Below are positions 1 through 64,000 of a DNA stretch of 64,000 nucleotides, one piece after another (within the stretch, counting starts at the first letter, position 1; every line of letters begins with the position of its first letter). Under the pieces are notes generated by a model. That model saw only the letters and a list, made by a program, of their open reading frames with translations, did not search any database and was not told where the DNA came from. Source of the DNA: an uncultured virus (IMG/VR IMGVR_UViG_3300042549_004976) (Duplodnaviria > Heunggongvirae > Uroviricota > Caudoviricetes); IMG/VR virus record IMGVR_UViG_3300042549_004976; one strand, 5' to 3'. A program made the translations under genes and the position numbers.

Positions 1-2
1 TC

Positions 3-527
3 GGATTCCCCGTTGAGTCCTACAAGATGTGGTATCGCACAAGTGGCATAGACGATAATAGTGGTGCATGGACAGAAATTGCTATAGGAGCGGATTTGGA
101 AGCCGCTGCTGTATCTGATTACATTCAATTCAAGATTGCGTTTGACATTATGGGCGAACTCTGCGTTCCCACTCGCATATACTCTATTGCTTGTTTGTAT
201 GAGGACTCCAATCAGGATTCACATTATCAGCCGTCTCTGTCAAAATCTTCTACCGCAAGCAAGATATTCGCATGGAAACAGGTTGCTGCATGGGGATCAA
301 ATATCCCAAATATGAGAATTCGTTTGTATGACGCAAGCAACAACAATGAACTATTGAATGATACTGTCACTCTGTCCTCCTACGGTACATGGCAGTATTC
401 GACAGATGGAACTAATTGGAGTTCTTGGAATGCGGCACAGGATACAGTAGGCAATTATATTCGCTACACAGCAACTAGTTTTGGATATAGTGGAGTAACC
501 GTTCGCGCACTTCTTACACAGGCATAA
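3..527 (+). CDS. Putative virion structural protein, 5'-truncated at the window edge
   Basis: The frame is open from position 3 (GFPVESYK) through the ATG at 27. Beta-rich, W/Y/T/S-rich sequence (WQYSTDGTNWSSW), next to tail genes. Confidence 0.55.
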   Translation, partial: GFPVESYKMWYRTSGIDDNSGAWTEIAIGADLEAAAVSDYIQFKIAFDIMGELCVPTRIYSIACLYEDSNQDSHYQPSLSKSSTASKIFAWKQVAAWGSNIPNMRIRLYDASNNNELLNDTVTLSSYGTWQYSTDGTNWSSWNAAQDTVGNYIRYTATSFGYSGVTVRALLTQA

Positions 528-528
528 T

Positions 529-669
529 ATGGATGATATCATTTTCTATAGCGCATACTTTTTTCTTGATATGCCAATACAAGAGATTGGAACTGTATCT
601 AAGTTAGAACCAGACGGGTCTTGGTTTGAGTTGAGATTGGCTTTGCCTGAACGAATCAGCATTGGATGA
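529..669 (+). CDS. Small hypothetical protein (46 aa, MDDIIFYSAYFF...PERISIG)
   Basis: Read by hand, below the ORF-track cutoff. The ATG is 1 nt after the previous TAA and the ORF fills the gap to the next gene. Confidence 0.5.
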   Translation: MDDIIFYSAYFFLDMPIQEIGTVSKLEPDGSWFELRLALPERISIG

Positions 670-684
670 CGGGCTATAAAAATC

Positions 685-1725
685 ATGCCAATTCAATTTC
701 CACCATCTCCATCAGTAAACCAAGAATACACCTACGAAGGAAAGGTGTGGGCATGGGATGGTTCTTCATGGGTTGGTGTGCGTCAAGAAACAGGAGTACA
801 AAAAAGTAATATCTGGTCAAAGCAGAATCTTCTAATTCCTAAACGAGGATTTGGATTAAACTCTGGTTACAACGGAACATCCGATCAACGCCGTACAAAG
901 GCAGGAACCATTCCTGGTCTGAAGCATTACATGGAGCGGGATTTGGGATTGTTTATTAATAATGTTGGTATTGGGTGGACACCTGCAGAAATCGTAACAG
1001 CACTTTGGCTAGATGCCGCAGATGAATCTACTATAACTCTCAATAGTACCACTGTTTCTCAATGGAACGACAAGAGCGGAAACGCAAGACACGCAACACA
1101 AGCGAATGGAGCAAATCAACCAACATATATTTCTAATGGTGGAATGAACTCATTAGGACTCGTTGATTGGGATGGTTCAGACGATTCAATGACGATAAGT
1201 GGAGGCACAACACCATTACATACATTATTATCAGCAGACAATACCTACAGCATGGCATGGGCAGTAAAGCCAGATATAATCAGCAATCAAGCAGTTTTGC
1301 TTTATGTGCCAGAAGGTAGTTGGTCATTCTTGGTTGAAATCAAAAGTGATGGAGGATTGTATTGGGGAGATACTACATCCAACTACAGAACATATTCTGA
1401 AGGATCATTCTTCGTAATTAATACTGGAACTTTCTTTACACTAATCAAGACAGCATCGGGTGCTGGAACTGCTCATGTAGCAGGAACCCTCAACACTAGT
1501 TTTACAGATAATGGTGGTCTGGGTAATACTCCTTCATTGGGCGCAGCATTTATTTTGGGTCAATATCCTGGTATATTCTACAATGGTAAGATGGCAGAAA
1601 TTATTATATCGAATTATTCTTGGGATACTGTCGAAAGACAAAAAGTTGAAGGTTACCTTGCACATAAATGGGGATTACAAGCAAGTCTTCCTAATGATCA
1701 CCCGTACAAATCCTCAGCACCATAA
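685..1725 (+). CDS. Tail-fibre/virion accessory protein with C-terminal LamG/concanavalin-A-like domain
   Basis: N-terminal FPxSP...WxWDGxxW module typical of aquatic T4-like virion proteins. Then ALWLDAAD...WNDKSGNARHATQ...YNGKMAEIII...ERQKVEGYLAHKWG, a LamG-like signature. Confidence 0.7.
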   Translation: MPIQFPPSPSVNQEYTYEGKVWAWDGSSWVGVRQETGVQKSNIWSKQNLLIPKRGFGLNSGYNGTSDQRRTKAGTIPGLKHYMERDLGLFINNVGIGWTPAEIVTALWLDAADESTITLNSTTVSQWNDKSGNARHATQANGANQPTYISNGGMNSLGLVDWDGSDDSMTISGGTTPLHTLLSADNTYSMAWAVKPDIISNQAVLLYVPEGSWSFLVEIKSDGGLYWGDTTSNYRTYSEGSFFVINTGTFFTLIKTASGAGTAHVAGTLNTSFTDNGGLGNTPSLGAAFILGQYPGIFYNGKMAEIIISNYSWDTVERQKVEGYLAHKWGLQASLPNDHPYKSSAP

Positions 1726-1726
1726 G

Positions 1727-1734
1727 CATAAATA
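1727..1734 (+). promoter_or_regulatory. T4-type late promoter (CATAAATA)
   Basis: Near-match to TATAAATA, intergenic, just upstream of the AAGGA RBS and ATG 1750. Confidence 0.5.
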
Positions 1735-1749
1735 TTAAAGGAAATACTA

Positions 1750-2070
1750 ATGCCAGACATATACACAAATTACGCAACTTCAGTCGGTGTCACAGCAGCC
1801 ACCGTAATCTATGCAGGAATCACAGGAACTGCAATAGTGAATGCTATTCATGTTGCCAACAGTAACACCACACTAGCCAATAGTGTATCTGTTCAGTTGT
1901 TCAAGGGAGCAACAGGATACTACATTGTTCGTGCAGCAGCAGTTCCAATTCAAGCAACATACCAAGCACTTGATGCACCAATCCCACTCGTAACAGGAGA
2001 CACTCTCAAAGTTACAGCAGGATTAACTGCGGGACTTGATATCATCGTATCAGTATTGGAGTCAACCTAA
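1750..2070 (+). CDS. Small virion structural protein (hypothetical)
   Basis: AAGGA RBS; beta-sandwich-like pattern ending PIPLxxGDxLKV...DIIVSVLE; TAATG-coupled to the next gene. Confidence 0.55.
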   Translation: MPDIYTNYATSVGVTAATVIYAGITGTAIVNAIHVANSNTTLANSVSVQLFKGATGYYIVRAAAVPIQATYQALDAPIPLVTGDTLKVTAGLTAGLDIIVSVLEST

Positions 2071-2372
2071 TGGCACTACAACAAATTATTCAACATCCAA
2101 CAGGAACCTATTCGCAATATTGGAAGATTCGTACTTTGAATCTAAATCATACCGCCAAGACAGGTACAGTTCTTTTGGATGGCTATGTTTCTGAACAAGC
2201 AAGAATAGACAATAAGGTTCCTCTTGATGAAAGAACCATCACTGTGTTTGATTTTGATGTGTGGTTTGCCCCTGCTGTCATTGATGCTGCGGGAATGAAT
2301 GAGGTAAAATCTGCATATACCTTTACAAAGTCTATTCCGAATGGTGAGTTTGTTGGATCGACTGATATTTGA
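2070..2372 (+). CDS. Hypothetical protein, possibly tail-fibre associated
   Basis: Translationally coupled ORF (YWKI...GYVSEQAR...AYTFTK...F pattern) in the tail region. Confidence 0.5.
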   Translation: MALQQIIQHPTGTYSQYWKIRTLNLNHTAKTGTVLLDGYVSEQARIDNKVPLDERTITVFDFDVWFAPAVIDAAGMNEVKSAYTFTKSIPNGEFVGSTDI

Positions 2373-2382
2373 GGAGTACCAT

Positions 2383-5300
2383 ATGGCAAATGGAATATTG
2401 CGTGCATATCTTGATACTGCTGGTGGAACTATACTTGTAGGAAATCCAAATTTTTATTTGGATGGGTTTCCTGTTGCGGTCGAAGGAAATCCTGTGCAGT
2501 CTCACGGAGACAGCCCACACAATAACGCGGTCATGGTTGCAGGTAGTCCAAATTTTGTTGTGAATGGAATCCCTGTATGCACAACAACAAGTCAAGCAAG
2601 TTGCGGACATTTTGCAACTAGTTCTTCTAGTTTTGGTGTTGGGTCTGGTGCAAGAGGTCCATCAACTAAAACACGAAGAGGCAGTCGTGTGTACGCAAAC
2701 CCAATTTCTTCTCTTGGTTCAACCGCAGCAGCGACCCGTGCGATTCCTGTCTGGGCAGCGTATTTTGGAGCAACAGACAACGGTACACTAACTGATACTC
2801 AACCACCTGTTCCATTTTATGCAACCGAATCGTATGGAGATGTAAACAAATACGAATATGTAAAGCCTATGATTTCCATCATGGGAACACGGGGGAATCT
2901 TGGTTATAGTTATGATACTGTAGATCAGATGTTTGCCTCTACTCGGTATCAAGCAATTCCTGAAAAAATAAATGCTTTGCCTCAAGGCAAGAGAGCAATC
3001 CGTTTGTATCGGTATGATCAGGGTCCAATTTATGAGGATATCCGTGACAGATATCCTAGCGGAACCGATGCTTGGTCGGGCAGTCAGATTTTGTGGGCTG
3101 AAAACTCAGGGATCAGCCTGAGCAATGAACTCACAAGAGTTATATCTGATCTAAAACTAAAAGGATGTCAGCCAGATTATGTGATTGGCGATATGCCTCC
3201 TGGAGAATATCTCCCATTCGGGTTCTTTGATGGTGCAAACTGGAGCAAAACTCTTCCTGGAATAACAAACGATCCCCGATCAAATGCACCGTGGTATAAC
3301 TCTCCAAGTTTTAATAACTTATATACTGTCAACGGCAAATACGGTTTATCGTTTGACGATATTAAAAACAGAGTATTCCATCCTCAATTAAACAGACAGT
3401 ATTTGTATTGGAATCGTGCAGTCTTTGGTATTGAAACAGAGTTTTTGAACCAATTTGTCTACAACACGCTAAAGCAGCAATGGGGCGTGACAAAATTCAG
3501 CAATTTTAATTCTGTGGTGGCTGGAGAAACTGCTGACTTGTATGAACAAAATGGACATCCTATGATATATCCATCGTATGTTGGTGATGCTATTTCTCCA
3601 GCGTTGTATGCGGGATGGAATTTTCCTAATGTGTACGGTATTTCTAGAACAGACACAACACGAATAATCCGAACGAATGCTGGATCAACCGTTTCAGGAA
3701 TTACCGCGGATGCGTGGAGTCAGTTTCTTTTACTTCTTACTAACATTAGAATTGCAAAAAACGAATCTCCCACTGTTCCTATACGACCGTGGGTTGTTTC
3801 TCCTGAATGGACTCAAGGAGGAGCAGCATTCAATCCAAAGTGGATTACCGATACAAGCATTGGCGAAACCATCGGTAGAAAATTGTACTGGGAAAACATA
3901 AGGCACATCATTCTTACTGGATGCGAGATGTTGCACATTTGGGATGGTGGGAATGATACCACAGGAAAAACAAATAACTTTTTAAGTACGATGAATACCA
4001 TTATCCGAGATATAAATGATCGGACTGGTGGATTCCGTATACATTCATTGAATAAAACTAGAATAGATTTTCTGACCTCTTATGTGGTGAGTGGATCTCC
4101 CACCGCAAATAAAAAATATGTCTGGAGAGTAACACCAAAACCAGGTGTTGTTCTGTACGACAGCGCGGGAAATGCCCTTGCTGTTGATTCCGATGGTGGG
4201 GCTTGGGTTGGAACAAATACTTCAGATATTCCACAATATTCAATAACACCTCCTATAGATTCCATAACACAAAACTACAAAAATCAGTATTACGCTGTGT
4301 GTATTCCCGCAGTTGCAGATCCAACGGATCCTCAAGGAATAACATGGAGTAATTGGACACTAGACTTTATTTCTTATTTTCAAGGAAATCCCAGAAGCGG
4401 ACAAGGAATCCGAGCATTTCCTTGGGAAAACAATCCTGCAAATCCATCCGTTTCTAGCCCTTGGCATAATGCCATATATGAATCTGTGATTACATGGTAT
4501 AGGTGGGGTGCAAGAAGTTTTCATTTTCATTTTCCGTATGGCTCATATGGTGCAGAAAGCGCAAATAACGCAAACGGAAACGCAGGATCATTCTTTCTTT
4601 CTTACCAAATACAAAAGGATGCCTATACTGCGAGCACTCCAGGAGTAACGCACACCAATCCTGCAAGATGGAAAGGATTCTCTGAAACAATCAATTCATT
4701 GATTGAAGGAAAAATGATTCCTGTTGATGCAAACATGACTCCTCAAACTAACAAGACACAGATACTTGAACCATGTAATGTGTTTCTATATGTTCCTACC
4801 AATGTGGCATATTACGATTATCGCAGAAAGGCTTGCAAATATTGGCGATCTTTATCAGGAACACCCGCTCAAAAAGATGCCACCTATTACTTAAAACTAG
4901 ACGGCATGATTGATACCTTCAAGAGCATGAAAAGCAAAATACCAAACGGCGGCAAATTGACTATTGGTATGGACGTTGGTTCTAATATTGCAACACCAGA
5001 CAGTATTACCTTGTATAGAAGCATTGTGGATACAAGTTCTTCGGCGGGAACAGATCGTGATGCGTCTTATCTTTCCGATGCGCTAGAACTTAGTGATTGG
5101 TATGTGCTGACCAAACTTAAAGAGGCAGACATAGATGTGTATCTAGAAGCAAGATATCCAAAGAGACATAATCGAATAATCTACGAAATAAGTGGTATAG
5201 CAGGAAGTGCTGGTCCAATTGTAAGTAGTGGATTGTTGTATAACAATTTTACATCCACCGAACACTATTTGTGGACAAGCAACCAACTTACAAAAACTGC

Positions 5301-6054
5301 TCTTCCCGCAACTGTTGCGTGGCTTGGTGCTAGAGACGAAATGGTCAGTAATACAGAATCTCCAAAAATACATCGCCTAGACTGGCAGTCTTTTTATATG
5401 ACGAGCAGTGGCATAACCAATGATCCGTATCGTGCGTGGCATTCCACCGTAAACGGTGCAACTGCTCACGATATGTGGGGAATGCCTGACGATTACACAT
5501 ACTATTCTCCTCATGCCGCAACATTCTATCTGTATGGACTTTCCGATCATCATCGGCACTATAAAAATCTACTACAGCCCAATCGTCCCACTGAGGTTGG
5601 TGTGAGGTTGAATAACTATAATACCATTGTTTTTGATCCAAATTGGTTTGCTTATACTGAAAAATCTGTGCACGATACAAGCGATCCTTCGATTCATACC
5701 TATAGAACAGATTTGCTTACTGCGAATCCACAAATTAGAGTGGAGGGGGGAAATCGGGGTCCTTTCCCGCCTTGGAATGGACTAACCTTTAATGTAGATC
5801 AATGGGCGGCTGGACCAACCGCATATCTAGAAAACTCTATAAATGGAATGAAGTATTGGACGATGGAGGGGCGTAATTTTTGGGTAAACAATGTTATGCA
5901 GCCGTCTTTTGATGCATTTATTCAAATGCTTGATGCGTTTTCCGCTACTGCCGCCCCTGTTTCTGCCGTAGCGGAAGGTTGGGCAGGAGCCACTTATCCA
6001 AACGATTATTACAGCAAAAACATCATCGGATTGGTTCACGGCTTGCCAAGTTAG
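2383..6054 (+). CDS. PAAR-domain (gp5.4-like) spike-tip protein fused to a ~1,100-aa C-terminal extension
   Basis: GAGGAG RBS before ATG 2383. The first ~85 aa show the PAAR pattern (GNPNFYLDGFPVAVEGNPVQSHGDSPH...GSPNFVVNGIPVC...ASCGH) with His/Cys metal ligands. Lies upstream of gp25. Confidence 0.75.
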   Translation: MANGILRAYLDTAGGTILVGNPNFYLDGFPVAVEGNPVQSHGDSPHNNAVMVAGSPNFVVNGIPVCTTTSQASCGHFATSSSSFGVGSGARGPSTKTRRGSRVYANPISSLGSTAAATRAIPVWAAYFGATDNGTLTDTQPPVPFYATESYGDVNKYEYVKPMISIMGTRGNLGYSYDTVDQMFASTRYQAIPEKINALPQGKRAIRLYRYDQGPIYEDIRDRYPSGTDAWSGSQILWAENSGISLSNELTRVISDLKLKGCQPDYVIGDMPPGEYLPFGFFDGANWSKTLPGITNDPRSNAPWYNSPSFNNLYTVNGKYGLSFDDIKNRVFHPQLNRQYLYWNRAVFGIETEFLNQFVYNTLKQQWGVTKFSNFNSVVAGETADLYEQNGHPMIYPSYVGDAISPALYAGWNFPNVYGISRTDTTRIIRTNAGSTVSGITADAWSQFLLLLTNIRIAKNESPTVPIRPWVVSPEWTQGGAAFNPKWITDTSIGETIGRKLYWENIRHIILTGCEMLHIWDGGNDTTGKTNNFLSTMNTIIRDINDRTGGFRIHSLNKTRIDFLTSYVVSGSPTANKKYVWRVTPKPGVVLYDSAGNALAVDSDGGAWVGTNTSDIPQYSITPPIDSITQNYKNQYYAVCIPAVADPTDPQGITWSNWTLDFISYFQGNPRSGQGIRAFPWENNPANPSVSSPWHNAIYESVITWYRWGARSFHFHFPYGSYGAESANNANGNAGSFFLSYQIQKDAYTASTPGVTHTNPARWKGFSETINSLIEGKMIPVDANMTPQTNKTQILEPCNVFLYVPTNVAYYDYRRKACKYWRSLSGTPAQKDATYYLKLDGMIDTFKSMKSKIPNGGKLTIGMDVGSNIATPDSITLYRSIVDTSSSAGTDRDASYLSDALELSDWYVLTKLKEADIDVYLEARYPKRHNRIIYEISGIAGSAGPIVSSGLLYNNFTSTEHYLWTSNQLTKTALPATVAWLGARDEMVSNTESPKIHRLDWQSFYMTSSGITNDPYRAWHSTVNGATAHDMWGMPDDYTYYSPHAATFYLYGLSDHHRHYKNLLQPNRPTEVGVRLNNYNTIVFDPNWFAYTEKSVHDTSDPSIHTYRTDLLTANPQIRVEGGNRGPFPPWNGLTFNVDQWAAGPTAYLENSINGMKYWTMEGRNFWVNNVMQPSFDAFIQMLDAFSATAAPVSAVAEGWAGATYPNDYYSKNIIGLVHGLPS

Positions 6055-6106
6055 GCAATCGTGCAACACAACAATATTGGATATACCTATTCTATAAGGA
6101 GTACAT

Positions 6107-6901
6107 ATGGCAAATCCAGAATGTCCATGCAAGCAAACATTAACTGATGGCGAAAAGGGAGTTCTTAACTTTGGCTTGACCAAGGATATGTTGAAGGATC
6201 CCAACGCAGCAGCAGCAGGACTTGCACGACAACTAGGTGGCAGGAATGGTGGTCGCTTGGCTGATTTGATTGCAGCGGCTCCTTTAGATCCAACAGGTGC
6301 ATTGACGAGCGCACTACCGTCTCTACAGCGCATGAAAACCTCTATGGACTCACAAGCAGGTATTGTTGATGCTTTTGCAGCAGAATCTGCTCGCTTTACC
6401 GATCCTCGATACCTGACGAGCATTATTAGTTCCATGAGCCTGTTTGGAGAACTGAATTGCGCTCTTGGTATTGAGGGACTTGATATTGGAGTGGGATTAA
6501 ATGTGGTGAACAACAACGGACAATTTTCCATTGACTATGCAGTGAATGCCAATGTTGATCTTGAAAAAGTCCTGAACAAATTTAGTGATGGATCAGGATC
6601 AGATCTTGCTGACAAGGTAAAGGATTTGCAGTCGGGATTGGATAGTGCGTTTGCGGCAATAGACGAAGCAAACAGTAAATTAAATGGCATAATGGATGAA
6701 GCCGCTGCCTCACAGGCAGAAGCAGCGGCATTTATCGCAAAGTATACTAGTATCAACTCCCTTGCAAATCTGATTAATGAGGCTAGTACTGATCCGTGTT
6801 TTAAACTTGGAAGCACTCTGAACGGTAGTCTAGTGAGTCCTGAATTTTTAAATACCGTCAACAATGCTGGCTTTGGCGGTGGAGGCACTAGCAACCGATG
6901 A
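6107..6901 (+). CDS. Hypothetical helical/Ala-rich protein
   Basis: AAGGAG RBS, 264 aa, coiled-coil-like C-terminal half; no family recognised. Confidence 0.6.
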   Translation: MANPECPCKQTLTDGEKGVLNFGLTKDMLKDPNAAAAGLARQLGGRNGGRLADLIAAAPLDPTGALTSALPSLQRMKTSMDSQAGIVDAFAAESARFTDPRYLTSIISSMSLFGELNCALGIEGLDIGVGLNVVNNNGQFSIDYAVNANVDLEKVLNKFSDGSGSDLADKVKDLQSGLDSAFAAIDEANSKLNGIMDEAAASQAEAAAFIAKYTSINSLANLINEASTDPCFKLGSTLNGSLVSPEFLNTVNNAGFGGGGTSNR

Positions 6902-7566
6902 TGCTTAGTTCCGAAAATATATCAGCGGCTAGAGATATATGGGTAACCATAGGGGAGTCTGCGGGTGTTTTTGCTGTGGGTTTAGTTTTGGGTGTAGTTG
7001 GAGTGATTCGGCGAAAGAAGATTTCACTCAAGTGGTCGTTGTCAAAAGAACAGAAGTTTGTCCATCGCCACAGCCAAATACATGAACTGCTTACCGAACT
7101 ACGGGTAACGGTTCGGGCATCCCGTTGCCTAGTATTTCAATTCCACAATGGTGGTAATTTTTCAGACGGCACATCAATCAAGCGGTTTTCTGTTACTCAC
7201 GAATCGTGTGTATCAGGAATCATCAGCATGATATTGGAGTCACAGGATGTGCTGCTGACTCGTTATGTTGACATAATTCGGGTCATGGATGAGTCTGCAA
7301 GTAAAATTATATCAGTAAGTACGCTACCCCCATCGTCTTTTCGTTCTGGACTTGAGATAAATAATGTGGAATTCTTTAGTATTACCCCTTTACGATGCGC
7401 TGATGGACTGACTCCACTTGGGTTCTTGTGCTGCCATTGGTGTGGGGCAGACCAACTAGATGAAATTGAGGCAGAGGGAATAAAGCAAAAAACCCTAGAA
7501 GAAGTAATTGACAGCAGCGTCCACGAAATAAACACACACCTTTCATACAAAGTAGAACACAACTAA
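6898..7566 (+). CDS. Single-TM membrane protein with GAF-like domain (possible T4 T-holin-like protein)
   Basis: Hydrophobic segment (VFAVGLVLGVVGVI), then LTELRVTVRASRCLVFQFHNG...PLGFLCCHW, a GAF-like pattern. Length (222 aa) is close to the T4 T holin. Confidence 0.45.
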   Translation: MMLSSENISAARDIWVTIGESAGVFAVGLVLGVVGVIRRKKISLKWSLSKEQKFVHRHSQIHELLTELRVTVRASRCLVFQFHNGGNFSDGTSIKRFSVTHESCVSGIISMILESQDVLLTRYVDIIRVMDESASKIISVSTLPPSSFRSGLEINNVEFFSITPLRCADGLTPLGFLCCHWCGADQLDEIEAEGIKQKTLEEVIDSSVHEINTHLSYKVEHN

Positions 7567-7973
7567 TGGCACTACAGATCACAGGCAGCGGGAAACCTAT
7601 ATTTACTGATATAGATCCCACCTTTACAAAGAATCCCAAGACAGGTGATCTGCTCACCATCAGGGATGATTTGGCTGTCCGCACATCTATACGCAATTTG
7701 ATGTCCACCGCTTTCGGTGAACGGTTGTTTCAACCCACCATTGGTGGATCGCTGCGCTCACTACTGTTTGAACCAATTGATGCCATTACCACAATGGAAA
7801 TTCACGACAGAATTTTGATGACTATCCGCAACCACGAGCCACGAGTTGGTCAGGTGGTGGTGGATGTGACCGCAAGTCCAAACGAAAACTACTATACGGT
7901 TGTGGTGGAATACGCCATACAAGCCGTTGGCAAACAAGATAGAATCTCGGTTGTCCTAGAAAGGGTGCGCTGA
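7566..7973 (+). CDS. gp25: Baseplate wedge subunit gp25
   Basis: FTDIDPTFTKNPKTGDL...SIRNL...GERLFQPTIG...LLFEP...HEPRV; directly upstream of gp6. Confidence 0.93.
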   Translation: MALQITGSGKPIFTDIDPTFTKNPKTGDLLTIRDDLAVRTSIRNLMSTAFGERLFQPTIGGSLRSLLFEPIDAITTMEIHDRILMTIRNHEPRVGQVVVDVTASPNENYYTVVVEYAIQAVGKQDRISVVLERVR

Positions 7974-9799
7974 TGTCTAATTCGAACAGTTTTAATATTG
8001 TTGGTCTTGACTTTGATGAGGCAAAGGCTTCGCTGCAAACTTTCTTGCAGTCACAGGACACTCTGAAAGACTACAACTTTGATGGATCGGTTCTCAGCAC
8101 TGTTTTGGATGTGCTTGCCTACAACACCCACTATCAGGCTTTCCATACAAACATGGTTGCTAATGAGATGTTCTTGGATAGTGCTGTACTGCGTCCATCG
8201 GTGGTTTCCCATGCAAAGGCACTGGGATATGTTCCCTCATCACGCCGTGCTTCTAAGGCTGTTCTGAGTGTTGTGGCGGCAGGAGCAGGAGCAAGCACCT
8301 ACCTGTCTCGTGGTACAGAATTTACGGGGGTGAATCCTGCGGGAACACAGTACCGATTCATTCTGCTTGATACAGTGTATGCAAATATAAGTGATGCAGC
8401 AAATCCAAAGTTTTCATCTATTGAAGTATACGAAGGCACTCTTCGGCGCATGAGTTATGTGTACAATTCAAATAAAAAATTGGGATCGGTTCTTCTTATT
8501 CCCAATGATAAGATTGATACAAGCACCATCAAGGTTCGTGTCAAGGCTTCTGCTGCTGACAGTACAGGCATTGAAGATGTGTGGTCATACGCTGATTCGT
8601 ATATTGACTTGACTCCCACATCCAAGGTGTTTTTCTTGCAGGAAAAAGAAACAGGTATGTACGAACTGTTCTTTGGAGACGACTTTCTTGGAATGAAACC
8701 AGCGTCTGGCAGTATTGTTATTGTGGAGTACATGGAAACCAATGCAGATGATGCAAACGGAATATCAGCATTCAGTAGTACGGTTAGCGGTCTTGGCGCA
8801 ATCACGGTTAATACTGTGTCCGCAGGTGGCGCACTAGAAGAAAGTGTTTCCCGCATCAAGTTCTTGGCTCCTCGATTCTATAAGTCACAGAATCGTGCAG
8901 TAACAGAAGACGACTACACCGCCGCAGTAATTAAAGAGTATCCTAATGCGGATTCTGTTTATGTTTACGGTGGAGAAACTGTTGTGCCTCCTCAGTACGG
9001 CAAAGTGTTTATTGCTGTAAAGCCCAAGTCGGGATCGGCTCTTACTACTGATGAAAAAATTAGTCTTGCACGAGTACTGCGTCAGAATCGTTCGGTTGTT
9101 ACTGTTACTCCCGAAATTGTGGATGCTGATTATATTGATTTAGTGATTGATTCCATTGTTACCTACGATCCAAACTTGGCTTCGATTGGAGCAGGAACCA
9201 TCAAGGCACTACTCGTTGCATACGCCTTTACCTATTCGGCAACTGCACTCGAAACCTTTGGTGCAAACTTTTACCTGTCGCAACTCTCACAAGGCATGAA
9301 CTCGGTGAGTGCTAGTATTCTTAGTAATCAGACAACTGTTAGTCTTCGTAAAACAGTTAACCTTGCCAAACTTGTTGCCTCTAAAGGATTCGCTATTGAT
9401 TTTAAGAATCCACTTCTGCATCCCCATGAAGGACACTCTCCTATCTTGGGATCAAGCACTATATCACATAAAAATACCGATGGGGTAATTGTGAATGATG
9501 TGTACGCAACCGATGACGGCTACGGCAAAATCAATCTAGTTACCACTGATGCAAACGGATCGCAAAGCACGGTATACCCAAATATTGGTGTAGTGGACTA
9601 TGCAAATGGAACAGTGAGATTCAATACTGCATTTGCCCCCACTTCTGTGTCTCCTCTCTTCACGATTACGGTGCAACCAGATAATACCGACATCTTTGTA
9701 TTCGAGAACAAGATTCTTCGCATGAGTCGAGGTTATGCTGATTCGGTTAGTATCTCGTTGCAGTCACAAGTATCTCGCAAGCAAAATCTAAAGGGATAA
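7973..9799 (+). CDS. gp6: Baseplate wedge subunit gp6
   Basis: LDFD...DYNFDGS.LS.VLDVLAYNTHY...NEMFLDSA...QNRAVT.DDY...PPQYGKVFI motifs. Confidence 0.95.
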   Translation: MSNSNSFNIVGLDFDEAKASLQTFLQSQDTLKDYNFDGSVLSTVLDVLAYNTHYQAFHTNMVANEMFLDSAVLRPSVVSHAKALGYVPSSRRASKAVLSVVAAGAGASTYLSRGTEFTGVNPAGTQYRFILLDTVYANISDAANPKFSSIEVYEGTLRRMSYVYNSNKKLGSVLLIPNDKIDTSTIKVRVKASAADSTGIEDVWSYADSYIDLTPTSKVFFLQEKETGMYELFFGDDFLGMKPASGSIVIVEYMETNADDANGISAFSSTVSGLGAITVNTVSAGGALEESVSRIKFLAPRFYKSQNRAVTEDDYTAAVIKEYPNADSVYVYGGETVVPPQYGKVFIAVKPKSGSALTTDEKISLARVLRQNRSVVTVTPEIVDADYIDLVIDSIVTYDPNLASIGAGTIKALLVAYAFTYSATALETFGANFYLSQLSQGMNSVSASILSNQTTVSLRKTVNLAKLVASKGFAIDFKNPLLHPHEGHSPILGSSTISHKNTDGVIVNDVYATDDGYGKINLVTTDANGSQSTVYPNIGVVDYANGTVRFNTAFAPTSVSPLFTITVQPDNTDIFVFENKILRMSRGYADSVSISLQSQVSRKQNLKG

Positions 9800-9800
9800 G

Positions 9801-12800
9801 ATGGCTGCTATAAACAATATTATTTTAAACACTGAAGCAGAAGCCCTAGAAGATCTGCTGTCTCCTTTCATCAAGGAGCAGTTTCCGTTGTTTGTGCAGA
9901 CAGACTATCCAAAACTAGTTTTGTTTATAAAGGCGTACTACGAGTGGTTGGAAAAGGAAGGCAATGTTGGGTACTTAACATCCAAGTTGGACACGGTATG
10001 GGATGTAGATCTGAACCTTGATGAGTTTTACTCCCATTTCAAGAACACCTATCTTGATTCGTTTCCTGAAATGTTTGCAGAAAATGCCAGCGGTAACAAG
10101 CCAAACAAAAAAACACTGCTGAAAAAGATTCGTGACTTCTACGGAAACAAGGGCACAGAGAGTTCATACAAGTTCCTGTTTCGTATTCTATACGACAGTG
10201 ATCTGGAATTCTATTACCCCAAGAACGATATTCTCAAGGTGTCTGATGGTGTATGGACAGAACCACGATCCATTAAAACCACTGTGCAAAACGGAACTGA
10301 TCTGTTTGGTGCTGTAAACGGAAACATCTACCAATTCAGCGGCGTGCAGTTAACTGCAAGTGCATTTGTTAATTCGGTGGTGCAGTACTCCTTTAACGGA
10401 GTTCCAATCACTGAGTTCTTTATTACTGATATCGCTGGTGAATTTTCTCCTAATGCTAATGTTGTTCTTTCCAAAGACGGCACCGAGTGGACAGAAACAG
10501 CGTATCCTGTTATTGGTGAGTTTTTCGTTGAACTTCCTGGTAGTGGATATCGTGTGGGTGATTTGGTAACGGTTACTGATTCTAGAGGCACAGGATTTTC
10601 TGCCAAGATTGATCAAGTAGGTCTTGCTGGCGGGGTTAAGAAGATTGGAATTTCCAATTCGGGTGTAAACTACACAGGAGATCTTGTTCTTAACATTGTT
10701 AGTGAAACAGGATCACGAACCGCAAAGGTGATTGGTTTGCGTAGTGCTGTTACAAATTATCCTGGATACTTTACAGGAAATCGCGGCAAGATGTCTTCAA
10801 ACAAGAAGATTCAAGACGGTCACTACTATCAGGATTTTTCATATGAACTCAAGTCTGCGGTATCCTTGGACATATATTTTGGTGTATTGAAAAACATTAT
10901 TCATCCTACAGGTATGCGGATGTTTGGTTCTATCCTCCTGAATAGATCTATTGATAATGCTCTCACCACATCATCCCAAGCCACTTTCTATGAGATTCCT
11001 CTTATTGGACGATACACTCCGTATACGAGTGGAACCACATTGGATCTTCGCGCCAACGGCAATACGCTGTCTGGATATTGGCTTGGAGCCACAGGTGACC
11101 TGTATCCACTTGGATACAACCCGTATATTGGTAGCACCACTGAAGTAGGACCAAACGGACAGACCACTCCTGTAGGAACAGTATTTGTGGGAACCTCTTT
11201 GGGGTACACCTACTGCTATGTGCCTGAAGGTGGTCGTACCTCACACAATCCTATTGGTGCTCCTCTTGGCAGCACTGGTGCATTCTATCGTAACAGAGAA
11301 AGCAATCTTACTCCTGCGGGTATGGATGGACTTGTCTTGTGGCTCAAGCCTGAAAATATTGGCGTGGTCGGCTCAGTTGCTAATGGTGCAAGCATGGATA
11401 TTTGGAGAGATGCTTCCAAGAGTGGCAATCACGCTGTCCCCCCAACATGGAGCAAATGGAACGGTATTGCACATATTACACAAACAGCCGCAGGTGGATA
11501 TTTTTCAGAATCTGTTCGCTCCACAAATCCAGTAACTAAATTGGCTTTCGTGGCAAACGGATTGTGTGGGGGGTTCACACACGGTCGTCTGTTTATGATG
11601 GGACTTGCCGCCAATCCTGCTGCAAGTAATTACTATGACAATATCGACTACGCTGTGTACTCGTATGGGTCAAACAGTACGCAGTATACCATACCAAGGC
11701 AATATTATGTGTATGAATCGGGTAATAGTCGCAATTCGATTACTAATGGGGCAAGTAACTATTCTGCCTACGATAATACTGTTTGTGAGGTAGAGTACAT
11801 TGACCCAAATATCGTGTATCGGGTTGATGGAGTTGTAAAGCGAACCGTTTTTGCAGGGTATGGACGCACATTCTACTTTGACTCTTCATTCTATGCAACC
11901 GCCTCTTCTAGTGATCCAAAAACATCAGTTACTCTTTTGGATCTTTCGTATAACGGAAATCCTGTTGTCCCGAATTTTGTGTCTACTGCAAATATGAATG
12001 CTCGTGTGTACGCAGGAGTCACGCTTGACAAACTTCGCCCCACCCTGCAAACAGCAGGATACGGTGGAGTTACGGGAGTTTCGTTTAACGGAGGACTAGT
12101 GTTTTCTCCTGCTTCAACTTACGCAGGAGTAACTTTTGGTTCGGTGGTTGGTCTTGGATACACCACAGGAACAGGCAGCAGTGCTGCGGCAGTTCTTACT
12201 GGTCAGCATATGTACCTTACCAAACCTCTAACCGTTACTGATGATGCAGATATATTTGTTGTGTATAAATCAACTATTGATGGGTTGAGTTACGGATACG
12301 GACTGCTTGCTTCTCGTAATACAAATTGTGACTTGTCTGCAACTCCATCTTTGCGATTTGACTCTGTGCTGTTCAGTCGTTCGTATAATCAGCAGGACAG
12401 AACTCTATCGCAGCAGACAGGTGCTTACTATACGATTCTTCCAAACGGAAAACTCATGTATCCTGGTGCATCACTTCCTCCTGCTGGTGCTTTTGGATTC
12501 CGTCCTTGTGGAGACAATACTGCTGCTGGACAGAATTCTATTGTTTACGATCCCCATGTTTCGGGGGCGTGCTTGGGAGTTTGTATTGGAGAAGCCGTTC
12601 GAGACTCTTCAAACAAGATTGGGGTGTTCTTGAATGGTGATGAGGGATTGAATAGATCTAGAGTAACAGGCAGACAGATTGCTTCAATCAGTCCACCATC
12701 AGGAAACGAGTGGCTTGTTTCTAAAAATCTTATTTACGCTTTTGACGCTGGACAAACTGCGTCTATTGGTTCTTACAAAGACGGAATTAGTACTGATATT

Positions 12801-14639
12801 CTTCGTGAGTATCAGATGACTCCAACCCCAATCAATGTGCTTGCTCCCCTGACTCCATCAATGTGGAGAAGAGATACTATACCAGCCAGTCCTTTAGTGG
12901 ATTCGGTAACCCTTGTTACCCAAACTGGTGTGGGATTAGGTACAGATGAAGTTTTTGAAGCAACAACTGGTAGCAGTGGAAATCTATATCTTGGTAATAG
13001 TTCACTACCAAATCCTGCATGGGAGAATTCCACACTAACATCCACAACATGGACATTTACTGCCACTATTCGTAGGGATGATGGTGAAGTTATAACTCGT
13101 CCTAATGTGTATATTTACACAGCAAGCAGCACTCCCGACCAGCAACCAGCAACGGGATTTGAGGATCTTGGGGGTGGATGGTATAAAATTACTAGAGTAA
13201 AAACTGAACCTGGAACTACTCCAACCGCAACACCAGCCACACTTGTTGGTTTGAGTGGTTTGGGAGCAGGGGTAAAATACAGAATTGGTCGAGTACAACT
13301 TCTTCCGTATCATGTCACCAGTGATATTGCTGGCACCGCCACACGAACCAATTCTAGTTACCCGTTTCCGTGGAATAAATTGGGAACAGCAAACGCCAAT
13401 TCAGTGGAACGGTTAACTAATCCTTGGGGAAATGTTGAACTAGGATGGAGGGGAAAAAATCATTCCTCCAACGCTACTAATATCGTATACAACCCCAATG
13501 GAGGGTTTGATACCACACCTATTGCTGTTGATATGACTAAAAAGTATCGTTTTTCTGTTTGGGTAAATCGAAAAGTTCTTGGTAGCGGCACTGTGTACTT
13601 TGGACCAAGATCAACTGGATTGAAAACCAAATCAACAGGAGTAGTAGAGACAAATCCTTATTTCGCAGCAGACGGAACAAGTAGTACTGCATATACGGGT
13701 AAACAAAATACTTGGGTTCTTGTGGTTGGTCATGTGCATCCATTAGGAACTGCAATTGGTGCTAATGATACAGCAAGCGGATATTACACCATTGCTGATG
13801 GTACTGCTCCTTACGCTACAACCTCCTCTTCTACGAGTGCAGATTATATTTTTGACGGAACTTTAGGACAACTTGCTATGAGAGTATTCCTGTACGGCAG
13901 CAGTACTCCAGGAACAGAAGTGCAATTCCTGCGTCCTCGTATTGATTTGGTGGACGGCACTGAGCCAAGCATTGAGGATTTGCTGAACAATACTCCAAAC
14001 ACTGTGTACGATTTGAGTACGACTGGTTCTATTAGTTCGGTTATAGGAAAACCACAATACAGTTCCGTAAACGGTGGTCAGTTGGTGTTCAACGGCAAGT
14101 CGCACGCGATTATTACATCGGGTTCTGTATTTTCTGATATTAGTAATATTGGAACCAAGACATGGGAGGTGTGGGTAACAGCACCCCCATCCACTACTGG
14201 TACCAATATGTTCTGTGGTGCTGGTGGTCTTCCGTATTTTTCAATTGCTTCGACTAGTGTGGTATTGTGGTCGCAAAATACTTCGGGTGCACAAACAAAT
14301 GTCACATGGAGTGTTCCGTCTAGTTGGGGAACCTTTAATGGTAAGCCGATACATTTGGTTTTTGTGTCCACTTACAATGCAACAGCAAATAATACACGGT
14401 ATGAAATCTATGCAAACGGAACAAATGTAACCACGGTAACATATACTGGAAATGAAAGGTATTCGCTACCATCAGTAAACATTGGTAATCGTGCAAACCT
14501 AACAGATCACTACACCTATATGGGTACAGACTACGAGTTTAATAGTAGTATTGCAATGGTTCGTGTGTATGATCGCGCCTTAACAAAAGCAGAAATACAG
14601 CAAAACTTTAACTCCACTCGCAACAGATTCGGAGTATAA
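9801..14639 (+). CDS. gp7: Baseplate wedge initiator gp7-like protein with long LamG/CBM-like extensions
   Basis: QFPLFV..DYP.LV.FIKAYYEWLE, LKKIRDFY..KGTESSYKFLFRILY and IQDGHYYQDFSY...HPTGMRMFG motifs; sits between gp6 and gp8. Confidence 0.85.
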   Translation: MAAINNIILNTEAEALEDLLSPFIKEQFPLFVQTDYPKLVLFIKAYYEWLEKEGNVGYLTSKLDTVWDVDLNLDEFYSHFKNTYLDSFPEMFAENASGNKPNKKTLLKKIRDFYGNKGTESSYKFLFRILYDSDLEFYYPKNDILKVSDGVWTEPRSIKTTVQNGTDLFGAVNGNIYQFSGVQLTASAFVNSVVQYSFNGVPITEFFITDIAGEFSPNANVVLSKDGTEWTETAYPVIGEFFVELPGSGYRVGDLVTVTDSRGTGFSAKIDQVGLAGGVKKIGISNSGVNYTGDLVLNIVSETGSRTAKVIGLRSAVTNYPGYFTGNRGKMSSNKKIQDGHYYQDFSYELKSAVSLDIYFGVLKNIIHPTGMRMFGSILLNRSIDNALTTSSQATFYEIPLIGRYTPYTSGTTLDLRANGNTLSGYWLGATGDLYPLGYNPYIGSTTEVGPNGQTTPVGTVFVGTSLGYTYCYVPEGGRTSHNPIGAPLGSTGAFYRNRESNLTPAGMDGLVLWLKPENIGVVGSVANGASMDIWRDASKSGNHAVPPTWSKWNGIAHITQTAAGGYFSESVRSTNPVTKLAFVANGLCGGFTHGRLFMMGLAANPAASNYYDNIDYAVYSYGSNSTQYTIPRQYYVYESGNSRNSITNGASNYSAYDNTVCEVEYIDPNIVYRVDGVVKRTVFAGYGRTFYFDSSFYATASSSDPKTSVTLLDLSYNGNPVVPNFVSTANMNARVYAGVTLDKLRPTLQTAGYGGVTGVSFNGGLVFSPASTYAGVTFGSVVGLGYTTGTGSSAAAVLTGQHMYLTKPLTVTDDADIFVVYKSTIDGLSYGYGLLASRNTNCDLSATPSLRFDSVLFSRSYNQQDRTLSQQTGAYYTILPNGKLMYPGASLPPAGAFGFRPCGDNTAAGQNSIVYDPHVSGACLGVCIGEAVRDSSNKIGVFLNGDEGLNRSRVTGRQIASISPPSGNEWLVSKNLIYAFDAGQTASIGSYKDGISTDILREYQMTPTPINVLAPLTPSMWRRDTIPASPLVDSVTLVTQTGVGLGTDEVFEATTGSSGNLYLGNSSLPNPAWENSTLTSTTWTFTATIRRDDGEVITRPNVYIYTASSTPDQQPATGFEDLGGGWYKITRVKTEPGTTPTATPATLVGLSGLGAGVKYRIGRVQLLPYHVTSDIAGTATRTNSSYPFPWNKLGTANANSVERLTNPWGNVELGWRGKNHSSNATNIVYNPNGGFDTTPIAVDMTKKYRFSVWVNRKVLGSGTVYFGPRSTGLKTKSTGVVETNPYFAADGTSSTAYTGKQNTWVLVVGHVHPLGTAIGANDTASGYYTIADGTAPYATTSSSTSADYIFDGTLGQLAMRVFLYGSSTPGTEVQFLRPRIDLVDGTEPSIEDLLNNTPNTVYDLSTTGSISSVIGKPQYSSVNGGQLVFNGKSHAIITSGSVFSDISNIGTKTWEVWVTAPPSTTGTNMFCGAGGLPYFSIASTSVVLWSQNTSGAQTNVTWSVPSSWGTFNGKPIHLVFVSTYNATANNTRYEIYANGTNVTTVTYTGNERYSLPSVNIGNRANLTDHYTYMGTDYEFNSSIAMVRVYDRALTKAEIQQNFNSTRNRFGV

Positions 14640-14654
14640 CGAAAGGATACTGTC

Positions 14655-15173
14655 ATGCCTGATGGAGATGTATTTCTTCCACAACTAGAGAACGGTTACG
14701 CTGCTGCACCTGATCAGTACAATAGTGCTGATATTGTTGTTGGTAGAATTGGTTCGAATATTAGTCCTGCCGCAACTGGTAGCGGCACGGTAGGATCAGC
14801 GGCATGGATAGCCTCTATTCTTCAAAATACCACTTCGTATTCTTTCACTGGTGTTATCTCAGAGGTACTGGTGTTTGATCGTAAACTAACAGAAGAAGAA
14901 CGCCAAGAGGTGTACGGCTACCTGTCTCGTAAGTACGGCATGGACACCAAACTTCCTGATACCTATGCGGCATCCCATCCAAGTGCATATGCTCGTGGTT
15001 TGACTTTTTGGAATATTGAACACCACCCAAACACCAAGGGCATACCAGGACTGTGGCAGAATCTTTCTTTTGGCGATATAGTATTGGAAGATTTCTCCTT
15101 GTTTCCAGATGGTACATATAAGTCTACGGGAAATGTTTTATCAGAGGATACATACGATAGTGTCGGTCTATAA
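14655..15173 (+). CDS. C-terminal half of a LamG-like domain, in frame with the gp7 ORF
   Basis: FTGVISEVLVFDRKLTEEERQEVYGYLSRKYG; same frame as 9801..14639, separated from it by one TAA plus 5 sense codons; AAGGA upstream. Confidence 0.65.
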   Translation: MPDGDVFLPQLENGYAAAPDQYNSADIVVGRIGSNISPAATGSGTVGSAAWIASILQNTTSYSFTGVISEVLVFDRKLTEEERQEVYGYLSRKYGMDTKLPDTYAASHPSAYARGLTFWNIEHHPNTKGIPGLWQNLSFGDIVLEDFSLFPDGTYKSTGNVLSEDTYDSVGL

Positions 15174-15184
15174 GGGGAAAATCA

Positions 15185-17518
15185 ATGGCTAGTTACCTAA
15201 AGGCATCCATTCAACGCTCATACGCCGAAAGTTTTTTGGCGGATTTGGAGCGCAACGATAATCAGTACTTCTTTTTTATTAGTAAGGGTACTGCTTGGAG
15301 TACTGAACCAAATCCAACTGCCTATGTTGACAGCGTGGGATCCGAATATCAGGTAATGAATGACATTATTGGTTACAAGAAACTCAACCCACAGAACATT
15401 GTTTTTGCCTTGCCTCGATACGAGTGGCTTGGTAATACAGTTTACAATCAGTACAACGACACCGATGCCCTGTTTGACGATACCAACCCAAAGATTTTCT
15501 ATGTGGTTACAGATCAGAATAACATCTACAAGTGCTTGAGCAACAACGGTGGAGTTCCCTCCACTAGTAAACCAAGTCTTGTTCTGACTTCTCCGTTTGG
15601 TTTGGATGATGGATATATTTGGCAGTATATTGCCACTATAAAGGAAGGCGATCTTCCTTACCAGTTAACGGATTATATTCCTGTAGATTTTGCTACTAGT
15701 AGCACAGACACGGAAACGAGTAATCAGTACAACACGCAGATTAGTGCAGTGAATGGTTCAATTACCCGAATTGGTTTGGTAAACTCATCGGGTGCTTCTG
15801 CTGGTGTGTACACGAACGCTATCACTAATAATCTAATTGGTGGTAACGCTTCATACACAATCAATGTCACAAATTTTGATCCCGTAACGAATACAGTAAC
15901 TACTACAGATGACGGTTCTAGAGGACTATTAAACTTTGCTGGTGTTGATATTTCAAAATATATCGGATATGTTTTGCGTGTTGATAATTTCACTGATACA
16001 AATCCAACCGAAGTAAACAACTACGCAATCATTACTGGTGCAGCGTCTACCACCAATAGTTTTACATTTACTCTTCAAAACGATGTTGTGGATTTTACTG
16101 TTACTCCATCTGGAAACGGAAAGATTGCCTCTGTTGAGATTGTACCGTACATCAAAATTGTGGGAAACGGTAGCGGAGCGTATGCCTTTCCAAAAATGAA
16201 CGCCAGTAGACAAATTTCTGCTGTTGAGGTTGTGAACGGTGGACGCAATTACTCTGCTGCACTCGTTGAAGTAGCAAGTCCCAAATCAGCAGTTACAAAT
16301 CACCCAACCTTGACTGCGGTTTTGTCTCCCAAGGGAGGACACGGCAGCAATATATTAAAAGAATTAAATACCAAAGATATTCTTATCATTGTAAAGATCA
16401 CAGAAGATGATGCCGTCAAAATTATAGGCGGTGGATCTTATAGACAGTTTGGAATAATCAAGAATCCTTTGCTTGGAGACGGAAGCGGAATCGGGGCAGG
16501 AAGAGAAGACTTGTACTATCGTGACATTTCTCTTATTAGTACTAGCGGTTCTGCGCTTTCTTCTGATTTTAGTTCAGGAGAAGCAAATATTATAATTGGA
16601 ACCGAGACATACTCCTCTTCTAAAGTTGTTGGTGTGAAATCAACAAATTCTTCCGAAATTACTCTTAAAACCCTGAACGCCAGCGGAAGATTTATTACCA
16701 AGCAAGACCGCATAAATGATTATGTACTTACGCTTACTGCGGATCCGTCTGTGGATTTCCAAGTGGGAGAAACTGTAGAGCAGACTATTCCTGCTGGCGT
16801 AGTTCTAGGATCTATTACACTTGCATTTTCTATAACCACTCAAGGACGAGTTCTGTATACAAATGGAACTGCATTGGGTGTTCGTGTTACTAGTAGTGGA
16901 AACTTTATTAATCAGGCTGATCTTCCTATTGTGGGTTTGCTTTCTGGTGTTACTGGTACTATTTCTTCTGTGGCTCCATCATATGGGGAGTCTGTATGGG
17001 TTACTGATACAGTTAACTCCTCTGCTACATTTTTGAGTAGGGGTGGTACTCAAAATGTTTATAAGGTTGTGGAAGCAGGACAAGCGTATTTTGATCTAGA
17101 CAGCACTCCTGCATACAGGGGTGTTCATGTTATGGAACTTGGTACTAGTTTGAATTCTGCGGTGGGTGTTGTGGACACCACTTCTGCTTCACTCACTCAG
17201 AATTCGTTTTCTAATGGAGACTTGGTGACGCAAGGAGTCACGGGAACCTATGGAAACTACGCTACGGGTCAGGTGTACCATTGGGAATTTATCAATAATT
17301 CCTATGGAAAACTCTACTTGACCAATGTGGTGGGTTCTTTTAAGAGTGTTGCTGTTGATGGGCTGTCGGGTTCCACGCTTGGTGCGTACATTGTGACCAA
17401 TGTGGACCTGCCAGAGATCGACAGAACTTCGGGCGAAATCTTATACATAGACAATGTAAGACCTATACAAAGAACTGTTGGTCAACAGGAAGAATTTAGA
17501 GTTCGATTGGGCTTCTAA
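15185..17518 (+). CDS. gp8: Baseplate wedge subunit gp8 (extended)
   Basis: FYVVTDQNNIYKCLSN...DGYIWQY...SPKGGHGSN..KEL...YRQFGIIKNP...SGEILYIDN.RPI.R...QQEEFRVRLGF. Confidence 0.9.
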   Translation: MASYLKASIQRSYAESFLADLERNDNQYFFFISKGTAWSTEPNPTAYVDSVGSEYQVMNDIIGYKKLNPQNIVFALPRYEWLGNTVYNQYNDTDALFDDTNPKIFYVVTDQNNIYKCLSNNGGVPSTSKPSLVLTSPFGLDDGYIWQYIATIKEGDLPYQLTDYIPVDFATSSTDTETSNQYNTQISAVNGSITRIGLVNSSGASAGVYTNAITNNLIGGNASYTINVTNFDPVTNTVTTTDDGSRGLLNFAGVDISKYIGYVLRVDNFTDTNPTEVNNYAIITGAASTTNSFTFTLQNDVVDFTVTPSGNGKIASVEIVPYIKIVGNGSGAYAFPKMNASRQISAVEVVNGGRNYSAALVEVASPKSAVTNHPTLTAVLSPKGGHGSNILKELNTKDILIIVKITEDDAVKIIGGGSYRQFGIIKNPLLGDGSGIGAGREDLYYRDISLISTSGSALSSDFSSGEANIIIGTETYSSSKVVGVKSTNSSEITLKTLNASGRFITKQDRINDYVLTLTADPSVDFQVGETVEQTIPAGVVLGSITLAFSITTQGRVLYTNGTALGVRVTSSGNFINQADLPIVGLLSGVTGTISSVAPSYGESVWVTDTVNSSATFLSRGGTQNVYKVVEAGQAYFDLDSTPAYRGVHVMELGTSLNSAVGVVDTTSASLTQNSFSNGDLVTQGVTGTYGNYATGQVYHWEFINNSYGKLYLTNVVGSFKSVAVDGLSGSTLGAYIVTNVDLPEIDRTSGEILYIDNVRPIQRTVGQQEEFRVRLGF

Positions 17519-17527
17519 GAGGAACAT

Positions 17528-20500
17528 ATGGCATACGATCCTAGCATCTTTAATATCAGTCCGTACTACGATGATTTTTCTGCGGACAACGGGTTTTTGC
17601 GTGTTCTGTTCAAGCCAGGATACGCCCTGCAAGCCCGTGAAGCCACGCAATTGCAGTCCATCCTACAGGATCAACTGTCCCGAATCGGCGATCATTTGTT
17701 CAAGGACGGATCTCGCATTATTGGTGGTGGTATTAGTGTTCGCAATTCTTCATTTTTAATGGTTGATGCTGGTGTTGGTACTCCTCTTGCGGGAGTCACC
17801 GACTACTCCACCCTTGTTGGCGGAATTCTTACACCCACCAATACCACAGACACAACACAAGCAACGGTGGTTCACTATATTGCTCCTGATGTGAATACAG
17901 ACGGGTACTTGATTCTTGTTGTTGATTTTGTGTCGGGAACTTCGTTTGCTAGTACCTTTAATTTAACTAAGGATTCATTCACGGTTTCTGGTCTGAGTGT
18001 TATTTCTGATTCGTTTGGTAAAGGTAACTGCAAACTGGTTACGGTTTCTGATGGTATCTTCTATGTGGACGGATTCTTTGTTCGAACCGAGACACAGCAG
18101 TTCACTCCATACACCGCAGAAACGGGATATCGTGATCTAAACTTCACCACATTCTCCACACTATCCAAGAAAATTGGATTTGCGATTGGTCGTGACAATG
18201 TTACAGAGCAGGAAAACTCTACTCTGCGGGATCCTGCAATTGGATCCTACAACTACAATGCTCCTGGAGCAGATCGCTATAAAGTTACTCTTTCGCTTGC
18301 TCAGGCTGAGTTGAGCGAAACTCCTGATGACTTTGTTGAACTGCTTAGGTTTGAAGGCGGAAAAGTCACGAAGAAAATTGAGCGAATCACCTACGGAGAG
18401 ATTCAAAAGGCACTTGCTCTTCGCACCTACGATGAGTCGGGATCCTATACGGTTCGTCCGTTTGATCTTACTGTTAAAGGGTATTCTAACACACAATTAA
18501 ATATGTCTGTTGGCGAAGGCAAGGCGTATGTGCTTGGATATGATGTTGAGAATCAGCATCCAGTTACCGTTCCCTTTAGCAAATCACGAACAGTTCAACC
18601 TGAATCTAATATAATATTTCCGTTTAGCACTGGAAACTTTATTGGTGTATGCATGGGTAATACGGCATCTGGATTTGGCGAAACATTTGCTACCAATCTA
18701 ACCACTGTTAGTTCTGGATCTGCACTGGTGCAATTCAGAAATGCAGCCAATACCGCTACAGTGGCTACTGGTTATGTTCATGGTGCGATTCCTACTCCTC
18801 AACAATCTGGTCTTGGTGGATTCGCAGGAAACCACTATCGGTTGTATGTGTACGGATTGAGTGGTTCTGTTTCGAGTGGTACAACAGGGTTTATCTACAG
18901 TAATACTACAGGATTTACCATTGGATCCTTTACGCCACAAATTGCTTTAGGATTCTCTGCATCAGGCACAGATAATTCATCTCTGGTTTACGAATTGCAG
19001 CCAGGGTATGCGGTTGACCAAATTTCTTTTCTGTCTGTTCCTTGTAGACTGATGGGTGGTGCTGGTACTGCTGTTGCCATTACTCCATCTCCTAATACTC
19101 CAACCACCAATCAAACATCTTATACGATTACCAAGGCACATTTTCAGGATACTATTTCTACTGGCAATTCTAGTGTGTTTAATTTCCCTGCTACACCACC
19201 AGCAGCCAGTCAAATATCTTTTGTGGGCAATTCGCCCACTGCATTCACTCCTAGTAGTGGAACTATTACTGCTTATTCCCAATCAAGTATGACTGTAGTG
19301 GCTTCCAATGTGCCAACAGGATTCGCTTCTTCACAATTGCGAGCAATGGTACCTGTGGTGTATACTCCCACTATTAGTGATAATACAACATACAGAACCA
19401 AAACTTCGACAACAACTACGGTTAATTTTACTTCCAATTTAAGCACATCAGAAGGTGGTCGTAAGTACTTCACTATTCCTAATCGTGATGTGTACGCTGT
19501 TGCTTCGGTTGTTAATCAAACCAGTGCAGCAATAGATTATACCGATGATTTTGAATTGGATAATGGTCAGCGAGAAACTCACTACGAAAATTCTCGTCTG
19601 TATATCAAGGATAGTGCAGCATCCAAGCCTGTATATACTTCTTCATTAACCAACGCGGACCTTCGTGTTACCTACTCATATTTTGTTCACGGTGGATTGG
19701 CTGCTGCGCCATTTATCGGCAAGCACTCATACCTTGCTTCTGATGGTTCTGCGTTCCCGTATGCTCAGATTCCACTGTACACCAATCCGCGTACAGGTAA
19801 AACTGTGTCTTTGGCAAACTGCTTGGACTTCCGTCATTCTGGATTGACCTCAGACACTCCAATGCTGAAGCCCTATGGTGCCACTGATGTTGTGGTTCCA
19901 TCGTTCACCACTGCGTCATACAATCACTATCTGCCTCGCATTGATAAATTGTGTGTAAAGGCTGATTCTGAAGACGGATCTGCACTATTCTTCTTTGTGG
20001 AAGGTACTCCTGACCTTTCGCCTTCGGCTCCACCTGATCCTGCTGATGCTCTTGTGCTTGCTACCGTAACTGTTCCTGCGTACACACACAACGCAAGTGA
20101 TGTAGTGGTTACTCCTGTAGACACCAAACGATTCACTATGGCAGATATTGGCAAGATTCAGAAGCGAGTGGATGAAGTTGAAGTGTTTGCTAAACTCTCC
20201 CTGTCAGAATCTGAAATAGAAGCACGATCTCTTCGTGGAACCTTTACTGCTACGGAACCTTTGAAAACTTCCATCTTCTCTGATGAGTTCTACGGACACT
20301 CGATTTCTGATGTTACTGATTACTCTAATTCTTGTTCTATTGATTTTGAGCGTGGCGAATTGCGTCCATTCTTCACAACTCAAGAAATTTCAATTAATCC
20401 CCCAATCACAAACGATACTGTGGTTTCTCCAGATGGATTGGTTACTCTTGATTACACCACTCCTGCTTATATTGAAAACAAGCAGTACACAAAAAGAATT

Positions 20501-22444
20501 AAGATTAATCCGTCCAACACGGTTAATTGGCTTGGGTTTATGAAATTGTCTACTTCGGTTGAACCATTCTATGACACAGGATATCGTCCTGCTGTTAAGA
20601 CCAATGCACTTTCAGAAAATGACAATTGGATTTCATCTGATGCAAACAACAAGCGTGGCTTTGGTACGCAGTGGAATGAATGGGAAAGCATATGGACAGG
20701 CATAGATCAGGTTGAAGAAGAACAAGACGATATACAGAAGCGTATTGTTGAACTTCCCCATGTGGCATCCACATCTGCAATTCCATCGGTTAACTCTGGC
20801 AGCATTCGAGTTGGTGTTTCTCGTAAGGTGCAGAGCATTGATCAGAAGAACAGCAATTTTATTAGTGCTCGTCAACTAAAGAACCGTATCAAGCATCGCA
20901 TTGGTTCACGGGTAATTGATCGTAGTGTGGTTCCTTATATTCCGCTTAATACGGTGACTGCAACGGTTGACGGCTTGAAACCCAATTCCACAAATCTTTC
21001 TCTGTATTTTGACGGAGAAGTAGTCAAGAGTGGTATTAGCACGGATACTTACGGCTCATGCACCGTATCTTTTGGAATTTCTGCTGGCACATTCTTGGCA
21101 GGACAACGAACTGTTCGTATTGCTGATTCTGCTGTTACGGCTAATGCCACCATTGCAGCGGAAGCAGTCTACTACTGCACGGGTCTGTTGGAGCAACGCG
21201 ATTCTGGTTCGTACTCTACTCGTCCACCTGAACTGCGCCGTCAAACTGCTGCAAGCGAAAGCATTGCAAAGGATCCATTCAATCGAGACATTGATTCTGT
21301 TGAGAACAACCATTGGAGCGATCCTGTATCACAAACATTCTTGGTTGATAAGAAAGCAAACCCTGATGGCATATTCCTTAGTAGCGCAGACCTTTATTTT
21401 GCTGCAAAGGATTCCACATTACCAGTAACGGTTCAGATTCGTCCAACGGTTTCTGGATATCCATCCCCTTCTGTGGTAATGCCTTTCAGCACAGTGGTGA
21501 AAAACTCAGCAGAGGTAATGGCTAATTCTGCATCACCAACAGCAACAACTTTCACCTTTAGCAGTCCTGTGTATCTTGAACCAGGTGAATACGCTATCTG
21601 TATTTTGGCAAACAGCGATAAATACGAATTGTTTGCTGCTGAGAGTGCAATTAATACCATCAACAATAATTCGGCTGTTGCGGGTCGCGCAGGAAACAAT
21701 CAGTTGGTTGGAACCTTGTTTACACCACAAGGAATTGGTTCAACAGTACAAAACAACACCACAGATCTTATGTTCACCTTGAATCAGTGTTCGTTTGTTT
21801 CAACTGGTAATATTAAATACAGTGGAATCAGTAATTGCACCAATGCTCAAATTTTAAAGTTCTACGCTCCAGAAATTGTTCCAAGTAGTTGCACCATTTC
21901 CCGCACTGTTAATGGTGAAAACTTCTTGAACAACGAATCTGTATATTTGAAGACTATTATTTCAAGTAATCCAGATCTGCAATACTCCCTAACAAGAGGA
22001 GCAAACACATCAGTGTCTCCTGTGATTGATGTTTCTGCGCTGTTCGCTGCTAGTGTTACCATGTACGCCACTAGTAGCACTCCAACATCTAAATATGTTT
22101 CGCGAGTAGTGGAGTTGCCACAATCCACGGCATCAAACGGAATTGCTGTGTTTGTGGACGCAAATATTCCAACAGGATCTGCTATTGCGGTGAATTACCG
22201 ATACTGCCTGAGTGGGGAAACCGATATATTCTCCAAGGGATTCCTGCCCATGCCACAAATCAGTCCTTCATTTACTAGTAATTCGGAAATTGATTTCCGA
22301 GAAGCCGCGTTCCGTGTTGCTGTGCCTTCAGGAGCATTTACCTCGTATCAGATACAGGTTGTAATGACTTCTGCGGCACCAAACTCTACATATTTCAAAA
22401 CACCTGCTGCACGAAACATCCGTACAGTGAGTTTCATTCAATAA
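17528..22444 (+). CDS. Large virion structural protein (DUF4815/VrlC-like)
   Basis: NISPYYDDF....FLRVLFKPG.ALQARE.TQLQSILQ, APGADRYK, RTYDESG.Y.V.PF, RFTMADIG and DPVSQTF motifs; usual position after gp8. Confidence 0.85.
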   Translation: MAYDPSIFNISPYYDDFSADNGFLRVLFKPGYALQAREATQLQSILQDQLSRIGDHLFKDGSRIIGGGISVRNSSFLMVDAGVGTPLAGVTDYSTLVGGILTPTNTTDTTQATVVHYIAPDVNTDGYLILVVDFVSGTSFASTFNLTKDSFTVSGLSVISDSFGKGNCKLVTVSDGIFYVDGFFVRTETQQFTPYTAETGYRDLNFTTFSTLSKKIGFAIGRDNVTEQENSTLRDPAIGSYNYNAPGADRYKVTLSLAQAELSETPDDFVELLRFEGGKVTKKIERITYGEIQKALALRTYDESGSYTVRPFDLTVKGYSNTQLNMSVGEGKAYVLGYDVENQHPVTVPFSKSRTVQPESNIIFPFSTGNFIGVCMGNTASGFGETFATNLTTVSSGSALVQFRNAANTATVATGYVHGAIPTPQQSGLGGFAGNHYRLYVYGLSGSVSSGTTGFIYSNTTGFTIGSFTPQIALGFSASGTDNSSLVYELQPGYAVDQISFLSVPCRLMGGAGTAVAITPSPNTPTTNQTSYTITKAHFQDTISTGNSSVFNFPATPPAASQISFVGNSPTAFTPSSGTITAYSQSSMTVVASNVPTGFASSQLRAMVPVVYTPTISDNTTYRTKTSTTTTVNFTSNLSTSEGGRKYFTIPNRDVYAVASVVNQTSAAIDYTDDFELDNGQRETHYENSRLYIKDSAASKPVYTSSLTNADLRVTYSYFVHGGLAAAPFIGKHSYLASDGSAFPYAQIPLYTNPRTGKTVSLANCLDFRHSGLTSDTPMLKPYGATDVVVPSFTTASYNHYLPRIDKLCVKADSEDGSALFFFVEGTPDLSPSAPPDPADALVLATVTVPAYTHNASDVVVTPVDTKRFTMADIGKIQKRVDEVEVFAKLSLSESEIEARSLRGTFTATEPLKTSIFSDEFYGHSISDVTDYSNSCSIDFERGELRPFFTTQEISINPPITNDTVVSPDGLVTLDYTTPAYIENKQYTKRIKINPSNTVNWLGFMKLSTSVEPFYDTGYRPAVKTNALSENDNWISSDANNKRGFGTQWNEWESIWTGIDQVEEEQDDIQKRIVELPHVASTSAIPSVNSGSIRVGVSRKVQSIDQKNSNFISARQLKNRIKHRIGSRVIDRSVVPYIPLNTVTATVDGLKPNSTNLSLYFDGEVVKSGISTDTYGSCTVSFGISAGTFLAGQRTVRIADSAVTANATIAAEAVYYCTGLLEQRDSGSYSTRPPELRRQTAASESIAKDPFNRDIDSVENNHWSDPVSQTFLVDKKANPDGIFLSSADLYFAAKDSTLPVTVQIRPTVSGYPSPSVVMPFSTVVKNSAEVMANSASPTATTFTFSSPVYLEPGEYAICILANSDKYELFAAESAINTINNNSAVAGRAGNNQLVGTLFTPQGIGSTVQNNTTDLMFTLNQCSFVSTGNIKYSGISNCTNAQILKFYAPEIVPSSCTISRTVNGENFLNNESVYLKTIISSNPDLQYSLTRGANTSVSPVIDVSALFAASVTMYATSSTPTSKYVSRVVELPQSTASNGIAVFVDANIPTGSAIAVNYRYCLSGETDIFSKGFLPMPQISPSFTSNSEIDFREAAFRVAVPSGAFTSYQIQVVMTSAAPNSTYFKTPAARNIRTVSFIQ

Positions 22445-22639
22445 ATGAGTGGAGTAAGATACATCCGCGACAGTGCCACAGGTGCAGTACTACTGGCAGA
22501 TGCACAGACAATTGATGCTTTTAAGCAAAAAAAGACTTTAGCAGAAGATGTAGAAGCACTGAAAGCAGAGATAAATACTCTAAAGCAGCAAGTACAGCAA
22601 CTCATATCTGTATTAAACCACACACAGCAGAGCGAATAA
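22445..22639 (+). CDS. Small coiled-coil protein
   Basis: RDSATGAVL followed by heptad repeats; abuts both neighbours. Confidence 0.65.
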   Translation: MSGVRYIRDSATGAVLLADAQTIDAFKQKKTLAEDVEALKAEINTLKQQVQQLISVLNHTQQSE

Positions 22640-22643
22640 GCAA

Positions 22644-24608
22644 ATGGCAGCAAACACAGGACCAGATGTAAACACCTATCAGATCCCCGAAGTCGCACTT
22701 GGGGATACTTTTAACACATGGCGTGACATCACCAATACTGCCGTCTACAAAATAAATAAACTGAAGTTGTATGAAGGTATTAGTAGTGGAAGTATTTCAC
22801 TTACAACAAGCACGGGTGGAACTCTTTCTGTTGAACTGATTGAAACCATTACCACTGGTCACACTTTTACTGGTAATATTAACTTTGGTGGTGTAGTTAC
22901 CTTCAACGGTTCCACTGTGACCATGAACGCACAGACGGTTACCATTGATGATTACAATATTGTGCTTGGTGATCTTGCTGGCGCATCTGCCGCAGGAATT
23001 TCTGCTGCTGGCGGCGGTGGCTTGATCTTGAATCTTGGAAGCGGTGCAACAGCAGAGTGGCTCTGGCAAAATCTTGGAGTTCACGGTATCACAGGTGTGT
23101 GGCGTGCAAACACACACATTGGTTTTAGCGGAGCCACAAGCGGGTTGTACCCTGCTGACGGTGGAACCTTGCCTGTTCACGGTCTTGCCATTCGTCTTGA
23201 CGGTGGAGCAATCTCTGATCACGGGCTTAATATTAGTCTGACAAACACGGGTGGAGCAGCAGGAGCAACCACCAACCGAGCAATTGAATTTAGCCGCTAC
23301 TCCCCAACAGGCGCAACGGTTTTCATGGAAGTGCTGAACGGCACAACATACGGCGCACAGCCGTTTGTAAATATTCGAAATGGTGCAAACCGTAAGCGCG
23401 TGACACAGGTGGCTCACGGACTGTCTTTCGGTACTCCTGTGTATGTGAACGGCACTGGACTCTACATTGCAGCAGACTGCACTGATGTGGACAAGGCAGA
23501 GATTGTTGGTGTTGTGTCTACTCGTGTGGACGCAAACACATTTGAAGTCACCTTTATTGGTGAAGTATTTGGAGATTTTACAAATGCTCTACTCTCAGCA
23601 TCGTCCACGCTTGCAACAGGTGGAGTGTATTACCTGTCTACACTTCCTGGAAAACTTAATACAACACCATCAAAGGCATCGGGAACAGTTCATAAAGCAG
23701 TGTTTGTTGCCACAAGCAGTAAAAGCGCATTGGTGATTCCGTTTACTGGTGGTTTGTTGGTGGATGATACCACTGTTATTACTGCCACCACAGTTGGAAC
23801 ACAAGTCAATCAGTACAACAAATTTAAAATTGGAACTGCTGTTCGGTTTCTAGTTGGATCTCAGGGGCTTTCGTATGCGTATACAGGTGTTGCTGGCAAC
23901 ACATACGCAACATATGATACTGGAATTTATGTAAAGGCTCAGGCAAACGATCCAAGCGCAGCCGAAGTAATCGGAATTGTTACAGATATCAACGAGATAT
24001 TAGTGGGAGCGGGATCAACACCCACAGGAGTGAACTCTAAGTTCACTATGGCTACTAATGGATACTTTTCTTCTGTTAGCGGAGTCTCTGCAACCAATTC
24101 AGGAACTCCAGGAAATATGGTTGCTGGTGTTCAGTACTTCTTGAATAAGGATTGTGCTGGAACAGGAGGAGTTCCTTTTACCGCACTAGACGACAACCCC
24201 GCTCCTTCGTTCACGGATACACCACCAACAGAAATTGGATATGTTCGAAAGCCACTTGTATTTTCTGTTAGTACTATTGGAGCACAAATTCTCTCATATC
24301 GTGGTGATGTAAACAATGCAGGACAGTCTTCGTTTACAGGATACACAGGCTCGTTGGCTGCATACGCTGATCTTCCTACAGGCAGTATTGTTATGGGTAC
24401 AACAGGCTCAACGCTATCCCCAAATGTGGGAGTCACCCTGTACTACCACAATAGCGGTGGGTTGAGTGGCGAGTACGGAATATATCTTGGTGCAAGCACT
24501 ACAGGTATCACAATGAACGGAACATGGAAAACCCGTGGTCGTGCGCTTGATCGCGCAATCGCTGGGGGTCTAACAACTGCTTATCATCTCTGTCAGAGAA
24601 TTTCTTAA
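22644..24608 (+). CDS. Tail fibre / baseplate-attached fibre protein
   Basis: N-terminal GDTFNTWRDITN fibre-anchor motif; G/T/A-rich; repeated KAQAN...AEVIGIV modules. Confidence 0.7.
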   Translation: MAANTGPDVNTYQIPEVALGDTFNTWRDITNTAVYKINKLKLYEGISSGSISLTTSTGGTLSVELIETITTGHTFTGNINFGGVVTFNGSTVTMNAQTVTIDDYNIVLGDLAGASAAGISAAGGGGLILNLGSGATAEWLWQNLGVHGITGVWRANTHIGFSGATSGLYPADGGTLPVHGLAIRLDGGAISDHGLNISLTNTGGAAGATTNRAIEFSRYSPTGATVFMEVLNGTTYGAQPFVNIRNGANRKRVTQVAHGLSFGTPVYVNGTGLYIAADCTDVDKAEIVGVVSTRVDANTFEVTFIGEVFGDFTNALLSASSTLATGGVYYLSTLPGKLNTTPSKASGTVHKAVFVATSSKSALVIPFTGGLLVDDTTVITATTVGTQVNQYNKFKIGTAVRFLVGSQGLSYAYTGVAGNTYATYDTGIYVKAQANDPSAAEVIGIVTDINEILVGAGSTPTGVNSKFTMATNGYFSSVSGVSATNSGTPGNMVAGVQYFLNKDCAGTGGVPFTALDDNPAPSFTDTPPTEIGYVRKPLVFSVSTIGAQILSYRGDVNNAGQSSFTGYTGSLAAYADLPTGSIVMGTTGSTLSPNVGVTLYYHNSGGLSGEYGIYLGASTTGITMNGTWKTRGRALDRAIAGGLTTAYHLCQRIS

Positions 24609-24620
24609 AGGCAATACCAA

Positions 24621-27600
24621 ATGGGATCATCACTAAACCTAAAAGGCGGAAGCAGTACTCCAAAAAGCATTGTGGAAACTTTTTCACAAGCAAATACTTT
24701 TGTAGAAGGAGATGTTCTTCGTTATGATACGGCTACCTCCACATGGGTAAAGGCACAAGCCGATAGTGCTGAAAATTCAGAAGTTGCTGGAGTAGTTTCT
24801 GGTTCTAGCACAACATCATTTGATGTTACTTACTCAGGATACATTAGTGTTCCTGCTCTTGCTGGTATTTCTGCTCCTGTTCTGTTCTTGGATTCCACTA
24901 CTGCGGGTGGATTGACTGCTTCTCCTCCGAGTGCTATTGGAACAGTTGTGAAGCCTGTGATGACCAAAACTACAAATGGTACAGGGTATATTGTTACCAA
25001 TTATCTTGGCACACAGATCGGCGGTTCGTCCACTGTTGCCATTGACGAGATTCAGCCTGTGGGCACGGTGGTTCCGTTTGCGGGTTCAACCATTCCTGAT
25101 TCGTGGTTGGAGTGCAACGGTAATTCGTATGCGGTGGGTGCGTATCCGTATCTGTACTCAAAGTTGCAGTACAGCAGCGGTGATCGTGTTCCGTTGTATG
25201 GTCATGTTGCTGTGTTGACTTCCTCAACTACACCTAACGCATCATACATTGGTTCATCTGTTTTGCAGGGCAGTTCTACAACCGAAGTTCGTGCAAAGAT
25301 AATTGCGACTACCACAACATCTTACATTGTTCAGACCGTTCCTGTTTATAGTTCTTCTAATAAAAACTTTGTTGTAAACAATACTGTATTTGCTGCTGGT
25401 AATAATATTTTTATATTTGAAGGATCAGGTGATGGCACGGGCTTGTCGATCACCGCAGTGGCTATCACTCACTTTAATACTCCAGACCTGCGTGGGCGAG
25501 TTGCTCTTGGTGTAAACACAGGAGCAATCCTTGATACTGATGGTGAGTTCCCTACGAATACAATAAATTCTGCCATCTCTGGCATCTATTCGCTTGGATC
25601 TGCGGGTGGACAAGAATCCACTGTTGCGAATACAGGTGTTGGTGCGGGAAGTGCTGCATTTGTAACTTCGGCAACTATTGGTGGATTGCTTCCCAATCTG
25701 CCCCCTTACACCGTGGTGCGGTATATCATTAAAGCCTCGCCGTACACACGCGCTGCAATCATTGACGGCATCGACATTCCGTACACCAGTCTGCTTGTGG
25801 GCGATCTGCGGGACGGCACACTGCGTCCAGGTGGCAGCGGCGAACCATTGGTGTTCAAGACCAATGACGGTAGCAGTGGTGTAGAGCGGATGCGGTTGAC
25901 CAATGCAGGAAGTTTAGGTATCGGAACAACTACTCCACAGTATAAGTTTGTTGTGTCTAATAGTGGTGCCGAGGGATTTGAATTTATTCCTGCAAATACT
26001 TTAAATGAGAATATTATTCAATCATACAATCGAAGTGGGGGAGTATTCAATACTCTTGATTTCCGAGCATCTAATTACAAAATTCGCGCATCGAATACAG
26101 AAGTAATCTCCATTGACAGTGCTGGTCAAGTGAACATTGCTGCCGCTTCAGATTCCACATCCCTATCCACAGGTGGACTCACTCTTGGTGGTGGTGCGGG
26201 AATTGCTAAAAACCTTACCGTTGGTGGTGGAATTTCTGCTGCTGGTGGTATTACCTTTAGCGGGTTAACACGAGTAACGAATGGAACCTCATCCACTACT
26301 ACAGGTATTGGTGCTCTTACTGTGGCGGGTGGTGTAGGAATTGGTAAAAATCTTATTGTTGGTGAAGGGATTTCTGCTGCTGGCGGTATTACCTTTAGTG
26401 GTATAACACGAATAACGAATGCTACCTCTGCTACTTCCACTAGTGCTGCTGCTCTTACTGTGGCGGGTGGTCTTGGTGTTAGTGGTGGGCTGTATGTGGG
26501 AGGCATTACTACTGCGGGTGGCATCTCTATGGGTGGTGCGCTTACCGTTGGTGGGGGAATCACTGCGGCTAGACTTGATTTGGGAACGGGAGTAATGAAA
26601 AGTGGAAGTATTACCACTGGATCATTTCAGGCTGATAGCCTGAGTGCCGTTGTCGCCACCCAATCCAATAGCACGGGTAGTGGTGCGCTGATAGTGGCAG
26701 GTGGTGCAGGAATTGGTCTTGCACTTAATGTTGGTGGAGGCATTACTGCGACTAGACTAGATTTGGGATCAGGAGCAATTAACACTACTGGTACTTTAAA
26801 CTGTGGCGATATTGTAAGCAGTGGAACATTTTCTGCTACTAGTCTGAACGCCACTTCTGTATCAGTATCCACCAATACTGGTTCGGGTGCTCTAGTAGTG
26901 TTAGGTGGTGTAGGAATTGGTAAAAATCTTATTGTTGGTGAAGGGATTTCTGCTGCTGGCGGTATTACCTTTAGTGGTATAACACGAATAACGAATGCTA
27001 CCTCTGCTACTTCCACTAGTGCTGCTGCTCTTACTGTGGCGGGTGGTCTTGGTGTTAGTGGTGGGCTGTATGTGGGAGGCATTACTACTGCGGGTGGCAT
27101 CTCTATGGGTGGTGCGCTTACCGTTGGTGGTGTAACAAATATAACCAACGGGACTTCATCCAGCACTACGGCTACAGGTGCGCTCGTAGTGTCAGGTGGT
27201 GTAGGAATTGCTAAAAATCTCTATGTGGGTGACGGAATTTCTGCTGCTGGCGGTATTACCTTTAGTGGTATAACACGAGTAACGAATGCTACCTCTGCCA
27301 CTTCCACCACTGTTGCTGCTCTCACAGTAGAGGGTGGCGTAGGAATTAAGGGTGCCCTCTATGTGGGTGGTATTACTACTGCGGGTGGAATCTCTATGGG
27401 TGGTGCTCTTAGGGTTGGCGGCGGACTTGGTGTTACGGGTGGTGGTAGTACCTTTGATGGGTCGGTATTAATAAGAAATTCCACCGCATCCGATGACATA
27501 CTTTCAGGTGCGCTTCAAGTAAGGGGTGGTGTGGGAATTGCTGGTGATTTGTCCGTGCACGCAATTAGAGTGACGGGTAATGGTGAGACTGGGAGAGGAA

Positions 27601-27962
27601 TCAGTTTTGGTGCGTGCTCGATGAACATTCCTATTGGAGCCGCACCCATGTTTGCTGCACGAGCGTGGGCGATTGCACTTTGCACTAGCACTACTTCGAA
27701 CACGGTATCATTGGTTGGTTCTGGGAATATGAGCACTGTAACTATGGATGTCGGCAAACAGTTCCACTTTACTTTTGCCACACAAATGCCTGATGCAAAT
27801 TATGCCATAAGCGCAATGGGTGGTGCTTTTGGAGTAAGCGATGGTTATGTGTATAATGTTTCTGCTCAAAGTGCCACTGGATTTAGTTTGTTAATTGGTG
27901 GAAAAGGATCCTTTGGCGATCCGCCAGCCCCAATAAGAGTTTATGTGGTTGTTTTCCGATAA
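24621..27962 (+). CDS. Tail fibre protein with tail-collar domain and glycine-rich repeats
   Basis: PVGTVVPFAGSTIPDSWLECNG...PDLRGRVALG...NLPPYTVVRYIIKA collar motifs; ERMRLT..G.LGIGT..P; many GALxVxGGVGIxKNL repeats; C-terminal ARAW...F.T.MPDANYAI domain. Confidence 0.85.
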   Translation: MGSSLNLKGGSSTPKSIVETFSQANTFVEGDVLRYDTATSTWVKAQADSAENSEVAGVVSGSSTTSFDVTYSGYISVPALAGISAPVLFLDSTTAGGLTASPPSAIGTVVKPVMTKTTNGTGYIVTNYLGTQIGGSSTVAIDEIQPVGTVVPFAGSTIPDSWLECNGNSYAVGAYPYLYSKLQYSSGDRVPLYGHVAVLTSSTTPNASYIGSSVLQGSSTTEVRAKIIATTTTSYIVQTVPVYSSSNKNFVVNNTVFAAGNNIFIFEGSGDGTGLSITAVAITHFNTPDLRGRVALGVNTGAILDTDGEFPTNTINSAISGIYSLGSAGGQESTVANTGVGAGSAAFVTSATIGGLLPNLPPYTVVRYIIKASPYTRAAIIDGIDIPYTSLLVGDLRDGTLRPGGSGEPLVFKTNDGSSGVERMRLTNAGSLGIGTTTPQYKFVVSNSGAEGFEFIPANTLNENIIQSYNRSGGVFNTLDFRASNYKIRASNTEVISIDSAGQVNIAAASDSTSLSTGGLTLGGGAGIAKNLTVGGGISAAGGITFSGLTRVTNGTSSTTTGIGALTVAGGVGIGKNLIVGEGISAAGGITFSGITRITNATSATSTSAAALTVAGGLGVSGGLYVGGITTAGGISMGGALTVGGGITAARLDLGTGVMKSGSITTGSFQADSLSAVVATQSNSTGSGALIVAGGAGIGLALNVGGGITATRLDLGSGAINTTGTLNCGDIVSSGTFSATSLNATSVSVSTNTGSGALVVLGGVGIGKNLIVGEGISAAGGITFSGITRITNATSATSTSAAALTVAGGLGVSGGLYVGGITTAGGISMGGALTVGGVTNITNGTSSSTTATGALVVSGGVGIAKNLYVGDGISAAGGITFSGITRVTNATSATSTTVAALTVEGGVGIKGALYVGGITTAGGISMGGALRVGGGLGVTGGGSTFDGSVLIRNSTASDDILSGALQVRGGVGIAGDLSVHAIRVTGNGETGRGISFGACSMNIPIGAAPMFAARAWAIALCTSTTSNTVSLVGSGNMSTVTMDVGKQFHFTFATQMPDANYAISAMGGAFGVSDGYVYNVSAQSATGFSLLIGGKGSFGDPPAPIRVYVVVFR
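26328..27130 (+). repeat. 227-bp exact direct repeat (26328-26554 and 26904-27130) in the tail-fibre gene
   Basis: The two copies read identical by eye, 576 nt apart (in frame). Diverged copies lie at ~26190-26327 and ~27195-27420. Confidence 0.9.
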
Positions 27963-27970
27963 AGTGGAAG

Positions 27971-27978
27971 CATAAATA
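27971..27978 (+). promoter_or_regulatory. T4-type late promoter (CATAAATA)
   Basis: Intergenic, ~30 nt upstream of ATG 28007. Confidence 0.6.
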
Positions 27979-28006
27979 GCAGTAGACTCACACACAGGAA
28001 CCCTAA

Positions 28007-31000
28007 ATGGCACAATCAGCACTTCCGTATCCAAGTAACCCATCACTAGAGCAGTTAAAGGTGCTTGCCACCGATTCGGTGATCTACTTAGCACCAAGCG
28101 GCAGCGACGGCACAGGAGACGGCAGTCTAGCAAAGCCGTATCTCACTCTGCAAAAGTGTATGGATGTTGCTCGTACTTATACGATTGTGGGAAGTACCAC
28201 TCTGTACATCCGCTTTCTGCGGGGTGAATACACAATTACTCAAAATGTAGACCTGTACCACCCACAGGGCGGAAACCTTATTATTGAGGGTGACCCTGCT
28301 GCGTTTCAGCAGAGATGTGTTTGGCAAGTAGAAAACTACACTTGGAATCTTGAGAACTTTGCTGGTGGTGGACACACAGGCAGCATTCGCCTGTTTGACG
28401 GTGTGACTTCTAATACTAATGGTTGCACCATGCACGGATTCACTGGTCAAGACCAGGGAATGTATTTTTCGATTACTAACGCACACACTGGTTCTCGAAA
28501 TGGATATGTTAGTGGTGCTGGTCTAGGAATAAACGGCAACAATCCTGACAATCAAGGACCTGGTTACAGTACGGTGTTTGCAGGTGATAGATTTTTCAAT
28601 CACGGATATTCGTTTGAAGATGCAGAAGGAATTTTGGGAATTGGTAGAATTCTCGGAGCCACCACAAGCAATACCAAACTAGATGTACAATTTCAGAATC
28701 TCAACATAGACACACGGTGTCCTGGATTAACATTTGGTGCAGGAAATGCAGGAATAAATAACACCATTGCATGGGGTGGTATTAATAGTAATTATCCTGA
28801 ACCACAGTACTCGCAGCCAAACGGATACTACGGATGGGCAGGAACGGCTCCGTGGAAGAATGATGCTGGTACTGTAACATACCCATCAAATCCTGGTGTT
28901 TCACACAACACAGTCGATCCGTATATACTGTCCACCTACCCTGTTGTTATTCGTAGTAGTTACAACAGCAATACGGGATCTTTGTTTTTGAAAAATGGAA
29001 CACTGAAAGCCCTACGCAATATTTTCTTTGCAAACAATCAAGAACCATTTGTTAGTAGTAATGGTTCCACTGGTGCCACCTTGAATTTTTCTCAGGGTAT
29101 TTCTACTGTTCTTACTAATAGTGTTAGTAGAATTTCTGGAGTAGCGGGTACTGGATTGTATCTTGAAAATGCGAATATGGGAATTCGTCATTTAGGATTC
29201 TATGGAATAGGAAATGCACTCTCGCTATACAACAGCAAAGTGTATTCGTACTTTGATAAAAGCGGTAATACGGGCACCAATAGTGGCGTTAATAGTGTAT
29301 ACGGAACAACTAATTATGCTGTACAAAATACACTTGATAATGCTCCCGTTATCTGCACAACTCAAGTAAATCAGGGAATCGTAGCAAGTAATTCGGTTAT
29401 AGATTTTACTACTGGTTCTGCACTAAATCGACAAAATGGTATTGATTACAGAATGCACACCTCTCATATTTCTGCATCACAACAGGGCATATACCTTCAG
29501 TCCACGCAGATGACTGCCACTTCGCTTGCAATTAATACTACTGCGGACGCGCCCAAGGTCTACAGTGAGATTGTGCTTCCTATATTTCCTGGTATGGATA
29601 CTGTTGCAGGAGTCACTGCACACCTACCTGCATACGCCACACTGTGGCAAACATATCCTGTTGCCAAAATGTTTATGCAACCAGCAGGTGGAAGCGAAGT
29701 AGAAATTGCATATATTAATTGGACTATTAATGGAGGAGTGTCAACATCCACAACCATAGCAGGAAGTACCTCTGGTGCCACATTAGTAGGAACTAATCAG
29801 GCATCGGCATACAATAGGTATTACATCTACGGAATAAAAACTGCACCACACGGATTGAGTTATATGACAACTCAGGATATTCAGTTGGGAATCACAGCAG
29901 GAAGTGGTGGAACCTTTACCATGCGATTCTACAAGGATAGAAATCTATCTGGAGTATCCGCATCGTTTACTATTGGTAAAAATAGTGTTCTGCTTACAGG
30001 TGCAAACGGACAAACTATTGGTTATATTGGTATGGGTGGAGCATCTGCTGCTCCGTATATGCTTGTTTCACGGTCATTCGGTGGAAGCAACAATGATACT
30101 TACGGAAATTATTCAACGGGTTCCATAAAGGTTCATGACGGATCTTCTGCAATCATACAAAAATCTTTGGTTATCTGTAATGGTGGATACTCTCCTGTTG
30201 ATGTGCGCCGAAATTCTTCTTTGCTTGTTGGAGATTCCAGAGTAGGAACGGTGTTTACTCCTGGCTATGCGGATCTTTACTACGGTGCATCAGAGCGTGG
30301 TAATTCTGAAATTACTCCAGTTTACGGAAATCTTTCCATAACAGGATTCAACGGAAAAGCCATTCGTGTATCCGAGAACAGTAGTGCCACAATAGGATCT
30401 TTGTTTGCAAAGCATCCGCTTTATGCAGACGGATCTGTGGGTCTTCCTTCTTCGGCTACTCCCGTAGTGTTGGTGGATAAAGTGTCCTCTGCTTCTTTTG
30501 GTAGAGTGTATTCAGTTACTCATCCCGCAGGAAAATTGGTTTCCGATGCTAATATAACTCCATTGTGGACTACAATTACTGGAACAAAATACGGTTCGCA
30601 TTATCAACCAATTCCTGAATCTATGATGCGTGCTGAATCAGGAAGTCGTATTTTCTTGGCAGGACTCAGTGGGGGATCCATGTTTGCATTCGATGGTGGA
30701 ACCGCTGATATGAGATTTACTACGCGTGAATACGCTGTGTTTGAAGCAGGATCTGTATCAGTTATTATTTCTGAGGGATCTTTGGCATATAATTCTCTTT
30801 CTCAACCTTCCGAGTCCGAGACTAGAACTGTAGTGGATACTCGTAATAATACAACATTCCCACAAAAAATTATGACACGATCTCCATCTAGTACTAGTAA
30901 TAGATATTTGTATGGGGCACCCACTACAAGAACCTGGCTAGGTGATCAAAGCGGAGATCAACACAATTATGTTCGAGCAGTAACTAATTTAGGCTTGCAT

Positions 31001-31099
31001 AATATATCGGGAATACAAGGTGCTGTAGGAAATGGCGTAAATATAGGTGGATGTACTTTTTCTATAATATACACTAAAAATGGAATAGCCTCAAACTAA
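28007..31099 (+). CDS. Putative tailspike / beta-helix (pectin-lyase-like) receptor-binding protein
   Basis: IYLAPSGSDGTGDGSLAKPYLTLQK N-terminal motif (DUF1565-like), then G/N/S-rich short beta-strand repeats. Confidence 0.6.
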   Translation: MAQSALPYPSNPSLEQLKVLATDSVIYLAPSGSDGTGDGSLAKPYLTLQKCMDVARTYTIVGSTTLYIRFLRGEYTITQNVDLYHPQGGNLIIEGDPAAFQQRCVWQVENYTWNLENFAGGGHTGSIRLFDGVTSNTNGCTMHGFTGQDQGMYFSITNAHTGSRNGYVSGAGLGINGNNPDNQGPGYSTVFAGDRFFNHGYSFEDAEGILGIGRILGATTSNTKLDVQFQNLNIDTRCPGLTFGAGNAGINNTIAWGGINSNYPEPQYSQPNGYYGWAGTAPWKNDAGTVTYPSNPGVSHNTVDPYILSTYPVVIRSSYNSNTGSLFLKNGTLKALRNIFFANNQEPFVSSNGSTGATLNFSQGISTVLTNSVSRISGVAGTGLYLENANMGIRHLGFYGIGNALSLYNSKVYSYFDKSGNTGTNSGVNSVYGTTNYAVQNTLDNAPVICTTQVNQGIVASNSVIDFTTGSALNRQNGIDYRMHTSHISASQQGIYLQSTQMTATSLAINTTADAPKVYSEIVLPIFPGMDTVAGVTAHLPAYATLWQTYPVAKMFMQPAGGSEVEIAYINWTINGGVSTSTTIAGSTSGATLVGTNQASAYNRYYIYGIKTAPHGLSYMTTQDIQLGITAGSGGTFTMRFYKDRNLSGVSASFTIGKNSVLLTGANGQTIGYIGMGGASAAPYMLVSRSFGGSNNDTYGNYSTGSIKVHDGSSAIIQKSLVICNGGYSPVDVRRNSSLLVGDSRVGTVFTPGYADLYYGASERGNSEITPVYGNLSITGFNGKAIRVSENSSATIGSLFAKHPLYADGSVGLPSSATPVVLVDKVSSASFGRVYSVTHPAGKLVSDANITPLWTTITGTKYGSHYQPIPESMMRAESGSRIFLAGLSGGSMFAFDGGTADMRFTTREYAVFEAGSVSVIISEGSLAYNSLSQPSESETRTVVDTRNNTTFPQKIMTRSPSSTSNRYLYGAPTTRTWLGDQSGDQHNYVRAVTNLGLHNISGIQGAVGNGVNIGGCTFSIIYTKNGIASN

Positions 31100-31111
31100 C
31101 AGACCCCATCC

Positions 31112-32950
31112 ATGAATAAAAAACTTGTAACCATAAACAGTAGCGGTGAAATTGTTTCCGAGCAATTGGGATACGATTCTGCTGCATTCACTCCATCATC
31201 TATCCTCAGTGGTTTCTATTCCATTATTGTGGATGAGGATATTAGGGGGCAGAGTACAACCCGAACCATTATTCTTCCCGATGGAAGCACGGGACCTCAA
31301 GGAATTTCTATTAGTCCTGTTACAGAGCAGATACTGAATGGTAAAATCGTAGGCTCATTCAATATAAATGAGCAGGTGTTTCAGTCGCAGTATATTCCAA
31401 CTCTCATTAACGGACTTGCTTTGGGCGGAGCCACCGCAGATCAGTTCCTTCCCACAGTGGCAACCATTGGACTCAGCGGTGCCGAGTTGGGCAATCGCTC
31501 TATTCAGTTCAAGGGATCATACCTTGACACCAATACAAAGGCAGCAGGACTTCAACTTCCTGCGTTCACAACCACATCGGTTCCGTATTATATGATGGAG
31601 GGATTCTTGTATCTAGAAACCCAACCGTCTACAAACTACGATCCTATTTTTATTACTCGTAGTGCCAACGGAGCAACCGATACCACCAACGATTCTTTCC
31701 GCTTGGAGTACGACAACAGCAGCAATCAACTACAGTTTCAGTTCTCGACAAGTAATTGGACTAGTGCTGGCTATCAGACTACTCTCAATGTGTGTCCTGC
31801 AAACGGAGTCACGCTGAACCAATGGCATCAGTTTGCTATTGCGTACTCCAATGTTGGCGCGTCTGCAACAGTTTCTTCGTATTGGAACGGAACCCGATAC
31901 GCACAAACCACAGGCATTTCGGGAGACTTAAAGAACAGCACAGGCTTCTTCATGCTTGGCAGTGGTGCATCAGGAGACAAGCCGCTCAAGGGCTATTTAG
32001 AGCACATCATGGTCAGTATGGGAACCACCACAGCGGCTCTTCGTGAGTTCCCTCACTCTGCAACTGGTCCTGTGAGTACGAATCAGTTTGCAGGAGACTA
32101 CACGGTGTACGCCATGAGCATGAACGGTCCACTAGGCAGCAGTCTGTTTCCTTCTACCAACACCAAACGAGTTGTATCTGCAATTGCATTCACTGATCGT
32201 TTTGGAGACAGACTTGGTGTTGCAAATGTGAGTCGCGAAAACACTTCCGTTCATGGTGTTACTCTGTTTGCGGGTGTGGACGGTGGTCACACGGCTTCTT
32301 CTGTTGGAGCAAGTGCAGGATACCTGTTTGGATTCGATAGCGGTGCGTGCATGATCATTGCAGGAGTAACTTCTACTATTTCCTTGCTTGCAGACTCAAA
32401 GAAGATCAAGGGAAACTTGATAGATCATAGCATTGCGTATTTGAATGGTTCAACCGCCATGCGTGGTGTGTGTGCATCACCAGGAGATTTTCCCTTACTG
32501 TTTGCGGGATCTTCTGCGTCTTTCTCTGGTCTTTCCTTTTCTTTTCTACCAACGACTAGTAATGTATCAGTGCTTCGCAGTATATACGATAATATTATTA
32601 TTGCTGGTCTGAGTGGATCATATAATCTTTCTGACTTTGAGGGAAATATGTACACATTCTCTACAGGTGGAGTGAAAAATCTGTACGCTGATGTGGTTTC
32701 ATATCAGTCCACGGCGTTTTCTTTGGGAAATAGTTTGAAAGCAGCAGTGACGGGAGCAACCACAAAATCTAATCTATACGAACTAAACGGATTGTGTGGC
32801 GAAGGACTAGTGAACAAACTTGCTCCACAACTTACTACTAATGGATTCCTGTACTTGACAGGAAAAGCAAAGGAAACAAAGAAAACAAACAATCCTGAAA
32901 CGCAAAATACTGTATCCTTTACAATAGTTGAAGGATTATACGAAGAGTGA
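31112..32950 (+). CDS. LamG-domain virion protein with DUF4376-like C-terminal region
   Basis: TLNQWHQFAIAY...YWNG...LKGYLEHIMVS LamG pattern; C-terminal DFEGNMYTFS...LYADVVSYQSTAF...LKAAVTGATT resembles DUF4376. Confidence 0.55.
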   Translation: MNKKLVTINSSGEIVSEQLGYDSAAFTPSSILSGFYSIIVDEDIRGQSTTRTIILPDGSTGPQGISISPVTEQILNGKIVGSFNINEQVFQSQYIPTLINGLALGGATADQFLPTVATIGLSGAELGNRSIQFKGSYLDTNTKAAGLQLPAFTTTSVPYYMMEGFLYLETQPSTNYDPIFITRSANGATDTTNDSFRLEYDNSSNQLQFQFSTSNWTSAGYQTTLNVCPANGVTLNQWHQFAIAYSNVGASATVSSYWNGTRYAQTTGISGDLKNSTGFFMLGSGASGDKPLKGYLEHIMVSMGTTTAALREFPHSATGPVSTNQFAGDYTVYAMSMNGPLGSSLFPSTNTKRVVSAIAFTDRFGDRLGVANVSRENTSVHGVTLFAGVDGGHTASSVGASAGYLFGFDSGACMIIAGVTSTISLLADSKKIKGNLIDHSIAYLNGSTAMRGVCASPGDFPLLFAGSSASFSGLSFSFLPTTSNVSVLRSIYDNIIIAGLSGSYNLSDFEGNMYTFSTGGVKNLYADVVSYQSTAFSLGNSLKAAVTGATTKSNLYELNGLCGEGLVNKLAPQLTTNGFLYLTGKAKETKKTNNPETQNTVSFTIVEGLYEE

Positions 32951-33222
32951 ATCTCATGAAACTTATTCATTATGGAACTAGTGGAACCGTACAGATCAAC
33001 GGCAACGAATACCGATTTGCAGACTTGCTGAAAATCGAACCCGCGTATTCTGCACCGCATGGATTTGGTACACGGGTATACGAGCGTGGAGTGCGGCATT
33101 ACATAACAGATGGACACAATCTGCTGTATTTACCGTCCACGGATGCCGAATGTGACCGCATTTGTAATCGAGAGGGTGAATTGGCAAGGCTTGTTGTTCG
33201 TCTTCAAGCCGAAAACGAGTAG
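32947..33222 (+). CDS. Hypothetical protein
   Basis: GTGA overlap with the upstream stop (alternative ATG at 32956); fills the gap to gp13. Confidence 0.55.
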   Translation: MNLMKLIHYGTSGTVQINGNEYRFADLLKIEPAYSAPHGFGTRVYERGVRHYITDGHNLLYLPSTDAECDRICNREGELARLVVRLQAENE

Positions 33223-33233
33223 TGTCTCGTTCT

Positions 33234-33241
33234 TCTAAATA
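33234..33241 (+). promoter_or_regulatory. T4-type late promoter (TCTAAATA)
   Basis: Intergenic, upstream of the AAGGAG RBS of gp13. Confidence 0.6.
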
Positions 33242-33259
33242 GAATAAAGGAGACACTGA

Positions 33260-34024
33260 ATGGCGAATCCACGCACACGACAAGAACTCAAAGACTATTG
33301 CCTTCGCGCACTGGGAGCACCAGTAATCGAAATCAATGTGGATGATCAACAAGTGGAAGACCGCATTGATGAGGCTCTCCGTTATTTTGTGGATTGGAAC
33401 TCCCACGCCAGCGAGAAACGGTACTACAAGTATCAGGTAACCGAACAAGACAGAACCAACGGATATATTAATACCAATTCTCTTGGCTTAGATGGTTCGA
33501 ATATCATCTCTATTAGCCGCGTGTTTCAGGTGGGCTTTAATCTACAGATGAACAATGTGTTTAATGTTCGCTATCAGATGGCACTGAATGACTTTTACGG
33601 TTTGCGTACAGGACAATCCAATATGAACTTCTTTGTGTCCACAATGCAATATGTGGAGATGTTGCAGCAGTTGCTTGATCCTGAGAAGCAGACACAGTTC
33701 AGCCGATACGGCAACAAACTCACCATCCACATGAACTGGCAGGATTTCGCTGCGGGACAGTTCTTACTTATCGAAGCGTACACATCACTTGATCCCGACA
33801 CATACGGTGAAATCTACGGTGATACAATGCTAAAGAAATACACTACTGCTCTTATTAAACGGCAGTGGGGTGCCAATCTCTCTAAGTATGATGGCATTCC
33901 GCTACCAGGAAATATTACATTTAATGGGGCGCGTATCTATCAAGAAGCATTGGATGAAGTTACAAAAATCGAAGACGATGTTCTGCTCAAGTATCAGGAT
34001 CCACCTGACTTTATTACAGGATAA
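33260..34024 (+). CDS. gp13: Neck protein gp13
   Basis: P.TRQELKDYCLR.LGAPVIEINVDD.QVEDRIDEAL...LKKY.TALIKRQWG.NLSKY.GI.LPG. Confidence 0.95.
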   Translation: MANPRTRQELKDYCLRALGAPVIEINVDDQQVEDRIDEALRYFVDWNSHASEKRYYKYQVTEQDRTNGYINTNSLGLDGSNIISISRVFQVGFNLQMNNVFNVRYQMALNDFYGLRTGQSNMNFFVSTMQYVEMLQQLLDPEKQTQFSRYGNKLTIHMNWQDFAAGQFLLIEAYTSLDPDTYGEIYGDTMLKKYTTALIKRQWGANLSKYDGIPLPGNITFNGARIYQEALDEVTKIEDDVLLKYQDPPDFITG

Positions 34025-34026
34025 CC

Positions 34027-34911
34027 ATGACAGTCAATCCGTATTTTCGTAGGAACAAGAAAGGCGAACAAAGCCTACTTGAATCACTCACGACCGAGGC
34101 AATCAAAATCCACGGTCATGAGATGATCTATTTGCCACGCGAAAAGGTAACGGAAGATCTTATCCTTGGAGAAGAAGTTTCTGAGTTTGTGGATTCTAGT
34201 CGTATCGAAATGTACTTGGAAAACGCCGAAGGATTTGATGGCGATGCTGAAATGAGTCGGTTTGGTTTGGATGTAAAAGATGCTGCCACCTTTATTGTGT
34301 CGCGTAAGCGGTTCATGGATGTCATGGGATACCATGATGAAATTCGGCGGCTTGGTCGTCCACGAGAAGGCGATATCATCTTCTTTGACTATCCGTACTC
34401 CATGTTTGAAATCAAATTTGTAAAGCACGACAATCCGTTTTATCCAGGCGGTGATCGGTATTCATTCAAATTGAGTTGCGAAATATTCAAGTATTCGAAT
34501 GAGAAGATCAGTACAGGGGAAACCGAAATGGATGACATCATGGAGATTTCCTCTTCATATTTGCAAGGACTTACCTTTGGTGGTGGCGCAGGAACCTATG
34601 CTGTGGGAGAAGAAGTGTATACAGGTGCTTTGGCAACGAAGAAGGCGTATGGAAATGTTAATATATTCACTACTCCTCTCGCTGGTGCTAAGAGTATGCG
34701 AGTGAATCGTCGAGAAGGTGTTTTTGAAGTTGGTGATTTGCTGATTGGAGTTGTAAGCGGAGCCTCGTATACGATTTCTGGTGTTTACGATACCACAGTT
34801 CGTGCAGGACATCAGGAACAGCAGGACAACGAGCAGTTGGATTTGGAAACAGAGCAAAACAATATCTTCGACCATACTGATGCTGATCCTTTCAGTGAAG
34901 GAAATTATTAA
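34027..34911 (+). CDS. gp14: Neck protein gp14
   Basis: NPYF....EQ.L.E.L..EAIKIHG...YLPRE...RPREGDIIFF...FEIKFV.H..PFY...F...DPFSEG. Confidence 0.95.
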   Translation: MTVNPYFRRNKKGEQSLLESLTTEAIKIHGHEMIYLPREKVTEDLILGEEVSEFVDSSRIEMYLENAEGFDGDAEMSRFGLDVKDAATFIVSRKRFMDVMGYHDEIRRLGRPREGDIIFFDYPYSMFEIKFVKHDNPFYPGGDRYSFKLSCEIFKYSNEKISTGETEMDDIMEISSSYLQGLTFGGGAGTYAVGEEVYTGALATKKAYGNVNIFTTPLAGAKSMRVNRREGVFEVGDLLIGVVSGASYTISGVYDTTVRAGHQEQQDNEQLDLETEQNNIFDHTDADPFSEGNY

Positions 34912-35781
34912 TTGTTCACCAACTTCTACAATGGCTCGATTCGCCGTATGGTCGCTGCATTTGGTTCTCTGTTCAACCAAATCTATATCGACAAGGAAGA
35001 GAGCGGTGGCACAAAAACCATGCTTATTCCTATTGCCTATGCTGGCAAAGAAAAGTTCAAGGTGCGACTTGCAGGTGACCCCAATTTACAAAATCCCAAT
35101 CAGATCACGCTTCCCCGTATTTCTTTTGAAATCACGGGATATATGTACGATGGAAACCGTAAACGCAACAGCGTGACACGGCATTTTGTTCGTCCCACTA
35201 CAAGCAATCCTAGTGGAGTAGACTACACCTACGCAGAAGTTCCGTACAACATTGACTTTGGGCTGTATGTGTATGTGCGAAACATGGAAGACGGTCTGCG
35301 AATCATTGAACAGATTCTTCCGTTCTTTGCTCCTGAATTCGTGGTTACTATAAACTTTGATACTATCAATAAAAAAATTGATGTTCCAATCTATCTGAAT
35401 TCCGTATCAACAGAAGAAGACTACGAGGGTGATTTTGAAACGCGGCGTAGCATTGTGTTTACGCTGAATTTCACCATGAAGACCCATCTGTTTGGTGCAG
35501 AAAAGAATTACAAGGAAATCCGCGTGGTTCAGGCTGGTATATGGAATGGTGAAATGTTCAGTGATACTTTTGTTGGTGGCATCTCATACGCACCAGGAAA
35601 CACCACTGATACTCCTAATTACGCAAACTCGCTTGTTGGTATTTGCGGACCAAGTGGAGCCAGTTCCAATGCCAACGACTACGGTGCATACGCCAAGGTG
35701 TATCAGAATCTTTCTGGTGGTGGAACTACATACGCTACGGCAATGGCTGCGGGTGGTGTGACGGTTGATTGGAATATCTGA
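34912..35781 (+). CDS. gp15: Tail sheath stabiliser/completion protein gp15 (TTG start)
   Basis: FY..SIRR.V.AFGSLFN...IPIAY..KEKF...LPRISFEI....YD..RK...VPYNIDF...IIEQILPFF.P...DYEGDF..RR. Confidence 0.93.
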   Translation: MFTNFYNGSIRRMVAAFGSLFNQIYIDKEESGGTKTMLIPIAYAGKEKFKVRLAGDPNLQNPNQITLPRISFEITGYMYDGNRKRNSVTRHFVRPTTSNPSGVDYTYAEVPYNIDFGLYVYVRNMEDGLRIIEQILPFFAPEFVVTINFDTINKKIDVPIYLNSVSTEEDYEGDFETRRSIVFTLNFTMKTHLFGAEKNYKEIRVVQAGIWNGEMFSDTFVGGISYAPGNTTDTPNYANSLVGICGPSGASSNANDYGAYAKVYQNLSGGGTTYATAMAAGGVTVDWNI

Positions 35782-35791
35782 GGAGTACAAT

Positions 35792-36292
35792 ATGAGTGGA
35801 TTTGATAATATTGAGAAGGCTCTCGGAGCAGAGCCTGTGAAATCTTTTGTTGTTCCGCCTCATGCAGTTCTTGCAAAGGTTGATCCTGTTCCTCTCACAG
35901 ACGAGAAACTAGAAAAAGACCTGAAGACTGACTACGAGGTGGTACGAGAAAATCTAAAGGAACTTGTTGACATGGGCAAAAATGCTCTTGACGGCGTTAT
36001 TGCTGTGGCGCAAGAAGGCGATCAGCCACGAGCATATGAAGTGGTTGCGCTAATGATCAAGACTCTAGCAGACACCAACAAAGAACTTTTGGATCTACAC
36101 AACAAGGTGAAGAGCATCCGCAAAATAGATCAGTCGGTTACAAACAATACAACAACCAATCAGTCCATCTATGTGGGATCAACAAAAGAACTGCAAGACA
36201 TTATTAATTCCGCTCGTTCATCCACCAAGGCTTTCAACAATAGACCTGATGTGCTTGAGTCTATAGTAGAGGACAAGAACGATGAGCAGTAA
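35792..36292 (+). CDS. gp16: Terminase small subunit gp16
   Basis: GAGGAG RBS; DYE.VRENL.EL...G..AL...PRAYEV...TNQSIYVGSTKELQ. Confidence 0.92.
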   Translation: MSGFDNIEKALGAEPVKSFVVPPHAVLAKVDPVPLTDEKLEKDLKTDYEVVRENLKELVDMGKNALDGVIAVAQEGDQPRAYEVVALMIKTLADTNKELLDLHNKVKSIRKIDQSVTNNTTTNQSIYVGSTKELQDIINSARSSTKAFNNRPDVLESIVEDKNDEQ

Positions 36293-37952
36293 GAGCAACA
36301 AGTATCTTGGTAACGCCAATCTGAAGTCTGCGGGAGTAAATATCAACTTCTCGCCTGAGCAGATTGAAGAGTACATGAAGTGTGCAAACGATCCTCTATA
36401 TTTCATTGCCAACTATGTAAAGATTGTTTCTCTTGATAAAGGATTGGTGCCATTCGAGCCGTATGATTTCCAAGAGGAAATGATTGAATCGGTTCACAAG
36501 AACCGCTTTGTTATTATGAAGTGTCCGCGTCAGAGCGGAAAATCCACAACAATGGTTTCGTACCTGTTGCACTACATTCTGTTTAATCAGAACATGAGTG
36601 TGGCTATTCTTGCAAATAAACTTAGTACTGCACGAGAACTGCTTGGTCGCCTGAAACTAGCCTACGAGTACCTGCCCATGTGGTTGCAGCAGGGTGTAGT
36701 AGAGTGGAACAAGGGATCCATCGTGCTAGAGAACGGCTCCAAGGCATTGGCGGCGGCTACATCGTCATCGGCTGTTCGTGGTGGTTCGTATAACTGTATC
36801 ATGCTTGACGAGTTTGCTTATGTTCCTCAAAATGTGGCAGAGGAGTTCTTTTCCTCGGTGTACCCTACGATTACAAGCGGTAAAGACACAAAGGTAATTA
36901 TTGTGTCCACTCCCAAGGGGTTGAATATGTTTTACCGCCTATGGGTGAACGCAACAAAGAAGCCAGGCGAAGAAGGAAAGAACGAATACTTTGCTCTTGA
37001 TGTGCATTGGCGAGATGTTCCTGGTCGAGATGACGAGTGGAAAAAGCAAACCATTGCGAACACAAGCGTGGAGCAATTCCGCACCGAGTTTGAAACTGAG
37101 TTCTTGGGATCCATGCACACCCTTGTGGCTCCTGAAAAATTGAAGTGTTTGGTGTACCGTACACCTGAGTTTATTAATAATGAAGGGCTACGAATATATC
37201 AGCGTCCGATTCCCGACCACAAGTACATCATGGTGGTGGATACGGCACGGGGACAGGGACAAGACTACCACGCGTTCTCTGTGGTGGATGTGTCGTGCAT
37301 TCCGTATCGGGTGGTTGCCACATTCCGAAATAATATGTTGGCTCCCATGTTGTACCCCAATGCCATTTACCCCATTGCACGGCAGTACAACAACGCGTAC
37401 ACCCTTGTAGAAATTAATGATATTGGTGGACAGGTTGCCGACATTCTTCACGATGAATTGGAATACGACAATATCATTTATGTTTCCATGCAGGGACGCA
37501 AAGGTCAGGTGGTGAACGGCGGCTTTGGAGCCAAAGGATCTTCCATTAACGGGGTAAAGACCTCCACAGCGGTAAAGCGTATTGGCTGTTCCATTTTGAA
37601 AAATTTGATTGAAGACACCAAACTCATTGTGGAAGACTTTAATACGGTGGACGAACTCACCACCTTTGTGGCAAAGGGAGACTCGTTCGAGGCAGAAGAC
37701 AACCATCATGATGACCTTGCAATGACACTTGTGCTGTTTTCGTGGCTGACCACCCAAGCCTATTTTAAGAGCATCACAGGCAGCGATATCCGAAAAGACC
37801 TGTACGAAGAACAAATTAAAAATTTAGAAGAAGAAATGACCCCCTTTGGCTTTGTGGATGACGGTGACGCTCCCGCTGCTATTGTGGATAATCACGGCAC
37901 AGTTTGGCGCGGCGGAACCAACGAAAACCTAGATATGGGGTGGACATTTTAA
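36282..37952 (+). CDS. gp17: Terminase large subunit gp17
   Basis: YLGN.NLK; PRQSGKST Walker A; LDEFAYV Walker B; VSTPKG.N; HDDLAM nuclease motif. Confidence 0.98.
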   Translation: MSSKSNKYLGNANLKSAGVNINFSPEQIEEYMKCANDPLYFIANYVKIVSLDKGLVPFEPYDFQEEMIESVHKNRFVIMKCPRQSGKSTTMVSYLLHYILFNQNMSVAILANKLSTARELLGRLKLAYEYLPMWLQQGVVEWNKGSIVLENGSKALAAATSSSAVRGGSYNCIMLDEFAYVPQNVAEEFFSSVYPTITSGKDTKVIIVSTPKGLNMFYRLWVNATKKPGEEGKNEYFALDVHWRDVPGRDDEWKKQTIANTSVEQFRTEFETEFLGSMHTLVAPEKLKCLVYRTPEFINNEGLRIYQRPIPDHKYIMVVDTARGQGQDYHAFSVVDVSCIPYRVVATFRNNMLAPMLYPNAIYPIARQYNNAYTLVEINDIGGQVADILHDELEYDNIIYVSMQGRKGQVVNGGFGAKGSSINGVKTSTAVKRIGCSILKNLIEDTKLIVEDFNTVDELTTFVAKGDSFEAEDNHHDDLAMTLVLFSWLTTQAYFKSITGSDIRKDLYEEQIKNLEEEMTPFGFVDDGDAPAAIVDNHGTVWRGGTNENLDMGWTF

Positions 37953-38036
37953 TCCATCTGTGAATCCTTCAGAATAATACATACAATCAGAAGCGCAGTC
38001 ACCACGAATTGACTTCTTCACGAAGGAGAACCCAAA

Positions 38037-40040
38037 ATGGCATTTAGAGTAAGTCCTGGCGTAAGTATCAAAGAAATCGACCTGACCACAGTTGTTCCTG
38101 CTGTCGCAACCACTCCTGGTGGTTTTGCTGGCTACTTCCACTCTGGTCCTGCGGACGAAATCGTTACCGTAACAAACCAAACGGAACTTGTCAGTATCTT
38201 CGGCAAGCCGCAGAACGACAACTATGTGGACTTCTTTACGGCAGCAAACTTCCTGTCGTATGGAAACAATATGCAAGTGGTTCGTGTGCTTGGATCTGCT
38301 TCCAGAAACTCTTCGGTTGGTAAGGGTGGCACAGCAGGTTTTGCCACAGGCACCTTGCTTATCACCAACTCAACACAATTTGGAGCAAGCGCAGGTCTTT
38401 CTGCATCCGCTCCTGCTGAAGCAGGAGCCTTGTTTGCTTCCAAGTATCCTGGTGTTATTGGAAACAGCGTGAAAGTTGTTGTTACAACTGGATCAGGAAC
38501 CACCACAGGAGGACTTTCTGCTGCTGCTCTTATGGGAGCCAGTTCATTAACAATTAAGGCACCTGGTACCACTTATGGATTTAGTGTGGGTGACGAAATT
38601 ACATTTGCAGACGGAACATCAGTCACTGTAAGCGGTGTGTCTGGAAGAAGTGCAACTGCTGGAGACATTTTTGGTGTTACTGGTACTGTGGCTTCGGGAG
38701 TTTCGGTTACACTGCAAACACTACTGCCCACGGCTCAACTCATCAACGCAACATATACGCACAAGAGCGTTTACGCAAAGTCGATTGGTTCCACCTCTTT
38801 CACCACTCCATATGCTTTTGACGCAGGTGGATCGGGAGATCAGATCAATGTGCTTGTTCTTGACAAGGACGGCACATTATCAGGAACAGTAAACACTGTG
38901 CTTGAGAAGTTTGAAGGCTTGTCTCGCGCAGAGGACGCAAAGAAGTTTGACGGCAGTAGCAATTACTACCGCACAGTAATAAACGAGCAGTCCAAGTATG
39001 TCTGGGCACTATCACGCGATATGGCATCCAACACAGGATTTACTGCTACCAAGACAAATTGGAATACGCTTGGTGTTTCGCTTGCATCTCAAACCCACTT
39101 GGCAGATAGTGTAAACTCTTTCCATCTATCGGGAGCCGTTTCTGCTGCACCAACTGTATCCGAACTGTACGCAAACGGATGGAACAAGTTTGCCGATGCG
39201 GATGCAGTGGATGTGTCTCTGCTTCCAATGGGTGGGGCTTCAGCCACTCTTGCTCAACTAGTTGTGCAGAATGTCTGCGAGAAGCGTCTTGACTGCATGG
39301 CATTCGTTTCTCCAGCACAGAGTGATGTTGAAAATAAATTGCCGTATGAAGCCTTGAACAACCTCAAGACTTTCCGCGACAGCACCTTCAACATTAACTC
39401 ATCCTACGCAGTCATTGACAGCGGTTGGAAGTACCAGTTGGACACCTACAACAATGTGCTTCGGATTATGCCTCTGAACGCAGACATTGCAGGATTGGTT
39501 GCTCGTACCGAGTTCACCAACGAAGCGTGGTTCTCGCCAGCAGGATTCAATCGTGGTCAACTGAAGAATGTTGTTAAGTTGGCGTACAATCCATCTGCGG
39601 AAGCACATCGTGACGAGTTGTACACCCGTCAGGTAAACCCTGTGGTATCTTTCCCAGGCGAAGGGGTAATCCTGTTCGGTGACAAAACCGCTCAGTCCCG
39701 TCCAAGTGCGTTTGATCGCATCAATGTGCGCCGTCTGTTCATTATTCTTGAGAAGGCAATTGCCACGGCTTCAAAGTTCTTCCTGTTCGAGCAGAACGAT
39801 GCGTTCACTCGCTCTCAGTTCAAGAACCTTGTTGTTCCGTTCCTCAAGACTGTTCAGCAGCGTAGAGGCATCACCGATTTCAAGGTGGTGTGTGACGAAA
39901 CCAACAATACGGGTGAAGTAATTGACCGCAACGAGTTCGTGGCTGATATATTTGTAAAGCCAACCCGCAGCGTCAATTTCATCTCTCTTAATTTTATTGC
40001 AACAAAGACAGGCGTTAGTTTCACCGAAGTCGGAGCGTAA
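38037..40040 (+). CDS. gp18: Tail sheath protein gp18
   Basis: SPGVSIKEIDLT...FFTAANFLSYGN...WFSPAGFNRG...FGDKT...SAFDRINVRRLF...FEQND.FTR. Confidence 0.98.
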   Translation: MAFRVSPGVSIKEIDLTTVVPAVATTPGGFAGYFHSGPADEIVTVTNQTELVSIFGKPQNDNYVDFFTAANFLSYGNNMQVVRVLGSASRNSSVGKGGTAGFATGTLLITNSTQFGASAGLSASAPAEAGALFASKYPGVIGNSVKVVVTTGSGTTTGGLSAAALMGASSLTIKAPGTTYGFSVGDEITFADGTSVTVSGVSGRSATAGDIFGVTGTVASGVSVTLQTLLPTAQLINATYTHKSVYAKSIGSTSFTTPYAFDAGGSGDQINVLVLDKDGTLSGTVNTVLEKFEGLSRAEDAKKFDGSSNYYRTVINEQSKYVWALSRDMASNTGFTATKTNWNTLGVSLASQTHLADSVNSFHLSGAVSAAPTVSELYANGWNKFADADAVDVSLLPMGGASATLAQLVVQNVCEKRLDCMAFVSPAQSDVENKLPYEALNNLKTFRDSTFNINSSYAVIDSGWKYQLDTYNNVLRIMPLNADIAGLVARTEFTNEAWFSPAGFNRGQLKNVVKLAYNPSAEAHRDELYTRQVNPVVSFPGEGVILFGDKTAQSRPSAFDRINVRRLFIILEKAIATASKFFLFEQNDAFTRSQFKNLVVPFLKTVQQRRGITDFKVVCDETNNTGEVIDRNEFVADIFVKPTRSVNFISLNFIATKTGVSFTEVGA

Positions 40041-40042
40041 GG

Positions 40043-40050
40043 TCTAAATA
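40043..40050 (+). promoter_or_regulatory. T4-type late promoter (TCTAAATA)
   Basis: Between gp18 and gp19, upstream of the AAGGAG RBS. Confidence 0.65.
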
Positions 40051-40070
40051 ATAAGACCAAGGAGTAATCA

Positions 40071-40682
40071 ATGCCAGTAGATCCAACAAACAATATTTCA
40101 GGATTCGTAAACGCCTTTGCTGGCGGTGGTGTTCGTACCAACCTGTTCCTAGTCACAGGAAATATTCCTGGCTACCAGAACAACCGCGCAATCTCTTTCT
40201 TGTGCAAGGCTGCACAGATTCCTGCGTCCTCGCTTGGAACTATTGAAGTTCCGTATCGTGGTCGCAGAATCAAACTTCCAGGAGATCGCACATTCCAAGA
40301 CTGGACAATCACAGTTATTTCCGATGCGAACATGAGTCTTCGCTCAGGATTTGAGTTTTGGAGTGCAACCTTTAATTCTCATGTCAGCAACATTACCTCA
40401 AACAACTTCATGCAGTTCATGCCTACATGGTCTGTTACGCAACTGCTTCGTGATGGTGAGCCGCTTCGCACATACAATTTCATTGGATGCTATCCAAGTG
40501 AAGTTGGAGCAATTGATCTCTCATACGAGAACAATGACTCTATTGCAGAGTTCCCTGTTACCCTGAACTACTCTTGGTGGGAGGCTGCTCAAGGTGGTGC
40601 TGTTCCTGCTACGGGTACTGGTCAGGAAAACATTCAGGCTCTATTGCAGCAGTCGGGGATCAATATCGGTCAAGGTTTCTGA
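40071..40682 (+). CDS. gp19: Tail tube protein gp19
   Basis: GGG.R.NLF...FLCKAAQIP.S.LG.IEVPYRGR.IKLPGDRTF..WT.T...I.EF.VT..Y.WW. Confidence 0.97.
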   Translation: MPVDPTNNISGFVNAFAGGGVRTNLFLVTGNIPGYQNNRAISFLCKAAQIPASSLGTIEVPYRGRRIKLPGDRTFQDWTITVISDANMSLRSGFEFWSATFNSHVSNITSNNFMQFMPTWSVTQLLRDGEPLRTYNFIGCYPSEVGAIDLSYENNDSIAEFPVTLNYSWWEAAQGGAVPATGTGQENIQALLQQSGINIGQGF

Positions 40683-40709
40683 TACTCTTTTTGACAGGAT
40701 TCTTTATTT

Positions 40710-42350
40710 ATGGCTATCAAACTTTTTGGCTTTTCTATTGGTAAAGAAGAGAAGGAGACTTCCAAGGATGAACTTCCAAAGAAGTCTCTTTCTTTTGTAG
40801 CACCTGATCAGGATGACGGCGCGATTCCACTAGAAGTGGGTGGTTACTTTGGAACCGCTGTTGACTTTGACGGCGCAATCAAAACCGATCTAGACCTTAT
40901 CAAGAAATATCGTGACATGGCAATCCACCCTGAAGTGGAGTCTGCTATTGCTGATATCTGTAATGAGTCTATTGTGTATGACGATACTTTTACTACGGTA
41001 AAGATCGACACCACAAACATTAAGTACAGCAAGTCTATTAAAGACAAAGTGGAATCGGAGTTTGAAGAAGTCCTGAAACTCATGAATTTCTCTCGCCGTG
41101 GTTTTGAGATATTCCGCAAATGGTATGTGGACGGACGAATTTATTACCACATCATTATTGATGAAGCCAACAAGAAGAAGGGCATTCTTGAAATTCGTCC
41201 TATTGATCCCACGAAGATTCGTAAGATTCGTAAGATTCACAAGAAGCCCATGTCACAGCAGTCTCCCCTTGGTGTTCAAATAGTAACATCGGTGGAAGAG
41301 TTCTATGTGTACAACGAACAAGAGCCTGGTTCCACTGCGCTCTCGATTGAAGGGTTAAAGATCTACCCTGATTCCATCTGCTTTGTTCACAGCGGACTGT
41401 ATGACGGATATCGCAAGAAAGTAATTGGATATCTGCACAAGGCTATCAAGGCTTTGAATCAACTTCGCATGATTGAAGACGCAGTGGTGATTTATCGCAT
41501 TACTCGCGCACCAGAACGCCGTGTGTTCTATGTGGATGTTGGTAACCTGCCCAAGCAGAAGGCAGAAGAGTATGTGCGTGGACTCATGCAGAAGTACCGC
41601 AACAAACTCATGTACGATCCACAGACAGGTGAGATTGCAGATTCCCGCAAGCATATGTCCATGCTTGAAGACTTTTGGATGCCTCGCCGCGAAGGTGGTC
41701 GTGGCACAGAAATCTCAACGCTTGAAGGCGGACAGAATCTTTCGGAAATGGAAGATGTAAAGTACTTCCAAAAGAAACTCTTTCAATCGCTTAATGTTCC
41801 CACCTCTCGTATGGAAGAATCCACTGGATTCAACATGGGCAGGTCTTCAGAGATTTCACGCGATGAAGTGAAATTCTTTAAGTTCATTGAACGACTCCGC
41901 ATGAAGTTCTCTGAAGTATTCCTTGAACTGCTGCGTGTGCAGTTGGTTCTCAAGGGAGTTATTCGTGAGGACGAGTGGGCAGATATTGAAAGCCGTCTAA
42001 TATTCAAATTTGCAAAGGATTCGCATTTCTCCGAACTCAAGGAAAGCGAAGTTCTCAAAGATCGTCTTGCCAGTGCACGGGAAGCAGAGGATTTTGTTGG
42101 CAAGTACTATTCTCGTGAATGGGTACGCAAGATGATTCTGCGTCAAACCGAAGACGATGTGGAGCAGATCGACAAGCAGATCAAGGAAGAAAAGGCTTCA
42201 GGAGTTATTGCTCCACCTGAAGGTGCTGTTCCTCCTGAAGCGCAGCAAGCCCAACCTCCTGCTCCAGCCCCTGCTGCGGGTGGGGACGGACAACCACAGG
42301 TAACTATTGGTGAAATCGTCCCTGATGACGAAAAGGAGTGGAACTCGTAA
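40710..42350 (+). CDS. gp20: Portal protein gp20
   Basis: KLFGF, YR.MA.HPEV, WYVDGR, LHKAIK.LNQLRMIEDA.VIYRITRAPERRVFYVDVGNLPK, EDFWMPRREGGRGTEI. Confidence 0.98.
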   Translation: MAIKLFGFSIGKEEKETSKDELPKKSLSFVAPDQDDGAIPLEVGGYFGTAVDFDGAIKTDLDLIKKYRDMAIHPEVESAIADICNESIVYDDTFTTVKIDTTNIKYSKSIKDKVESEFEEVLKLMNFSRRGFEIFRKWYVDGRIYYHIIIDEANKKKGILEIRPIDPTKIRKIRKIHKKPMSQQSPLGVQIVTSVEEFYVYNEQEPGSTALSIEGLKIYPDSICFVHSGLYDGYRKKVIGYLHKAIKALNQLRMIEDAVVIYRITRAPERRVFYVDVGNLPKQKAEEYVRGLMQKYRNKLMYDPQTGEIADSRKHMSMLEDFWMPRREGGRGTEISTLEGGQNLSEMEDVKYFQKKLFQSLNVPTSRMEESTGFNMGRSSEISRDEVKFFKFIERLRMKFSEVFLELLRVQLVLKGVIREDEWADIESRLIFKFAKDSHFSELKESEVLKDRLASAREAEDFVGKYYSREWVRKMILRQTEDDVEQIDKQIKEEKASGVIAPPEGAVPPEAQQAQPPAPAPAAGGDGQPQVTIGEIVPDDEKEWNS

Positions 42351-42517
42351 TGCTGCATTCATTTGAAGAATTCAAGACCGCTGTGCTGTGCTCCCTACAG
42401 GACAAGATTGCCGAACGGATCTCCCAAGAGCGGGAATCGCTTTCAAATAGTCTGCTTCGGGGTGAAAATGTGGACTCGGATGAAATAGATACCGAGTCAA
42501 GCACCAAAGAAAACTAA
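42350..42517 (+). CDS. Prohead core protein (gp67-like, 55 aa)
   Basis: Read by hand, below the ORF-track cutoff: MLHSFEEFKTAVLCSLQDKIAERISQERESLSNSLL...; TAATG overlap with gp20; gp67 position, acidic tail. Confidence 0.65.
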   Translation: MLHSFEEFKTAVLCSLQDKIAERISQERESLSNSLLRGENVDSDEIDTESSTKEN

Positions 42518-42520
42518 ATA
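42513..42520 (+). promoter_or_regulatory. T4-type late promoter (ACTAAATA)
   Basis: Upstream of the AAGGAG RBS of ORF 42546. Confidence 0.55.
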
Positions 42521-42545
42521 ATTAGTCGCAAAGGAGTAGACACAT

Positions 42546-42833
42546 ATGGACACAAATAAACGAATCGCTCGCGCAATGTTGAAGAAGAGTTTTGCTGAAG
42601 CCAAGGAATTGGTTTTCAAGTCGCTCTACGCCAAGGCATCACTTGCTTTGGACGAGGCTCGTTACGCCGTGGCTAATGCTATATTCAATGAAGCCAAGAA
42701 GTCTCCCGCCACAAGCGTTCCTGCTGGTGCTTCTGAAGAAGAACACGCCAAGGCTCGTGCCGCCAATCCGTACCGTGTTCGTCTTGGAAAAGGCAAACCT
42801 GCTGGTGCAGTTGACAAGGCGGAAAAGAAGTGA
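42546..42833 (+). CDS. Prohead core protein (gp67/gp68-position)
   Basis: Between portal and prohead protease; AKELVFKSLYAKASLALD...VA..IF pattern. Confidence 0.6.
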   Translation: MDTNKRIARAMLKKSFAEAKELVFKSLYAKASLALDEARYAVANAIFNEAKKSPATSVPAGASEEEHAKARAANPYRVRLGKGKPAGAVDKAEKK

Positions 42834-43471
42834 AACTAATCACTGAAACAACCCAAAGCGTTCAATGGCTCACCGAAGAAAAGAACGGTCAGAAGCACTA
42901 TTTCATTGAAGGCGTGTTCATGCAGTCGGAGATGAAGAACCGCAATGGTCGTATGTATCCTTCTGCCGTCATGGATAAAGAGGTTGATCGCTACAACACC
43001 GAATATGTAAAGCAGAATCGCGCAATGGGCGAACTTGGTCACCCTGAAGGACCAACGGTTAACCTTGAGCGTGTGTCCCATATCATCAAGGACTTGCGTA
43101 TAGAGGGAAAAGACATCTACGGCAAGGCTAAGATTCTCGATACTCCATACGGAAAGATTGTCAAGAACCTCGTGGAAGAAGGAGCCAAACTTGGCGTTTC
43201 TTCCCGTGGTATGGGCAGTCTTAAAGAACAGGATGGAGTGAATGTTGTTCAGGAAGATTTCATGTTGGCGGCAGTTGATGTGGTTGCAGATCCGTCTGCA
43301 CCCAACGCTTTCGTGAACGGAATCATGGAAGGTCGGGAGTGGATTTGGAACAACGGGATTCTCAAGCCTGTTGTGATTGAGGAATACAAGAAAATCATTG
43401 AGAAAACACCGTCACGAAAACTAGAAGAACAAACGATGCGTTTGTTCGCGGACTTCATTTCAAAACTCTGA
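42830..43471 (+). CDS. gp21: Prohead protease gp21 (GTG start)
   Basis: MKLITE, IEGVFMQ...NRNGR.YP, GELGHP, LGVSSRGMGSL, DVVADPSAP.AFV.GIME. Confidence 0.97.
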   Translation: MKLITETTQSVQWLTEEKNGQKHYFIEGVFMQSEMKNRNGRMYPSAVMDKEVDRYNTEYVKQNRAMGELGHPEGPTVNLERVSHIIKDLRIEGKDIYGKAKILDTPYGKIVKNLVEEGAKLGVSSRGMGSLKEQDGVNVVQEDFMLAAVDVVADPSAPNAFVNGIMEGREWIWNNGILKPVVIEEYKKIIEKTPSRKLEEQTMRLFADFISKL

Positions 43472-43508
43472 GTAGTCTACATATTTCCAACGAAGGAGAT
43501 TCACAGTC

Positions 43509-44693
43509 ATGGCAAGAGAAAATATCGAAGATGTCATCAAGAAGGTAATTCTGGGCGAAGGCTTTCTAGCCGAGACTGCACAGGATCCAGATCCAACTGA
43601 AGACGAGGACACCTCGGAAGAGGATGCTTCGGCTGATGAGGGTTTTGAAGTCGAGGAAATCGACGAAGCCAAGTGCGATGACAAGGAAGAGGACGAAGAC
43701 GAATCCGAGGACGAAGAGTCCGAAGAGGAAGAAGAACCCAAGGGCAAGAAGAAGATGCCAGCATTCCTCAAGGGAAAATTTGGCAAGAAGGGCAAGTCCG
43801 AAATGGAAGAAGCCGTGTCTGACTACGCCAGCACCAATATCACCCATGATGTAAACAAGAAGGGTGCTAAGATTGCCGAACCAACTGGCGATGCCAGTGG
43901 TAAGAACAAGGGCACCATCAAGGCTAAACCTTCTGCTGCCAAGGCTGAAACCAAGATCCCTGAGATCAAGCCCACCGTCAAGGAAGATATTGCTGCCATG
44001 CTGACAGGCGAAGACCTTTCAGAAGAATTCAAGACTTCTGCTGCCACTCTCTTTGAGGCTCACCTCGCAGAGCGTGTTTATCAGATCGAAGAGGAATTGA
44101 AGGGGCAATACGAAGATCTTCTTGAGCAGCACACCGTTGCTGTTACCGAAGAACTCGTTGAGCGCATTGACGATTACCTCAACTATGTGGTCGAAGAGTG
44201 GATGCAAGAGAACCGTCTCGCTGTAGAGAAGGGTCTTCGCACCGAGATCACCGAAAACTTTATCTCGAACCTCAAGGGACTCTTCACCGAGTCGTACATT
44301 GAAGTTCCTGAAGACAAACTCGACTTGTTTGAATCCACTGTTGATCAGGCGGAAGCCCTCAACAGCGAACTTCAAGGACAGGTCGAGAAGAACATGGAAC
44401 TCTCAGAAGAAGTCGAGCAACTCAAGTGCGAGATCATCTTCCGCGAGATTTCCGAAGGAATGACTGATACTGAAGTTGAAAAACTTCGCCGTCTCGCAGA
44501 AGACCTAGAGTTTGATACGATTGAGCAGTTTGCCGAAAAGATTGGTGTTCTCTGCGAGAACATTGGATCCATCGGAACAGTAGCAGAAGAAGCATCATCG
44601 GAAGAAGGACTCGAAGAGTCCTACGAAGACGCTTCGGAAGCAACCCCGCTCGTTGAAGCGTATGTGCGCTCCATGAGCAAGTCACGAGAGTAA
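43509..44693 (+). CDS. gp22: Prohead core scaffold gp22
   Basis: Very acidic; LSEEFK..A.TLFEA, DDYLNYVVEEWM.EN.LAVE.G.RTEI.E.F...LK.LF.E.YI.VP. Confidence 0.93.
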   Translation: MARENIEDVIKKVILGEGFLAETAQDPDPTEDEDTSEEDASADEGFEVEEIDEAKCDDKEEDEDESEDEESEEEEEPKGKKKMPAFLKGKFGKKGKSEMEEAVSDYASTNITHDVNKKGAKIAEPTGDASGKNKGTIKAKPSAAKAETKIPEIKPTVKEDIAAMLTGEDLSEEFKTSAATLFEAHLAERVYQIEEELKGQYEDLLEQHTVAVTEELVERIDDYLNYVVEEWMQENRLAVEKGLRTEITENFISNLKGLFTESYIEVPEDKLDLFESTVDQAEALNSELQGQVEKNMELSEEVEQLKCEIIFREISEGMTDTEVEKLRRLAEDLEFDTIEQFAEKIGVLCENIGSIGTVAEEASSEEGLEESYEDASEATPLVEAYVRSMSKSRE

Positions 44694-44736
44694 ACCACAG
44701 TCACAGACTGTTTAACAGTTTCAAGGAGATACTAAC

Positions 44737-46191
44737 ATGGCAGAAGAAAAGTTTCTAACCGAGGCGGCTATCCGTAAGTGGAAGCCTGTTCTCGATCACA
44801 AGGACATGAGTCCTATCACGGACGCTCACAAGCGTGCAACAATGGCAACTCTTTTGGAGAACCAAGAGAAGGCAATCAAGGAGCAAATGCTCGTTGAAGT
44901 CAGCCCAGGCAACGCAGTTGGTAACGGTATGTCCTCCACCATCAGCGGCAATGCTTCGATGCAGGGTTACGATCCAATTCTTATCCAATTGGTTCGTCGC
45001 GCCATGCCAAATCTCATGGCATACGACATCTGCGGCGTTCAGGCTATGTCGGCTCCGACAGGCTTGATCTTTGCAATGCGTACCAAGTACGGTGCACAGT
45101 CTGGCACCGAGGCTCTGTTCCAGGAACCAATGACCACATACAGTGGTTCGTCCTCCGCTAACAGTAGCGGTGGTTCGGGTGCTGCTGCTGGTGGTGCAGC
45201 CGTTGGTAACACTGCTGCATTCGGTTCAAACATTGGTGTTGATCCGTTTGCTGGTCTTCCAGGTCTTGGCGATCCAAACAGCGTCAGTGGTATCACCACT
45301 GGTTCGGGTATTCGTACTACGACTGGTGAAGGTGAAGCACCAAACGAGATGGCATTCAGTATCGAGCGCGTGGCTGTTCAGGCTGCAACTCGTATGCTTG
45401 CTGCCTCGTACAGCGTTGAACTTGCTCAGGATCTCAAGGCTGTTCACGGGCTTGATGCCGAGACTGAACTTGCGAACATTCTCAGCACGGAAATTCTTGC
45501 TGAAATCAACCGCGAAGTTGTCCGTACTGTGTACAAGACAGCCAAACTCGGTGCACAGCAGACCGACCTTTACTACAAGACCGTAGTTGGTGGTCTGTCC
45601 GCTGCTGGTACTGCCACAGTCGGTGGCGTGTACGATCTCATTCAGGACTCAGATGGTCGTTGGAGCGCGGAAAAGTTCCGTGGTCTGATGTTCCAGATTG
45701 AGCGTGAATGCAATCAGATCGCCAAGGATACCCGTCGCGGTAAGGGCAACTTCATCATCTGCTCCGCAGATGTTGCTTCAGCCCTCGCAATGGGTGGTTT
45801 CTTGAACATCTCACCTGCTCTTAACACCACCCTTGATGTTGATGACACTGGCAATACCTTTGCTGGTACCCTCAACGGCAAGATCAAGGTGTACATTGAT
45901 CCGTACATCGACACCACTGCAACCAGTGGCAGCAACTTTGTACTCACGGGATACAAGGGCAGCAGCCCATACGATGCAGGTATCTTCTACTGCCCGTATG
46001 TTCCGCTTCAGATGATGCGTGCTGTTGATACTTCTACCTTCCAGCCAAAGATGGCATTCAAGACCCGCTACGGCATGGTCGCGAACCCCTTTGCAGAAGG
46101 CACAACCGTTGGTTTCGGCGGTATCAAGACTCGCGCAAATGTCTACTACCGTATCTTCCGCGTGGACAACCTCCACGGCGTGGCTTCGTAA
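44737..46191 (+). CDS. gp23: Major capsid protein gp23
   Basis: KWKPVL, LLENQE, DPILI.LVRRAMP.L.AYDICGVQ.M..PTGLIFAMR, ELAQDLKAVHGLDAE.EL.NILS.EI..EINRE, FQPK..FKTRYG. Confidence 0.99.
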   Translation: MAEEKFLTEAAIRKWKPVLDHKDMSPITDAHKRATMATLLENQEKAIKEQMLVEVSPGNAVGNGMSSTISGNASMQGYDPILIQLVRRAMPNLMAYDICGVQAMSAPTGLIFAMRTKYGAQSGTEALFQEPMTTYSGSSSANSSGGSGAAAGGAAVGNTAAFGSNIGVDPFAGLPGLGDPNSVSGITTGSGIRTTTGEGEAPNEMAFSIERVAVQAATRMLAASYSVELAQDLKAVHGLDAETELANILSTEILAEINREVVRTVYKTAKLGAQQTDLYYKTVVGGLSAAGTATVGGVYDLIQDSDGRWSAEKFRGLMFQIERECNQIAKDTRRGKGNFIICSADVASALAMGGFLNISPALNTTLDVDDTGNTFAGTLNGKIKVYIDPYIDTTATSGSNFVLTGYKGSSPYDAGIFYCPYVPLQMMRAVDTSTFQPKMAFKTRYGMVANPFAEGTTVGFGGIKTRANVYYRIFRVDNLHGVAS

Positions 46192-46216
46192 TAGACTGCT
46201 CACAAGCAAAGACATG

Positions 46217-46250
46217 GGGGAGGGCTTCACGCCCTCCCCTGTTCTTTTCT
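46217..46250 (+). terminator. Rho-independent terminator after gp23
   Basis: Perfect 9-bp stem GGGGAGGGC/GCCCTCCCC with a TTCAC loop, followed by TGTTCTTTTCT. Confidence 0.8.
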
Positions 46251-46260
46251 ACATACTTGT

Positions 46261-46785
46261 ATGGCAAACACATTCGAATTTGACATTCCCGCAGACATCA
46301 AGAACAGGTATCCTGAAAATATCAGTGCCTTGTTGCCCACATATTTTCGTTTCTCTATGGCGAGACTACCGAATACTACTTACTTCTGCCAAACCGCTTC
46401 CATACCGTCTGTAACACTCACGGATGTTTCAATGCCTACTCCGTTTGTGCCCATCAAGGCTCCATCCAAAATGGAATTTGATGACTTGACTATTACATTC
46501 ATAGTGGACGAGGCTCTTTTAAATTGGCTTGAAATATACAATTGGATGCGCTCTGTTACCAATGTGGAAAATTACGAGGAGTTCCGCTCTCCGAATACCC
46601 ACCTCACCACAGCCAATATGGTTGTACTGAACAGCGGCAAGCAACCCAAAATCAATGTTACATTTGAAGGGCTGTATCCCAAGAACTTGTCCGCTATTGA
46701 TTTTTCATCTACGATCATGGATCCTGAACCGATACAATCCACCGTTACTTTTGGATACAGAAGTTACAGTATTGAGCGGTACTAA
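46261..46785 (+). CDS. gp3: Tail tube terminator / tail completion protein gp3
   Basis: F.F...RLP...YFCQ.A.IP.V...FDDL.I.FIVDE.L.NW.EIY.W...F..LYP..LS; usual position after gp23. Confidence 0.88.
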   Translation: MANTFEFDIPADIKNRYPENISALLPTYFRFSMARLPNTTYFCQTASIPSVTLTDVSMPTPFVPIKAPSKMEFDDLTITFIVDEALLNWLEIYNWMRSVTNVENYEEFRSPNTHLTTANMVVLNSGKQPKINVTFEGLYPKNLSAIDFSSTIMDPEPIQSTVTFGYRSYSIERY

Positions 46786-46805
46786 TATTTGTTTGTGAAT
46801 AGGGG

Positions 46806-46833
46806 TTGACTCTTAGTGGATATGGTGTAGACT
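46806..46833 (+). promoter_or_regulatory. Sigma70-like (early/middle) promoter upstream of uvsY
   Basis: TTGACT-16 nt-TAGACT, intergenic, before a GGAG RBS. Confidence 0.55.
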
Positions 46834-46854
46834 CTCCCCTACGGAGAACACATT

Positions 46855-47289
46855 ATGACCTTGGACGATATTAGAAAAGAAATTGAACGGGATGTGCGGT
46901 TGGACGAAACCGCATTGGACATTGAATCCCTGAAGATTCCACAACTACACAGCAAGTACCTGAACTTCCTAATGGACGAGCGGTTGTCGTTGGCAAAGAT
47001 TACAAGTGATTACGATATTACACTACGAAGCAAGTGGGAATACTACACAGGTAAAATGTCACAAGAGGAGTTAACCGCTCGTGGATGGGAGCCGTTTGCA
47101 CTAAAGATTTTGCGTAATGATCTTGATCTATATTTGAATGCAGATGCAGATATATCCAAGGCTCGTCAGCGAGTGGTGTATCAAAAGGAAAAGATTTCAC
47201 TCCTAGAAGAGATTGTGAAGGAATTAAATAATCGCCATTGGAAAATTCGTAATGCCATTGATTGGCGTAAGTTTGTGAATGGACAGTAA
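46855..47289 (+). CDS. uvsY: Recombination mediator UvsY
   Basis: LD.ESLKIP.LHSKYL...KWEYYTGK...YL.AD...R.W.I.NAIDW.KF..G. Confidence 0.93.
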   Translation: MTLDDIRKEIERDVRLDETALDIESLKIPQLHSKYLNFLMDERLSLAKITSDYDITLRSKWEYYTGKMSQEELTARGWEPFALKILRNDLDLYLNADADISKARQRVVYQKEKISLLEEIVKELNNRHWKIRNAIDWRKFVNGQ

Positions 47290-47821
47290 TTCCACAACTG
47301 CGCTTTGCGAAGACCCTGCCAATTGGTGGGTGGATCGTATGTACCTGCAAGACGCATTTGCTGCCGCACGACACAGCACTGATCCTAGAACACAGGTGGG
47401 TGCAGTACTTGTAGTTCCTGTGGGTGGTGTGGTGCTGGCATCGTGGAACGCTATCCCCGAAAATTTATATGACTACGAGTGCACTCCTGAAACTAAAAAT
47501 TACTGCACCGAACACGCGGAACGAGCAGTAGTATTCAAAGCACTACAGAACGGACTCCCAACTCAGGGGTTAACCGTGTACTGCACATGGGGGGTGTGTG
47601 CTGAGTGCGCTCGTACACTTATAGAGTTCGGCATCAAGCGTGTGGTTACCCTTTACCGCCTCGTAGAAGCCTCTCCTGAGCGTTGGCAGGACGGTATGCA
47701 CAATGGACTCCTAATGATGAAATGTAGCGGAATAAAGACGGTTGGGTGGAGAGGAGACTTGGGGACTAAATATAATATACGGTTCAACGGTCAGGTTGTG
47801 GGAAACGAGGACTTGTTGTAA
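47279..47821 (+). CDS. dCMP/cytidine deaminase-family protein
   Basis: S.DP.TQVGAVLV, HAE zinc/catalytic motif and CAEC, then GIKRVV. Confidence 0.85.
   Translation: MDSNSTTALCEDPANWWVDRMYLQDAFAAARHSTDPRTQVGAVLVVPVGGVVLASWNAIPENLYDYECTPETKNYCTEHAERAVVFKALQNGLPTQGLTVYCTWGVCAECARTLIEFGIKRVVTLYRLVEASPERWQDGMHNGLLMMKCSGIKTVGWRGDLGTKYNIRFNGQVVGNEDLL
47765..47772 (+). promoter_or_regulatory. T4-type late promoter (ACTAAATA) upstream of uvsW
   Basis: ~50 nt before the uvsW ATG; uvsW is late-transcribed in T4. Confidence 0.5.
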
Positions 47822-49323
47822 TGTTCGACCTTGATGTAAGCGAAATAGATTCGGTGAATGTTCGTGTGCATTGCGATAAAGGCATTGCCCATGAACTCTC
47901 TGATTATTTTACTTTCAAGGTTCCTGGTTACAAGTTCATGCCAGCGTATCGCTCTCGTATGTGGAACGGTGAAATCAAACTCTATAATATTCACACGCAG
48001 ACCATCTACGCAGGACTAGTAGAGTACATTCAGAAATTCGCAGACGAACGCAAGTACACCATTACCCTGCCTTCACGCAATGCTTTCACCACTACCCCTG
48101 CTGATGTGCAGGGATTCATGGAAGACTTCTTGAATGTTCAAGTACACGGTAAAAAAGTCTCGCCCCACGAACATCAAATCAATGCAGTACAACACGCCAT
48201 GCAGGAAGAACGATGCCTTTTGCTGTCTCCCACAGGCAGCGGAAAAAGTCTTATCATCTACGCACTACTGCGGTACTACCTGAGCAAGATTCCAAAGGAT
48301 AAAAAGGTACTCATCATTGTGCCAACAGTGTCCCTAGTAGAGCAGATGTTCTCTGACTTTACTGACTACTCTTCGGCAAACGGATGGGATGTGCAAACTA
48401 ATTGCCACAAGATTCTTGCAGGAGCGGACAAGGCAACACAAAAGCGTGTGGTGATTTCCACATGGCAATCCATATACAAGCAAACGGAAAAGTACTTTGA
48501 GCAGTTTGGTGCTGTGGTTGGAGATGAAGCCCACCTGTTCAAGTCCAAGTCTCTCACCGCAATACTCACCAAACTAAAGCGTTGTCCTTTCCGCGTTGGT
48601 ACTACAGGAACCTTGGACGGCACTGATACCCATCGCCTTGTGCTTGAGGGGCTGTTTGGTCGTGCCTATGAGGTCACCAAGACCAAGGCACTCATGGAAA
48701 AGAAAATACTCAGTGATCTAAAAATTGACTGCATACTGCTGTCATATCCCGATATTGATAGAGAATCGGTCAAGCGAGCGAAGTATCCTGATGAAATCAA
48801 GTGGATCATTGGATCCACTCGCCGAAATCGTTTTATTGCTAATCTTTGTAAATCACTCAAGGGCAACTCGCTTATACTTTTTCAATTCGTAGAAGATCAC
48901 GGCAAACTGCTAAATACTATGGTTAGGGCTTGCATTCCAATGGAGCGCAAGGTATTCTTTGTCTATGGCGGTACAGAAGCATCAGAACGAGAAGAGATAC
49001 GCAAGATTGTAGAAACAGAATCCGATGCCGTCATCATTGCTTCGTATGGAACATTCAGCACAGGCATTTCCATCCGAAGACTGAACAACATTATATTTGC
49101 TTCACCATCCAAGTCACGGATACGAGTATTGCAGAGTATTGGAAGACAATTGCGAGTTTCACAAGACAAGACCACAGCGCGGCTTTATGATCTAGGTGAT
49201 GACCTTTCGTGGAAGACTTGGAAGAATCACACACTTCGCCATATGAATGAGCGTATGAAACTGTACGAAGCCGAAGGTTTCGAGTACAAGGTAGTAAAAA
49301 TACAGTTAGGAGAAGACACATGA
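47821..49323 (+). CDS. uvsW: DNA helicase UvsW
   Basis: FTF.VPGYKFMP.YR...W.G, SPTGSGKS, DEAH, ASYGTFSTGI, LQSIGR.LR. Confidence 0.97.
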   Translation: MFDLDVSEIDSVNVRVHCDKGIAHELSDYFTFKVPGYKFMPAYRSRMWNGEIKLYNIHTQTIYAGLVEYIQKFADERKYTITLPSRNAFTTTPADVQGFMEDFLNVQVHGKKVSPHEHQINAVQHAMQEERCLLLSPTGSGKSLIIYALLRYYLSKIPKDKKVLIIVPTVSLVEQMFSDFTDYSSANGWDVQTNCHKILAGADKATQKRVVISTWQSIYKQTEKYFEQFGAVVGDEAHLFKSKSLTAILTKLKRCPFRVGTTGTLDGTDTHRLVLEGLFGRAYEVTKTKALMEKKILSDLKIDCILLSYPDIDRESVKRAKYPDEIKWIIGSTRRNRFIANLCKSLKGNSLILFQFVEDHGKLLNTMVRACIPMERKVFFVYGGTEASEREEIRKIVETESDAVIIASYGTFSTGISIRRLNNIIFASPSKSRIRVLQSIGRQLRVSQDKTTARLYDLGDDLSWKTWKNHTLRHMNERMKLYEAEGFEYKVVKIQLGEDT

Positions 49324-50210
49324 GCCGAAAGAAAAAAACAGAACTCAGGATCTTCAAACTCCGTAGTGGCGAAGAGATTATTGCAAAGGTTGCAGGTAAG
49401 ACCAAAGACAAGATCAAGTTGCAGCGTCCCATGCGGATCATGAATAATATTCAGAGTGATCCCTATACGGGCGCAAAGCGTCAGGTGATCTACTTTTCTG
49501 ATTGGCTTGGCAGCACTTCTGAAATAATTGCAGACATTCCACTAGACTTTATTGTTGTTGAACTGCAACCCGATCCCGATATTGTGTGTCTGTATGATCG
49601 CCAAACCGAAGCAGATGATCGTGGTGCAGCACTTCCTCTGCCACCTTCCTCTACTGCTCCCGCTGAACTTCCCTTGTTTGATGAAGACGAAATGCTTGAA
49701 CTCAGCGATGATGTGGATAAAAAGTTAGAGGAATTGCTCAAGCGTATGGCGCAGGAAGACGCACCACCACAGGCAACAGACTATAAGAATCCACTTCAGT
49801 CGGTGTTTGACCAATTAAGTCCTGTGTTTCCCCCATCGTTTCCCCCTTCGTTCCCTCCACGAGTAGAAGGCATTGTGTTTTCTGTGAGTATTCCCAAAGA
49901 CATTCTTGCTAGTTGGGTGGAGACAGGCTTTATTGACTATTTGAAAGATTGTATTTCTGATTTTACGAGTACAGACTTTCTTGAACAGATGATGAATGAG
50001 GAGGAAGAAGAGGAAGAAGAAGAAGTTGAAGACAAGCCAAAGCGAGCAAAGCGGCAGAAAAGAGAGAAGACTTCCAAGGACGATTGGAAGGAACCTGCCG
50101 ATGAACACAAGGCAAAACCCGAATACGGAAACACATCGGGAGATTGGTCGCCATTTTTAAAAGACTACTTGCCAGAACAAGAGCCTCCAAAAAATACAGA
50201 TAAGGGTTGA
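49320..50210 (+). CDS. Conserved T4-like protein with Sm-like N-terminal domain and acidic/Pro-rich tail
   Basis: IFKLRSGEEIIAKV...L..PM motif, in the usual slot between uvsW and gp55; low-complexity C-terminal part. Confidence 0.6.
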   Translation: MSRKKKTELRIFKLRSGEEIIAKVAGKTKDKIKLQRPMRIMNNIQSDPYTGAKRQVIYFSDWLGSTSEIIADIPLDFIVVELQPDPDIVCLYDRQTEADDRGAALPLPPSSTAPAELPLFDEDEMLELSDDVDKKLEELLKRMAQEDAPPQATDYKNPLQSVFDQLSPVFPPSFPPSFPPRVEGIVFSVSIPKDILASWVETGFIDYLKDCISDFTSTDFLEQMMNEEEEEEEEEVEDKPKRAKRQKREKTSKDDWKEPADEHKAKPEYGNTSGDWSPFLKDYLPEQEPPKNTDKG

Positions 50211-50235
50211 CACGGAGTTGATTATGATTCATAAT
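50207..50235 (+). promoter_or_regulatory. Sigma70-like promoter upstream of gp55
   Basis: TTGACA-17 nt-CATAAT, followed by an AAGGA RBS. Confidence 0.7.
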
Positions 50236-50252
50236 GTACATAAAGGAATGTG

Positions 50253-50870
50253 ATGGCTAAGAAAAAGAGTGACCACTATATCGACAACCAACAGTTTTTT
50301 GCTGAGATATCAGCATGGAAACTACTTGTTACTGCCGCAAACGAAAAGGGAGAAAAGCATCCTCCCGTAACGCATTACATTGGCGAATGCTTTATGAAGA
50401 TTGCGGAGCATTTATCCCGCAAGCCCAACTTCATAAACTATCCGTATCGTGATGAAATGATGTCTGATGGAATTGAAAATTGTCTGCTGTACGCATACAA
50501 CTTTGATCCTGCAAAATCAAGCAATCCATTCTCGTATTTCACTCAGATTACCTACTACGCTTTTCTTCGCCGCATACAGAAGGAGAAGAAGCAAGCGTAT
50601 ATCAAACTCAAGAAGATTGAGATGTCCAATGTGGATTCTTCTGTGCGCCGATGGTTCCGCGAAAACTACCTAAAGGTTGGCGAGAATTTTGAAACACTTC
50701 CTACCTTCCTGACCGAAAACGATATTGCTTCGTTTGAAAAGAAAACAGGTGAAGCGAAGGAAGAGGTTTCTGAAGTTAAACCCAAGCCCAAGAAAACGAA
50801 GAAGAAGGCGGCGGCAAAGCCAAAGACCCCACCTGTAGCAAAGAAGAAATCGAAAGGCAAGAAGAAGTGA
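50253..50870 (+). CDS. gp55: Late-transcription sigma factor gp55
   Basis: HYIDN..F...YIGECFMKIA..LS.KPNF.NY.YRDEM.SDGIENC..Y..NFDP.KS.NPF.YFTQI.YYAFLRRI.KEKKQ. Confidence 0.96.
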   Translation: MAKKKSDHYIDNQQFFAEISAWKLLVTAANEKGEKHPPVTHYIGECFMKIAEHLSRKPNFINYPYRDEMMSDGIENCLLYAYNFDPAKSSNPFSYFTQITYYAFLRRIQKEKKQAYIKLKKIEMSNVDSSVRRWFRENYLKVGENFETLPTFLTENDIASFEKKTGEAKEEVSEVKPKPKKTKKKAAAKPKTPPVAKKKSKGKKK

Positions 50871-51934
50871 AGATTGCATTGGTGACGGATACCCATTTCG
50901 GTGCGCGAAACGATTCGCCATTGTTCCTAGAGCATTTCATGCGGTTCTTTGACCGCGTGTTCTTTCCTCGGATTGAAGCAGATGGCATCGACACCATTAT
51001 TCACTTGGGCGATTTTCTTGATCGCCGCAAGTTTGTTAACTTCTTGACGCTGAATGCAGTACAGACAGGATTCGTTAAGCGGCTTGAGAAGAGCGGAGCA
51101 AAGATGCACTGCATCTTGGGCAACCACGATATCTTCTTTAAGAACAAGAGCGAAGTAAACTCACTACAGGAGTTGTTCTCGGATCGCTTTATTGTTCACG
51201 ACAAGCCAACTGTTCTAAACTTTGATGGGCTTCCCATTGCAATGCTACCGTGGATCAACAAGGAAAACGAAGCAGAGTCTCTGCAATTCCTGAAGGACGC
51301 ACCCGCAGACATACTGATGGGTCATCTTGAACTCAACGGATATCATGTTCTCAGAAATACTCCATTCGATGGTGGTATGGATGCGAATCTGTTCCAACGG
51401 TTCAAGGCGGTGTACACAGGACACTTTCACTCCCGCCATTCTCGCGACAACATTCATTATTTGGGATGCCCTTATCAGATCACGATGAGTGACTACGGAG
51501 AGAAAAAGGGATTCCATATATTTGATACCGAGACACAGGACTTGGAGTTTGTCAAGAATCCACACACAATCTTTACTCAGATTCGTTACGATGACTCGCA
51601 GAGTAGTGATACGGTTCCTCTATCGGTTGATGAGGATAGAACACGAAGCAAGTATGTTCGTATCATTGTAGAGAAGAAGACAAAGCCGTATCTGTTTGAG
51701 AAGTTTGTGGATTCGGTGTACAGTAGCAGCCCACACGGTGTTACTATTATTGAAGACTTCCAACAGGAAACCGCAACTGATACGGCTACTGATGAGTTGG
51801 GAGAGGATACTATTTCAATCATTAATCGAGAAATTGATTCGCTGAAGCAGGACATTGGAGACTGCAAGGCTATCAAGGAACTTATTCGTGAACTGTACGG
51901 GGAGTGCATGGCAAACGAGATTGGAAAACCATGA
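50867..51934 (+). CDS. gp47: Recombination endonuclease subunit gp47 (Mre11/SbcD-like)
   Basis: DTHFG.R, HLGD..DRRK, GNHD, GHLE, GHFH metallophosphoesterase motifs. Confidence 0.96.
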   Translation: MKIALVTDTHFGARNDSPLFLEHFMRFFDRVFFPRIEADGIDTIIHLGDFLDRRKFVNFLTLNAVQTGFVKRLEKSGAKMHCILGNHDIFFKNKSEVNSLQELFSDRFIVHDKPTVLNFDGLPIAMLPWINKENEAESLQFLKDAPADILMGHLELNGYHVLRNTPFDGGMDANLFQRFKAVYTGHFHSRHSRDNIHYLGCPYQITMSDYGEKKGFHIFDTETQDLEFVKNPHTIFTQIRYDDSQSSDTVPLSVDEDRTRSKYVRIIVEKKTKPYLFEKFVDSVYSSSPHGVTIIEDFQQETATDTATDELGEDTISIINREIDSLKQDIGDCKAIKELIRELYGECMANEIGKP

Positions 51935-53649
51935 TCACATTCAACAAGATTAAGTGGAAAAATCTACTAAGCACGGGAAATGTGTTTACCGAAGTGGCTC
52001 TAGATAAATCCGCAACCACTCTTGTGTGCGGCGAAAACGGAGCAGGTAAAACTACCATGCTTGACGCTATAACCTTTGTTCTATACGGCAAGCCGTTTCG
52101 TAACATCAATATTCCACAAATTGTTAACTCTATCAACGGTAAGGACTGTGTGGTAGAGATTGAATTCACAGTTAACGGCAGCACATACAAGGTGACTCGT
52201 GGTCTAGCACCAAAGGTGTTTGTTATTGAAAAAGACGGCAAGGCAATAGACCAAACTGCTAATGTGAAAGACTATCAAGCAATTCTTGAGGGTCATATTC
52301 TAAAGATGAACTACAAGACATTCTGTCAAGTAGTCATATTGGGTTCCACCAACTATGTTCCGTTCATGCGCCTTGCTGCTGCGGATCGGCGTGGTGTGGT
52401 AGAGAACCTGTTGGATATTGATGTGTTCTCCAAGATGAATGATCTCCTGAAGACTCGTCTATCCGAAACCAAAGAAGCACTCCGAGAAGTGGATACGGAA
52501 ATCAATACTCTCAAACTTCGAATAGAGCATAAGGCAGACTTGATCAAAAAAATCGAGGACAAGTCTGACTCACAGTTGGACTCTTATGCTGCATCCTCTG
52601 CCGAAGAGCAGAAGACTCTTGACGAACTACTTCAGAAGAAGGCAGTTCTACAGGAAGAACTACTTGCTATTGGTGCGTCTCCTGATGCTGTTAATAAGGG
52701 TCGGGAAGCAGTGAATCAACTTGCTGCACTTCGCAAACAAATGATTAGTGGAATAAAAAAGGCAAACGAAGAACGCGAGTTCTATCAGCAGAATGAAGAC
52801 TGCCCTGTATGCAAGCACGATCTTCCACAAACATTTCGTGATGACATGATTGTAAAGAAGCAGAGCCGTCATACAGAATTAGAAACAGCACTCGCCCAAC
52901 TAGAAGTAATGATTGCAAAAGAAAAAAGCAATCTTGAGCAATTGCTATCGGGTGTTGAATCTGCGGACAAGAAGAAAACAGAAATCACTAAATCTGATTC
53001 TGCTATTGCGTCTTCCAAGAAGTACCTGAAGCAGTTGCAGGATCTTGCGGACAAAGTGCAGCGGGAGAAGGCTTCTATCAAAACCGAACAGGACGATATG
53101 ACCGTGCTTCGCGGACAAGAAGACGGAGCAGAGGCAAACAAGAAGTCACTAGTGGAAGATCTGCACACAATGGAGATTGCCACGGTGCTGCTGAAGGACA
53201 GCGGTATCAAGCGAAAGATTATTCGGAAATATATTCCTGCACTAAATAAAATCATTAACAAGTATTTGATTTCAATGGACTTCTTTGCTCAATTCACTCT
53301 CAACGAAGACTTTAATGAAATAATCAAGAGCCGCCACCGCGATGAGTTCTCGTATGACAACTTTAGCGAAGGTGAAAAATTGAGAATCGACCTTTCTCTC
53401 TTGCTTGCGTGGCGAGATATTGCTAGAATGAAGAACTGTGCCAACACGAACCTACTTATTCTTGACGAAGTATTTGACTCTTCGCTTGATGCCGTTGGTA
53501 CGGAAGAGGTGATCAAGATTCTTCAAAGCATGGGAAGCAGCAATAATATATTTGTCATCTCCCACAAGTCCGATCAGTTACTAGATAAGTTTCAGAACAT
53601 ATTGACCTATAAGAAGGTTAACAACTTCAGCAAACTATGCCTCCCATGA
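51931..53649 (+). CDS. gp46: Recombination ATPase subunit gp46 (Rad50/SbcC-like)
   Basis: GENGAGKTT Walker A, CPVC zinc hook, FSEGEK signature, LILDEVFDSSLD, ISH. Confidence 0.97.
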   Translation: MITFNKIKWKNLLSTGNVFTEVALDKSATTLVCGENGAGKTTMLDAITFVLYGKPFRNINIPQIVNSINGKDCVVEIEFTVNGSTYKVTRGLAPKVFVIEKDGKAIDQTANVKDYQAILEGHILKMNYKTFCQVVILGSTNYVPFMRLAAADRRGVVENLLDIDVFSKMNDLLKTRLSETKEALREVDTEINTLKLRIEHKADLIKKIEDKSDSQLDSYAASSAEEQKTLDELLQKKAVLQEELLAIGASPDAVNKGREAVNQLAALRKQMISGIKKANEEREFYQQNEDCPVCKHDLPQTFRDDMIVKKQSRHTELETALAQLEVMIAKEKSNLEQLLSGVESADKKKTEITKSDSAIASSKKYLKQLQDLADKVQREKASIKTEQDDMTVLRGQEDGAEANKKSLVEDLHTMEIATVLLKDSGIKRKIIRKYIPALNKIINKYLISMDFFAQFTLNEDFNEIIKSRHRDEFSYDNFSEGEKLRIDLSLLLAWRDIARMKNCANTNLLILDEVFDSSLDAVGTEEVIKILQSMGSSNNIFVISHKSDQLLDKFQNILTYKKVNNFSKLCLP

Positions 53650-54764
53650 CACAAAAAATATCAAAAGAACGCGCTCGTACTATTCTCTCTGGTGGTTCTG
53701 AGCCGCAAGTCAACGCCACTGTGGCAAAAGAAGATATTGATATTGCCATTGAGAAATCCCTGTATTGGTACAGGCAAAACTTCAAGCCAACAGAGTCCAA
53801 GGGGTGGATAGTTAAATATCTACGAGATCACGGACGCGCAGAGGATGCAGCGGTGGTTGGTCGAGCAGAAAAGTCTCGTCTGCGTTTGGTGGCTCCGTAC
53901 TGCCGTATGGTGACCCGTGGGTTTCCGTTTGCGGATGTACACAAGGCTCTTATTGAGAAGACTCTAGGGGAACTGCTTGACCATGCACGGGGTGTGGCAG
54001 ACGCTATCCCCATTGAGCGAGTAAGTGTACAGGATCGTGTGGTTGCAAAGGCAGATGTTCTGCTGTCTGATTTGGAGCCTGTGATTGATGAAACCACCGA
54101 GTCTGTTCTCAAGGGAAAGCGAAAAGATAATGCCCTGCTTGAGTGGATTTCTCGCACCGAACTAACCCGCCCACTTGCTGTTATTGTGCGTGATCGCTTG
54201 GCGAAAACCCTAGAGGAAATGCTTTTAGCACAAGCAGGAACCGATCCCGATCTTGTTGAGGGGTACTCTCATTTTAAAAAGACAGCATTAAAGAACATGG
54301 TGGACACGCTGACATCTGCTGTTCAAAATTTAAATGATCGTATTGGTATTCTTAAATCTAGTAAGAAGCCGCGAAAGCAGAAGCGCAAGTCTCCAGAGTC
54401 TCAAATAAAGAGACTCAATTTCTTGCAAAGAAGTGATGCCTTTGCTATTGACTCCATCAATCCAGTGGATATCATTGGGGCACAGAGACTGATCATGTAC
54501 AACACAAAGAACAAGAAAGCCACTCTGCTTATTGCAGTTGAACCAAAAAGCGGACTTGCCGTAAAGGGATCAACCATTATTGGATTTGATTCAGCAAAGT
54601 CTTTTGAGAAGACTGTTCGGAATCCTGATGAGTTCCTGAAGAATCAGAATGACTGCCGAAAGACAGTTGTGTCTGCTATTCGTTACCTTACGGGATTGAA
54701 GACTAAGAGTAGCGAACCCACGGGTCGCGTAAACAGTAATTGCCTCATTCTACAGGTACAGTAA
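53646..54764 (+). CDS. Conserved hypothetical protein of T4-like phages
   Basis: Coupled to gp46 and rnh; D.DLVEGYS...SINP..IIGA..L..YNTK...G..VKG.TI.GFD...KT.R.P...GR.N pattern. Confidence 0.65.
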   Translation: MTQKISKERARTILSGGSEPQVNATVAKEDIDIAIEKSLYWYRQNFKPTESKGWIVKYLRDHGRAEDAAVVGRAEKSRLRLVAPYCRMVTRGFPFADVHKALIEKTLGELLDHARGVADAIPIERVSVQDRVVAKADVLLSDLEPVIDETTESVLKGKRKDNALLEWISRTELTRPLAVIVRDRLAKTLEEMLLAQAGTDPDLVEGYSHFKKTALKNMVDTLTSAVQNLNDRIGILKSSKKPRKQKRKSPESQIKRLNFLQRSDAFAIDSINPVDIIGAQRLIMYNTKNKKATLLIAVEPKSGLAVKGSTIIGFDSAKSFEKTVRNPDEFLKNQNDCRKTVVSAIRYLTGLKTKSSEPTGRVNSNCLILQVQ

Positions 54765-55612
54765 TGATTCTCGTTGACAACACGCAGGTATTGATGTCGT
54801 CTATCTTTGCACAACACAGAGATGTTGCAGCCATTGATGAAGACCTAGTTCGACACATGGTACTGAACACATATCGCATATATCGCAAGAAGTTTTTCCG
54901 CGAATACGGCGAACTAGTGATCTGTGAAGACTCAGGCTCTTCTTGGCGGCGGCAGTTCTTTTCTCACTACAAGGGAAAGCGCAGACAAGACCGTAAAGAG
55001 AACGAGGCTCAATGGACTCGGTTCTATGAGATAATGAATAAGATTAGGGATGAGGTTGCTCTGCATATGCCTTATCGAAATCTAGCAGTTCAAGGCTGTG
55101 AAGCCGATGATCTTATTGCCTATCTTGTGAAACGATTTGCCCCCACAGAGAAGATGCTTGTGTTGAGTGGAGACAAGGACTTCTCTCAACTGCTTATTCA
55201 TCCAAGTGTGCGGCAGTACGCTCCCCTTCAGAAGAAGTTTGTTGAAGTAGACAACCCCAAGCAGTTTTTGCTTGAGCATATTGTCCGAGGAGACTCGTCT
55301 GATGGAGTTCCAAATATTCTATCGGATGATGACTGCTTCATGGTGGAAGACAAGCGACAGAAGCCCATCACAAAGAAGCGTATGGATGAATTGCTAAACT
55401 ATTACGCGGAGCATGGAGTGGTACAAGAAAAGCACCAAGCGAATTGGAATAGAAACAAGACACTCATTGATCTGCTTCATATCCCATCCGAGTACGAAGA
55501 AAAAATTGAAGTGAATTGGAATACACCTTTTACACCCTCTCGTAGCAAGATTCTTGGCTACATGATAGAGAAGGGTTTGCGTAACCTTATTTCTGATATT
55601 GAGGACTTTTGA
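54764..55612 (+). CDS. rnh: RNase H / 5'-3' exonuclease (T4 Rnh family)
   Basis: MILVD, SWRR..F..YK..R, EADD.I, SGDKDF.QL, GDSSDGVPN.LS.D. Confidence 0.93.
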   Translation: MILVDNTQVLMSSIFAQHRDVAAIDEDLVRHMVLNTYRIYRKKFFREYGELVICEDSGSSWRRQFFSHYKGKRRQDRKENEAQWTRFYEIMNKIRDEVALHMPYRNLAVQGCEADDLIAYLVKRFAPTEKMLVLSGDKDFSQLLIHPSVRQYAPLQKKFVEVDNPKQFLLEHIVRGDSSDGVPNILSDDDCFMVEDKRQKPITKKRMDELLNYYAEHGVVQEKHQANWNRNKTLIDLLHIPSEYEEKIEVNWNTPFTPSRSKILGYMIEKGLRNLISDIEDF

Positions 55613-55613
55613 T

Positions 55614-55796
55614 ATGTTTGAGCGCAACAACCGTGACTACGACAGTAGCGACCCGAACGCAAAGAAGGCTCGTAAGAGTGTGGAGCGAAAGCATAAGAGC
55701 AGCCGCCGCCACGATCAGAAAGAAATTTTGAAAAGATTTGTGGAAGACTCTAATGCAGGAAAGCGAGAAGATTATGACAACGAAGACCAAGACTAA
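55614..55796 (+). CDS. Small charged hypothetical protein
   Basis: GAGGA RBS; fills the rnh-gp45 gap; basic middle, acidic end. Confidence 0.5.
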   Translation: MFERNNRDYDSSDPNAKKARKSVERKHKSSRRHDQKEILKRFVEDSNAGKREDYDNEDQD

Positions 55797-56475
55797 TGTG
55801 GTGAAGATTTCCAAGCGAACACTTGATATACTCAAGAACTTTGCTAGTATTAATTCAGGAATTCTAGTGAACGAGGGTAACAAGTTGAATACCCTGTCGT
55901 CCACTAAGAATATCCTTGCCGAAGCAAAGGTGGATGAAACCTTTGCCAAGTCGTTTGCTATTTGGGATTTGAACAAGTTCTTGGGAACCGTGAGTCTGTT
56001 CAAGGATCCTGAGTTCGTGTTTGAGGACAACTATATCACCGTGAAGTGCGGAAACTCAAGTGTTCGCTACTACTATTGTGATCCTCGTCTAGTGACTTCC
56101 ACAAGCAAGAAGATCAGTATGCCGTCCCCTGTGGTGCAGTTTGATCTGAAGTCGAAGGACTTTGCTGAGATCATCAAGGCGGCTTCGGTGCTTCAGGTAA
56201 CCCATCTGTGTGTGCGATCATCGGCAGACGGCAAGCACATCGAACTTGCAGCCACAGACAAGGCAGATAAGACCTCTAACTTCTATTCGGTGATTGTGGG
56301 GGAGAATGCTTCGGGTGCCACATTCGACTTTATCTTTGATGTGGATAATCTAAAGATTCTTCCAGGTGATTACGCTGTTGCGATTTCGGAGAAGGTGGTC
56401 AGTTCCTTCACGAATAAGAATGAACCTCTGACCTATTGGATTGCCCTGAACGCAGACTCAACATACAAGGCTTAA
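55774..56475 (+). CDS. gp45: Sliding clamp gp45
   Basis: KIS..T..ILKNFA.IN..I...GN.L.T....KNILAEA...F.IWDLN.FL...NLKILPGDY...YWIAL. Confidence 0.95.
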   Translation: MTTKTKTNVVKISKRTLDILKNFASINSGILVNEGNKLNTLSSTKNILAEAKVDETFAKSFAIWDLNKFLGTVSLFKDPEFVFEDNYITVKCGNSSVRYYYCDPRLVTSTSKKISMPSPVVQFDLKSKDFAEIIKAASVLQVTHLCVRSSADGKHIELAATDKADKTSNFYSVIVGENASGATFDFIFDVDNLKILPGDYAVAISEKVVSSFTNKNEPLTYWIALNADSTYKA

Positions 56476-56476
56476 A

Positions 56477-57430
56477 GTGATCTCAACAGAAACCGTGAAG
56501 GGATTGTGGTGCGAAAAGTATCGACCACAAACCGTTGCTGATTGTATTCTTCCATCTGAAACGCATGACCTGTTCCTGCAAATGGCGGAGCGAGGCGAAC
56601 CGCAGAATCTACTACTGAGTGGAGGAGCGGGTTGTGGCAAGACTTCTATTGCTAGAGCCTTGTGTAATGATTTGGGTTGTGACTATATTGTGGTGAACTG
56701 CTCCGAGGACGGAAACATTGATACTCTCCGTACCCGAATCAGAAACTTTGCGTCCACGGTGTCTCTTACCGAAGGCGTAAAGAAGGTGGTGATATTGGAT
56801 GAGTTTGACTACTCCAATGCACAGTCCACACAGCCAGCACTTCGGGGTTTCATTGAGGAGTTCTCGACCAACTGTCGGTTCATTCTTACCTGTAATTTCA
56901 AAAATAGAATCATTGAGCCGCTGCACTCCCGATGCACCTGTATAGATTTTCGTATACAGCAGAAGGAGAAGGCTCAGATTGCGGTAAAGTTCCTGAAACG
57001 AGCCACCGAGATTCTAGAAGCCGAGAGTATTGAGTACGAACCCAAGGTGGTGGCTCAACTCATTACAAAGTACTTTCCTGACTTTCGGCGTACCCTGAAC
57101 GAACTTCAGCGGTATTCCGTGAGTGGAAAGATTGATGTGGGCATTCTTCAGACCCTTGGGGATGTGCAGATCCGCGACTTGGTGAAGCACATGAAGGCAA
57201 AGGAGTTTGCCAATGTTCGTAGGTGGGTGGTGGACAACCTAGACAACGATCAGACACGGGTGTACCGCGCAATTTACGATAGCCTGTGTGATACGGTTGA
57301 GGGTGGGTCTATTCCCCAAGCCATTCTTATTCTTGCAGACTACCAGTACAAGGCGGCGTTTGCTGCGGATCACGAGATTAATCTCACGGCTTGCCTTGTG
57401 CAACTAATGATGGAGATTAAGTTCAAGTAA
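56477..57430 (+). CDS. gp44: Clamp loader large subunit gp44
   Basis: LW.EKYRP, G.AGCGKT, ILDEFDY, LHSRC, FPDFRR.LNELQRY. Confidence 0.97.
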   Translation: MISTETVKGLWCEKYRPQTVADCILPSETHDLFLQMAERGEPQNLLLSGGAGCGKTSIARALCNDLGCDYIVVNCSEDGNIDTLRTRIRNFASTVSLTEGVKKVVILDEFDYSNAQSTQPALRGFIEEFSTNCRFILTCNFKNRIIEPLHSRCTCIDFRIQQKEKAQIAVKFLKRATEILEAESIEYEPKVVAQLITKYFPDFRRTLNELQRYSVSGKIDVGILQTLGDVQIRDLVKHMKAKEFANVRRWVVDNLDNDQTRVYRAIYDSLCDTVEGGSIPQAILILADYQYKAAFAADHEINLTACLVQLMMEIKFK

Positions 57431-57675
57431 TGGCACGGAATCGCAGCGTAAAAAAAGGCAGAGTCTTCAAAGATTTCAAGGACAGGCGTGAGTATCAGAC
57501 TGCGTTGACCCCTGATGATTTTCCTGATCCCCCGTATTACTCCATAATGCCTAAAGAAATACGGCAAATGATGAAACAGGATATTACCCGTTTGACAAGG
57601 GTTCAACTAGATGAACTGTTCCGCATCAGCAAGCAGTACAGAAAAGAATATAACCGCAGAAAGAGTAGCCGATGA
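57430..57675 (+). CDS. Small basic hypothetical protein between gp44 and gp62
   Basis: TAATG-coupled to gp44 and ATGA-coupled to gp62. Confidence 0.65.
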   Translation: MARNRSVKKGRVFKDFKDRREYQTALTPDDFPDPPYYSIMPKEIRQMMKQDITRLTRVQLDELFRISKQYRKEYNRRKSSR

Positions 57676-58064
57676 CTCACACCCTGAGTGATTATTTAAA
57701 TGCCATCAATGTTTCAAAGGATCCGCTACTAGACAGTAGCGAGTCTTACACGAAGCAGTCGTATCCACCGTTCGTGGTTACCCGTTGCCTGTCGTATTTC
57801 CCCGATACCCTGTTCGCGGCAAACGAGATGAATACTCGTCCCCTTATAGATTCAAAAATGCACTTTGACTTCCTGCGGGGAGCAGTTCGTCCCCGTAAGC
57901 GGTTCTCCAAATGGCTAAAGCGGGAAGACGATAGTCGTGTGGCGGCTCTAGTGGAGTACTACGGTATATCTTCCCGCAAGGCGCGAGAAGCCCTGTCTGT
58001 GCTGTCCGAAGCCGATCTAGAGGAGATTGTTGCCGCTGTGGATAAAGGTGGACGAAGCAAATAA
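57672..58064 (+). CDS. gp62: Clamp loader small subunit gp62
   Basis: DYLNAIN..K...Y.PFVV.RCLS.F.DT...ANEMN...RKRFSKW...YYG.S..KA.EAL. Confidence 0.93.
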   Translation: MTHTLSDYLNAINVSKDPLLDSSESYTKQSYPPFVVTRCLSYFPDTLFAANEMNTRPLIDSKMHFDFLRGAVRPRKRFSKWLKREDDSRVAALVEYYGISSRKAREALSVLSEADLEEIVAAVDKGGRSK

Positions 58065-58072
58065 TCTAAATA
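58065..58072 (+). promoter_or_regulatory. T4-type late promoter (TCTAAATA) upstream of regA and the glycosylation operon
   Basis: Same octamer as upstream of gp13 and gp19; intergenic. Confidence 0.5.
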
Positions 58073-58112
58073 CTTCCATGTGCGGTTCCGAATTATCAGG
58101 AGTGAGCAGAAC

Positions 58113-58550
58113 ATGGAAGCAGATGAACGATATATTGATCTTGAAACCACTGATCTGCTAGAGATCAGTCTACAGAAACCCGATGACTTTCTTAAAGTCC
58201 GTGAAACCTTGACGCGTATTGGCGTGTCGTCTCGCGCAGAAAAGAAGTTGTGGCAATCATGCCATATTCTGCACAAGAAGGGTAAATATTACATTGTGCA
58301 TTTCAAGGAAATGTTTGCCCTAGACAGTTTGCCTACCTCCATAAATAGTGAGGACATTGGACGGCGTAACACCGTTGCGTGTCTCCTTGAGGAGTGGGGG
58401 CTGATTAAGATCGTGGACAAAACCAAGATTACAGAAAAAGTGCCACTCAACAAAATAAAGATCCTTCCATTCAAGGAGAAGGGTGAGTGGGAATTGTGTC
58501 CTAAATATCACATCGGTCGTTCCAAGAAGAACATCAAGACCGAAGAGTAG
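58113..58550 (+). CDS. regA: Translational repressor RegA
   Basis: PDDFLKVRETLTRIGV.S....L.QSCHILHK.G.YYIVHFKE.F.LD...RRN...LL..WGL...W.L.PKY.IG. Confidence 0.97.
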   Translation: MEADERYIDLETTDLLEISLQKPDDFLKVRETLTRIGVSSRAEKKLWQSCHILHKKGKYYIVHFKEMFALDSLPTSINSEDIGRRNTVACLLEEWGLIKIVDKTKITEKVPLNKIKILPFKEKGEWELCPKYHIGRSKKNIKTEE

Positions 58551-58568
58551 ACAACGGAGATTTATATT

Positions 58569-59276
58569 ATGAGCAGACTTGTGATCAAGTTCCCTACGCG
58601 GAACCGACCTGAAAAATTCAAAACCGTCTTTTCCCGCTACCTCACCTTCTTGAGTGGACGGCATGATGTTCGTTTCATCCTGTCAATGGATGAGGATGAT
58701 CTCACCATGAATAATCCTGAAATGCACCAGTGGATTTCCACTCGTGCAGAGAACGCACAGATTGAGTGCTTCTACGGGAACTCTAAGTCCAAGATTGAGG
58801 CTTGCAATGCCAACCTAGAGGGTGTTGACGGCGATGTACTGCTGTTGGCATCAGATGACATGGTGCCCGTGCAGATGGGATACGATGATATAATCTTTGG
58901 TGCTTTCTCTCAAGCCTTTCCTGACTTTGATGGTGCAATCAAGTTTTGGGATGGTCTGCGTCCAAAGGAAGACCCGCTGATGACTCTCACAGTCATGGGC
59001 TTCCCCCTGTACAAGCAGTTCGGATACATTTACAATCCTGAGTACAAGTCTCTGTACTGCGACAACGAGCAGACACAGGTTTGTGCTGCGCTGAACAAGT
59101 TGCGCCGTTGCGACCTGTGCATTATTCAGCACCAGTGGACGGGTGAGCCATTCGACACCCTCCACGCTCGTAACGAAAACGCGGAGATGTACGGGGTGGA
59201 CGGTGAAACATTCAAGCGCAGAGGCGCAAATAAATTTGATATGGAGGAAATGTTCAATGCCAGTATCAGCAAGTGA
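58569..59276 (+). CDS. Glycosyltransferase (GT-A fold, GT2-like)
   Basis: IKFPTRNRP, SKIEACN, LLLASDDM (DxD-like), YCDNE.T, IIQHQW. Confidence 0.8.
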   Translation: MSRLVIKFPTRNRPEKFKTVFSRYLTFLSGRHDVRFILSMDEDDLTMNNPEMHQWISTRAENAQIECFYGNSKSKIEACNANLEGVDGDVLLLASDDMVPVQMGYDDIIFGAFSQAFPDFDGAIKFWDGLRPKEDPLMTLTVMGFPLYKQFGYIYNPEYKSLYCDNEQTQVCAALNKLRRCDLCIIQHQWTGEPFDTLHARNENAEMYGVDGETFKRRGANKFDMEEMFNASISK

Positions 59277-59895
59277 AATCAAGTTCAGCATCCTGATGCT
59301 GTCCATTCCCGAACGCATCGAATCCATGACCGCTGCGGTGAAGCATCTACAAGAGCAAGCCGATGCTGTAGGACAAGGCAAGGCGGTAGAGATTCTTGTG
59401 CTGTTGGACAATCGCTCCAAGAGCATTTCCGAGAAGCGTAATGACCTCCTGCAAATGGCACGGGGTAAGTACATTGCGTTCTTGGACGATGACGATGCAG
59501 TCAGCAAGGACTACATGAGTAAGATCCTGACCGCTATTGACCAAAACGATGTTGACTGCATCTCATTCAACCAGTGGTGCAGCATCAACGGCGAACCAAT
59601 GGATGTGGAGTTCGGCATCGGAAATCCCCACGGGCAGTTGTGGCGGGACGAAGACGGCTTCCTTGGTGACATCAAGCGTCCACCGTACCATATGTGCCTG
59701 TGGCGCAGTGATATTGCCAAGAGTGAATCTTTTAATCCTGTATATGGAGCCAACGGGCAGTCTTCGGAAGACATTGATTGGCTCATGCGCCTGTACCCCA
59801 AGATTCAGACGGAACATCACATTGATGACTCGTTGCACGGGTACATCTATAGTTCCGAGACAACCACCTCCCTTGTTCCACAGGAGCAGCAATGA
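59257..59895 (+). CDS. Glycosyltransferase family 2
   Basis: GGAGG RBS; FSILM....R, SI.EKRN.LL..ARGKYIAFLDDDD, SEDIDW. Confidence 0.85.
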   Translation: MPVSASEIKFSILMLSIPERIESMTAAVKHLQEQADAVGQGKAVEILVLLDNRSKSISEKRNDLLQMARGKYIAFLDDDDAVSKDYMSKILTAIDQNDVDCISFNQWCSINGEPMDVEFGIGNPHGQLWRDEDGFLGDIKRPPYHMCLWRSDIAKSESFNPVYGANGQSSEDIDWLMRLYPKIQTEHHIDDSLHGYIYSSETTTSLVPQEQQ

Positions 59896-60584
59896 AAGTA
59901 ATATCGTTCAGCCTGTGGGGCGACAAGCCCACATACACCGTTGGTGCGGTCAAGAATGCCGATCTTGCGGCTACGCTGTTTCCTGATTGGACTTGTATGT
60001 TCTACTGCTTTAGTTCTGTTCCAAAAGAAATAATTGCAGAACTACAATCCCGTAAGAATGTGATTGTACGGATGATAGACGGTGATTATAATTCGGAAGA
60101 CAGCCGTGGTATGTTCCACCGATTCCTTCCCGCTGATGAAGAAGGCGTAGAGTACATGATGTCCCGTGACACAGATTCCCGTCTATCCGAGCGTGAGCGG
60201 CTTGCTGTTGAAGAGTGGTTGGCTAGTGGAGCCGATCTCCATGTTATGCGTGATCATCCGTATCACGGTGCGCCAATACTTGGTGGTATGTGGGGGGTTA
60301 AGGGCGGAAAACTCAAGGGTATTGCTCGTGACATGGAAGAGTTTCAGCCAAGCAGCGATAAGGGACAAGACCAGTCTTTCCTGTGGGAATGGGTGTGGAG
60401 CAAGGTTACTGATGATGAAATCACCTGCTGTGTACACGATCCATTTTTTCAGAAGGCTCCGTTCCCTACTGGTGCTACTCGTGGAGAAACCAATGGTGGA
60501 GTGTGGTTCGTAGGACAAGTCTTTGACGAGAACGACAAATACAATAGTGAACAGGACACAAATTTGGTTAGAGATATCCTATGA
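59892..60584 (+). CDS. Putative glycosyltransferase (GT-A-like)
   Basis: VISFSLWG...Y..GA..N, MFHRFLP, SRDTDSR (DxD), HVMRDHPYH, ILGGMWG, DQSFL. Confidence 0.6.
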   Translation: MKVISFSLWGDKPTYTVGAVKNADLAATLFPDWTCMFYCFSSVPKEIIAELQSRKNVIVRMIDGDYNSEDSRGMFHRFLPADEEGVEYMMSRDTDSRLSERERLAVEEWLASGADLHVMRDHPYHGAPILGGMWGVKGGKLKGIARDMEEFQPSSDKGQDQSFLWEWVWSKVTDDEITCCVHDPFFQKAPFPTGATRGETNGGVWFVGQVFDENDKYNSEQDTNLVRDIL

Positions 60585-60952
60585 AAATTGAAGTATCAAA
60601 TGGTGAAATAGCAGACAAGGTTTCTATTTTGATGATAAAGAAAGAACGCCTTATTGACGACAGCAAGATCATAAATGTATCAAAAGAACTAGAGGAGATT
60701 ACTCCTGATTTTTTGATAATAATGAATTTTGATCACCCTCTGTATCTTGAACTCAAACAAGTAAATTCTTCTCTTTGGGATATAGAAGATCAAATTCGTG
60801 ATAAAGAACGAGTAAAACTTTTTGACGATGAGTTTGTCTCTCTTGCTAGAGCAGTATACTTTATAAACGACAAAAGAGCAGAAATAAAGAAGACAATAAA
60901 CACTATTACGGGATCTTCTTTGACTGAAGAAAAGTCCTATGCCAAATATTGA
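60581..60952 (+). CDS. DUF6165-like protein
   Basis: EVS.GE..DK.SIL.IK...L..VN..LWDIED.IR...F..LARAVY..ND.RA.IK..IN...GS...EEKSY. Confidence 0.7.
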   Translation: MKIEVSNGEIADKVSILMIKKERLIDDSKIINVSKELEEITPDFLIIMNFDHPLYLELKQVNSSLWDIEDQIRDKERVKLFDDEFVSLARAVYFINDKRAEIKKTINTITGSSLTEEKSYAKY

Positions 60953-61634
60953 TGTGAATCCAAATACACTATATGTTCACCATCATCTTGGTCTAGGTGA
61001 CCATATCATTTGCAATGGTCTTGTCCGATTCCTGTTGAAACAAACCAATGCTAATGACCTTTGGTTGGTGGTGAAACGCAAAAACTTCAATAATGTCTCT
61101 AGAATGTTTTTGGACGATTCTCGCATCAAGTTTATACCCGTTGACGAGGATAAGAATTTCTACGAACTTCCATTAGAATGGTCTAATGTTCGTTTGGCTA
61201 GAATTGGATTTGAGCGATGCCGAGAGACAGATTTTGATGTTTCATTTTATGACTCCACAGGAATCCCTTTCACGGAAAGATGGAATTCTTGGTACTATCA
61301 GCGAGATTTAGAATGTGAACAAACGATGATGCAGGAATTGTTATTGCCTGAAAAGTTTGTGTTGGTTCACGATACTTCTAGTGTTGGTATTTTTGATCTA
61401 AAGATCAATACCAATTTACCTGTGATTCGTGTTTCGCGTTTGAACAGTGAGAAAACCATGTTTGATTGGATTGGTGTTATAGAACGAGCAACTGAAATAC
61501 ACTGCATAGATTCGTCTTTCATTCATCTAGTGAATTCTGTTGATTTGGTAACCGACTCTTTGTTCTATCACAAAATAAAGTCAAGCAAGATGCAGATTTG
61601 TTTTCGTAAAAATTGGTCTGTAATAGAATATTAG
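60939..61634 (+). CDS. GT-B / GT9 (heptosyltransferase)-like protein
   Basis: HHHLGLGDHII at the N-terminus; IERATEIHCIDSSFIHL at the C-terminus. Confidence 0.65.
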   Translation: MPNIDVNPNTLYVHHHLGLGDHIICNGLVRFLLKQTNANDLWLVVKRKNFNNVSRMFLDDSRIKFIPVDEDKNFYELPLEWSNVRLARIGFERCRETDFDVSFYDSTGIPFTERWNSWYYQRDLECEQTMMQELLLPEKFVLVHDTSSVGIFDLKINTNLPVIRVSRLNSEKTMFDWIGVIERATEIHCIDSSFIHLVNSVDLVTDSLFYHKIKSSKMQICFRKNWSVIEY

Positions 61635-61646
61635 GAATATGTTTTT

Positions 61647-62390
61647 ATGAATAGTAGAATCAATGTATTGATCCCTATGGCTGGTCGTGGAGAACGATTT
61701 TCTTCCGTGGGTTATGATCTTCCAAAACCATTAATAGAAATTAATGGACGACCCATGATAGAATGGGCATTGCGTAGTTTAGATGTGGATTTTTACCTAC
61801 ACAATTTTATTTTTGTTGTACGAGACTATCAGAATGATGAAATCAACAATCGGATTGCATCAGTTCTAACCTGTCTTGTGCCAAACAATAAAATTGTAAA
61901 AATTGATTATGTCACGGAAGGACCAGCGTGTACTTGCTTGCTTGTTCGTGATATGATTGACAACGATTCTCCTCTTATGGTTGGAAACTGCGATCAAATT
62001 ATGAGATGGAATGGATCATACTTTGTAAGCAGTTGTTTAAATTCTCCATATGATGGAGTAGTGGTTACCTATGATGAAAGCACTCCAAAAAATAGTTACG
62101 CCAAATTGAATTCTCGTGGAGATGTGATTCGAATCGAAGAAAAAAATGTCATAAGCAATGTGTCTTTGAATGGTATACATTTTTGGAAACACGGTTCGGA
62201 TTTTGTTAGTTCTGCGGATTCCATGATAGAAAGTAATGAGCGGTATAACAATGAATTTTATGTTGGACCAACATATAACCACATGATCAAGACGGGAAAG
62301 CGAGTTGGCATTTTTCACATACCACGCGAATGTCATAATCCAGTCGGTGTTCCGAGTGATCTTGGAGACTTCTTGGAAAAAAATAAATGA
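61647..62390 (+). CDS. Sugar-phosphate nucleotidyltransferase (BcbE-like / NTP_transferase family)
   Basis: VLIPMAGRGERF...GY.LPKPLI.I.G.PMI, TEGPACT, NCDQ, EK..IS...G...W, NEFYV.P.YN, G.P.DL. Confidence 0.85.
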   Translation: MNSRINVLIPMAGRGERFSSVGYDLPKPLIEINGRPMIEWALRSLDVDFYLHNFIFVVRDYQNDEINNRIASVLTCLVPNNKIVKIDYVTEGPACTCLLVRDMIDNDSPLMVGNCDQIMRWNGSYFVSSCLNSPYDGVVVTYDESTPKNSYAKLNSRGDVIRIEEKNVISNVSLNGIHFWKHGSDFVSSADSMIESNERYNNEFYVGPTYNHMIKTGKRVGIFHIPRECHNPVGVPSDLGDFLEKNK

Positions 62391-62716
62391 AGAAATATAA
62401 ACTTAAAGATATGCATAGAGGATGGTTAATTGGTGATTTTGAACCGTCTGTGCTAAGGACGCAAGATTTTGAGGTGGGTGTTCTCACTCACAAAAAAGGC
62501 GAACATTGGGATGAACACTATCACAAGATAGCAACCGAAATCAATGTGTTGGTTGAAGGAAGTATGACGATAAACGGCATACATATAGAGGTTGGAGACA
62601 TCTTTATCATTGAGCCAAACGAATCCTCTGCTCCAATTTTTCTAGAGGATTGTAGAGTGCTGTGCGTGAAAACCCCTTCTGTGATTGGAGATAAATATGC
62701 AACTATTCGTGAATGA
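62387..62716 (+). CDS. Cupin-fold protein
   Basis: GWLIGDFEP; HYHKIATE metal motif; GDIFIIEP.E second motif. Confidence 0.85.
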   Translation: MKKYKLKDMHRGWLIGDFEPSVLRTQDFEVGVLTHKKGEHWDEHYHKIATEINVLVEGSMTINGIHIEVGDIFIIEPNESSAPIFLEDCRVLCVKTPSVIGDKYATIRE

Positions 62717-63890
62717 GTCTGCACTTGACAGCGAAAAGTATTTCGTAGTCACCTACAAGTTGGAGTCCGACAAGAACCTACGCGATGCCGCTTGGAACAT
62801 TGCCATCGGTCAGAGTGTTGGTAATCCAAATGTGCGGAACCGTTGGGAGACAGAGGATTTGTTTAAGAATCACTCTTGTCTAATACTCGCTGACGAGATT
62901 GAACTACAGAACAAGACATCAGGAGAAGTCAAGATTGCGTTCCCCGTGATCAACACTGATTGGGAAACAGATGGAATCAGCCATCTGCTGTGTCAGATCA
63001 TGGGTGGTCATGTTGATATTGACTTGGTGAAGAAGTGCCGCGTAGTCAAGTTGGATCTTCCACAAAGTGTTACCAAGCACTTCGCAGGACCAAAGTTTGG
63101 CATCAGTGGTATGAGGAAGTTCACGGGTCAGTACGAAAAGCCACTGCTTGGCGCGATCATCAAGCCCAAGATCGGTATCACTCCAGAAACCCTGTTGGAC
63201 ATGGTTAAAGAACTCGTTGATGGCGGAGTTGACTTCATCAAGGAAGACGAGATCATGTCAAATCCGTCTTTCTGTCCACTAGACAAGCGTGTGCACATGA
63301 TTTCAAATTATCTGCGCTCACAATCTCGTAATGTAGTATTTTGTCATACCATCAACTGTGATCCGCACATTCTTGCGGGTCGTGTTTGCAGAATCCACTC
63401 CCTTGGCGGAAACGGTGTACACATCAATGTGTGGAGCGGATATGGTGCTTACAACAGCATTCGAAAACTAGATCTTCCAATCTACCTGCATTTCCAAAGC
63501 AGCGGTGCAAAGGTTGCGACAAGCGTAAACAATCAGTTCAGTATTAGTTGGTCTGTGATTTGTCAGTTGGCTACTCTCATGGGTGTAGACACCATTCAGA
63601 CAGGAATGGTGGGAGGTTACAGCAATGACGATCCTCAAGAAATACTTGAGTGCATCAAGGTGCTACGAGAAGGAAACACAGTTCCTGCACTCAGTTGTGG
63701 CTTGCATCCAGGATTGGTTGACAAGATTACATCTCTTGTCGGAAATGACTATCTTGGGAATGCGGGTGGAGCCATTCACGGTCATCCAAACGGAACATTG
63801 TCTGGTGCGAAAGCGATGCGACAATCCGTTGATAAGACATACGGAACAGAATATACACACGCAATTGAAAAGTGGGGAAAGATACTATGA
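62697..63890 (+). CDS. RuBisCO-like protein (form IV-type large-subunit homologue, probably non-carboxylating)
   Basis: GGAG RBS; GPKFGI.G.R, PLLGAIIKPKIG, GGVDFIKEDE, PALSCGLHPG, GGAIHGHP.G...GAKAMRQ, A..KWG. Confidence 0.92.
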   Translation: MQLFVNESALDSEKYFVVTYKLESDKNLRDAAWNIAIGQSVGNPNVRNRWETEDLFKNHSCLILADEIELQNKTSGEVKIAFPVINTDWETDGISHLLCQIMGGHVDIDLVKKCRVVKLDLPQSVTKHFAGPKFGISGMRKFTGQYEKPLLGAIIKPKIGITPETLLDMVKELVDGGVDFIKEDEIMSNPSFCPLDKRVHMISNYLRSQSRNVVFCHTINCDPHILAGRVCRIHSLGGNGVHINVWSGYGAYNSIRKLDLPIYLHFQSSGAKVATSVNNQFSISWSVICQLATLMGVDTIQTGMVGGYSNDDPQEILECIKVLREGNTVPALSCGLHPGLVDKITSLVGNDYLGNAGGAIHGHPNGTLSGAKAMRQSVDKTYGTEYTHAIEKWGKIL

Positions 63891-64000
63891 AGTGGAAAGA
63901 AGATTTGACTCACGACATTAGATTTGGTTCGGTTGTAGACGATATTGACCACCCAATTCCTGAATTGGGATTGAAACCAGCAAGCCCTCCTGCTGAATTC
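63887..64000 (+). CDS. Partial CDS continuing the operon (MKWKEDLTHDIRFGSVVDDIDHP...)
   Basis: ATGA overlap with the RuBisCO-like gene's stop; open to the window end; too short to assign. Confidence 0.6.
   Translation, partial: MKWKEDLTHDIRFGSVVDDIDHPIPELGLKPASPPAEF

Follow-up and report, generated by a model that had tools for sequence, protein, structure and literature searches.

The window analysed here, a 64,000-nucleotide stretch of DNA from a freshwater T4-like phage (a myovirus), ends in nine plus-strand genes that lie directly 3′ of regA and are all co-directional in its ORF listing (Table 1). The initial annotation had described these genes as consecutive and nearly all overlapping, which was confirmed, with all four ATGA overlaps present at 59892, 60581, 62387 and 63887. 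In the plus-strand listing, the frame of the RuBisCO-like protein (RLP, ORF8) starts at 62685 or 62697 and stops at 63890, the open frame of ORF2 begins with a GTG at 59143, with the ATG at 59257 taken as start, and the ATG at 63887 opens a frame running past the window end. A chimeric join of the segment was ruled out by contigs from four lake-water runs, none of them flagged as a possible source, which tile positions 57500-64000 with zero differences and zero joints, and by the repetition of the order regA, glycosyltransferases, nucleotidyltransferase (NTPt), cupin and RLP in four contigs drawn from different IMG/VR data sets (L001-L004). The regA/ORF1 junction is bridged by X8 record 17, X10 record 1 and X9 record 27, and the NTPt-cupin-RLP stretch by X9 record 32 and X8 record 23.

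Table 1. Genes at the right end of the window and the evidence on which their names rest.
Gene	Coordinates	Strand	Length	Description	Evidence
regA	58080-58550			immediately 5′ of ORF1	phrog_242, E 1.8e-56
ORF1	58569..59276	+	235 aa	glycosyltransferase-like	phrog_14945 'glycosyltransferase', E 6.6e-7
ORF2	59257..59895	+	212 aa	GT2-family glycosyltransferase	PF00535, E 1.6e-9; phrog_8858, E 4e-33
ORF3	59892..60584	+	230 aa	no known family	ATGA overlap with ORF2
ORF4	60581..60952	+	123 aa	DUF6165	PF19662, E 2.2e-14
ORF5	60939..61634	+	231 aa	possible GT9-like half	Atlas lead only
ORF6 (NTPt)	61647..62390	+	247 aa	nucleotidyltransferase, conserved RLP partner	PF00483; phrog_3980, E 2e-57
ORF7	62387..62716	+	109 aa	small cupin	phrog_24762, E 2e-36
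ORF8 (RLP)	62697..63890	+	397 aa	RuBisCO-like protein, form IV-like	PF00016, E 4.7e-37
F5	63887..64000	+	first 38 codons	CmcI/Methyltransf_24-type methyltransferase	ATGA overlap with RLP stop

Among the five genes that follow regA, the earlier labels fared unevenly. The GT2 assignment of ORF2 and the DUF6165 assignment of ORF4 are both supported by their Pfam matches, and ORF1 takes its glycosyltransferase label from phrog_14945 only, since Pfam and NCBIfam searches gave no match. Family searches with ORF5 were likewise negative, and its nearest named Atlas cluster, GT9 (score 0.92, 165 shared features), is a weak lead only; in giant-virus clusters of the Atlas, ORF5-like domains are found fused to DUF6165. 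The 'GT-A-like' label of ORF3 found no family match in Pfam, PHROGs, NCBIfam or PDB sequences. The conservation of these genes was followed in a viral census covering the best 80 of 180 confirmed IMG/VR loci with this RLP, made by profile searches whose profiles were derived from the very loci counted. Relatives of ORF1 (by tblastn), of ORF2 (family F48, 207-216 aa) and of ORF4 (F49) each occur in 5 of these 80 loci, and those of ORF3 (F25) in 8. With 5 to 8 occurrences among the best 80 of 180 loci, the window's own glycosyltransferases are variable cargo, and the idea that the four upstream glycosyltransferase-like genes are conserved pathway partners was not sustained.

At its right end, the window enters an island of 18 genes and about 13 kb, all for soluble glycan-biosynthesis proteins, whose downstream part was read on L002, a 100%-identical contig. 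There, the complete gene of F5, the CmcI-like methyltransferase (L002:11191-11811), matches PF13578 (E 3.9e-6) and PF04989 (E 2e-4), and the downstream genes include WavE, a GT1-like gene, DUF3431, UDP-galactopyranose mutase, a NAD epimerase/dehydratase and a GT2-TPR gene. A GDPD-like phosphodiesterase gene lies 3.3 kb beyond the window end; its family, F2, has a predicted GDPD fold (AlphaFold2 pLDDT 96), with top Foldseek matches that are all GDPDs at probability 1.0, and carries the HRG...EN...ExD...HD motif. The transferases are of the WavE/DUF7796 GT-A-like type: hhalign relates F4 (DUF7796) to WavE (91.7%, 166 columns), and the model of F9, which has a GT-A fold, matches PBCV-1 A64R (2p6w) and mimivirus R655 (9crz) among others. 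No flippase, polymerase or polyprenyl-phosphate transferase is found in the island, and in none of its proteins does any hydrophobic 19-residue window exceed 1.54. The conserved core of the island comprises five genes, namely those for the NTPt, the small metal cupin, the RLP, the SAM methyltransferase and the GDPD-like phosphodiesterase.

Regarding the two genes immediately preceding the RLP, the NTP-transferase and cupin labels were both borne out; the qualifier 'BcbE-like' was returned by none of the searches. The NTPt exceeds the PF00483 cut-off (28.2 bits against 21.2) and matches PDB 4evw_A over its full length (E 1.6e-16). This subfamily is uncharacterised; 4evw, its best solved relative, bears a generic name only, and no NCBIfam equivalog cut-off was reached. 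The Pfam match of the cupin is weak (Cupin_7, E 0.039), and its assignment follows from phrog_24762, from its family profile, which matches PDB cupins at 6e-6, and from the retained motif G-x5-HxH-x4-E-x6-G, in which the metal-binding H44, H46 and E51 are invariant across 41 sequences.

The linkage of these genes to the RLP, which the initial annotation had proposed to check, is conserved. Among the best 80 of 180 viral loci, the NTPt is found in 77; two of the three misses end within 900 nt upstream of the RLP, and the remaining one (L040) lacks it despite full flanks. In the same 80 loci, a miniature GDPD-like phosphodiesterase occurs in 68, a WavE, DUF7796 or F9 transferase-like protein in 61, the cupin in 53, and an F5 or FkbM methyltransferase in 59, with F5 itself in 34. 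Nearly all of these matches lie on the same strand as the RLP (NTPt 83/83, cupin 53/53, GDPD-like 67/68, F5 methyltransferase 36/37). Additionally, two metagenomic proteins, P0121 (817 aa) and P0122 (813 aa), are triple fusions in which the RLP occupies residues 1-392, the NTPt 398-637 and the cupin 710-815 (E-values of at most 1e-195, 1e-47 and 1e-37, respectively), and P0149 joins an NTPt to an F5 methyltransferase in one protein (E 4e-106 and 4e-79).

The cassette is not phage-specific. Of 46 cellular loci with an RLP of 35% identity or more, 42 also carry the NTPt, and one lacks it despite full flanks (L082). The NTPt is found in none of the 24 loci that encode more distant RuBisCO forms, from which the clade is separated in the tree by a branch with 100% SH-aLRT support. 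Cellular carriers of the pairing include SAR11, DPANN, Beckwithbacteria, Legionellaceae and Azospirillum, and a Beckwithbacteria sequence (L090) falls inside the clade, just outside the group containing all viral sequences. GT17, GT61, GT2, Bac_transf, GtrA and RmlD-like genes are found in the RLP loci of SAR11, Woesearchaeota and Francisellaceae. Legionella nautarum has a LicD-family gene (E 1e-42) that adjoins the RLP-NTPt pair on the opposite strand. LicD lies near the pair in four related Legionellaceae loci, directly adjacent in L123, but in no other cellular locus and in none of the best 80 of 180 phage loci, so that it counts as one lineage. Phage RLPs as such were already known: in the available text of Jaffe, Castelle, Dupont and Banfield (2019, Mol Biol Evol; PMC6389311), 'form IV-like' proteins of phages, some of them Myoviridae, and of Beckwithbacteria are reported with a function termed 'unclear' and with no account of their gene context. 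By that description, they resemble the present clade in being divergent RLPs of myovirus-type phage contigs from diverse environments that group with Beckwithbacteria and keep key RuBisCO residues only in part. In contrast to what is described there, the present clade is tied to a cassette of NTPt, cupin, methyltransferase and GDPD-like genes and extends to SAR11, DPANN, Legionellaceae and others.

Because the adjacency is conserved, natural triple fusions exist and the pairing is limited to this RLP clade, the linkage is strongly supported, and RLP, cupin and NTPt probably form one functional unit. The cupin is not obligatory, since 27 of the best 80 of 180 viral loci and 34 of the 46 cellular ones do without it. 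As the unit sits in glycan-biosynthesis gene clusters, a biosynthetic role is the best reading. Hence, of the pathway proposed in the initial annotation, the functional unit stands and its biosynthetic direction is retained as the best reading, and the upstream glycosyltransferases fall outside its conserved partners. The rearrangement of a pentose or ketose phosphate into a branched sugar that it proposed, the nucleotide used for activation and the suggested targets (virion, host surface or DNA) are hypothetical. A literature search found no paper on the RLP-NTPt-cupin linkage.

The RuBisCO-like label of ORF8 was upheld by PF00016, and its best NCBIfam (E 1.2e-54) and PDB (8dht and 2cwx) matches are type III RuBisCOs, which would favour a functional carboxylase, or else a form III-type member of an AMP/nucleotide-salvage pathway. 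However, the score of 185.9 bits is far short of the cut-off of 497, every other NCBIfam equivalog cut-off was also missed, and neither an AMP phosphorylase nor an R15P isomerase is encoded nearby in the window or downstream on L002. Moreover, N123→G, H294→Q and K334→Y replacements are found in 106 of 106 distinct clade sequences, to which the window RLP adds R295→S and H327→Q, whereas N, H and K are retained at these three positions in 22 of 22 outgroup sequences. All 106 retain K175, K177, K201, D203, E204, S379, G381 and G403. Since N123, H294 and K334 are replaced while K175, K177, K201, D203 and E204 are kept, the RLP is predicted to be an enolising enzyme and not a carboxylase, which leaves the carboxylase explanation scarcely credible. 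The many canonical residues replaced, and the fusion and adjacency to the NTPt, could also suggest a non-catalytic scaffold or regulator of the latter. This is highly improbable, given that, over all 106 sequences and identities down to 35%, neither the carbamyl-lysine/Mg2+ triad nor K175 and K177 vary, and that the replacement residues G, Q and Y are themselves invariant, the pattern of a remodelled but active site.

Two other explanations retain catalysis and differ in its purpose. An RLP gene adjoining a small cupin gene is also the arrangement of the DeepYkr RLP and cupin methylsulfurylase of the MTA-isoprenoid shunt. The available part of its description (PMC5893883) indicates that the adjacent genes of Rhodopseudomonas palustris (RPA2169/RPA2170) and Rhodospirillum rubrum act sequentially on a pentulose phosphate, the RLP by enolisation/isomerisation and not carboxylation, with 5-methylthioribulose-1-P undergoing 1,3-isomerisation and then methylsulfurylase cleavage to DXP. 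Accordingly, the RLP and cupin could be a variant of MTA/5-deoxyribose salvage that recycles or detoxifies by-products of SAM enzymes, the glycan neighbours being incidental; SAM methyltransferases in 59 of the best 80 of 180 loci, radical-SAM genes in some RLP loci and a faint N-terminal similarity of the NTPt to IspD (E 1.6e-5, below cut-off) are compatible with it. However, no MtnP/MtnA/MtnK-type or IF-2B-family gene occurs in the nine ORFs of the window, the 13 downstream ORFs of L002 or the annotated recurrent neighbour families, and MtnW models score far under their cut-offs. The phage cassette further differs in its glycan-cluster setting and in that it is the NTPt, near-universal and fused to the RLP, that is obligate, while the cupin is dispensable, which makes salvage unlikely. 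A catabolic or scavenging cassette is considered equally unlikely: the GDPD-like enzyme would cut a host phosphodiester (a glycerophosphodiester or else a teichoic-acid-like polymer), and the sugar phosphate thereby set free would be passed on to central metabolism by the RLP and cupin. GDPD-family enzymes are hydrolases, phage tail GDPD domains are among the fold matches (9f5m), and RLPs act likewise in apiose breakdown, where the OiaX/OiaT type (NF042437) combines a RuBisCO fold with no carbon fixation and acts on a branched/keto sugar phosphate. In fact, the model of OiaX, a characterised non-MSP RLP and catabolic decarboxylase, matches the phage RLP at E 3.9e-44, but with 151 bits against a cut-off of 700, and the apiose genes have another context. 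What speaks against catabolism is that the RLP has as its obligate and fused partner a nucleotidyltransferase, an enzyme that activates and does not degrade, and that it is surrounded by transferases, methyltransferases and epimerases rather than by kinases, aldolases or transporters.

The biosynthetic reading finds parallels in two groups of known systems. CDP-alcohol and CDP-ketose donors, such as CDP-ribitol (TarI/TarJ), CDP-choline (LicC/LicD) and the CDP-6-fructose/glucitol of Campylobacter capsules, are made by routes in which a pentulose or hexulose phosphate gives rise to a sugar or polyol phosphate, which an NTP_transferase-fold enzyme activates for transfer to a glycan. The LicD gene near the Legionellaceae RLP-NTPt pair recalls these routes, unlike the censused phage loci and other cellular loci, which have none; no RuBisCO-fold enzyme, cupin or GDPD is known to us in any such pathway. 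The island also resembles the cytoplasmic glycosylation machinery of chloroviruses and mimiviruses in consisting of soluble transferases and sugar-modifying enzymes only, in the F9 matches to A64R and R655, and in the DUF6165 and ORF5-like domains of giant-virus clusters; to our knowledge, no RLP step occurs in those systems.

Taken as a whole, it is rather probable that the RLP cassette is a sugar-activation pathway feeding glycan modification, in six steps. The RLP, through its carbamyl-lysine/Mg2+ site and K175, would enolise a keto-sugar monophosphate, yielding an isomerised or rearranged product, on which the cupin may perform a metal-dependent follow-up reaction, as in the MTA-isoprenoid shunt. 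The NTPt, judging from its family membership, would attach an NMP to the phospho-sugar or phospho-polyol so formed, and the methyltransferase would O-methylate the product. GT-A-like transferases, of the WavE/DUF7796/F9 type here and LicD in Legionellaceae, would then put the unit on a glycan. The phosphodiesterase may either supply a phosphorylated precursor or edit a phosphodiester-linked product; such an enzyme is unusual in nucleotide-sugar synthesis and would fit salvage or breakdown just as well. The RLP clade therefore points to a putative building, that is, biosynthetic, job for RuBisCO-like enzymes.

The gene neighborhood of the RuBisCO-like protein (RLP) was evaluated in viral sequences, where 180 contigs carrying an RLP relative were confirmed; the best 80 of these 180 were kept with their flanks, their ORFs were clustered, and profiles from those clusters were searched against the loci. 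It was verified that the linkage between RLP and its partners is conserved, since the nucleotidyltransferase (NTPt) was found in 77 of these 80 loci. Two of the three remaining loci end just upstream of the RLP gene, and the viral locus L040 is the sole real exception. Two layouts recur, one in the order NTPt, cupin, RLP, methyltransferase and, further on, GDPD, and another in the order GDPD, NTPt, RLP, F9 (a GT-A-fold family) and FkbM. The initial annotation had joined four upstream glycosyltransferase (GT)-like genes to RLP, cupin and NTPt in a candidate activated-sugar pathway. As pathway partners these upstream genes are rare in RLP loci and represent variable cargo; the RLP-cupin-NTPt core of that interpretation was retained and its particular glycosyltransferases were not.

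The PHROG scan identified the window as a segment of a T4-like myovirus, with nearly every gene on the plus strand. The nine genes following regA were recovered in an ORF listing together with their four ATGA overlaps (59892, 60581, 62387 and 63887), as previously described. Family searches confirmed ORF2 as GT2, ORF4 as DUF6165, ORF6 as an NTP-transferase and ORF8 as a RuBisCO large-chain homologue, and ORF7 proved to be a cupin by its PHROG match, conserved motif and PDB profile search, together with a weak Pfam match. The proposed GT labels of the other genes fared less well: for ORF1 the sole match came from PHROG, for ORF5 ("GT9-like") there was just a weak GT9 lead from a protein atlas, and ORF3 ("GT-A-like") had zero family matches in any search. 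The segment is genuine and not chimeric, as contigs from four lake-water runs, unflagged as possible sources, cover it without difference or joint and span both the regA-ORF1 junction and the NTPt-cupin-RLP block. Neither blastn over 58569-64000 nor tblastn with RLP produced a match among 50,697 deposited phage records, a set from which very near records were possibly omitted, and a promoter and terminator scan of 57900-64000 gave nothing above shuffled controls.

Features of the viral window and of the RLP island in its longer counterpart L002, with their occurrence in viral RLP loci (best 80 of 180)
Feature	Position	Viral loci	Evidence or remark
Baseplate wedge genes	window		PHROG scan
Tail sheath	38037-40040		PHROG scan
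Tail tube	window		PHROG scan
Portal	40710-42350		PHROG scan
Prohead protease; scaffold	window		PHROG scan
Major head protein	44737-46191		PHROG scan
UvsY; dCMP deaminase; UvsW-type helicase; late sigma factor; gp47/46-type nuclease	window		PHROG scan
Sliding clamp	55738-56475		PHROG scan
Clamp loader	56477-57430 and 57672-58064		PHROG scan
regA	58080-58550		PHROG scan
ORF1	58569-59276	5/80	tblastn
ORF2 (GT2)	59257-59895	5/80	family clustering
ORF3	59892-60584	8/80	family clustering
ORF4 (DUF6165)	60581-60952	5/80	family clustering
ORF5	60939-61634	6/80	best 80 of 180
ORF6 (NTPt)	61647-62390	77/80	profile search
ORF7 (cupin)	62387-62716	53/80	profile search
ORF8 (RLP)	62697-63890		
CmcI/Methyltransf_24-type methyltransferase (F5)	starts 63887		partial in window, full in L002
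F5 or FkbM methyltransferase		59/80	profile search
349-aa unknown; WavE-family; GT1-like	L002, in this order after F5 and before F2		
WavE, DUF7796 or F9 protein		61/80	profile search
GDPD-like protein (F2)	L002:14544-14984, outside window	68/80	146 aa; profile search
DUF3431; UDP-galactopyranose mutase; NAD epimerase/dehydratase; GT2-TPR	L002, in this order after F2		

Some further observations concern the window itself. The G+C content is 0.389 at 60001-62000 vs 0.43-0.48 in the adjoining bins, and single contigs of run X8 depart from the window at 59890/59920, 60727, 61883 and 63336/63367; together, these data suggest that co-occurring strains differ in gene content at the DUF6165-ORF5 segment. 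In Nucleocytoviricota clusters, DUF6165 (ORF4) and the ORF5-type domain (together 60581-61634) are joined in single proteins, some of which also contain GNAT domains, so ORF4 and ORF5 probably form one functional unit. At the opposite end, the baseplate block opens with a protein of 1237 aa whose N-terminus bears a PAAR-like motif (2341-6054; phrog_281, E 8.8e-12), and structural ORFs of very large size, 1612 and 1638 aa, occupy 9801-14639 and 17528-22444, the latter matching phrog_358 (E 4e-240) and phrog_877 (E 1e-107), both PHROGs of unknown function.

The same association was found in cells. Scanning one genome per prokaryote species yielded 70 loci, and NTPt was present in 42 of the 46 in which RLP is at least 35% identical and in none of the 24 with more distant RuBisCO forms. 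Three of the four NTPt-less loci lie on short or cut contigs, and the fourth, L082, is a real exception. The NTPt-carrying loci belong to SAR11, including a complete Pelagibacter chromosome, Verrucomicrobia, Planctomycetota, Beckwithbacteria, Woese-, Nano- and Micrarchaeota, Legionella nautarum, L. maceachernii, L. drozanskii, Tatlockia, Francisellaceae, Azospirillum oleiclasticum and Turneriella. Among the 46 loci, a GDPD-like protein occurs in 27 and a cupin in 12. In the tree, the distant RuBisCO forms separate on a branch with 100% SH-aLRT, and the NTPt-linked clade has cellular lineages at its base and the viral sequences nested inside, the midpoint root serving for drawing only; a small SAR11 group is found within the viral part. 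The cellular neighborhoods are surface-glycan clusters, in which RLP is surrounded by GT17, GT61, GT2, GT9, Bac_transf, GtrA and RmlD-like genes, FkbM/RfbT-like methyltransferases and full-length GDPD. In Legionella nautarum, a LicD-family gene adjoins RLP-NTPt on the opposite strand, LicD being confined to four Legionellaceae loci among the loci searched. Additionally, a first search returned 3034 RLP-related proteins, and each of the 120 best listed shares 70% identity or more with the window RLP.

Two side observations were made on these loci. Among loci with full flanks, only L082, a 66-kb bacterial MAG contig, and the viral L040 carry RLP with no NTPt detectable within 7-10 kb. In the Woesearchaeota locus L098, the genes flanking the RLP cassette encode a fusion of GHMP kinase with NTP-transferase and a radical-SAM enzyme of the B12-binding type (6067-7869 and 12210-13820).

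Regarding the RLP itself, both RuBisCO domains scored above threshold (PF00016, 128.3 bits vs a gathering score of 30.1; PF02788, 21.7 vs 20.7), whereas all models of named functions remained below their cut-offs. These comprised rubisco_III (185.9 bits vs 497.45, NCBIfam), PRK04208 (178.5 vs 438), PRK13475 (109.1 vs 489), the MtnW/YkrW models for 2,3-diketo-5-methylthiopentyl-1-phosphate enolase (NF007095, 161.4 vs 409; TIGR03332, 132.8 vs 513.6) and OiaX, the 3-oxo-isoapionate-4-phosphate decarboxylase (NF042437, 151.1 vs 700). Solved form III enzymes, aligned with HMMER, served to place residues in spinach numbering, and these residues were checked in 128 distinct sequences, of which 106 are clade members and 22 an outgroup of other RuBisCO forms. 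All 106 clade sequences retain K175, K177, K201, D203, E204, S379, G381 and G403, the first five corresponding to K156, K158, K182, D184 and E185 of the window RLP, and all 106 carry the replacements T65 to N, N123 to G, H294 to Q and K334 to Y; the E60 position is an invariant G in the clade alignment. In the clade, R295 is replaced by K or S and H327 is H or Q, and the window RLP presents G104, Q267, S268, Q301 and Y308 at N123, H294, R295, H327 and K334, five positions retained by the 22 outgroup sequences. Since both the metal/carbamate residues and the replacements are invariant across the clade, this is the pattern predicted for an Mg2+/carbamate enolising site that was remodelled and stays active, and not for decay. 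To judge from these residues, carboxylation is not the function of the RLP, which nonetheless appears to be an active enzyme.

NTPt exceeded the PF00483 gathering score (28.2 bits vs 21.2) but reached no named equivalog, the best being rmlA_long (40.4 vs 320), and its best solved relative, 4evw, is a structure with a generic name only. The cupin contains motif 1 (G-x5-H-x-H-x3,4-E-x6-G) as G38, H44-x-H46, E51 and G58, with H44, H46, E51 and G58 unchanged across 41 sequences, and its family profile retrieved cupins from the PDB at E 6e-6; its Cupin_7 match, at 14.2 bits vs 27, missed the Pfam gathering score. A predicted complex of the RLP dimer with the cupin scored 0.31 vs a mark of 0.32, a value that weighs neither for nor against their association. 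Across 42 sequences of F2, H6, E18, N19, E35, D37 and H51 never vary and R7 and D52 hardly do, fitting the N-terminal GDPD motif HRG...EN...ExD...HD. The F2 profile matches the GDPD 7e0v (E 1.3e-4), and its model (pLDDT 96) shows a compact GDPD-like domain whose best Foldseek matches, at probability 1.0, are without exception GDPDs; with its 146 aa, F2 falls well short of the length of solved GDPDs (217-253 aa).

Natural fusions provided a second line of evidence. In P0121 (817 aa) and P0122 (813 aa), both metagenomic, RLP, NTPt and cupin are fused in this order into one chain, each domain scoring strongly, and P0149 joins NTPt to an F5-type methyltransferase. Without recourse to gene order, such fusions tie four of the cassette proteins to a single pathway, and the triple fusions represent a ready single-polypeptide system to identify the reaction. 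Further long forms of the NTPt subfamily include tandem NTPt-NTPt and HAD-NTPt proteins. Zymomonas, Agrobacterium and Rhizobium carry the tandem fusions. Proteins of about 454 aa that join HAD_2 to a nucleotidyltransferase and share 44-47% identity with the window NTPt are very numerous (P0160-P0243), and one of them (L086:755-2125) shares a Pelagibacter glycan island with the RLP cassette.

Cupin and F9 occur together in none of the 80 viral loci, and F9 is found in 19 of the 27 cupin-less ones; F9 lies directly 3' of RLP in cupin-less loci such as L011, L016, L059 and L062. This mutual exclusion prompted the consideration of F9 as a cupin stand-in, which was ruled out by its predicted GT-A fold, in a model of moderate quality (pLDDT 77, TM-scores 0.4-0.5); such a fold would make F9 a transferase, not a counterpart of the cupin. 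The exclusion may be a lineage effect only, or could reflect either lineage or functional replacement. As a separate matter, the DUF7796 protein F4 was considered as a LicD relative and rejected, being related to WavE.

The remainder of the island was found on L002, a 113-kb IMG/VR contig 100% identical to the window over the region, where dUTPase and UvdE come next after the island; this UvdE UV endonuclease lies at L002:20444-21190. The UDP-galactopyranose mutase of this phage island (L002:15595-16689; PF03275, E 1e-74) would imply galactofuranose in the product glycan. Because no hydrophobic 19-residue window above 1.54 (Kyte-Doolittle) was found in any of the 18 island proteins, the island is predicted to encode soluble enzymes only, and it includes no flippase, polymerase or initiating transferase. 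By analogy, such an all-soluble set fits cytoplasmic glycosylation of virion proteins in the chlorovirus style, or action on host lipid-linked intermediates. Glycosylation of hydroxymethyl-cytosine DNA receives no support from a PF00303 (thymidylate synthase/dCMP hydroxymethylase) search, which found none in the 113-kb contig, estimated to be 62% complete.

Unplaced RuBisCO homologues were already seen in the GOS paper (PMC1821046). Jaffe et al. 2019 (PMC6389311) described phage RLPs, about 80 in number and in part from Myoviridae, that group with Beckwithbacteria, with "possible functionality unclear". Set side by side by description, the present clade resembles that "form IV-like" clade in its myovirus-type phage DNA and in being placed with Beckwithbacteria, separate from the remaining RLP forms; in our tree, the Beckwithbacteria locus L090 falls inside the RLP clade, beside a virus-bearing group. 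In the literature outside subscription journals, Jaffe et al. 2019 was the only source on phage RLPs, and nothing was found on an RLP-nucleotidyltransferase link. The MTA-isoprenoid shunt, with its DeepYkr RLP and cupin, offers another likeness, an RLP gene next to a small cupin gene, and in the window the RLP start (62697) falls within the cupin gene (62387-62716); the MtnP/MtnA supply genes of that shunt are absent among the 22 island ORFs scanned.

We infer a pathway in which RLP would enolise and rearrange a keto-sugar monophosphate and the cupin would perform a metal-dependent next step, in the way a cupin is described to act after RLP in the shunt (PMC5893883). NTPt would then activate the product, the methyltransferase would modify it, and GT-A-like transferases would attach the methylated activated unit. 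The GDPD-like enzyme and the LicD of Legionellaceae suggest that the unit may be handled as a phosphodiester, that is, through a CDP-alcohol-type donor, which we regard as rather unlikely. The most far-reaching reading, which we hold to be less likely than not, is that RLP and cupin would make the phosphorylated precursor of an undescribed nucleotide-activated unit, for instance an NMP-linked keto- or deoxy-pentulose phosphate, subsequently O-methylated. SAR11, DPANN archaea and Legionellaceae would add this unit to their surface glycans, and T4-like phages to virions or to the cell they infect. Its attachment may be through a phosphodiester link, LicD acting as transferase and the mini-GDPD in editing or supply.

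At the sequence level, the core linkage and a biosynthetic role for this RLP appear well supported. To our knowledge, the characterised RuBisCO-like proteins all act in salvage or catabolism. An RLP clade wired to a nucleotide-activating enzyme by adjacency and fusion would hand the RuBisCO fold a biosynthetic job, which, if true, would be the first anabolic role of the superfamily besides carboxylation, and its product would add to aquatic microbes a glycan building block that is both new and widespread. Since the clade is abundant and present in SAR11, the cassette product may be a common part of aquatic cell and virion surfaces, bearing on phage adsorption and grazing.

Follow-up and report, generated by a model that had tools for sequence, protein, structure and literature searches.

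A phage RuBisCO-like protein with a remodelled active site and a probable role in nucleotide activation for glycan synthesis

The RuBisCO-like protein (RLP) analyzed here is probably a functional, non-carboxylating enzyme of the 'form IV-like' clade, an enolising isomerase or lyase through which a ketose phosphate would become available for activation with a nucleotide as glycans are made. It is encoded near the end of a window of 64,000 nucleotides from an uncultured virus. RLP travels with, or is fused to, a nucleotide-activating enzyme within a cluster of surface-sugar genes, an association that points to a candidate job in sugar building. What is proposed about its function draws entirely on the neighbouring genes and on patterns of residues.

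The protein, its fold and its clade

The RLP gene occupies positions 62697..63890 of the + strand, with an ATG start at 62697 (an alternative TTG lies at 62685) and its end at 63890. It encodes 397 aa, the length of most close homologues, and belongs to the 'form IV-like' clade, in which the residues of Mg/carbamate enolisation are kept and those of carboxylation replaced. All nine motif strings quoted in the sequence-only reading of this DNA (IIKPKIG, DFIKEDE, SCG, GGAIHGHP, IGQSVG, MGGHVD, LHFQSSG, DTIQTG and VGGYS) are present in the translation. Pfam matched RuBisCO_large (PF00016, 4.6e-37) and RuBisCO_large_N (PF02788, 2.5e-4), and form III RuBisCOs and RLPs topped a PDB sequence search, with values of 1e-37 to 1e-33. 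The AlphaFold2 model (pLDDT 95.0, pTM 0.92), the structure prediction that the earlier reading had proposed, was matched by Foldseek to the form III RuBisCOs 8dht, 2d69 and 3a12 with a TM of 0.90. Pfam, model and TM score all conform to the RuBisCO superfamily fold, an N-terminal alpha/beta domain followed by a C-terminal TIM-barrel, and RLP is a real RuBisCO large-subunit homologue. Comparison with a 94%-identical relative (L007) gave a dN/dS of 0.056, and in more distant pairs, in which synonymous sites are saturated, pN was 0.09-0.12; the coding sequence appears to evolve under purifying selection.

None of the NCBIfam models for RuBisCO, MtnW or OiaX was reached by RLP, all scores being far below the cut-offs. 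The RuBisCO models gave 185.9 bits against a cut-off of 497 (TIGR03326), 178.1 against 438 (NF003252) and 108.7 against 489 (NF010002); the MtnW models gave 161.5 against 409 (NF007095) and 132.9 against 513.6 (TIGR03332), and the OiaX model 151.2 against 700. Two unrooted trees, built from a set from which form I sequences are absent, delimit the clade of the query. It comprises 26 of the 114 rows in the FastTree phylogeny (SH-like support 99), 21 of these being 50%-identity representatives, and 16 of the 56 rows in the IQ-TREE mixture-model phylogeny, where a branch with SH-aLRT 99 separates it from the rest. Both trees divide the query clade from the other rows with strong support, a placement that in unrooted trees is compatible with an outgroup position to other RLPs. 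The earlier reading had named nesting within a characterised clade such as MtnW as a refutation, and in the phylogeny with RuBisCO and RLP references the query does not nest there: it falls in a separate well-supported clade, and the four MtnW rows, which are references above the NF007095 cut-off (P0238 alone among them also exceeds that of TIGR03332), form a clade of their own (SH 99, SH-aLRT 100) beyond the branch delimiting that of the query. OiaX-like references also form a separate clade and retain K334 and H294, in contrast to Y and Q in the query. These scores and trees place the RLP clade outside MtnW, OiaX and forms I-III. It may correspond to Tabita's IV-GOS group.

Relatives of RLP are encoded on at least 180 viral contigs, and 49 cellular loci carry the clade signature. 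The cellular carriers include SAR11, Legionellaceae, Azospirillum, Nonomuraea, CPR and DPANN genomes, and a locus in a Beckwithbacteria metagenome-assembled genome (L095) holds a 50%-identical relative together with both the gene cassette described below and the clade signature. A tblastn search with RLP of 50,697 cultured-phage records, a set that may lack those close to the window, returned no match, and no PHROGs family matches the protein. The source virus itself is a T4-like aquatic phage: T4-type gp45, gp44, gp62, RegA and RNase H are present in the window, and its capsid gene has about 74% DNA identity to cyanomyovirus capsid genes.

A group of about 90 phage 'IV-like' sequences that associates with Beckwithbacteria was described by Jaffe, Castelle, Dupont and Banfield in 2019 (Mol Biol Evol 36:435), and its function is left open in the accessible part of that paper (PMC6389311). 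The query clade is very likely this same group, an equation made by description and not by sequence matching: in both cases the sequences come from IMG/VR contigs of myovirus type and have highly divergent key residues, and the query groups with the Beckwithbacteria locus L095, apart from other RLP clades (PMC6389311, as far as accessible). The suggestion of the earlier reading that the protein may define a distinct phage-associated clade consequently stands as to distinctness (SH 99) and fails on two other counts, since the group is not new (PMC6389311) and, with 49 cellular loci, is not restricted to phages. The nucleotidyltransferase, cupin and phosphodiesterase cassette, the gene fusions and the wide cellular distribution found here are not reported in the accessible text of PMC6389311.

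Active-site residues and the loss of carboxylation

Active-site residues were mapped through HMMER alignments to form III structures and through a MAFFT alignment with NCBIfam-labelled form III, form II, MtnW and OiaX-like references; the spinach numbering and the role of each residue follow established knowledge. Both alignments place K175, K177, K201, D203, E204, S379, G381, G403 and G404 among the kept residues, in agreement with the earlier claim that the K175/K177 equivalents, the carbamylated-Lys/Mg motif and the P1-phosphate loops are retained. The changed positions are E60G, T65N, W66P, N123G, H294Q, R295S, H298A, H327Q, K334Y and G380C. They include all those that the earlier reading had listed (E60, N123, H294/R295, H327 and K334), and alignment to labelled references does not restore H294, R295 or K334.

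These patterns extend well beyond the query. Among 127 relatives, K175, K201, D203 and E204 are kept without exception and K177 in 126; E60G occurs in all 127, and N123G, H294Q, K334Y and G380C in 126 each. The clade has an invariant set of its own, composed of Q61, N65, P66, D126, Q294, Y334 and C380. A set of 26 representative rows aligned with labelled references gave the same residue result as the 127 relatives. At the level of residue patterns, RLP is shown to retain the set for Mg2+ binding through a predicted carbamylated lysine and for proton abstraction beside the ketone, and to have lost the residues needed to add CO2 and to cleave the C-C bond.

The claim that the determinants of the second phosphate have been lost holds in part. 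It is correct for the viral subclade of the query, which has S295, A298 and Q327, but not across the 127 relatives, in which position 295 is mostly K (84 sequences, with S in 40 and R in 3) and H327 is kept in 78. Positions 295 and 327 are not family-defining, because both vary among the relatives. The P1-site glycine loops are kept in all RLPs, and K/R295 and H327 of the P2 site by most members of the clade; which of the two sites, P1 or P2, RLP would use is ambiguous from the residues. A His124/His327 swap is a further residue feature noted here.

The gene cassette and its glycan island

Gene context did not enter the sequence-only reading and is the strongest clue to RLP function. The gene lies in a glycan island that starts after regA with a putative glycosyltransferase of 235 aa (58569..59276, + strand), which matches phrog_14945 'glycosyltransferase' (6.6e-7) and no Pfam family. 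This gene is followed on the same strand by a family 2 glycosyltransferase of 250 aa (59143..59895; Glycos_transf_2 at 1.6e-9, with weak NCBIfam glycosyltransferase matches), by a DUF6165 protein of 123 aa (60581..60952; Pfam 2.2e-14) and by an unassigned protein of 231 aa (60939..61634). The latter, directly 5' of the nucleotidyltransferase, is outside the conserved core; it matches no Pfam, NCBIfam or PHROG family and has homologues in 6 of 80 viral loci. In a near-identical virus record (G001), used to read beyond the end of the window, the cassette is flanked by GT2, WavE, GT1-like, methyltransferase, UDP-galactopyranose mutase and SDR epimerase genes.

The nucleotidyltransferase (NTPt; 61647..62390, + strand) has 247 aa and belongs to the sugar-phosphate NTP_transferase superfamily (Pfam NTP_transferase, 1.7e-6), with weak NCBIfam matches to RmlA, GlmU and AglF; in the PDB its nearest match was 4evw (1.6e-16, or 6e-33 by profile), followed by Man-1-P guanylyltransferases. 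Its stop overlaps by 4 nt (ATGA) the start of a small cupin of 109 aa with an H-x-H...E metal motif (62387..62716, + strand), the end of which in turn overlaps the start of RLP by 20 nt. Judging by these overlaps, RLP is translationally coupled to NTPt and cupin. The cupin matched Cupin_7 weakly in Pfam (0.039), with no PF01050 match, and phrog_24762; its profile matched cupin_2, quercetinase and the M6P isomerase 7zvm (0.008) in the PDB, and all clusters matched in a search of a sequence-cluster atlas were unnamed, most of them viral. Run against 130 genomes from the order that includes Azospirillum oleiclasticum, a set that probably lacks R. rubrum, the cupin profile gave three strong matches, all beside NTPt genes, and no weak matches to other cupins. 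A short GDPD-like phosphodiesterase (146 aa) is also encoded near RLP. Its motifs (HRG...EN...E.D...HD) are invariant in 31 of 31 sequences, and its profile matches the GDPD 7e0v at 4.5e-4 over the first 54 residues only. The 146-aa form has no Pfam match of its own; its HMM also matches archaeal forms of 250 aa that in turn match PF03009 (5.2e-23), and its atlas matches were likewise unnamed and mostly viral.

The same partners recur across 131 RLP loci, 80 viral and 51 cellular, many of which are related phage contigs so that counts are not independent events. HMM scans found NTPt in 77, the GDPD-like protein in 64 and the cupin in 53 of the viral loci, and in 44, 30 and 13 of the cellular loci, respectively. 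Clustering gave 121, 84 and 66 of the 131 loci for these three families, the next family reaching just 40. Of the loci with NTPt, 71 of the 77 viral and all 44 cellular ones place it at most three genes away from RLP, and it shares the RLP strand in all 77 viral and in 40 of the 44 cellular ones. Fusions join the partners directly: P0123 is an RLP-NTPt fusion, P0272 and P0273 are RLP-NTPt-cupin triple fusions with the cupin C-terminal, P0152 fuses the GDPD-like protein to RLP, and an ORF of locus L102 fuses NTPt to GDPD. From gene order and fusions, RLP is shown to be part of a conserved, presumably co-transcribed module (NTPt, cupin and GDPD-like) within the glycan-synthesis island of a T4-like phage. 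In P0161 an N-terminal domain of 330 aa is fused to an RLP; its match to GT9 heptosyltransferases is not significant (Pfam E = 0.2).

The smallest version of the unit occurs in Legionellaceae, in which the RLP and NTPt loci have no cupin or GDPD-like gene within 8 kb; these two partners are therefore dispensable. A LicD phosphotransferase adjoins RLP-NTPt in 4 of 4 Legionellaceae loci. As a general partner LicD was rejected, being confined to these four loci and found in none of the viral ones.

Viral relatives of NTPt number at least 578. In cultured cyanophages, members of this family (33-43% identity, E 1e-32 to 7e-56) are instead fused to other enzymes, namely RibB (PF00926, 5.4e-65), RpiB (3.9e-32) or HAD_2. 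RibB is a Mg-enediol enzyme that consumes Ru5P, and RpiB is an R5P/Ru5P isomerase. These fusions point to pentulose-phosphate chemistry; they reveal the coupling range of the NTPt family and not the reaction of RLP itself. Stand-alone RibB occurs in two RLP loci. A close parallel is the RibB-NTPt protein of Synechococcus phage S-SKS1, in which 3,4-dihydroxy-2-butanone-4-phosphate synthase, like RLP an enediol enzyme partnered with NTPt, is Mg-dependent, takes a pentulose phosphate and is encoded in a phage glycan island, although its fold is unrelated to that of RLP. RLP and HAD were within 4 kb of each other in 0 of 80 loci of the NTPt-seeded set. A strict interchangeability of the two is ruled out by HAD homologues within 8 kb in 8 of the 131 RLP-seeded loci. 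Four of these eight are separate HAD-NTPt genes, and since HAD-NTPt and RLP-NTPt modules stand together in four loci, their products probably differ.

Proposed chemistry and competing explanations

In the pathway that we propose, RLP would take a ketose monophosphate from the central metabolism of the host, most likely a pentulose phosphate of the ribulose-5-phosphate type, and form a Mg-bound enediolate, the outcome being isomerisation, epimerisation or beta-elimination instead of carboxylation. A second isomerisation step would possibly be added by the cupin. NTPt would then join the phosphate of the product to an NMP, and the resulting NDP-activated unit would be placed on the surface glycan of the infected cell by glycosyl- or phospho-transferases of the island. 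NTPt resembles sugar-1-phosphate nucleotidyltransferases, a family for which it would be unusual to act on an RLP product if that carried a primary phosphate. An analogous order of parts exists in the bifunctional type II phosphomannose isomerase/GDP-mannose pyrophosphorylase, a nucleotidyltransferase with a C-terminal cupin. The gene pair and P0272/P0273 likewise have the NTP_transferase followed by the small cupin, the NTPt profile matches Man-1-P guanylyltransferases and the cupin weakly matches M6P isomerase 7zvm (0.008); however, the cupin here has no PF01050 match, and the phosphomannose pathway has no counterpart of RLP.

A more specific version, tentative and on balance unlikely, makes RLP the first RuBisCO-family enzyme that is biosynthetic in glycan building, converting a substrate of the ribulose-phosphate type into an unusual pentulose phosphate and from there into an undescribed NDP-unit. 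The product would be a keto- or deoxy-diketo-pentulose (or rearranged C4/C5) phosphate formed via the Mg-bound enediolate. One possible route would be beta-elimination at C1, which is a known 'misfire' of RuBisCO and also opens the RibB reaction. The NDP-linked unit would end up on the surface glycans of SAR11, Legionellaceae, ultra-small archaea and bacteria, and phage-infected cells, attached there by LicD-, GT- or GDPD-like enzymes. To our knowledge, all RLPs with an assigned function so far act in catabolism or salvage (methionine salvage, acid-sugar and apiose breakdown), and an NTPt-linked glycan role, if true, would give the RuBisCO superfamily a biosynthetic function. Our literature search returned no paper on a RuBisCO-like protein with a nucleotidyltransferase and a cupin, and none relevant that linked RLPs to nucleotide sugars, or RuBisCO to O-antigen clusters with a glycerophosphodiester phosphodiesterase. 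The proposal would provide a testable role for a large and widespread group of RLPs (at least 180 viral contigs, along with SAR11 and Legionellaceae genomes), and the cassette is further evidence for modular gene sets with which T4-like phages in aquatic habitats remodel surface sugars.

The order of steps could also be reversed, which we consider improbable but worth weighing: NTPt would first make an NDP-sugar, and RLP, with the cupin, would then isomerise or epimerise its keto form. The diphosphate of the NDP-sugar would sit in the conserved glycine-loop phosphate site of RLP, a detail that we hold equally improbable. This order fits an NTPt profile that is nearest to sugar-1-phosphate nucleotidyltransferases, the use of NDP-keto-sugars by small cupins of nucleotide-sugar pathways such as RmlC and FdtA, the triple fusions, which would suit a nucleotide handle moving between active sites, and the SDR dehydratase/epimerase genes found in 40 of 131 loci. 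However, most loci, the minimal Legionellaceae unit among them, have no SDR that could create the keto group, we know of no RuBisCO-family enzyme with a nucleotide-linked substrate, and the fusion partners of NTPt (RibB, RpiB and HAD) use free sugar phosphates.

A role as an auxiliary metabolic gene of methionine or 5'-deoxynucleoside salvage has little to recommend it. RLP would be MtnW-like or a 5-methylthioribulose-1-P isomerase, the cupin a methylsulfurylase, and the glycan neighbours incidental. Adjacency of RLP and cupin is, in the accessible part of PMC5893883, a hallmark of the MTA-isoprenoid shunt of R. rubrum and R. palustris, in which a DeepYkr RLP acts as 5-methylthioribulose-1-P 1,3-isomerase next to a cupin methylsulfurylase, a precedent for an RLP and cupin pair on pentulose phosphates. 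Compared by description and not by sequence, the DeepYkr RLP and its cupin resemble the query pair in that a small cupin adjoins an RLP, the DeepYkr reaction being an enolisation-driven isomerisation of a pentulose monophosphate, and the product family downstream (DXP to MEP) is activated by a cytidylyltransferase, comparable to NTPt here (PMC5893883, accessible part). Salvage is further favoured by the partial MtnW score (161 bits) and by radical-SAM genes, a source of 5'-deoxyadenosine, in 16 loci. In contrast to DeepYkr, the query has no mtnA/mtnP context (MtnA and MtnP are not among the cassette families from the HMM scan and clustering), carries Q in place of H294, and has as its constant partner an NTP_transferase-family enzyme in glycan islands, and not MtnA, MtnP or MtnK; it is to this NTPt that fusions bind RLP. 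MtnW/YkrW, a 2,3-diketo-5-methylthiopentyl-1-phosphate enolase, is like RLP non-carboxylating, with K175, K201, D203 and E204 kept and K334 and E60 lost, but the two differ at positions 177 (V in MtnW, K in the query), 294 (H, Q), 295 (P, S), 327 (L, Q) and 334 (S, Y). Two MtnW and two OiaX-like references keep H294, against Q in 126 of the 127 relatives; both trees set MtnW apart as a clade, and its model cut-offs lie far above the scores of RLP (409 against 161.5 and 513.6 against 132.9).

We regard as very improbable that RLP is a non-catalytic remnant serving as a binding or scaffold subunit of NTPt. Many canonical residues are replaced, and the clade has no known activity in the accessible part of PMC6389311, but over about 30-100% sequence identity there is no variation at the Mg ligands, the carbamylated lysine, K175 or K177, a new invariant set (Q294, Y334, C380, N65 and D126) occupies the same motifs, and dN/dS is 0.056.

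There is next to no chance that RLP fixes CO2 as an active RuBisCO and so raises carbon fixation in the host, and the earlier reading had also concluded that the gene does not fix CO2: homologues are listed in some sources as 'ribulose-bisphosphate carboxylase large chain', and form III archaeal RuBisCO (8dht, 2d69 and 3a12) is the best match (E 1e-37, TM 0.90) and has the same two-domain fold and Mg/carbamate motif, but form III retains all carboxylase residues, and RLP, its enolisation set intact, has E60, N123, H294 and K334 replaced, as well as T65 and W66, scores 186 bits against a cut-off of 497 with the form III model, lacks a nearby gene for a small subunit, PRK or R15P isomerase in the window or G001, and has cellular copies in SAR11 and Legionella, which are heterotrophs. 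The same label in metagenome annotation can inflate counts of carbon-fixation potential in viruses and heterotrophs.

Fold, phylogenetic placement and distribution of the RuBisCO-like protein

The gene at 62697-63890 on the plus strand comprises 397 codons read from an ATG, with a TTG in the same frame 12 nt ahead of it, and all nine short strings quoted in the sequence-only reading are present in its translation. The product is a genuine homologue of the RuBisCO large subunit. It matches the Pfam RuBisCO_large and N-terminal domains at 4.6e-37 and 2.5e-4, respectively, and the closest solved structures by sequence are form III RuBisCOs (8dht, 1e-37; 2cwx, 1.4e-36) and RuBisCO-like proteins (RLPs; 4nas and 3nwr). 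An AlphaFold2 model generated with 25 relatives as input (mean pLDDT 95.0, pTM 0.92) predicts the RuBisCO fold and superposes on form III RuBisCOs with a TM score of 0.90 and on solved RLPs with scores of 0.81-0.86. Purifying selection on the gene is strong, with a dN/dS of 0.056 for the pair formed with a 94%-identical relative; in four more distant relatives synonymous sites were saturated, yet pN was 0.09-0.12.

None of the curated NCBIfam models for RuBisCO, MtnW or OiaX reached its cut-off with the query, all scores being far under (form III, 186 against 497; MtnW, 161.5 against 409; OiaX, 151 against 700; form II, 109 against 489). We generated a first tree of 114 rows from the query, four close relatives and 109 of 112 full-length proteins (at least 340 aa) drawn from the best 150 representatives at 50% identity; P0161, P0166 and P0195 were omitted, fragments were removed, and six fusion proteins were cut down to their RLP part. 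The query fell in a clade of 26 rows (21 of these representatives, the query and its four close relatives) with SH-like support of 99, and the opposite side of that branch held MtnW (4 rows), OiaX-like (9 rows) and form III/II rows. A second tree of 56 rows, derived with IQ-TREE under a mixture model, placed 16 clade rows on one side (SH-aLRT 99) and recovered MtnW and OiaX-like clades with support of 100 and 99. Both trees, unrooted and derived from rows that exclude form I sequences, place the query outside MtnW in a separate supported clade. The query is thus distinguished from MtnW and from OiaX both by model score and by the separate clades that their rows form.

Jaffe et al. 2019 (PMC6389311 and its preprint) describe a 'form IV-like' group from phage contigs, including Myoviridae, with about 90 non-redundant members, which group with Beckwithbacteria, have divergent key residues and are of unclear function. 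The query clade is very likely this clade, matched by its description and not its sequences, because the window derives from a T4-like myovirus and a Beckwithbacteria MAG encodes an RLP copy 50% identical to the query. The T4-like genes of the window include the gp45 clamp, the gp44/gp62 clamp loader, RegA and RNase H, and its capsid gene has about 74% DNA identity to cyanomyovirus capsid genes.

A word-indexed search with the RLP returned 3034 matches at E <= 1e-3, the best 120 all at least 70% identical, and relatives lie on 180 viral contigs. Scanning one genome per species with a profile added 51 cellular loci. Carriers include a complete Pelagibacter chromosome and many SAR11 single-cell genomes, Legionella nautarum, L. 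maceachernii, L. drozanskii, a Tatlockia, a Francisellaceae MAG, Azospirillum oleiclasticum, Nonomuraea rosea, Turneriella, CPR bacteria and DPANN archaea. The earlier proposal of a distinct phage-associated clade consequently holds as to distinctness; the clade is already in print and extends beyond phages.

Conservation and change in the active site

Canonical positions, for which we take the spinach numbering and per-residue roles to be established, were mapped in HMMER alignments to form III structures and, separately, with MAFFT, which aligned the query and 25 clade members to eight references assigned by their NCBIfam scores: three form III proteins that passed the cut-off, one of form II, and a pair each of MtnW and OiaX-like proteins. 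Both mappings agree with the residues originally assigned by eye. The query retains K175, K177, K201, D203, E204, S379, G381, G403 and G404 and carries the substitutions E60G, T65N, W66P, N123G, H294Q, R295S, H298A, H327Q, K334Y and G380C. Proper alignment did not restore H294, R295 or K334, the query having Q294, S295 and Y334.

A census of 127 relatives (78 viral and 49 cellular loci) revealed which of these features belong to the entire family. K175, K201, D203 and E204 were present in all 127 and K177 in 126; E60G, S61Q and an Asp three residues past position 123 were found in every relative, and T65N, W66P, N123G, H294Q, K334Y and G380C in 126 each. Other positions vary: at 295, 84 relatives have K, 40 have S and 3 have R; at 298, 81 have D and 38 have A; and at 327, 78 have H and 49 have Q. 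The changes are coupled, K295 with D298 alternating with S295 with A298, and this alternation is itself coupled to a His/Gln swap between positions 124 and 327 (query protein alignment positions 105 and 301), with Q124/H327 in 74 rows, H124/Q327 in 48 and other combinations in 5. Judged from these residue patterns, the swap may be a single event inherited by one subclade; it suggests that one histidine is required and can be supplied from either position, and it may represent a relocated catalytic histidine.

Since R295, H298 and H327 vary across the family, loss of the second phosphate site, which the sequence-only reading had used as an argument, is a trait of the query's viral subclade and not of the family. 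That reading's interpretation of the protein as an RLP that does not fix CO2 stands: the enolisation core is intact, and E60, N123, H294 and K334 are replaced.

A conserved gene cassette

In the window the RLP gene is the last of three overlapping genes. A nucleotidyltransferase gene (61647-62390) ends in an ATGA shared with the start of a small cupin gene (62387-62716), which shares its last 20 nt with the beginning of the RLP gene. Glycosyltransferase-type genes and DUF6165 precede these three. The window stops 110 nt past the RLP, and downstream genes were read in a near-identical virus record (G001) with a 100% identical RLP. There the order is methyltransferase, unknown, WavE, GT1-like, a 146-aa protein, DUF3431, UDP-galactopyranose mutase and SDR epimerase/dehydratase. 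The 146-aa protein carries the glycerophosphodiester phosphodiesterase (GDPD) motifs HRG, EN, E.D, HD and H.K, none of which varies among the 31 homologues compared. Its profile matches GDPD structure 7e0v at 4.5e-4, and an HMM of this short form also retrieves longer archaeal proteins of 250 aa, for which Pfam GDPD gives 5.2e-23.

Of 80 viral loci, 77 had a match to the nucleotidyltransferase HMM, 64 to that of the GDPD-like gene, 53 to that of the cupin and 36 to that of the methyltransferase, each HMM having been made from viral homologues. In the 51 cellular loci the corresponding counts were 44, 30 and 13 for the first three, with the RLP frame recovered in 49. Unsupervised ORF clustering of the 131 loci gave the same ranking (RLP 128, nucleotidyltransferase 121, GDPD-like 84 plus a long form in 10 loci, cupin 66), the fifth family, SDR, reaching only 40 loci. 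Where the nucleotidyltransferase was detected, it is no more than three genes away from the RLP at 71 of 77 viral loci and at all 44 cellular ones, and it shares the RLP's strand at all 77 and at 40 of 44, respectively. These loci span phages, Proteobacteria, Actinomycetota, CPR and archaea and are mutually related, so that the counts are not of independent events.

The cassette parts also occur fused. P0123 (667 aa) joins the RLP to a following NTP_transferase domain (1.7e-13); P0272 (817 aa) and P0273 (813 aa) comprise RLP, nucleotidyltransferase and a C-terminal cupin, the last recognized by eye in alignment with that of the window; P0152, a truncated 288-aa record, has a GDPD-like part before the RLP; and a Micrarchaeota ORF of 505 aa joins nucleotidyltransferase to GDPD. 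All four cassette parts are therefore linked by fusion in some lineage. As far as literature searches on RLP or RuBisCO with nucleotidyltransferase, cupin and glycan genes show, this link is unpublished.

Other fusions and neighbours were observed. In P0161 (487 aa, truncated record) a 330-aa domain precedes a clade RLP, its resemblance to family 9 glycosyltransferases being non-significant (E = 0.2). In P0157 (726 aa) and P0171 (742 aa) a form III RuBisCO close to the canonical type (465 and 459 bits with the form III model) follows an N-terminal domain of some 330 aa; by eye this N-terminal domain resembles the e2b2/ribose-1,5-bisphosphate isomerase family, and the related P0274 has PF01008. 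P0191 (583 aa), an RLP outside the query's clade, has an N-terminal extension of about 150 aa with a TIR-type look by eye. At locus L093, from a MAG labelled Saprospirales, a gene for a gp32-like single-strand DNA-binding protein stands beside the cassette; some short 'cellular' MAG contigs with the cassette (L093, L085, L086 and L092) may be phage DNA binned into MAGs. In the window, the stretch of the glycan island that immediately precedes the RLP (60001-62000) has a G+C of 0.389, against 0.42-0.51 elsewhere, which is compatible with a mobile insert. Very long same-strand ORFs (1237, 608, 1612, 777, 1638, 654, 1113, 1030 and 612 aa) fill the first half of the window (2341-32950); they presumably encode tail-fibre or baseplate proteins of this T4-like virus.

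Nucleotidyltransferase partners and proposed function

We consider it fairly probable that the RLP acts in glycan precursor synthesis as an enolising isomerase or lyase and supplies the nucleotidyltransferase. The RLP would enolise its substrate, with an isomerase or lyase outcome and without carboxylation, and its product would pass to the nucleotidyltransferase. Any named substrate deserves much less confidence than this general statement. The nucleotidyltransferase profile best matches 4evw, an uncharacterised 'NDP-sugar pyrophosphorylase' (6e-33), followed by mannose-1-P guanylyltransferases, HddC-like enzymes and RmlA; the cupin profile finds cupins of a general type and also, with a weak match, a small mannose-6-P isomerase.

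The nucleotidyltransferase family also occurs without any RLP in cultured cyanophages (22 records, 33-43% identity), where its partners differ. It is fused to RibB in Synechococcus phage S-SKS1 (L136, 6001-7428; PF00926, 5.4e-65) and to RpiB in phage Bellamy (L137, 6007-7164; PF02502, 3.9e-32), the latter gene being followed by a cassette-type cupin (41% identity). In S-8S55 (L138, 5350-6735), S-PRM1 and B3 it is fused to HAD_2, with a GDPD-like gene nearby; a 461-aa gene of equal size at the equivalent place in S-CAM9 is a putative further case. Class II aldolase-family, PfkB and GT61 genes adjoin the module in S-SM2 and Bellamy. Existing annotations of the cyanophage fusions ('DHBP synthase', 'phosphatase', 'HAD-superfamily hydrolase') cover one half only.

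Among 80 viral loci seeded with the nucleotidyltransferase, from at least 578 relatives, HAD occurred in 63 (61 as HAD-nucleotidyltransferase fusions), the GDPD-like gene in 60, the cupin in 26 and the RLP in 13. RLP and HAD were found together within 4 kb in none of the 80. That they are strict substitutes is rejected by 8 of the 131 RLP-seeded loci, which have a HAD homologue within 8 kb, in 4 cases as separate HAD-nucleotidyltransferase genes.

Stand-alone RibB occurs in two RLP loci. RpiB produces ribulose-5-P, which RibB consumes through a Mg-bound enediol, and ribulose bisphosphate is the ancestral RuBisCO substrate. The sole RLP and cupin pair of known function isomerises a pentulose phosphate (PMC5893883). 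Given the RpiB and RibB partners, the ancestral substrate and this pair, a pentulose phosphate would be the most economical guess for the RLP substrate, a tentative one that we consider likelier to be wrong than right.

In Legionellaceae the unit is reduced to RLP and nucleotidyltransferase and adjoins a divergent LicD phosphotransferase in 4 of 4 loci. LicD-family enzymes transfer phospho-substituents from CDP-linked alcohols, and by analogy this neighbour hints that the activated unit may be transferable as a phospho-substituent.
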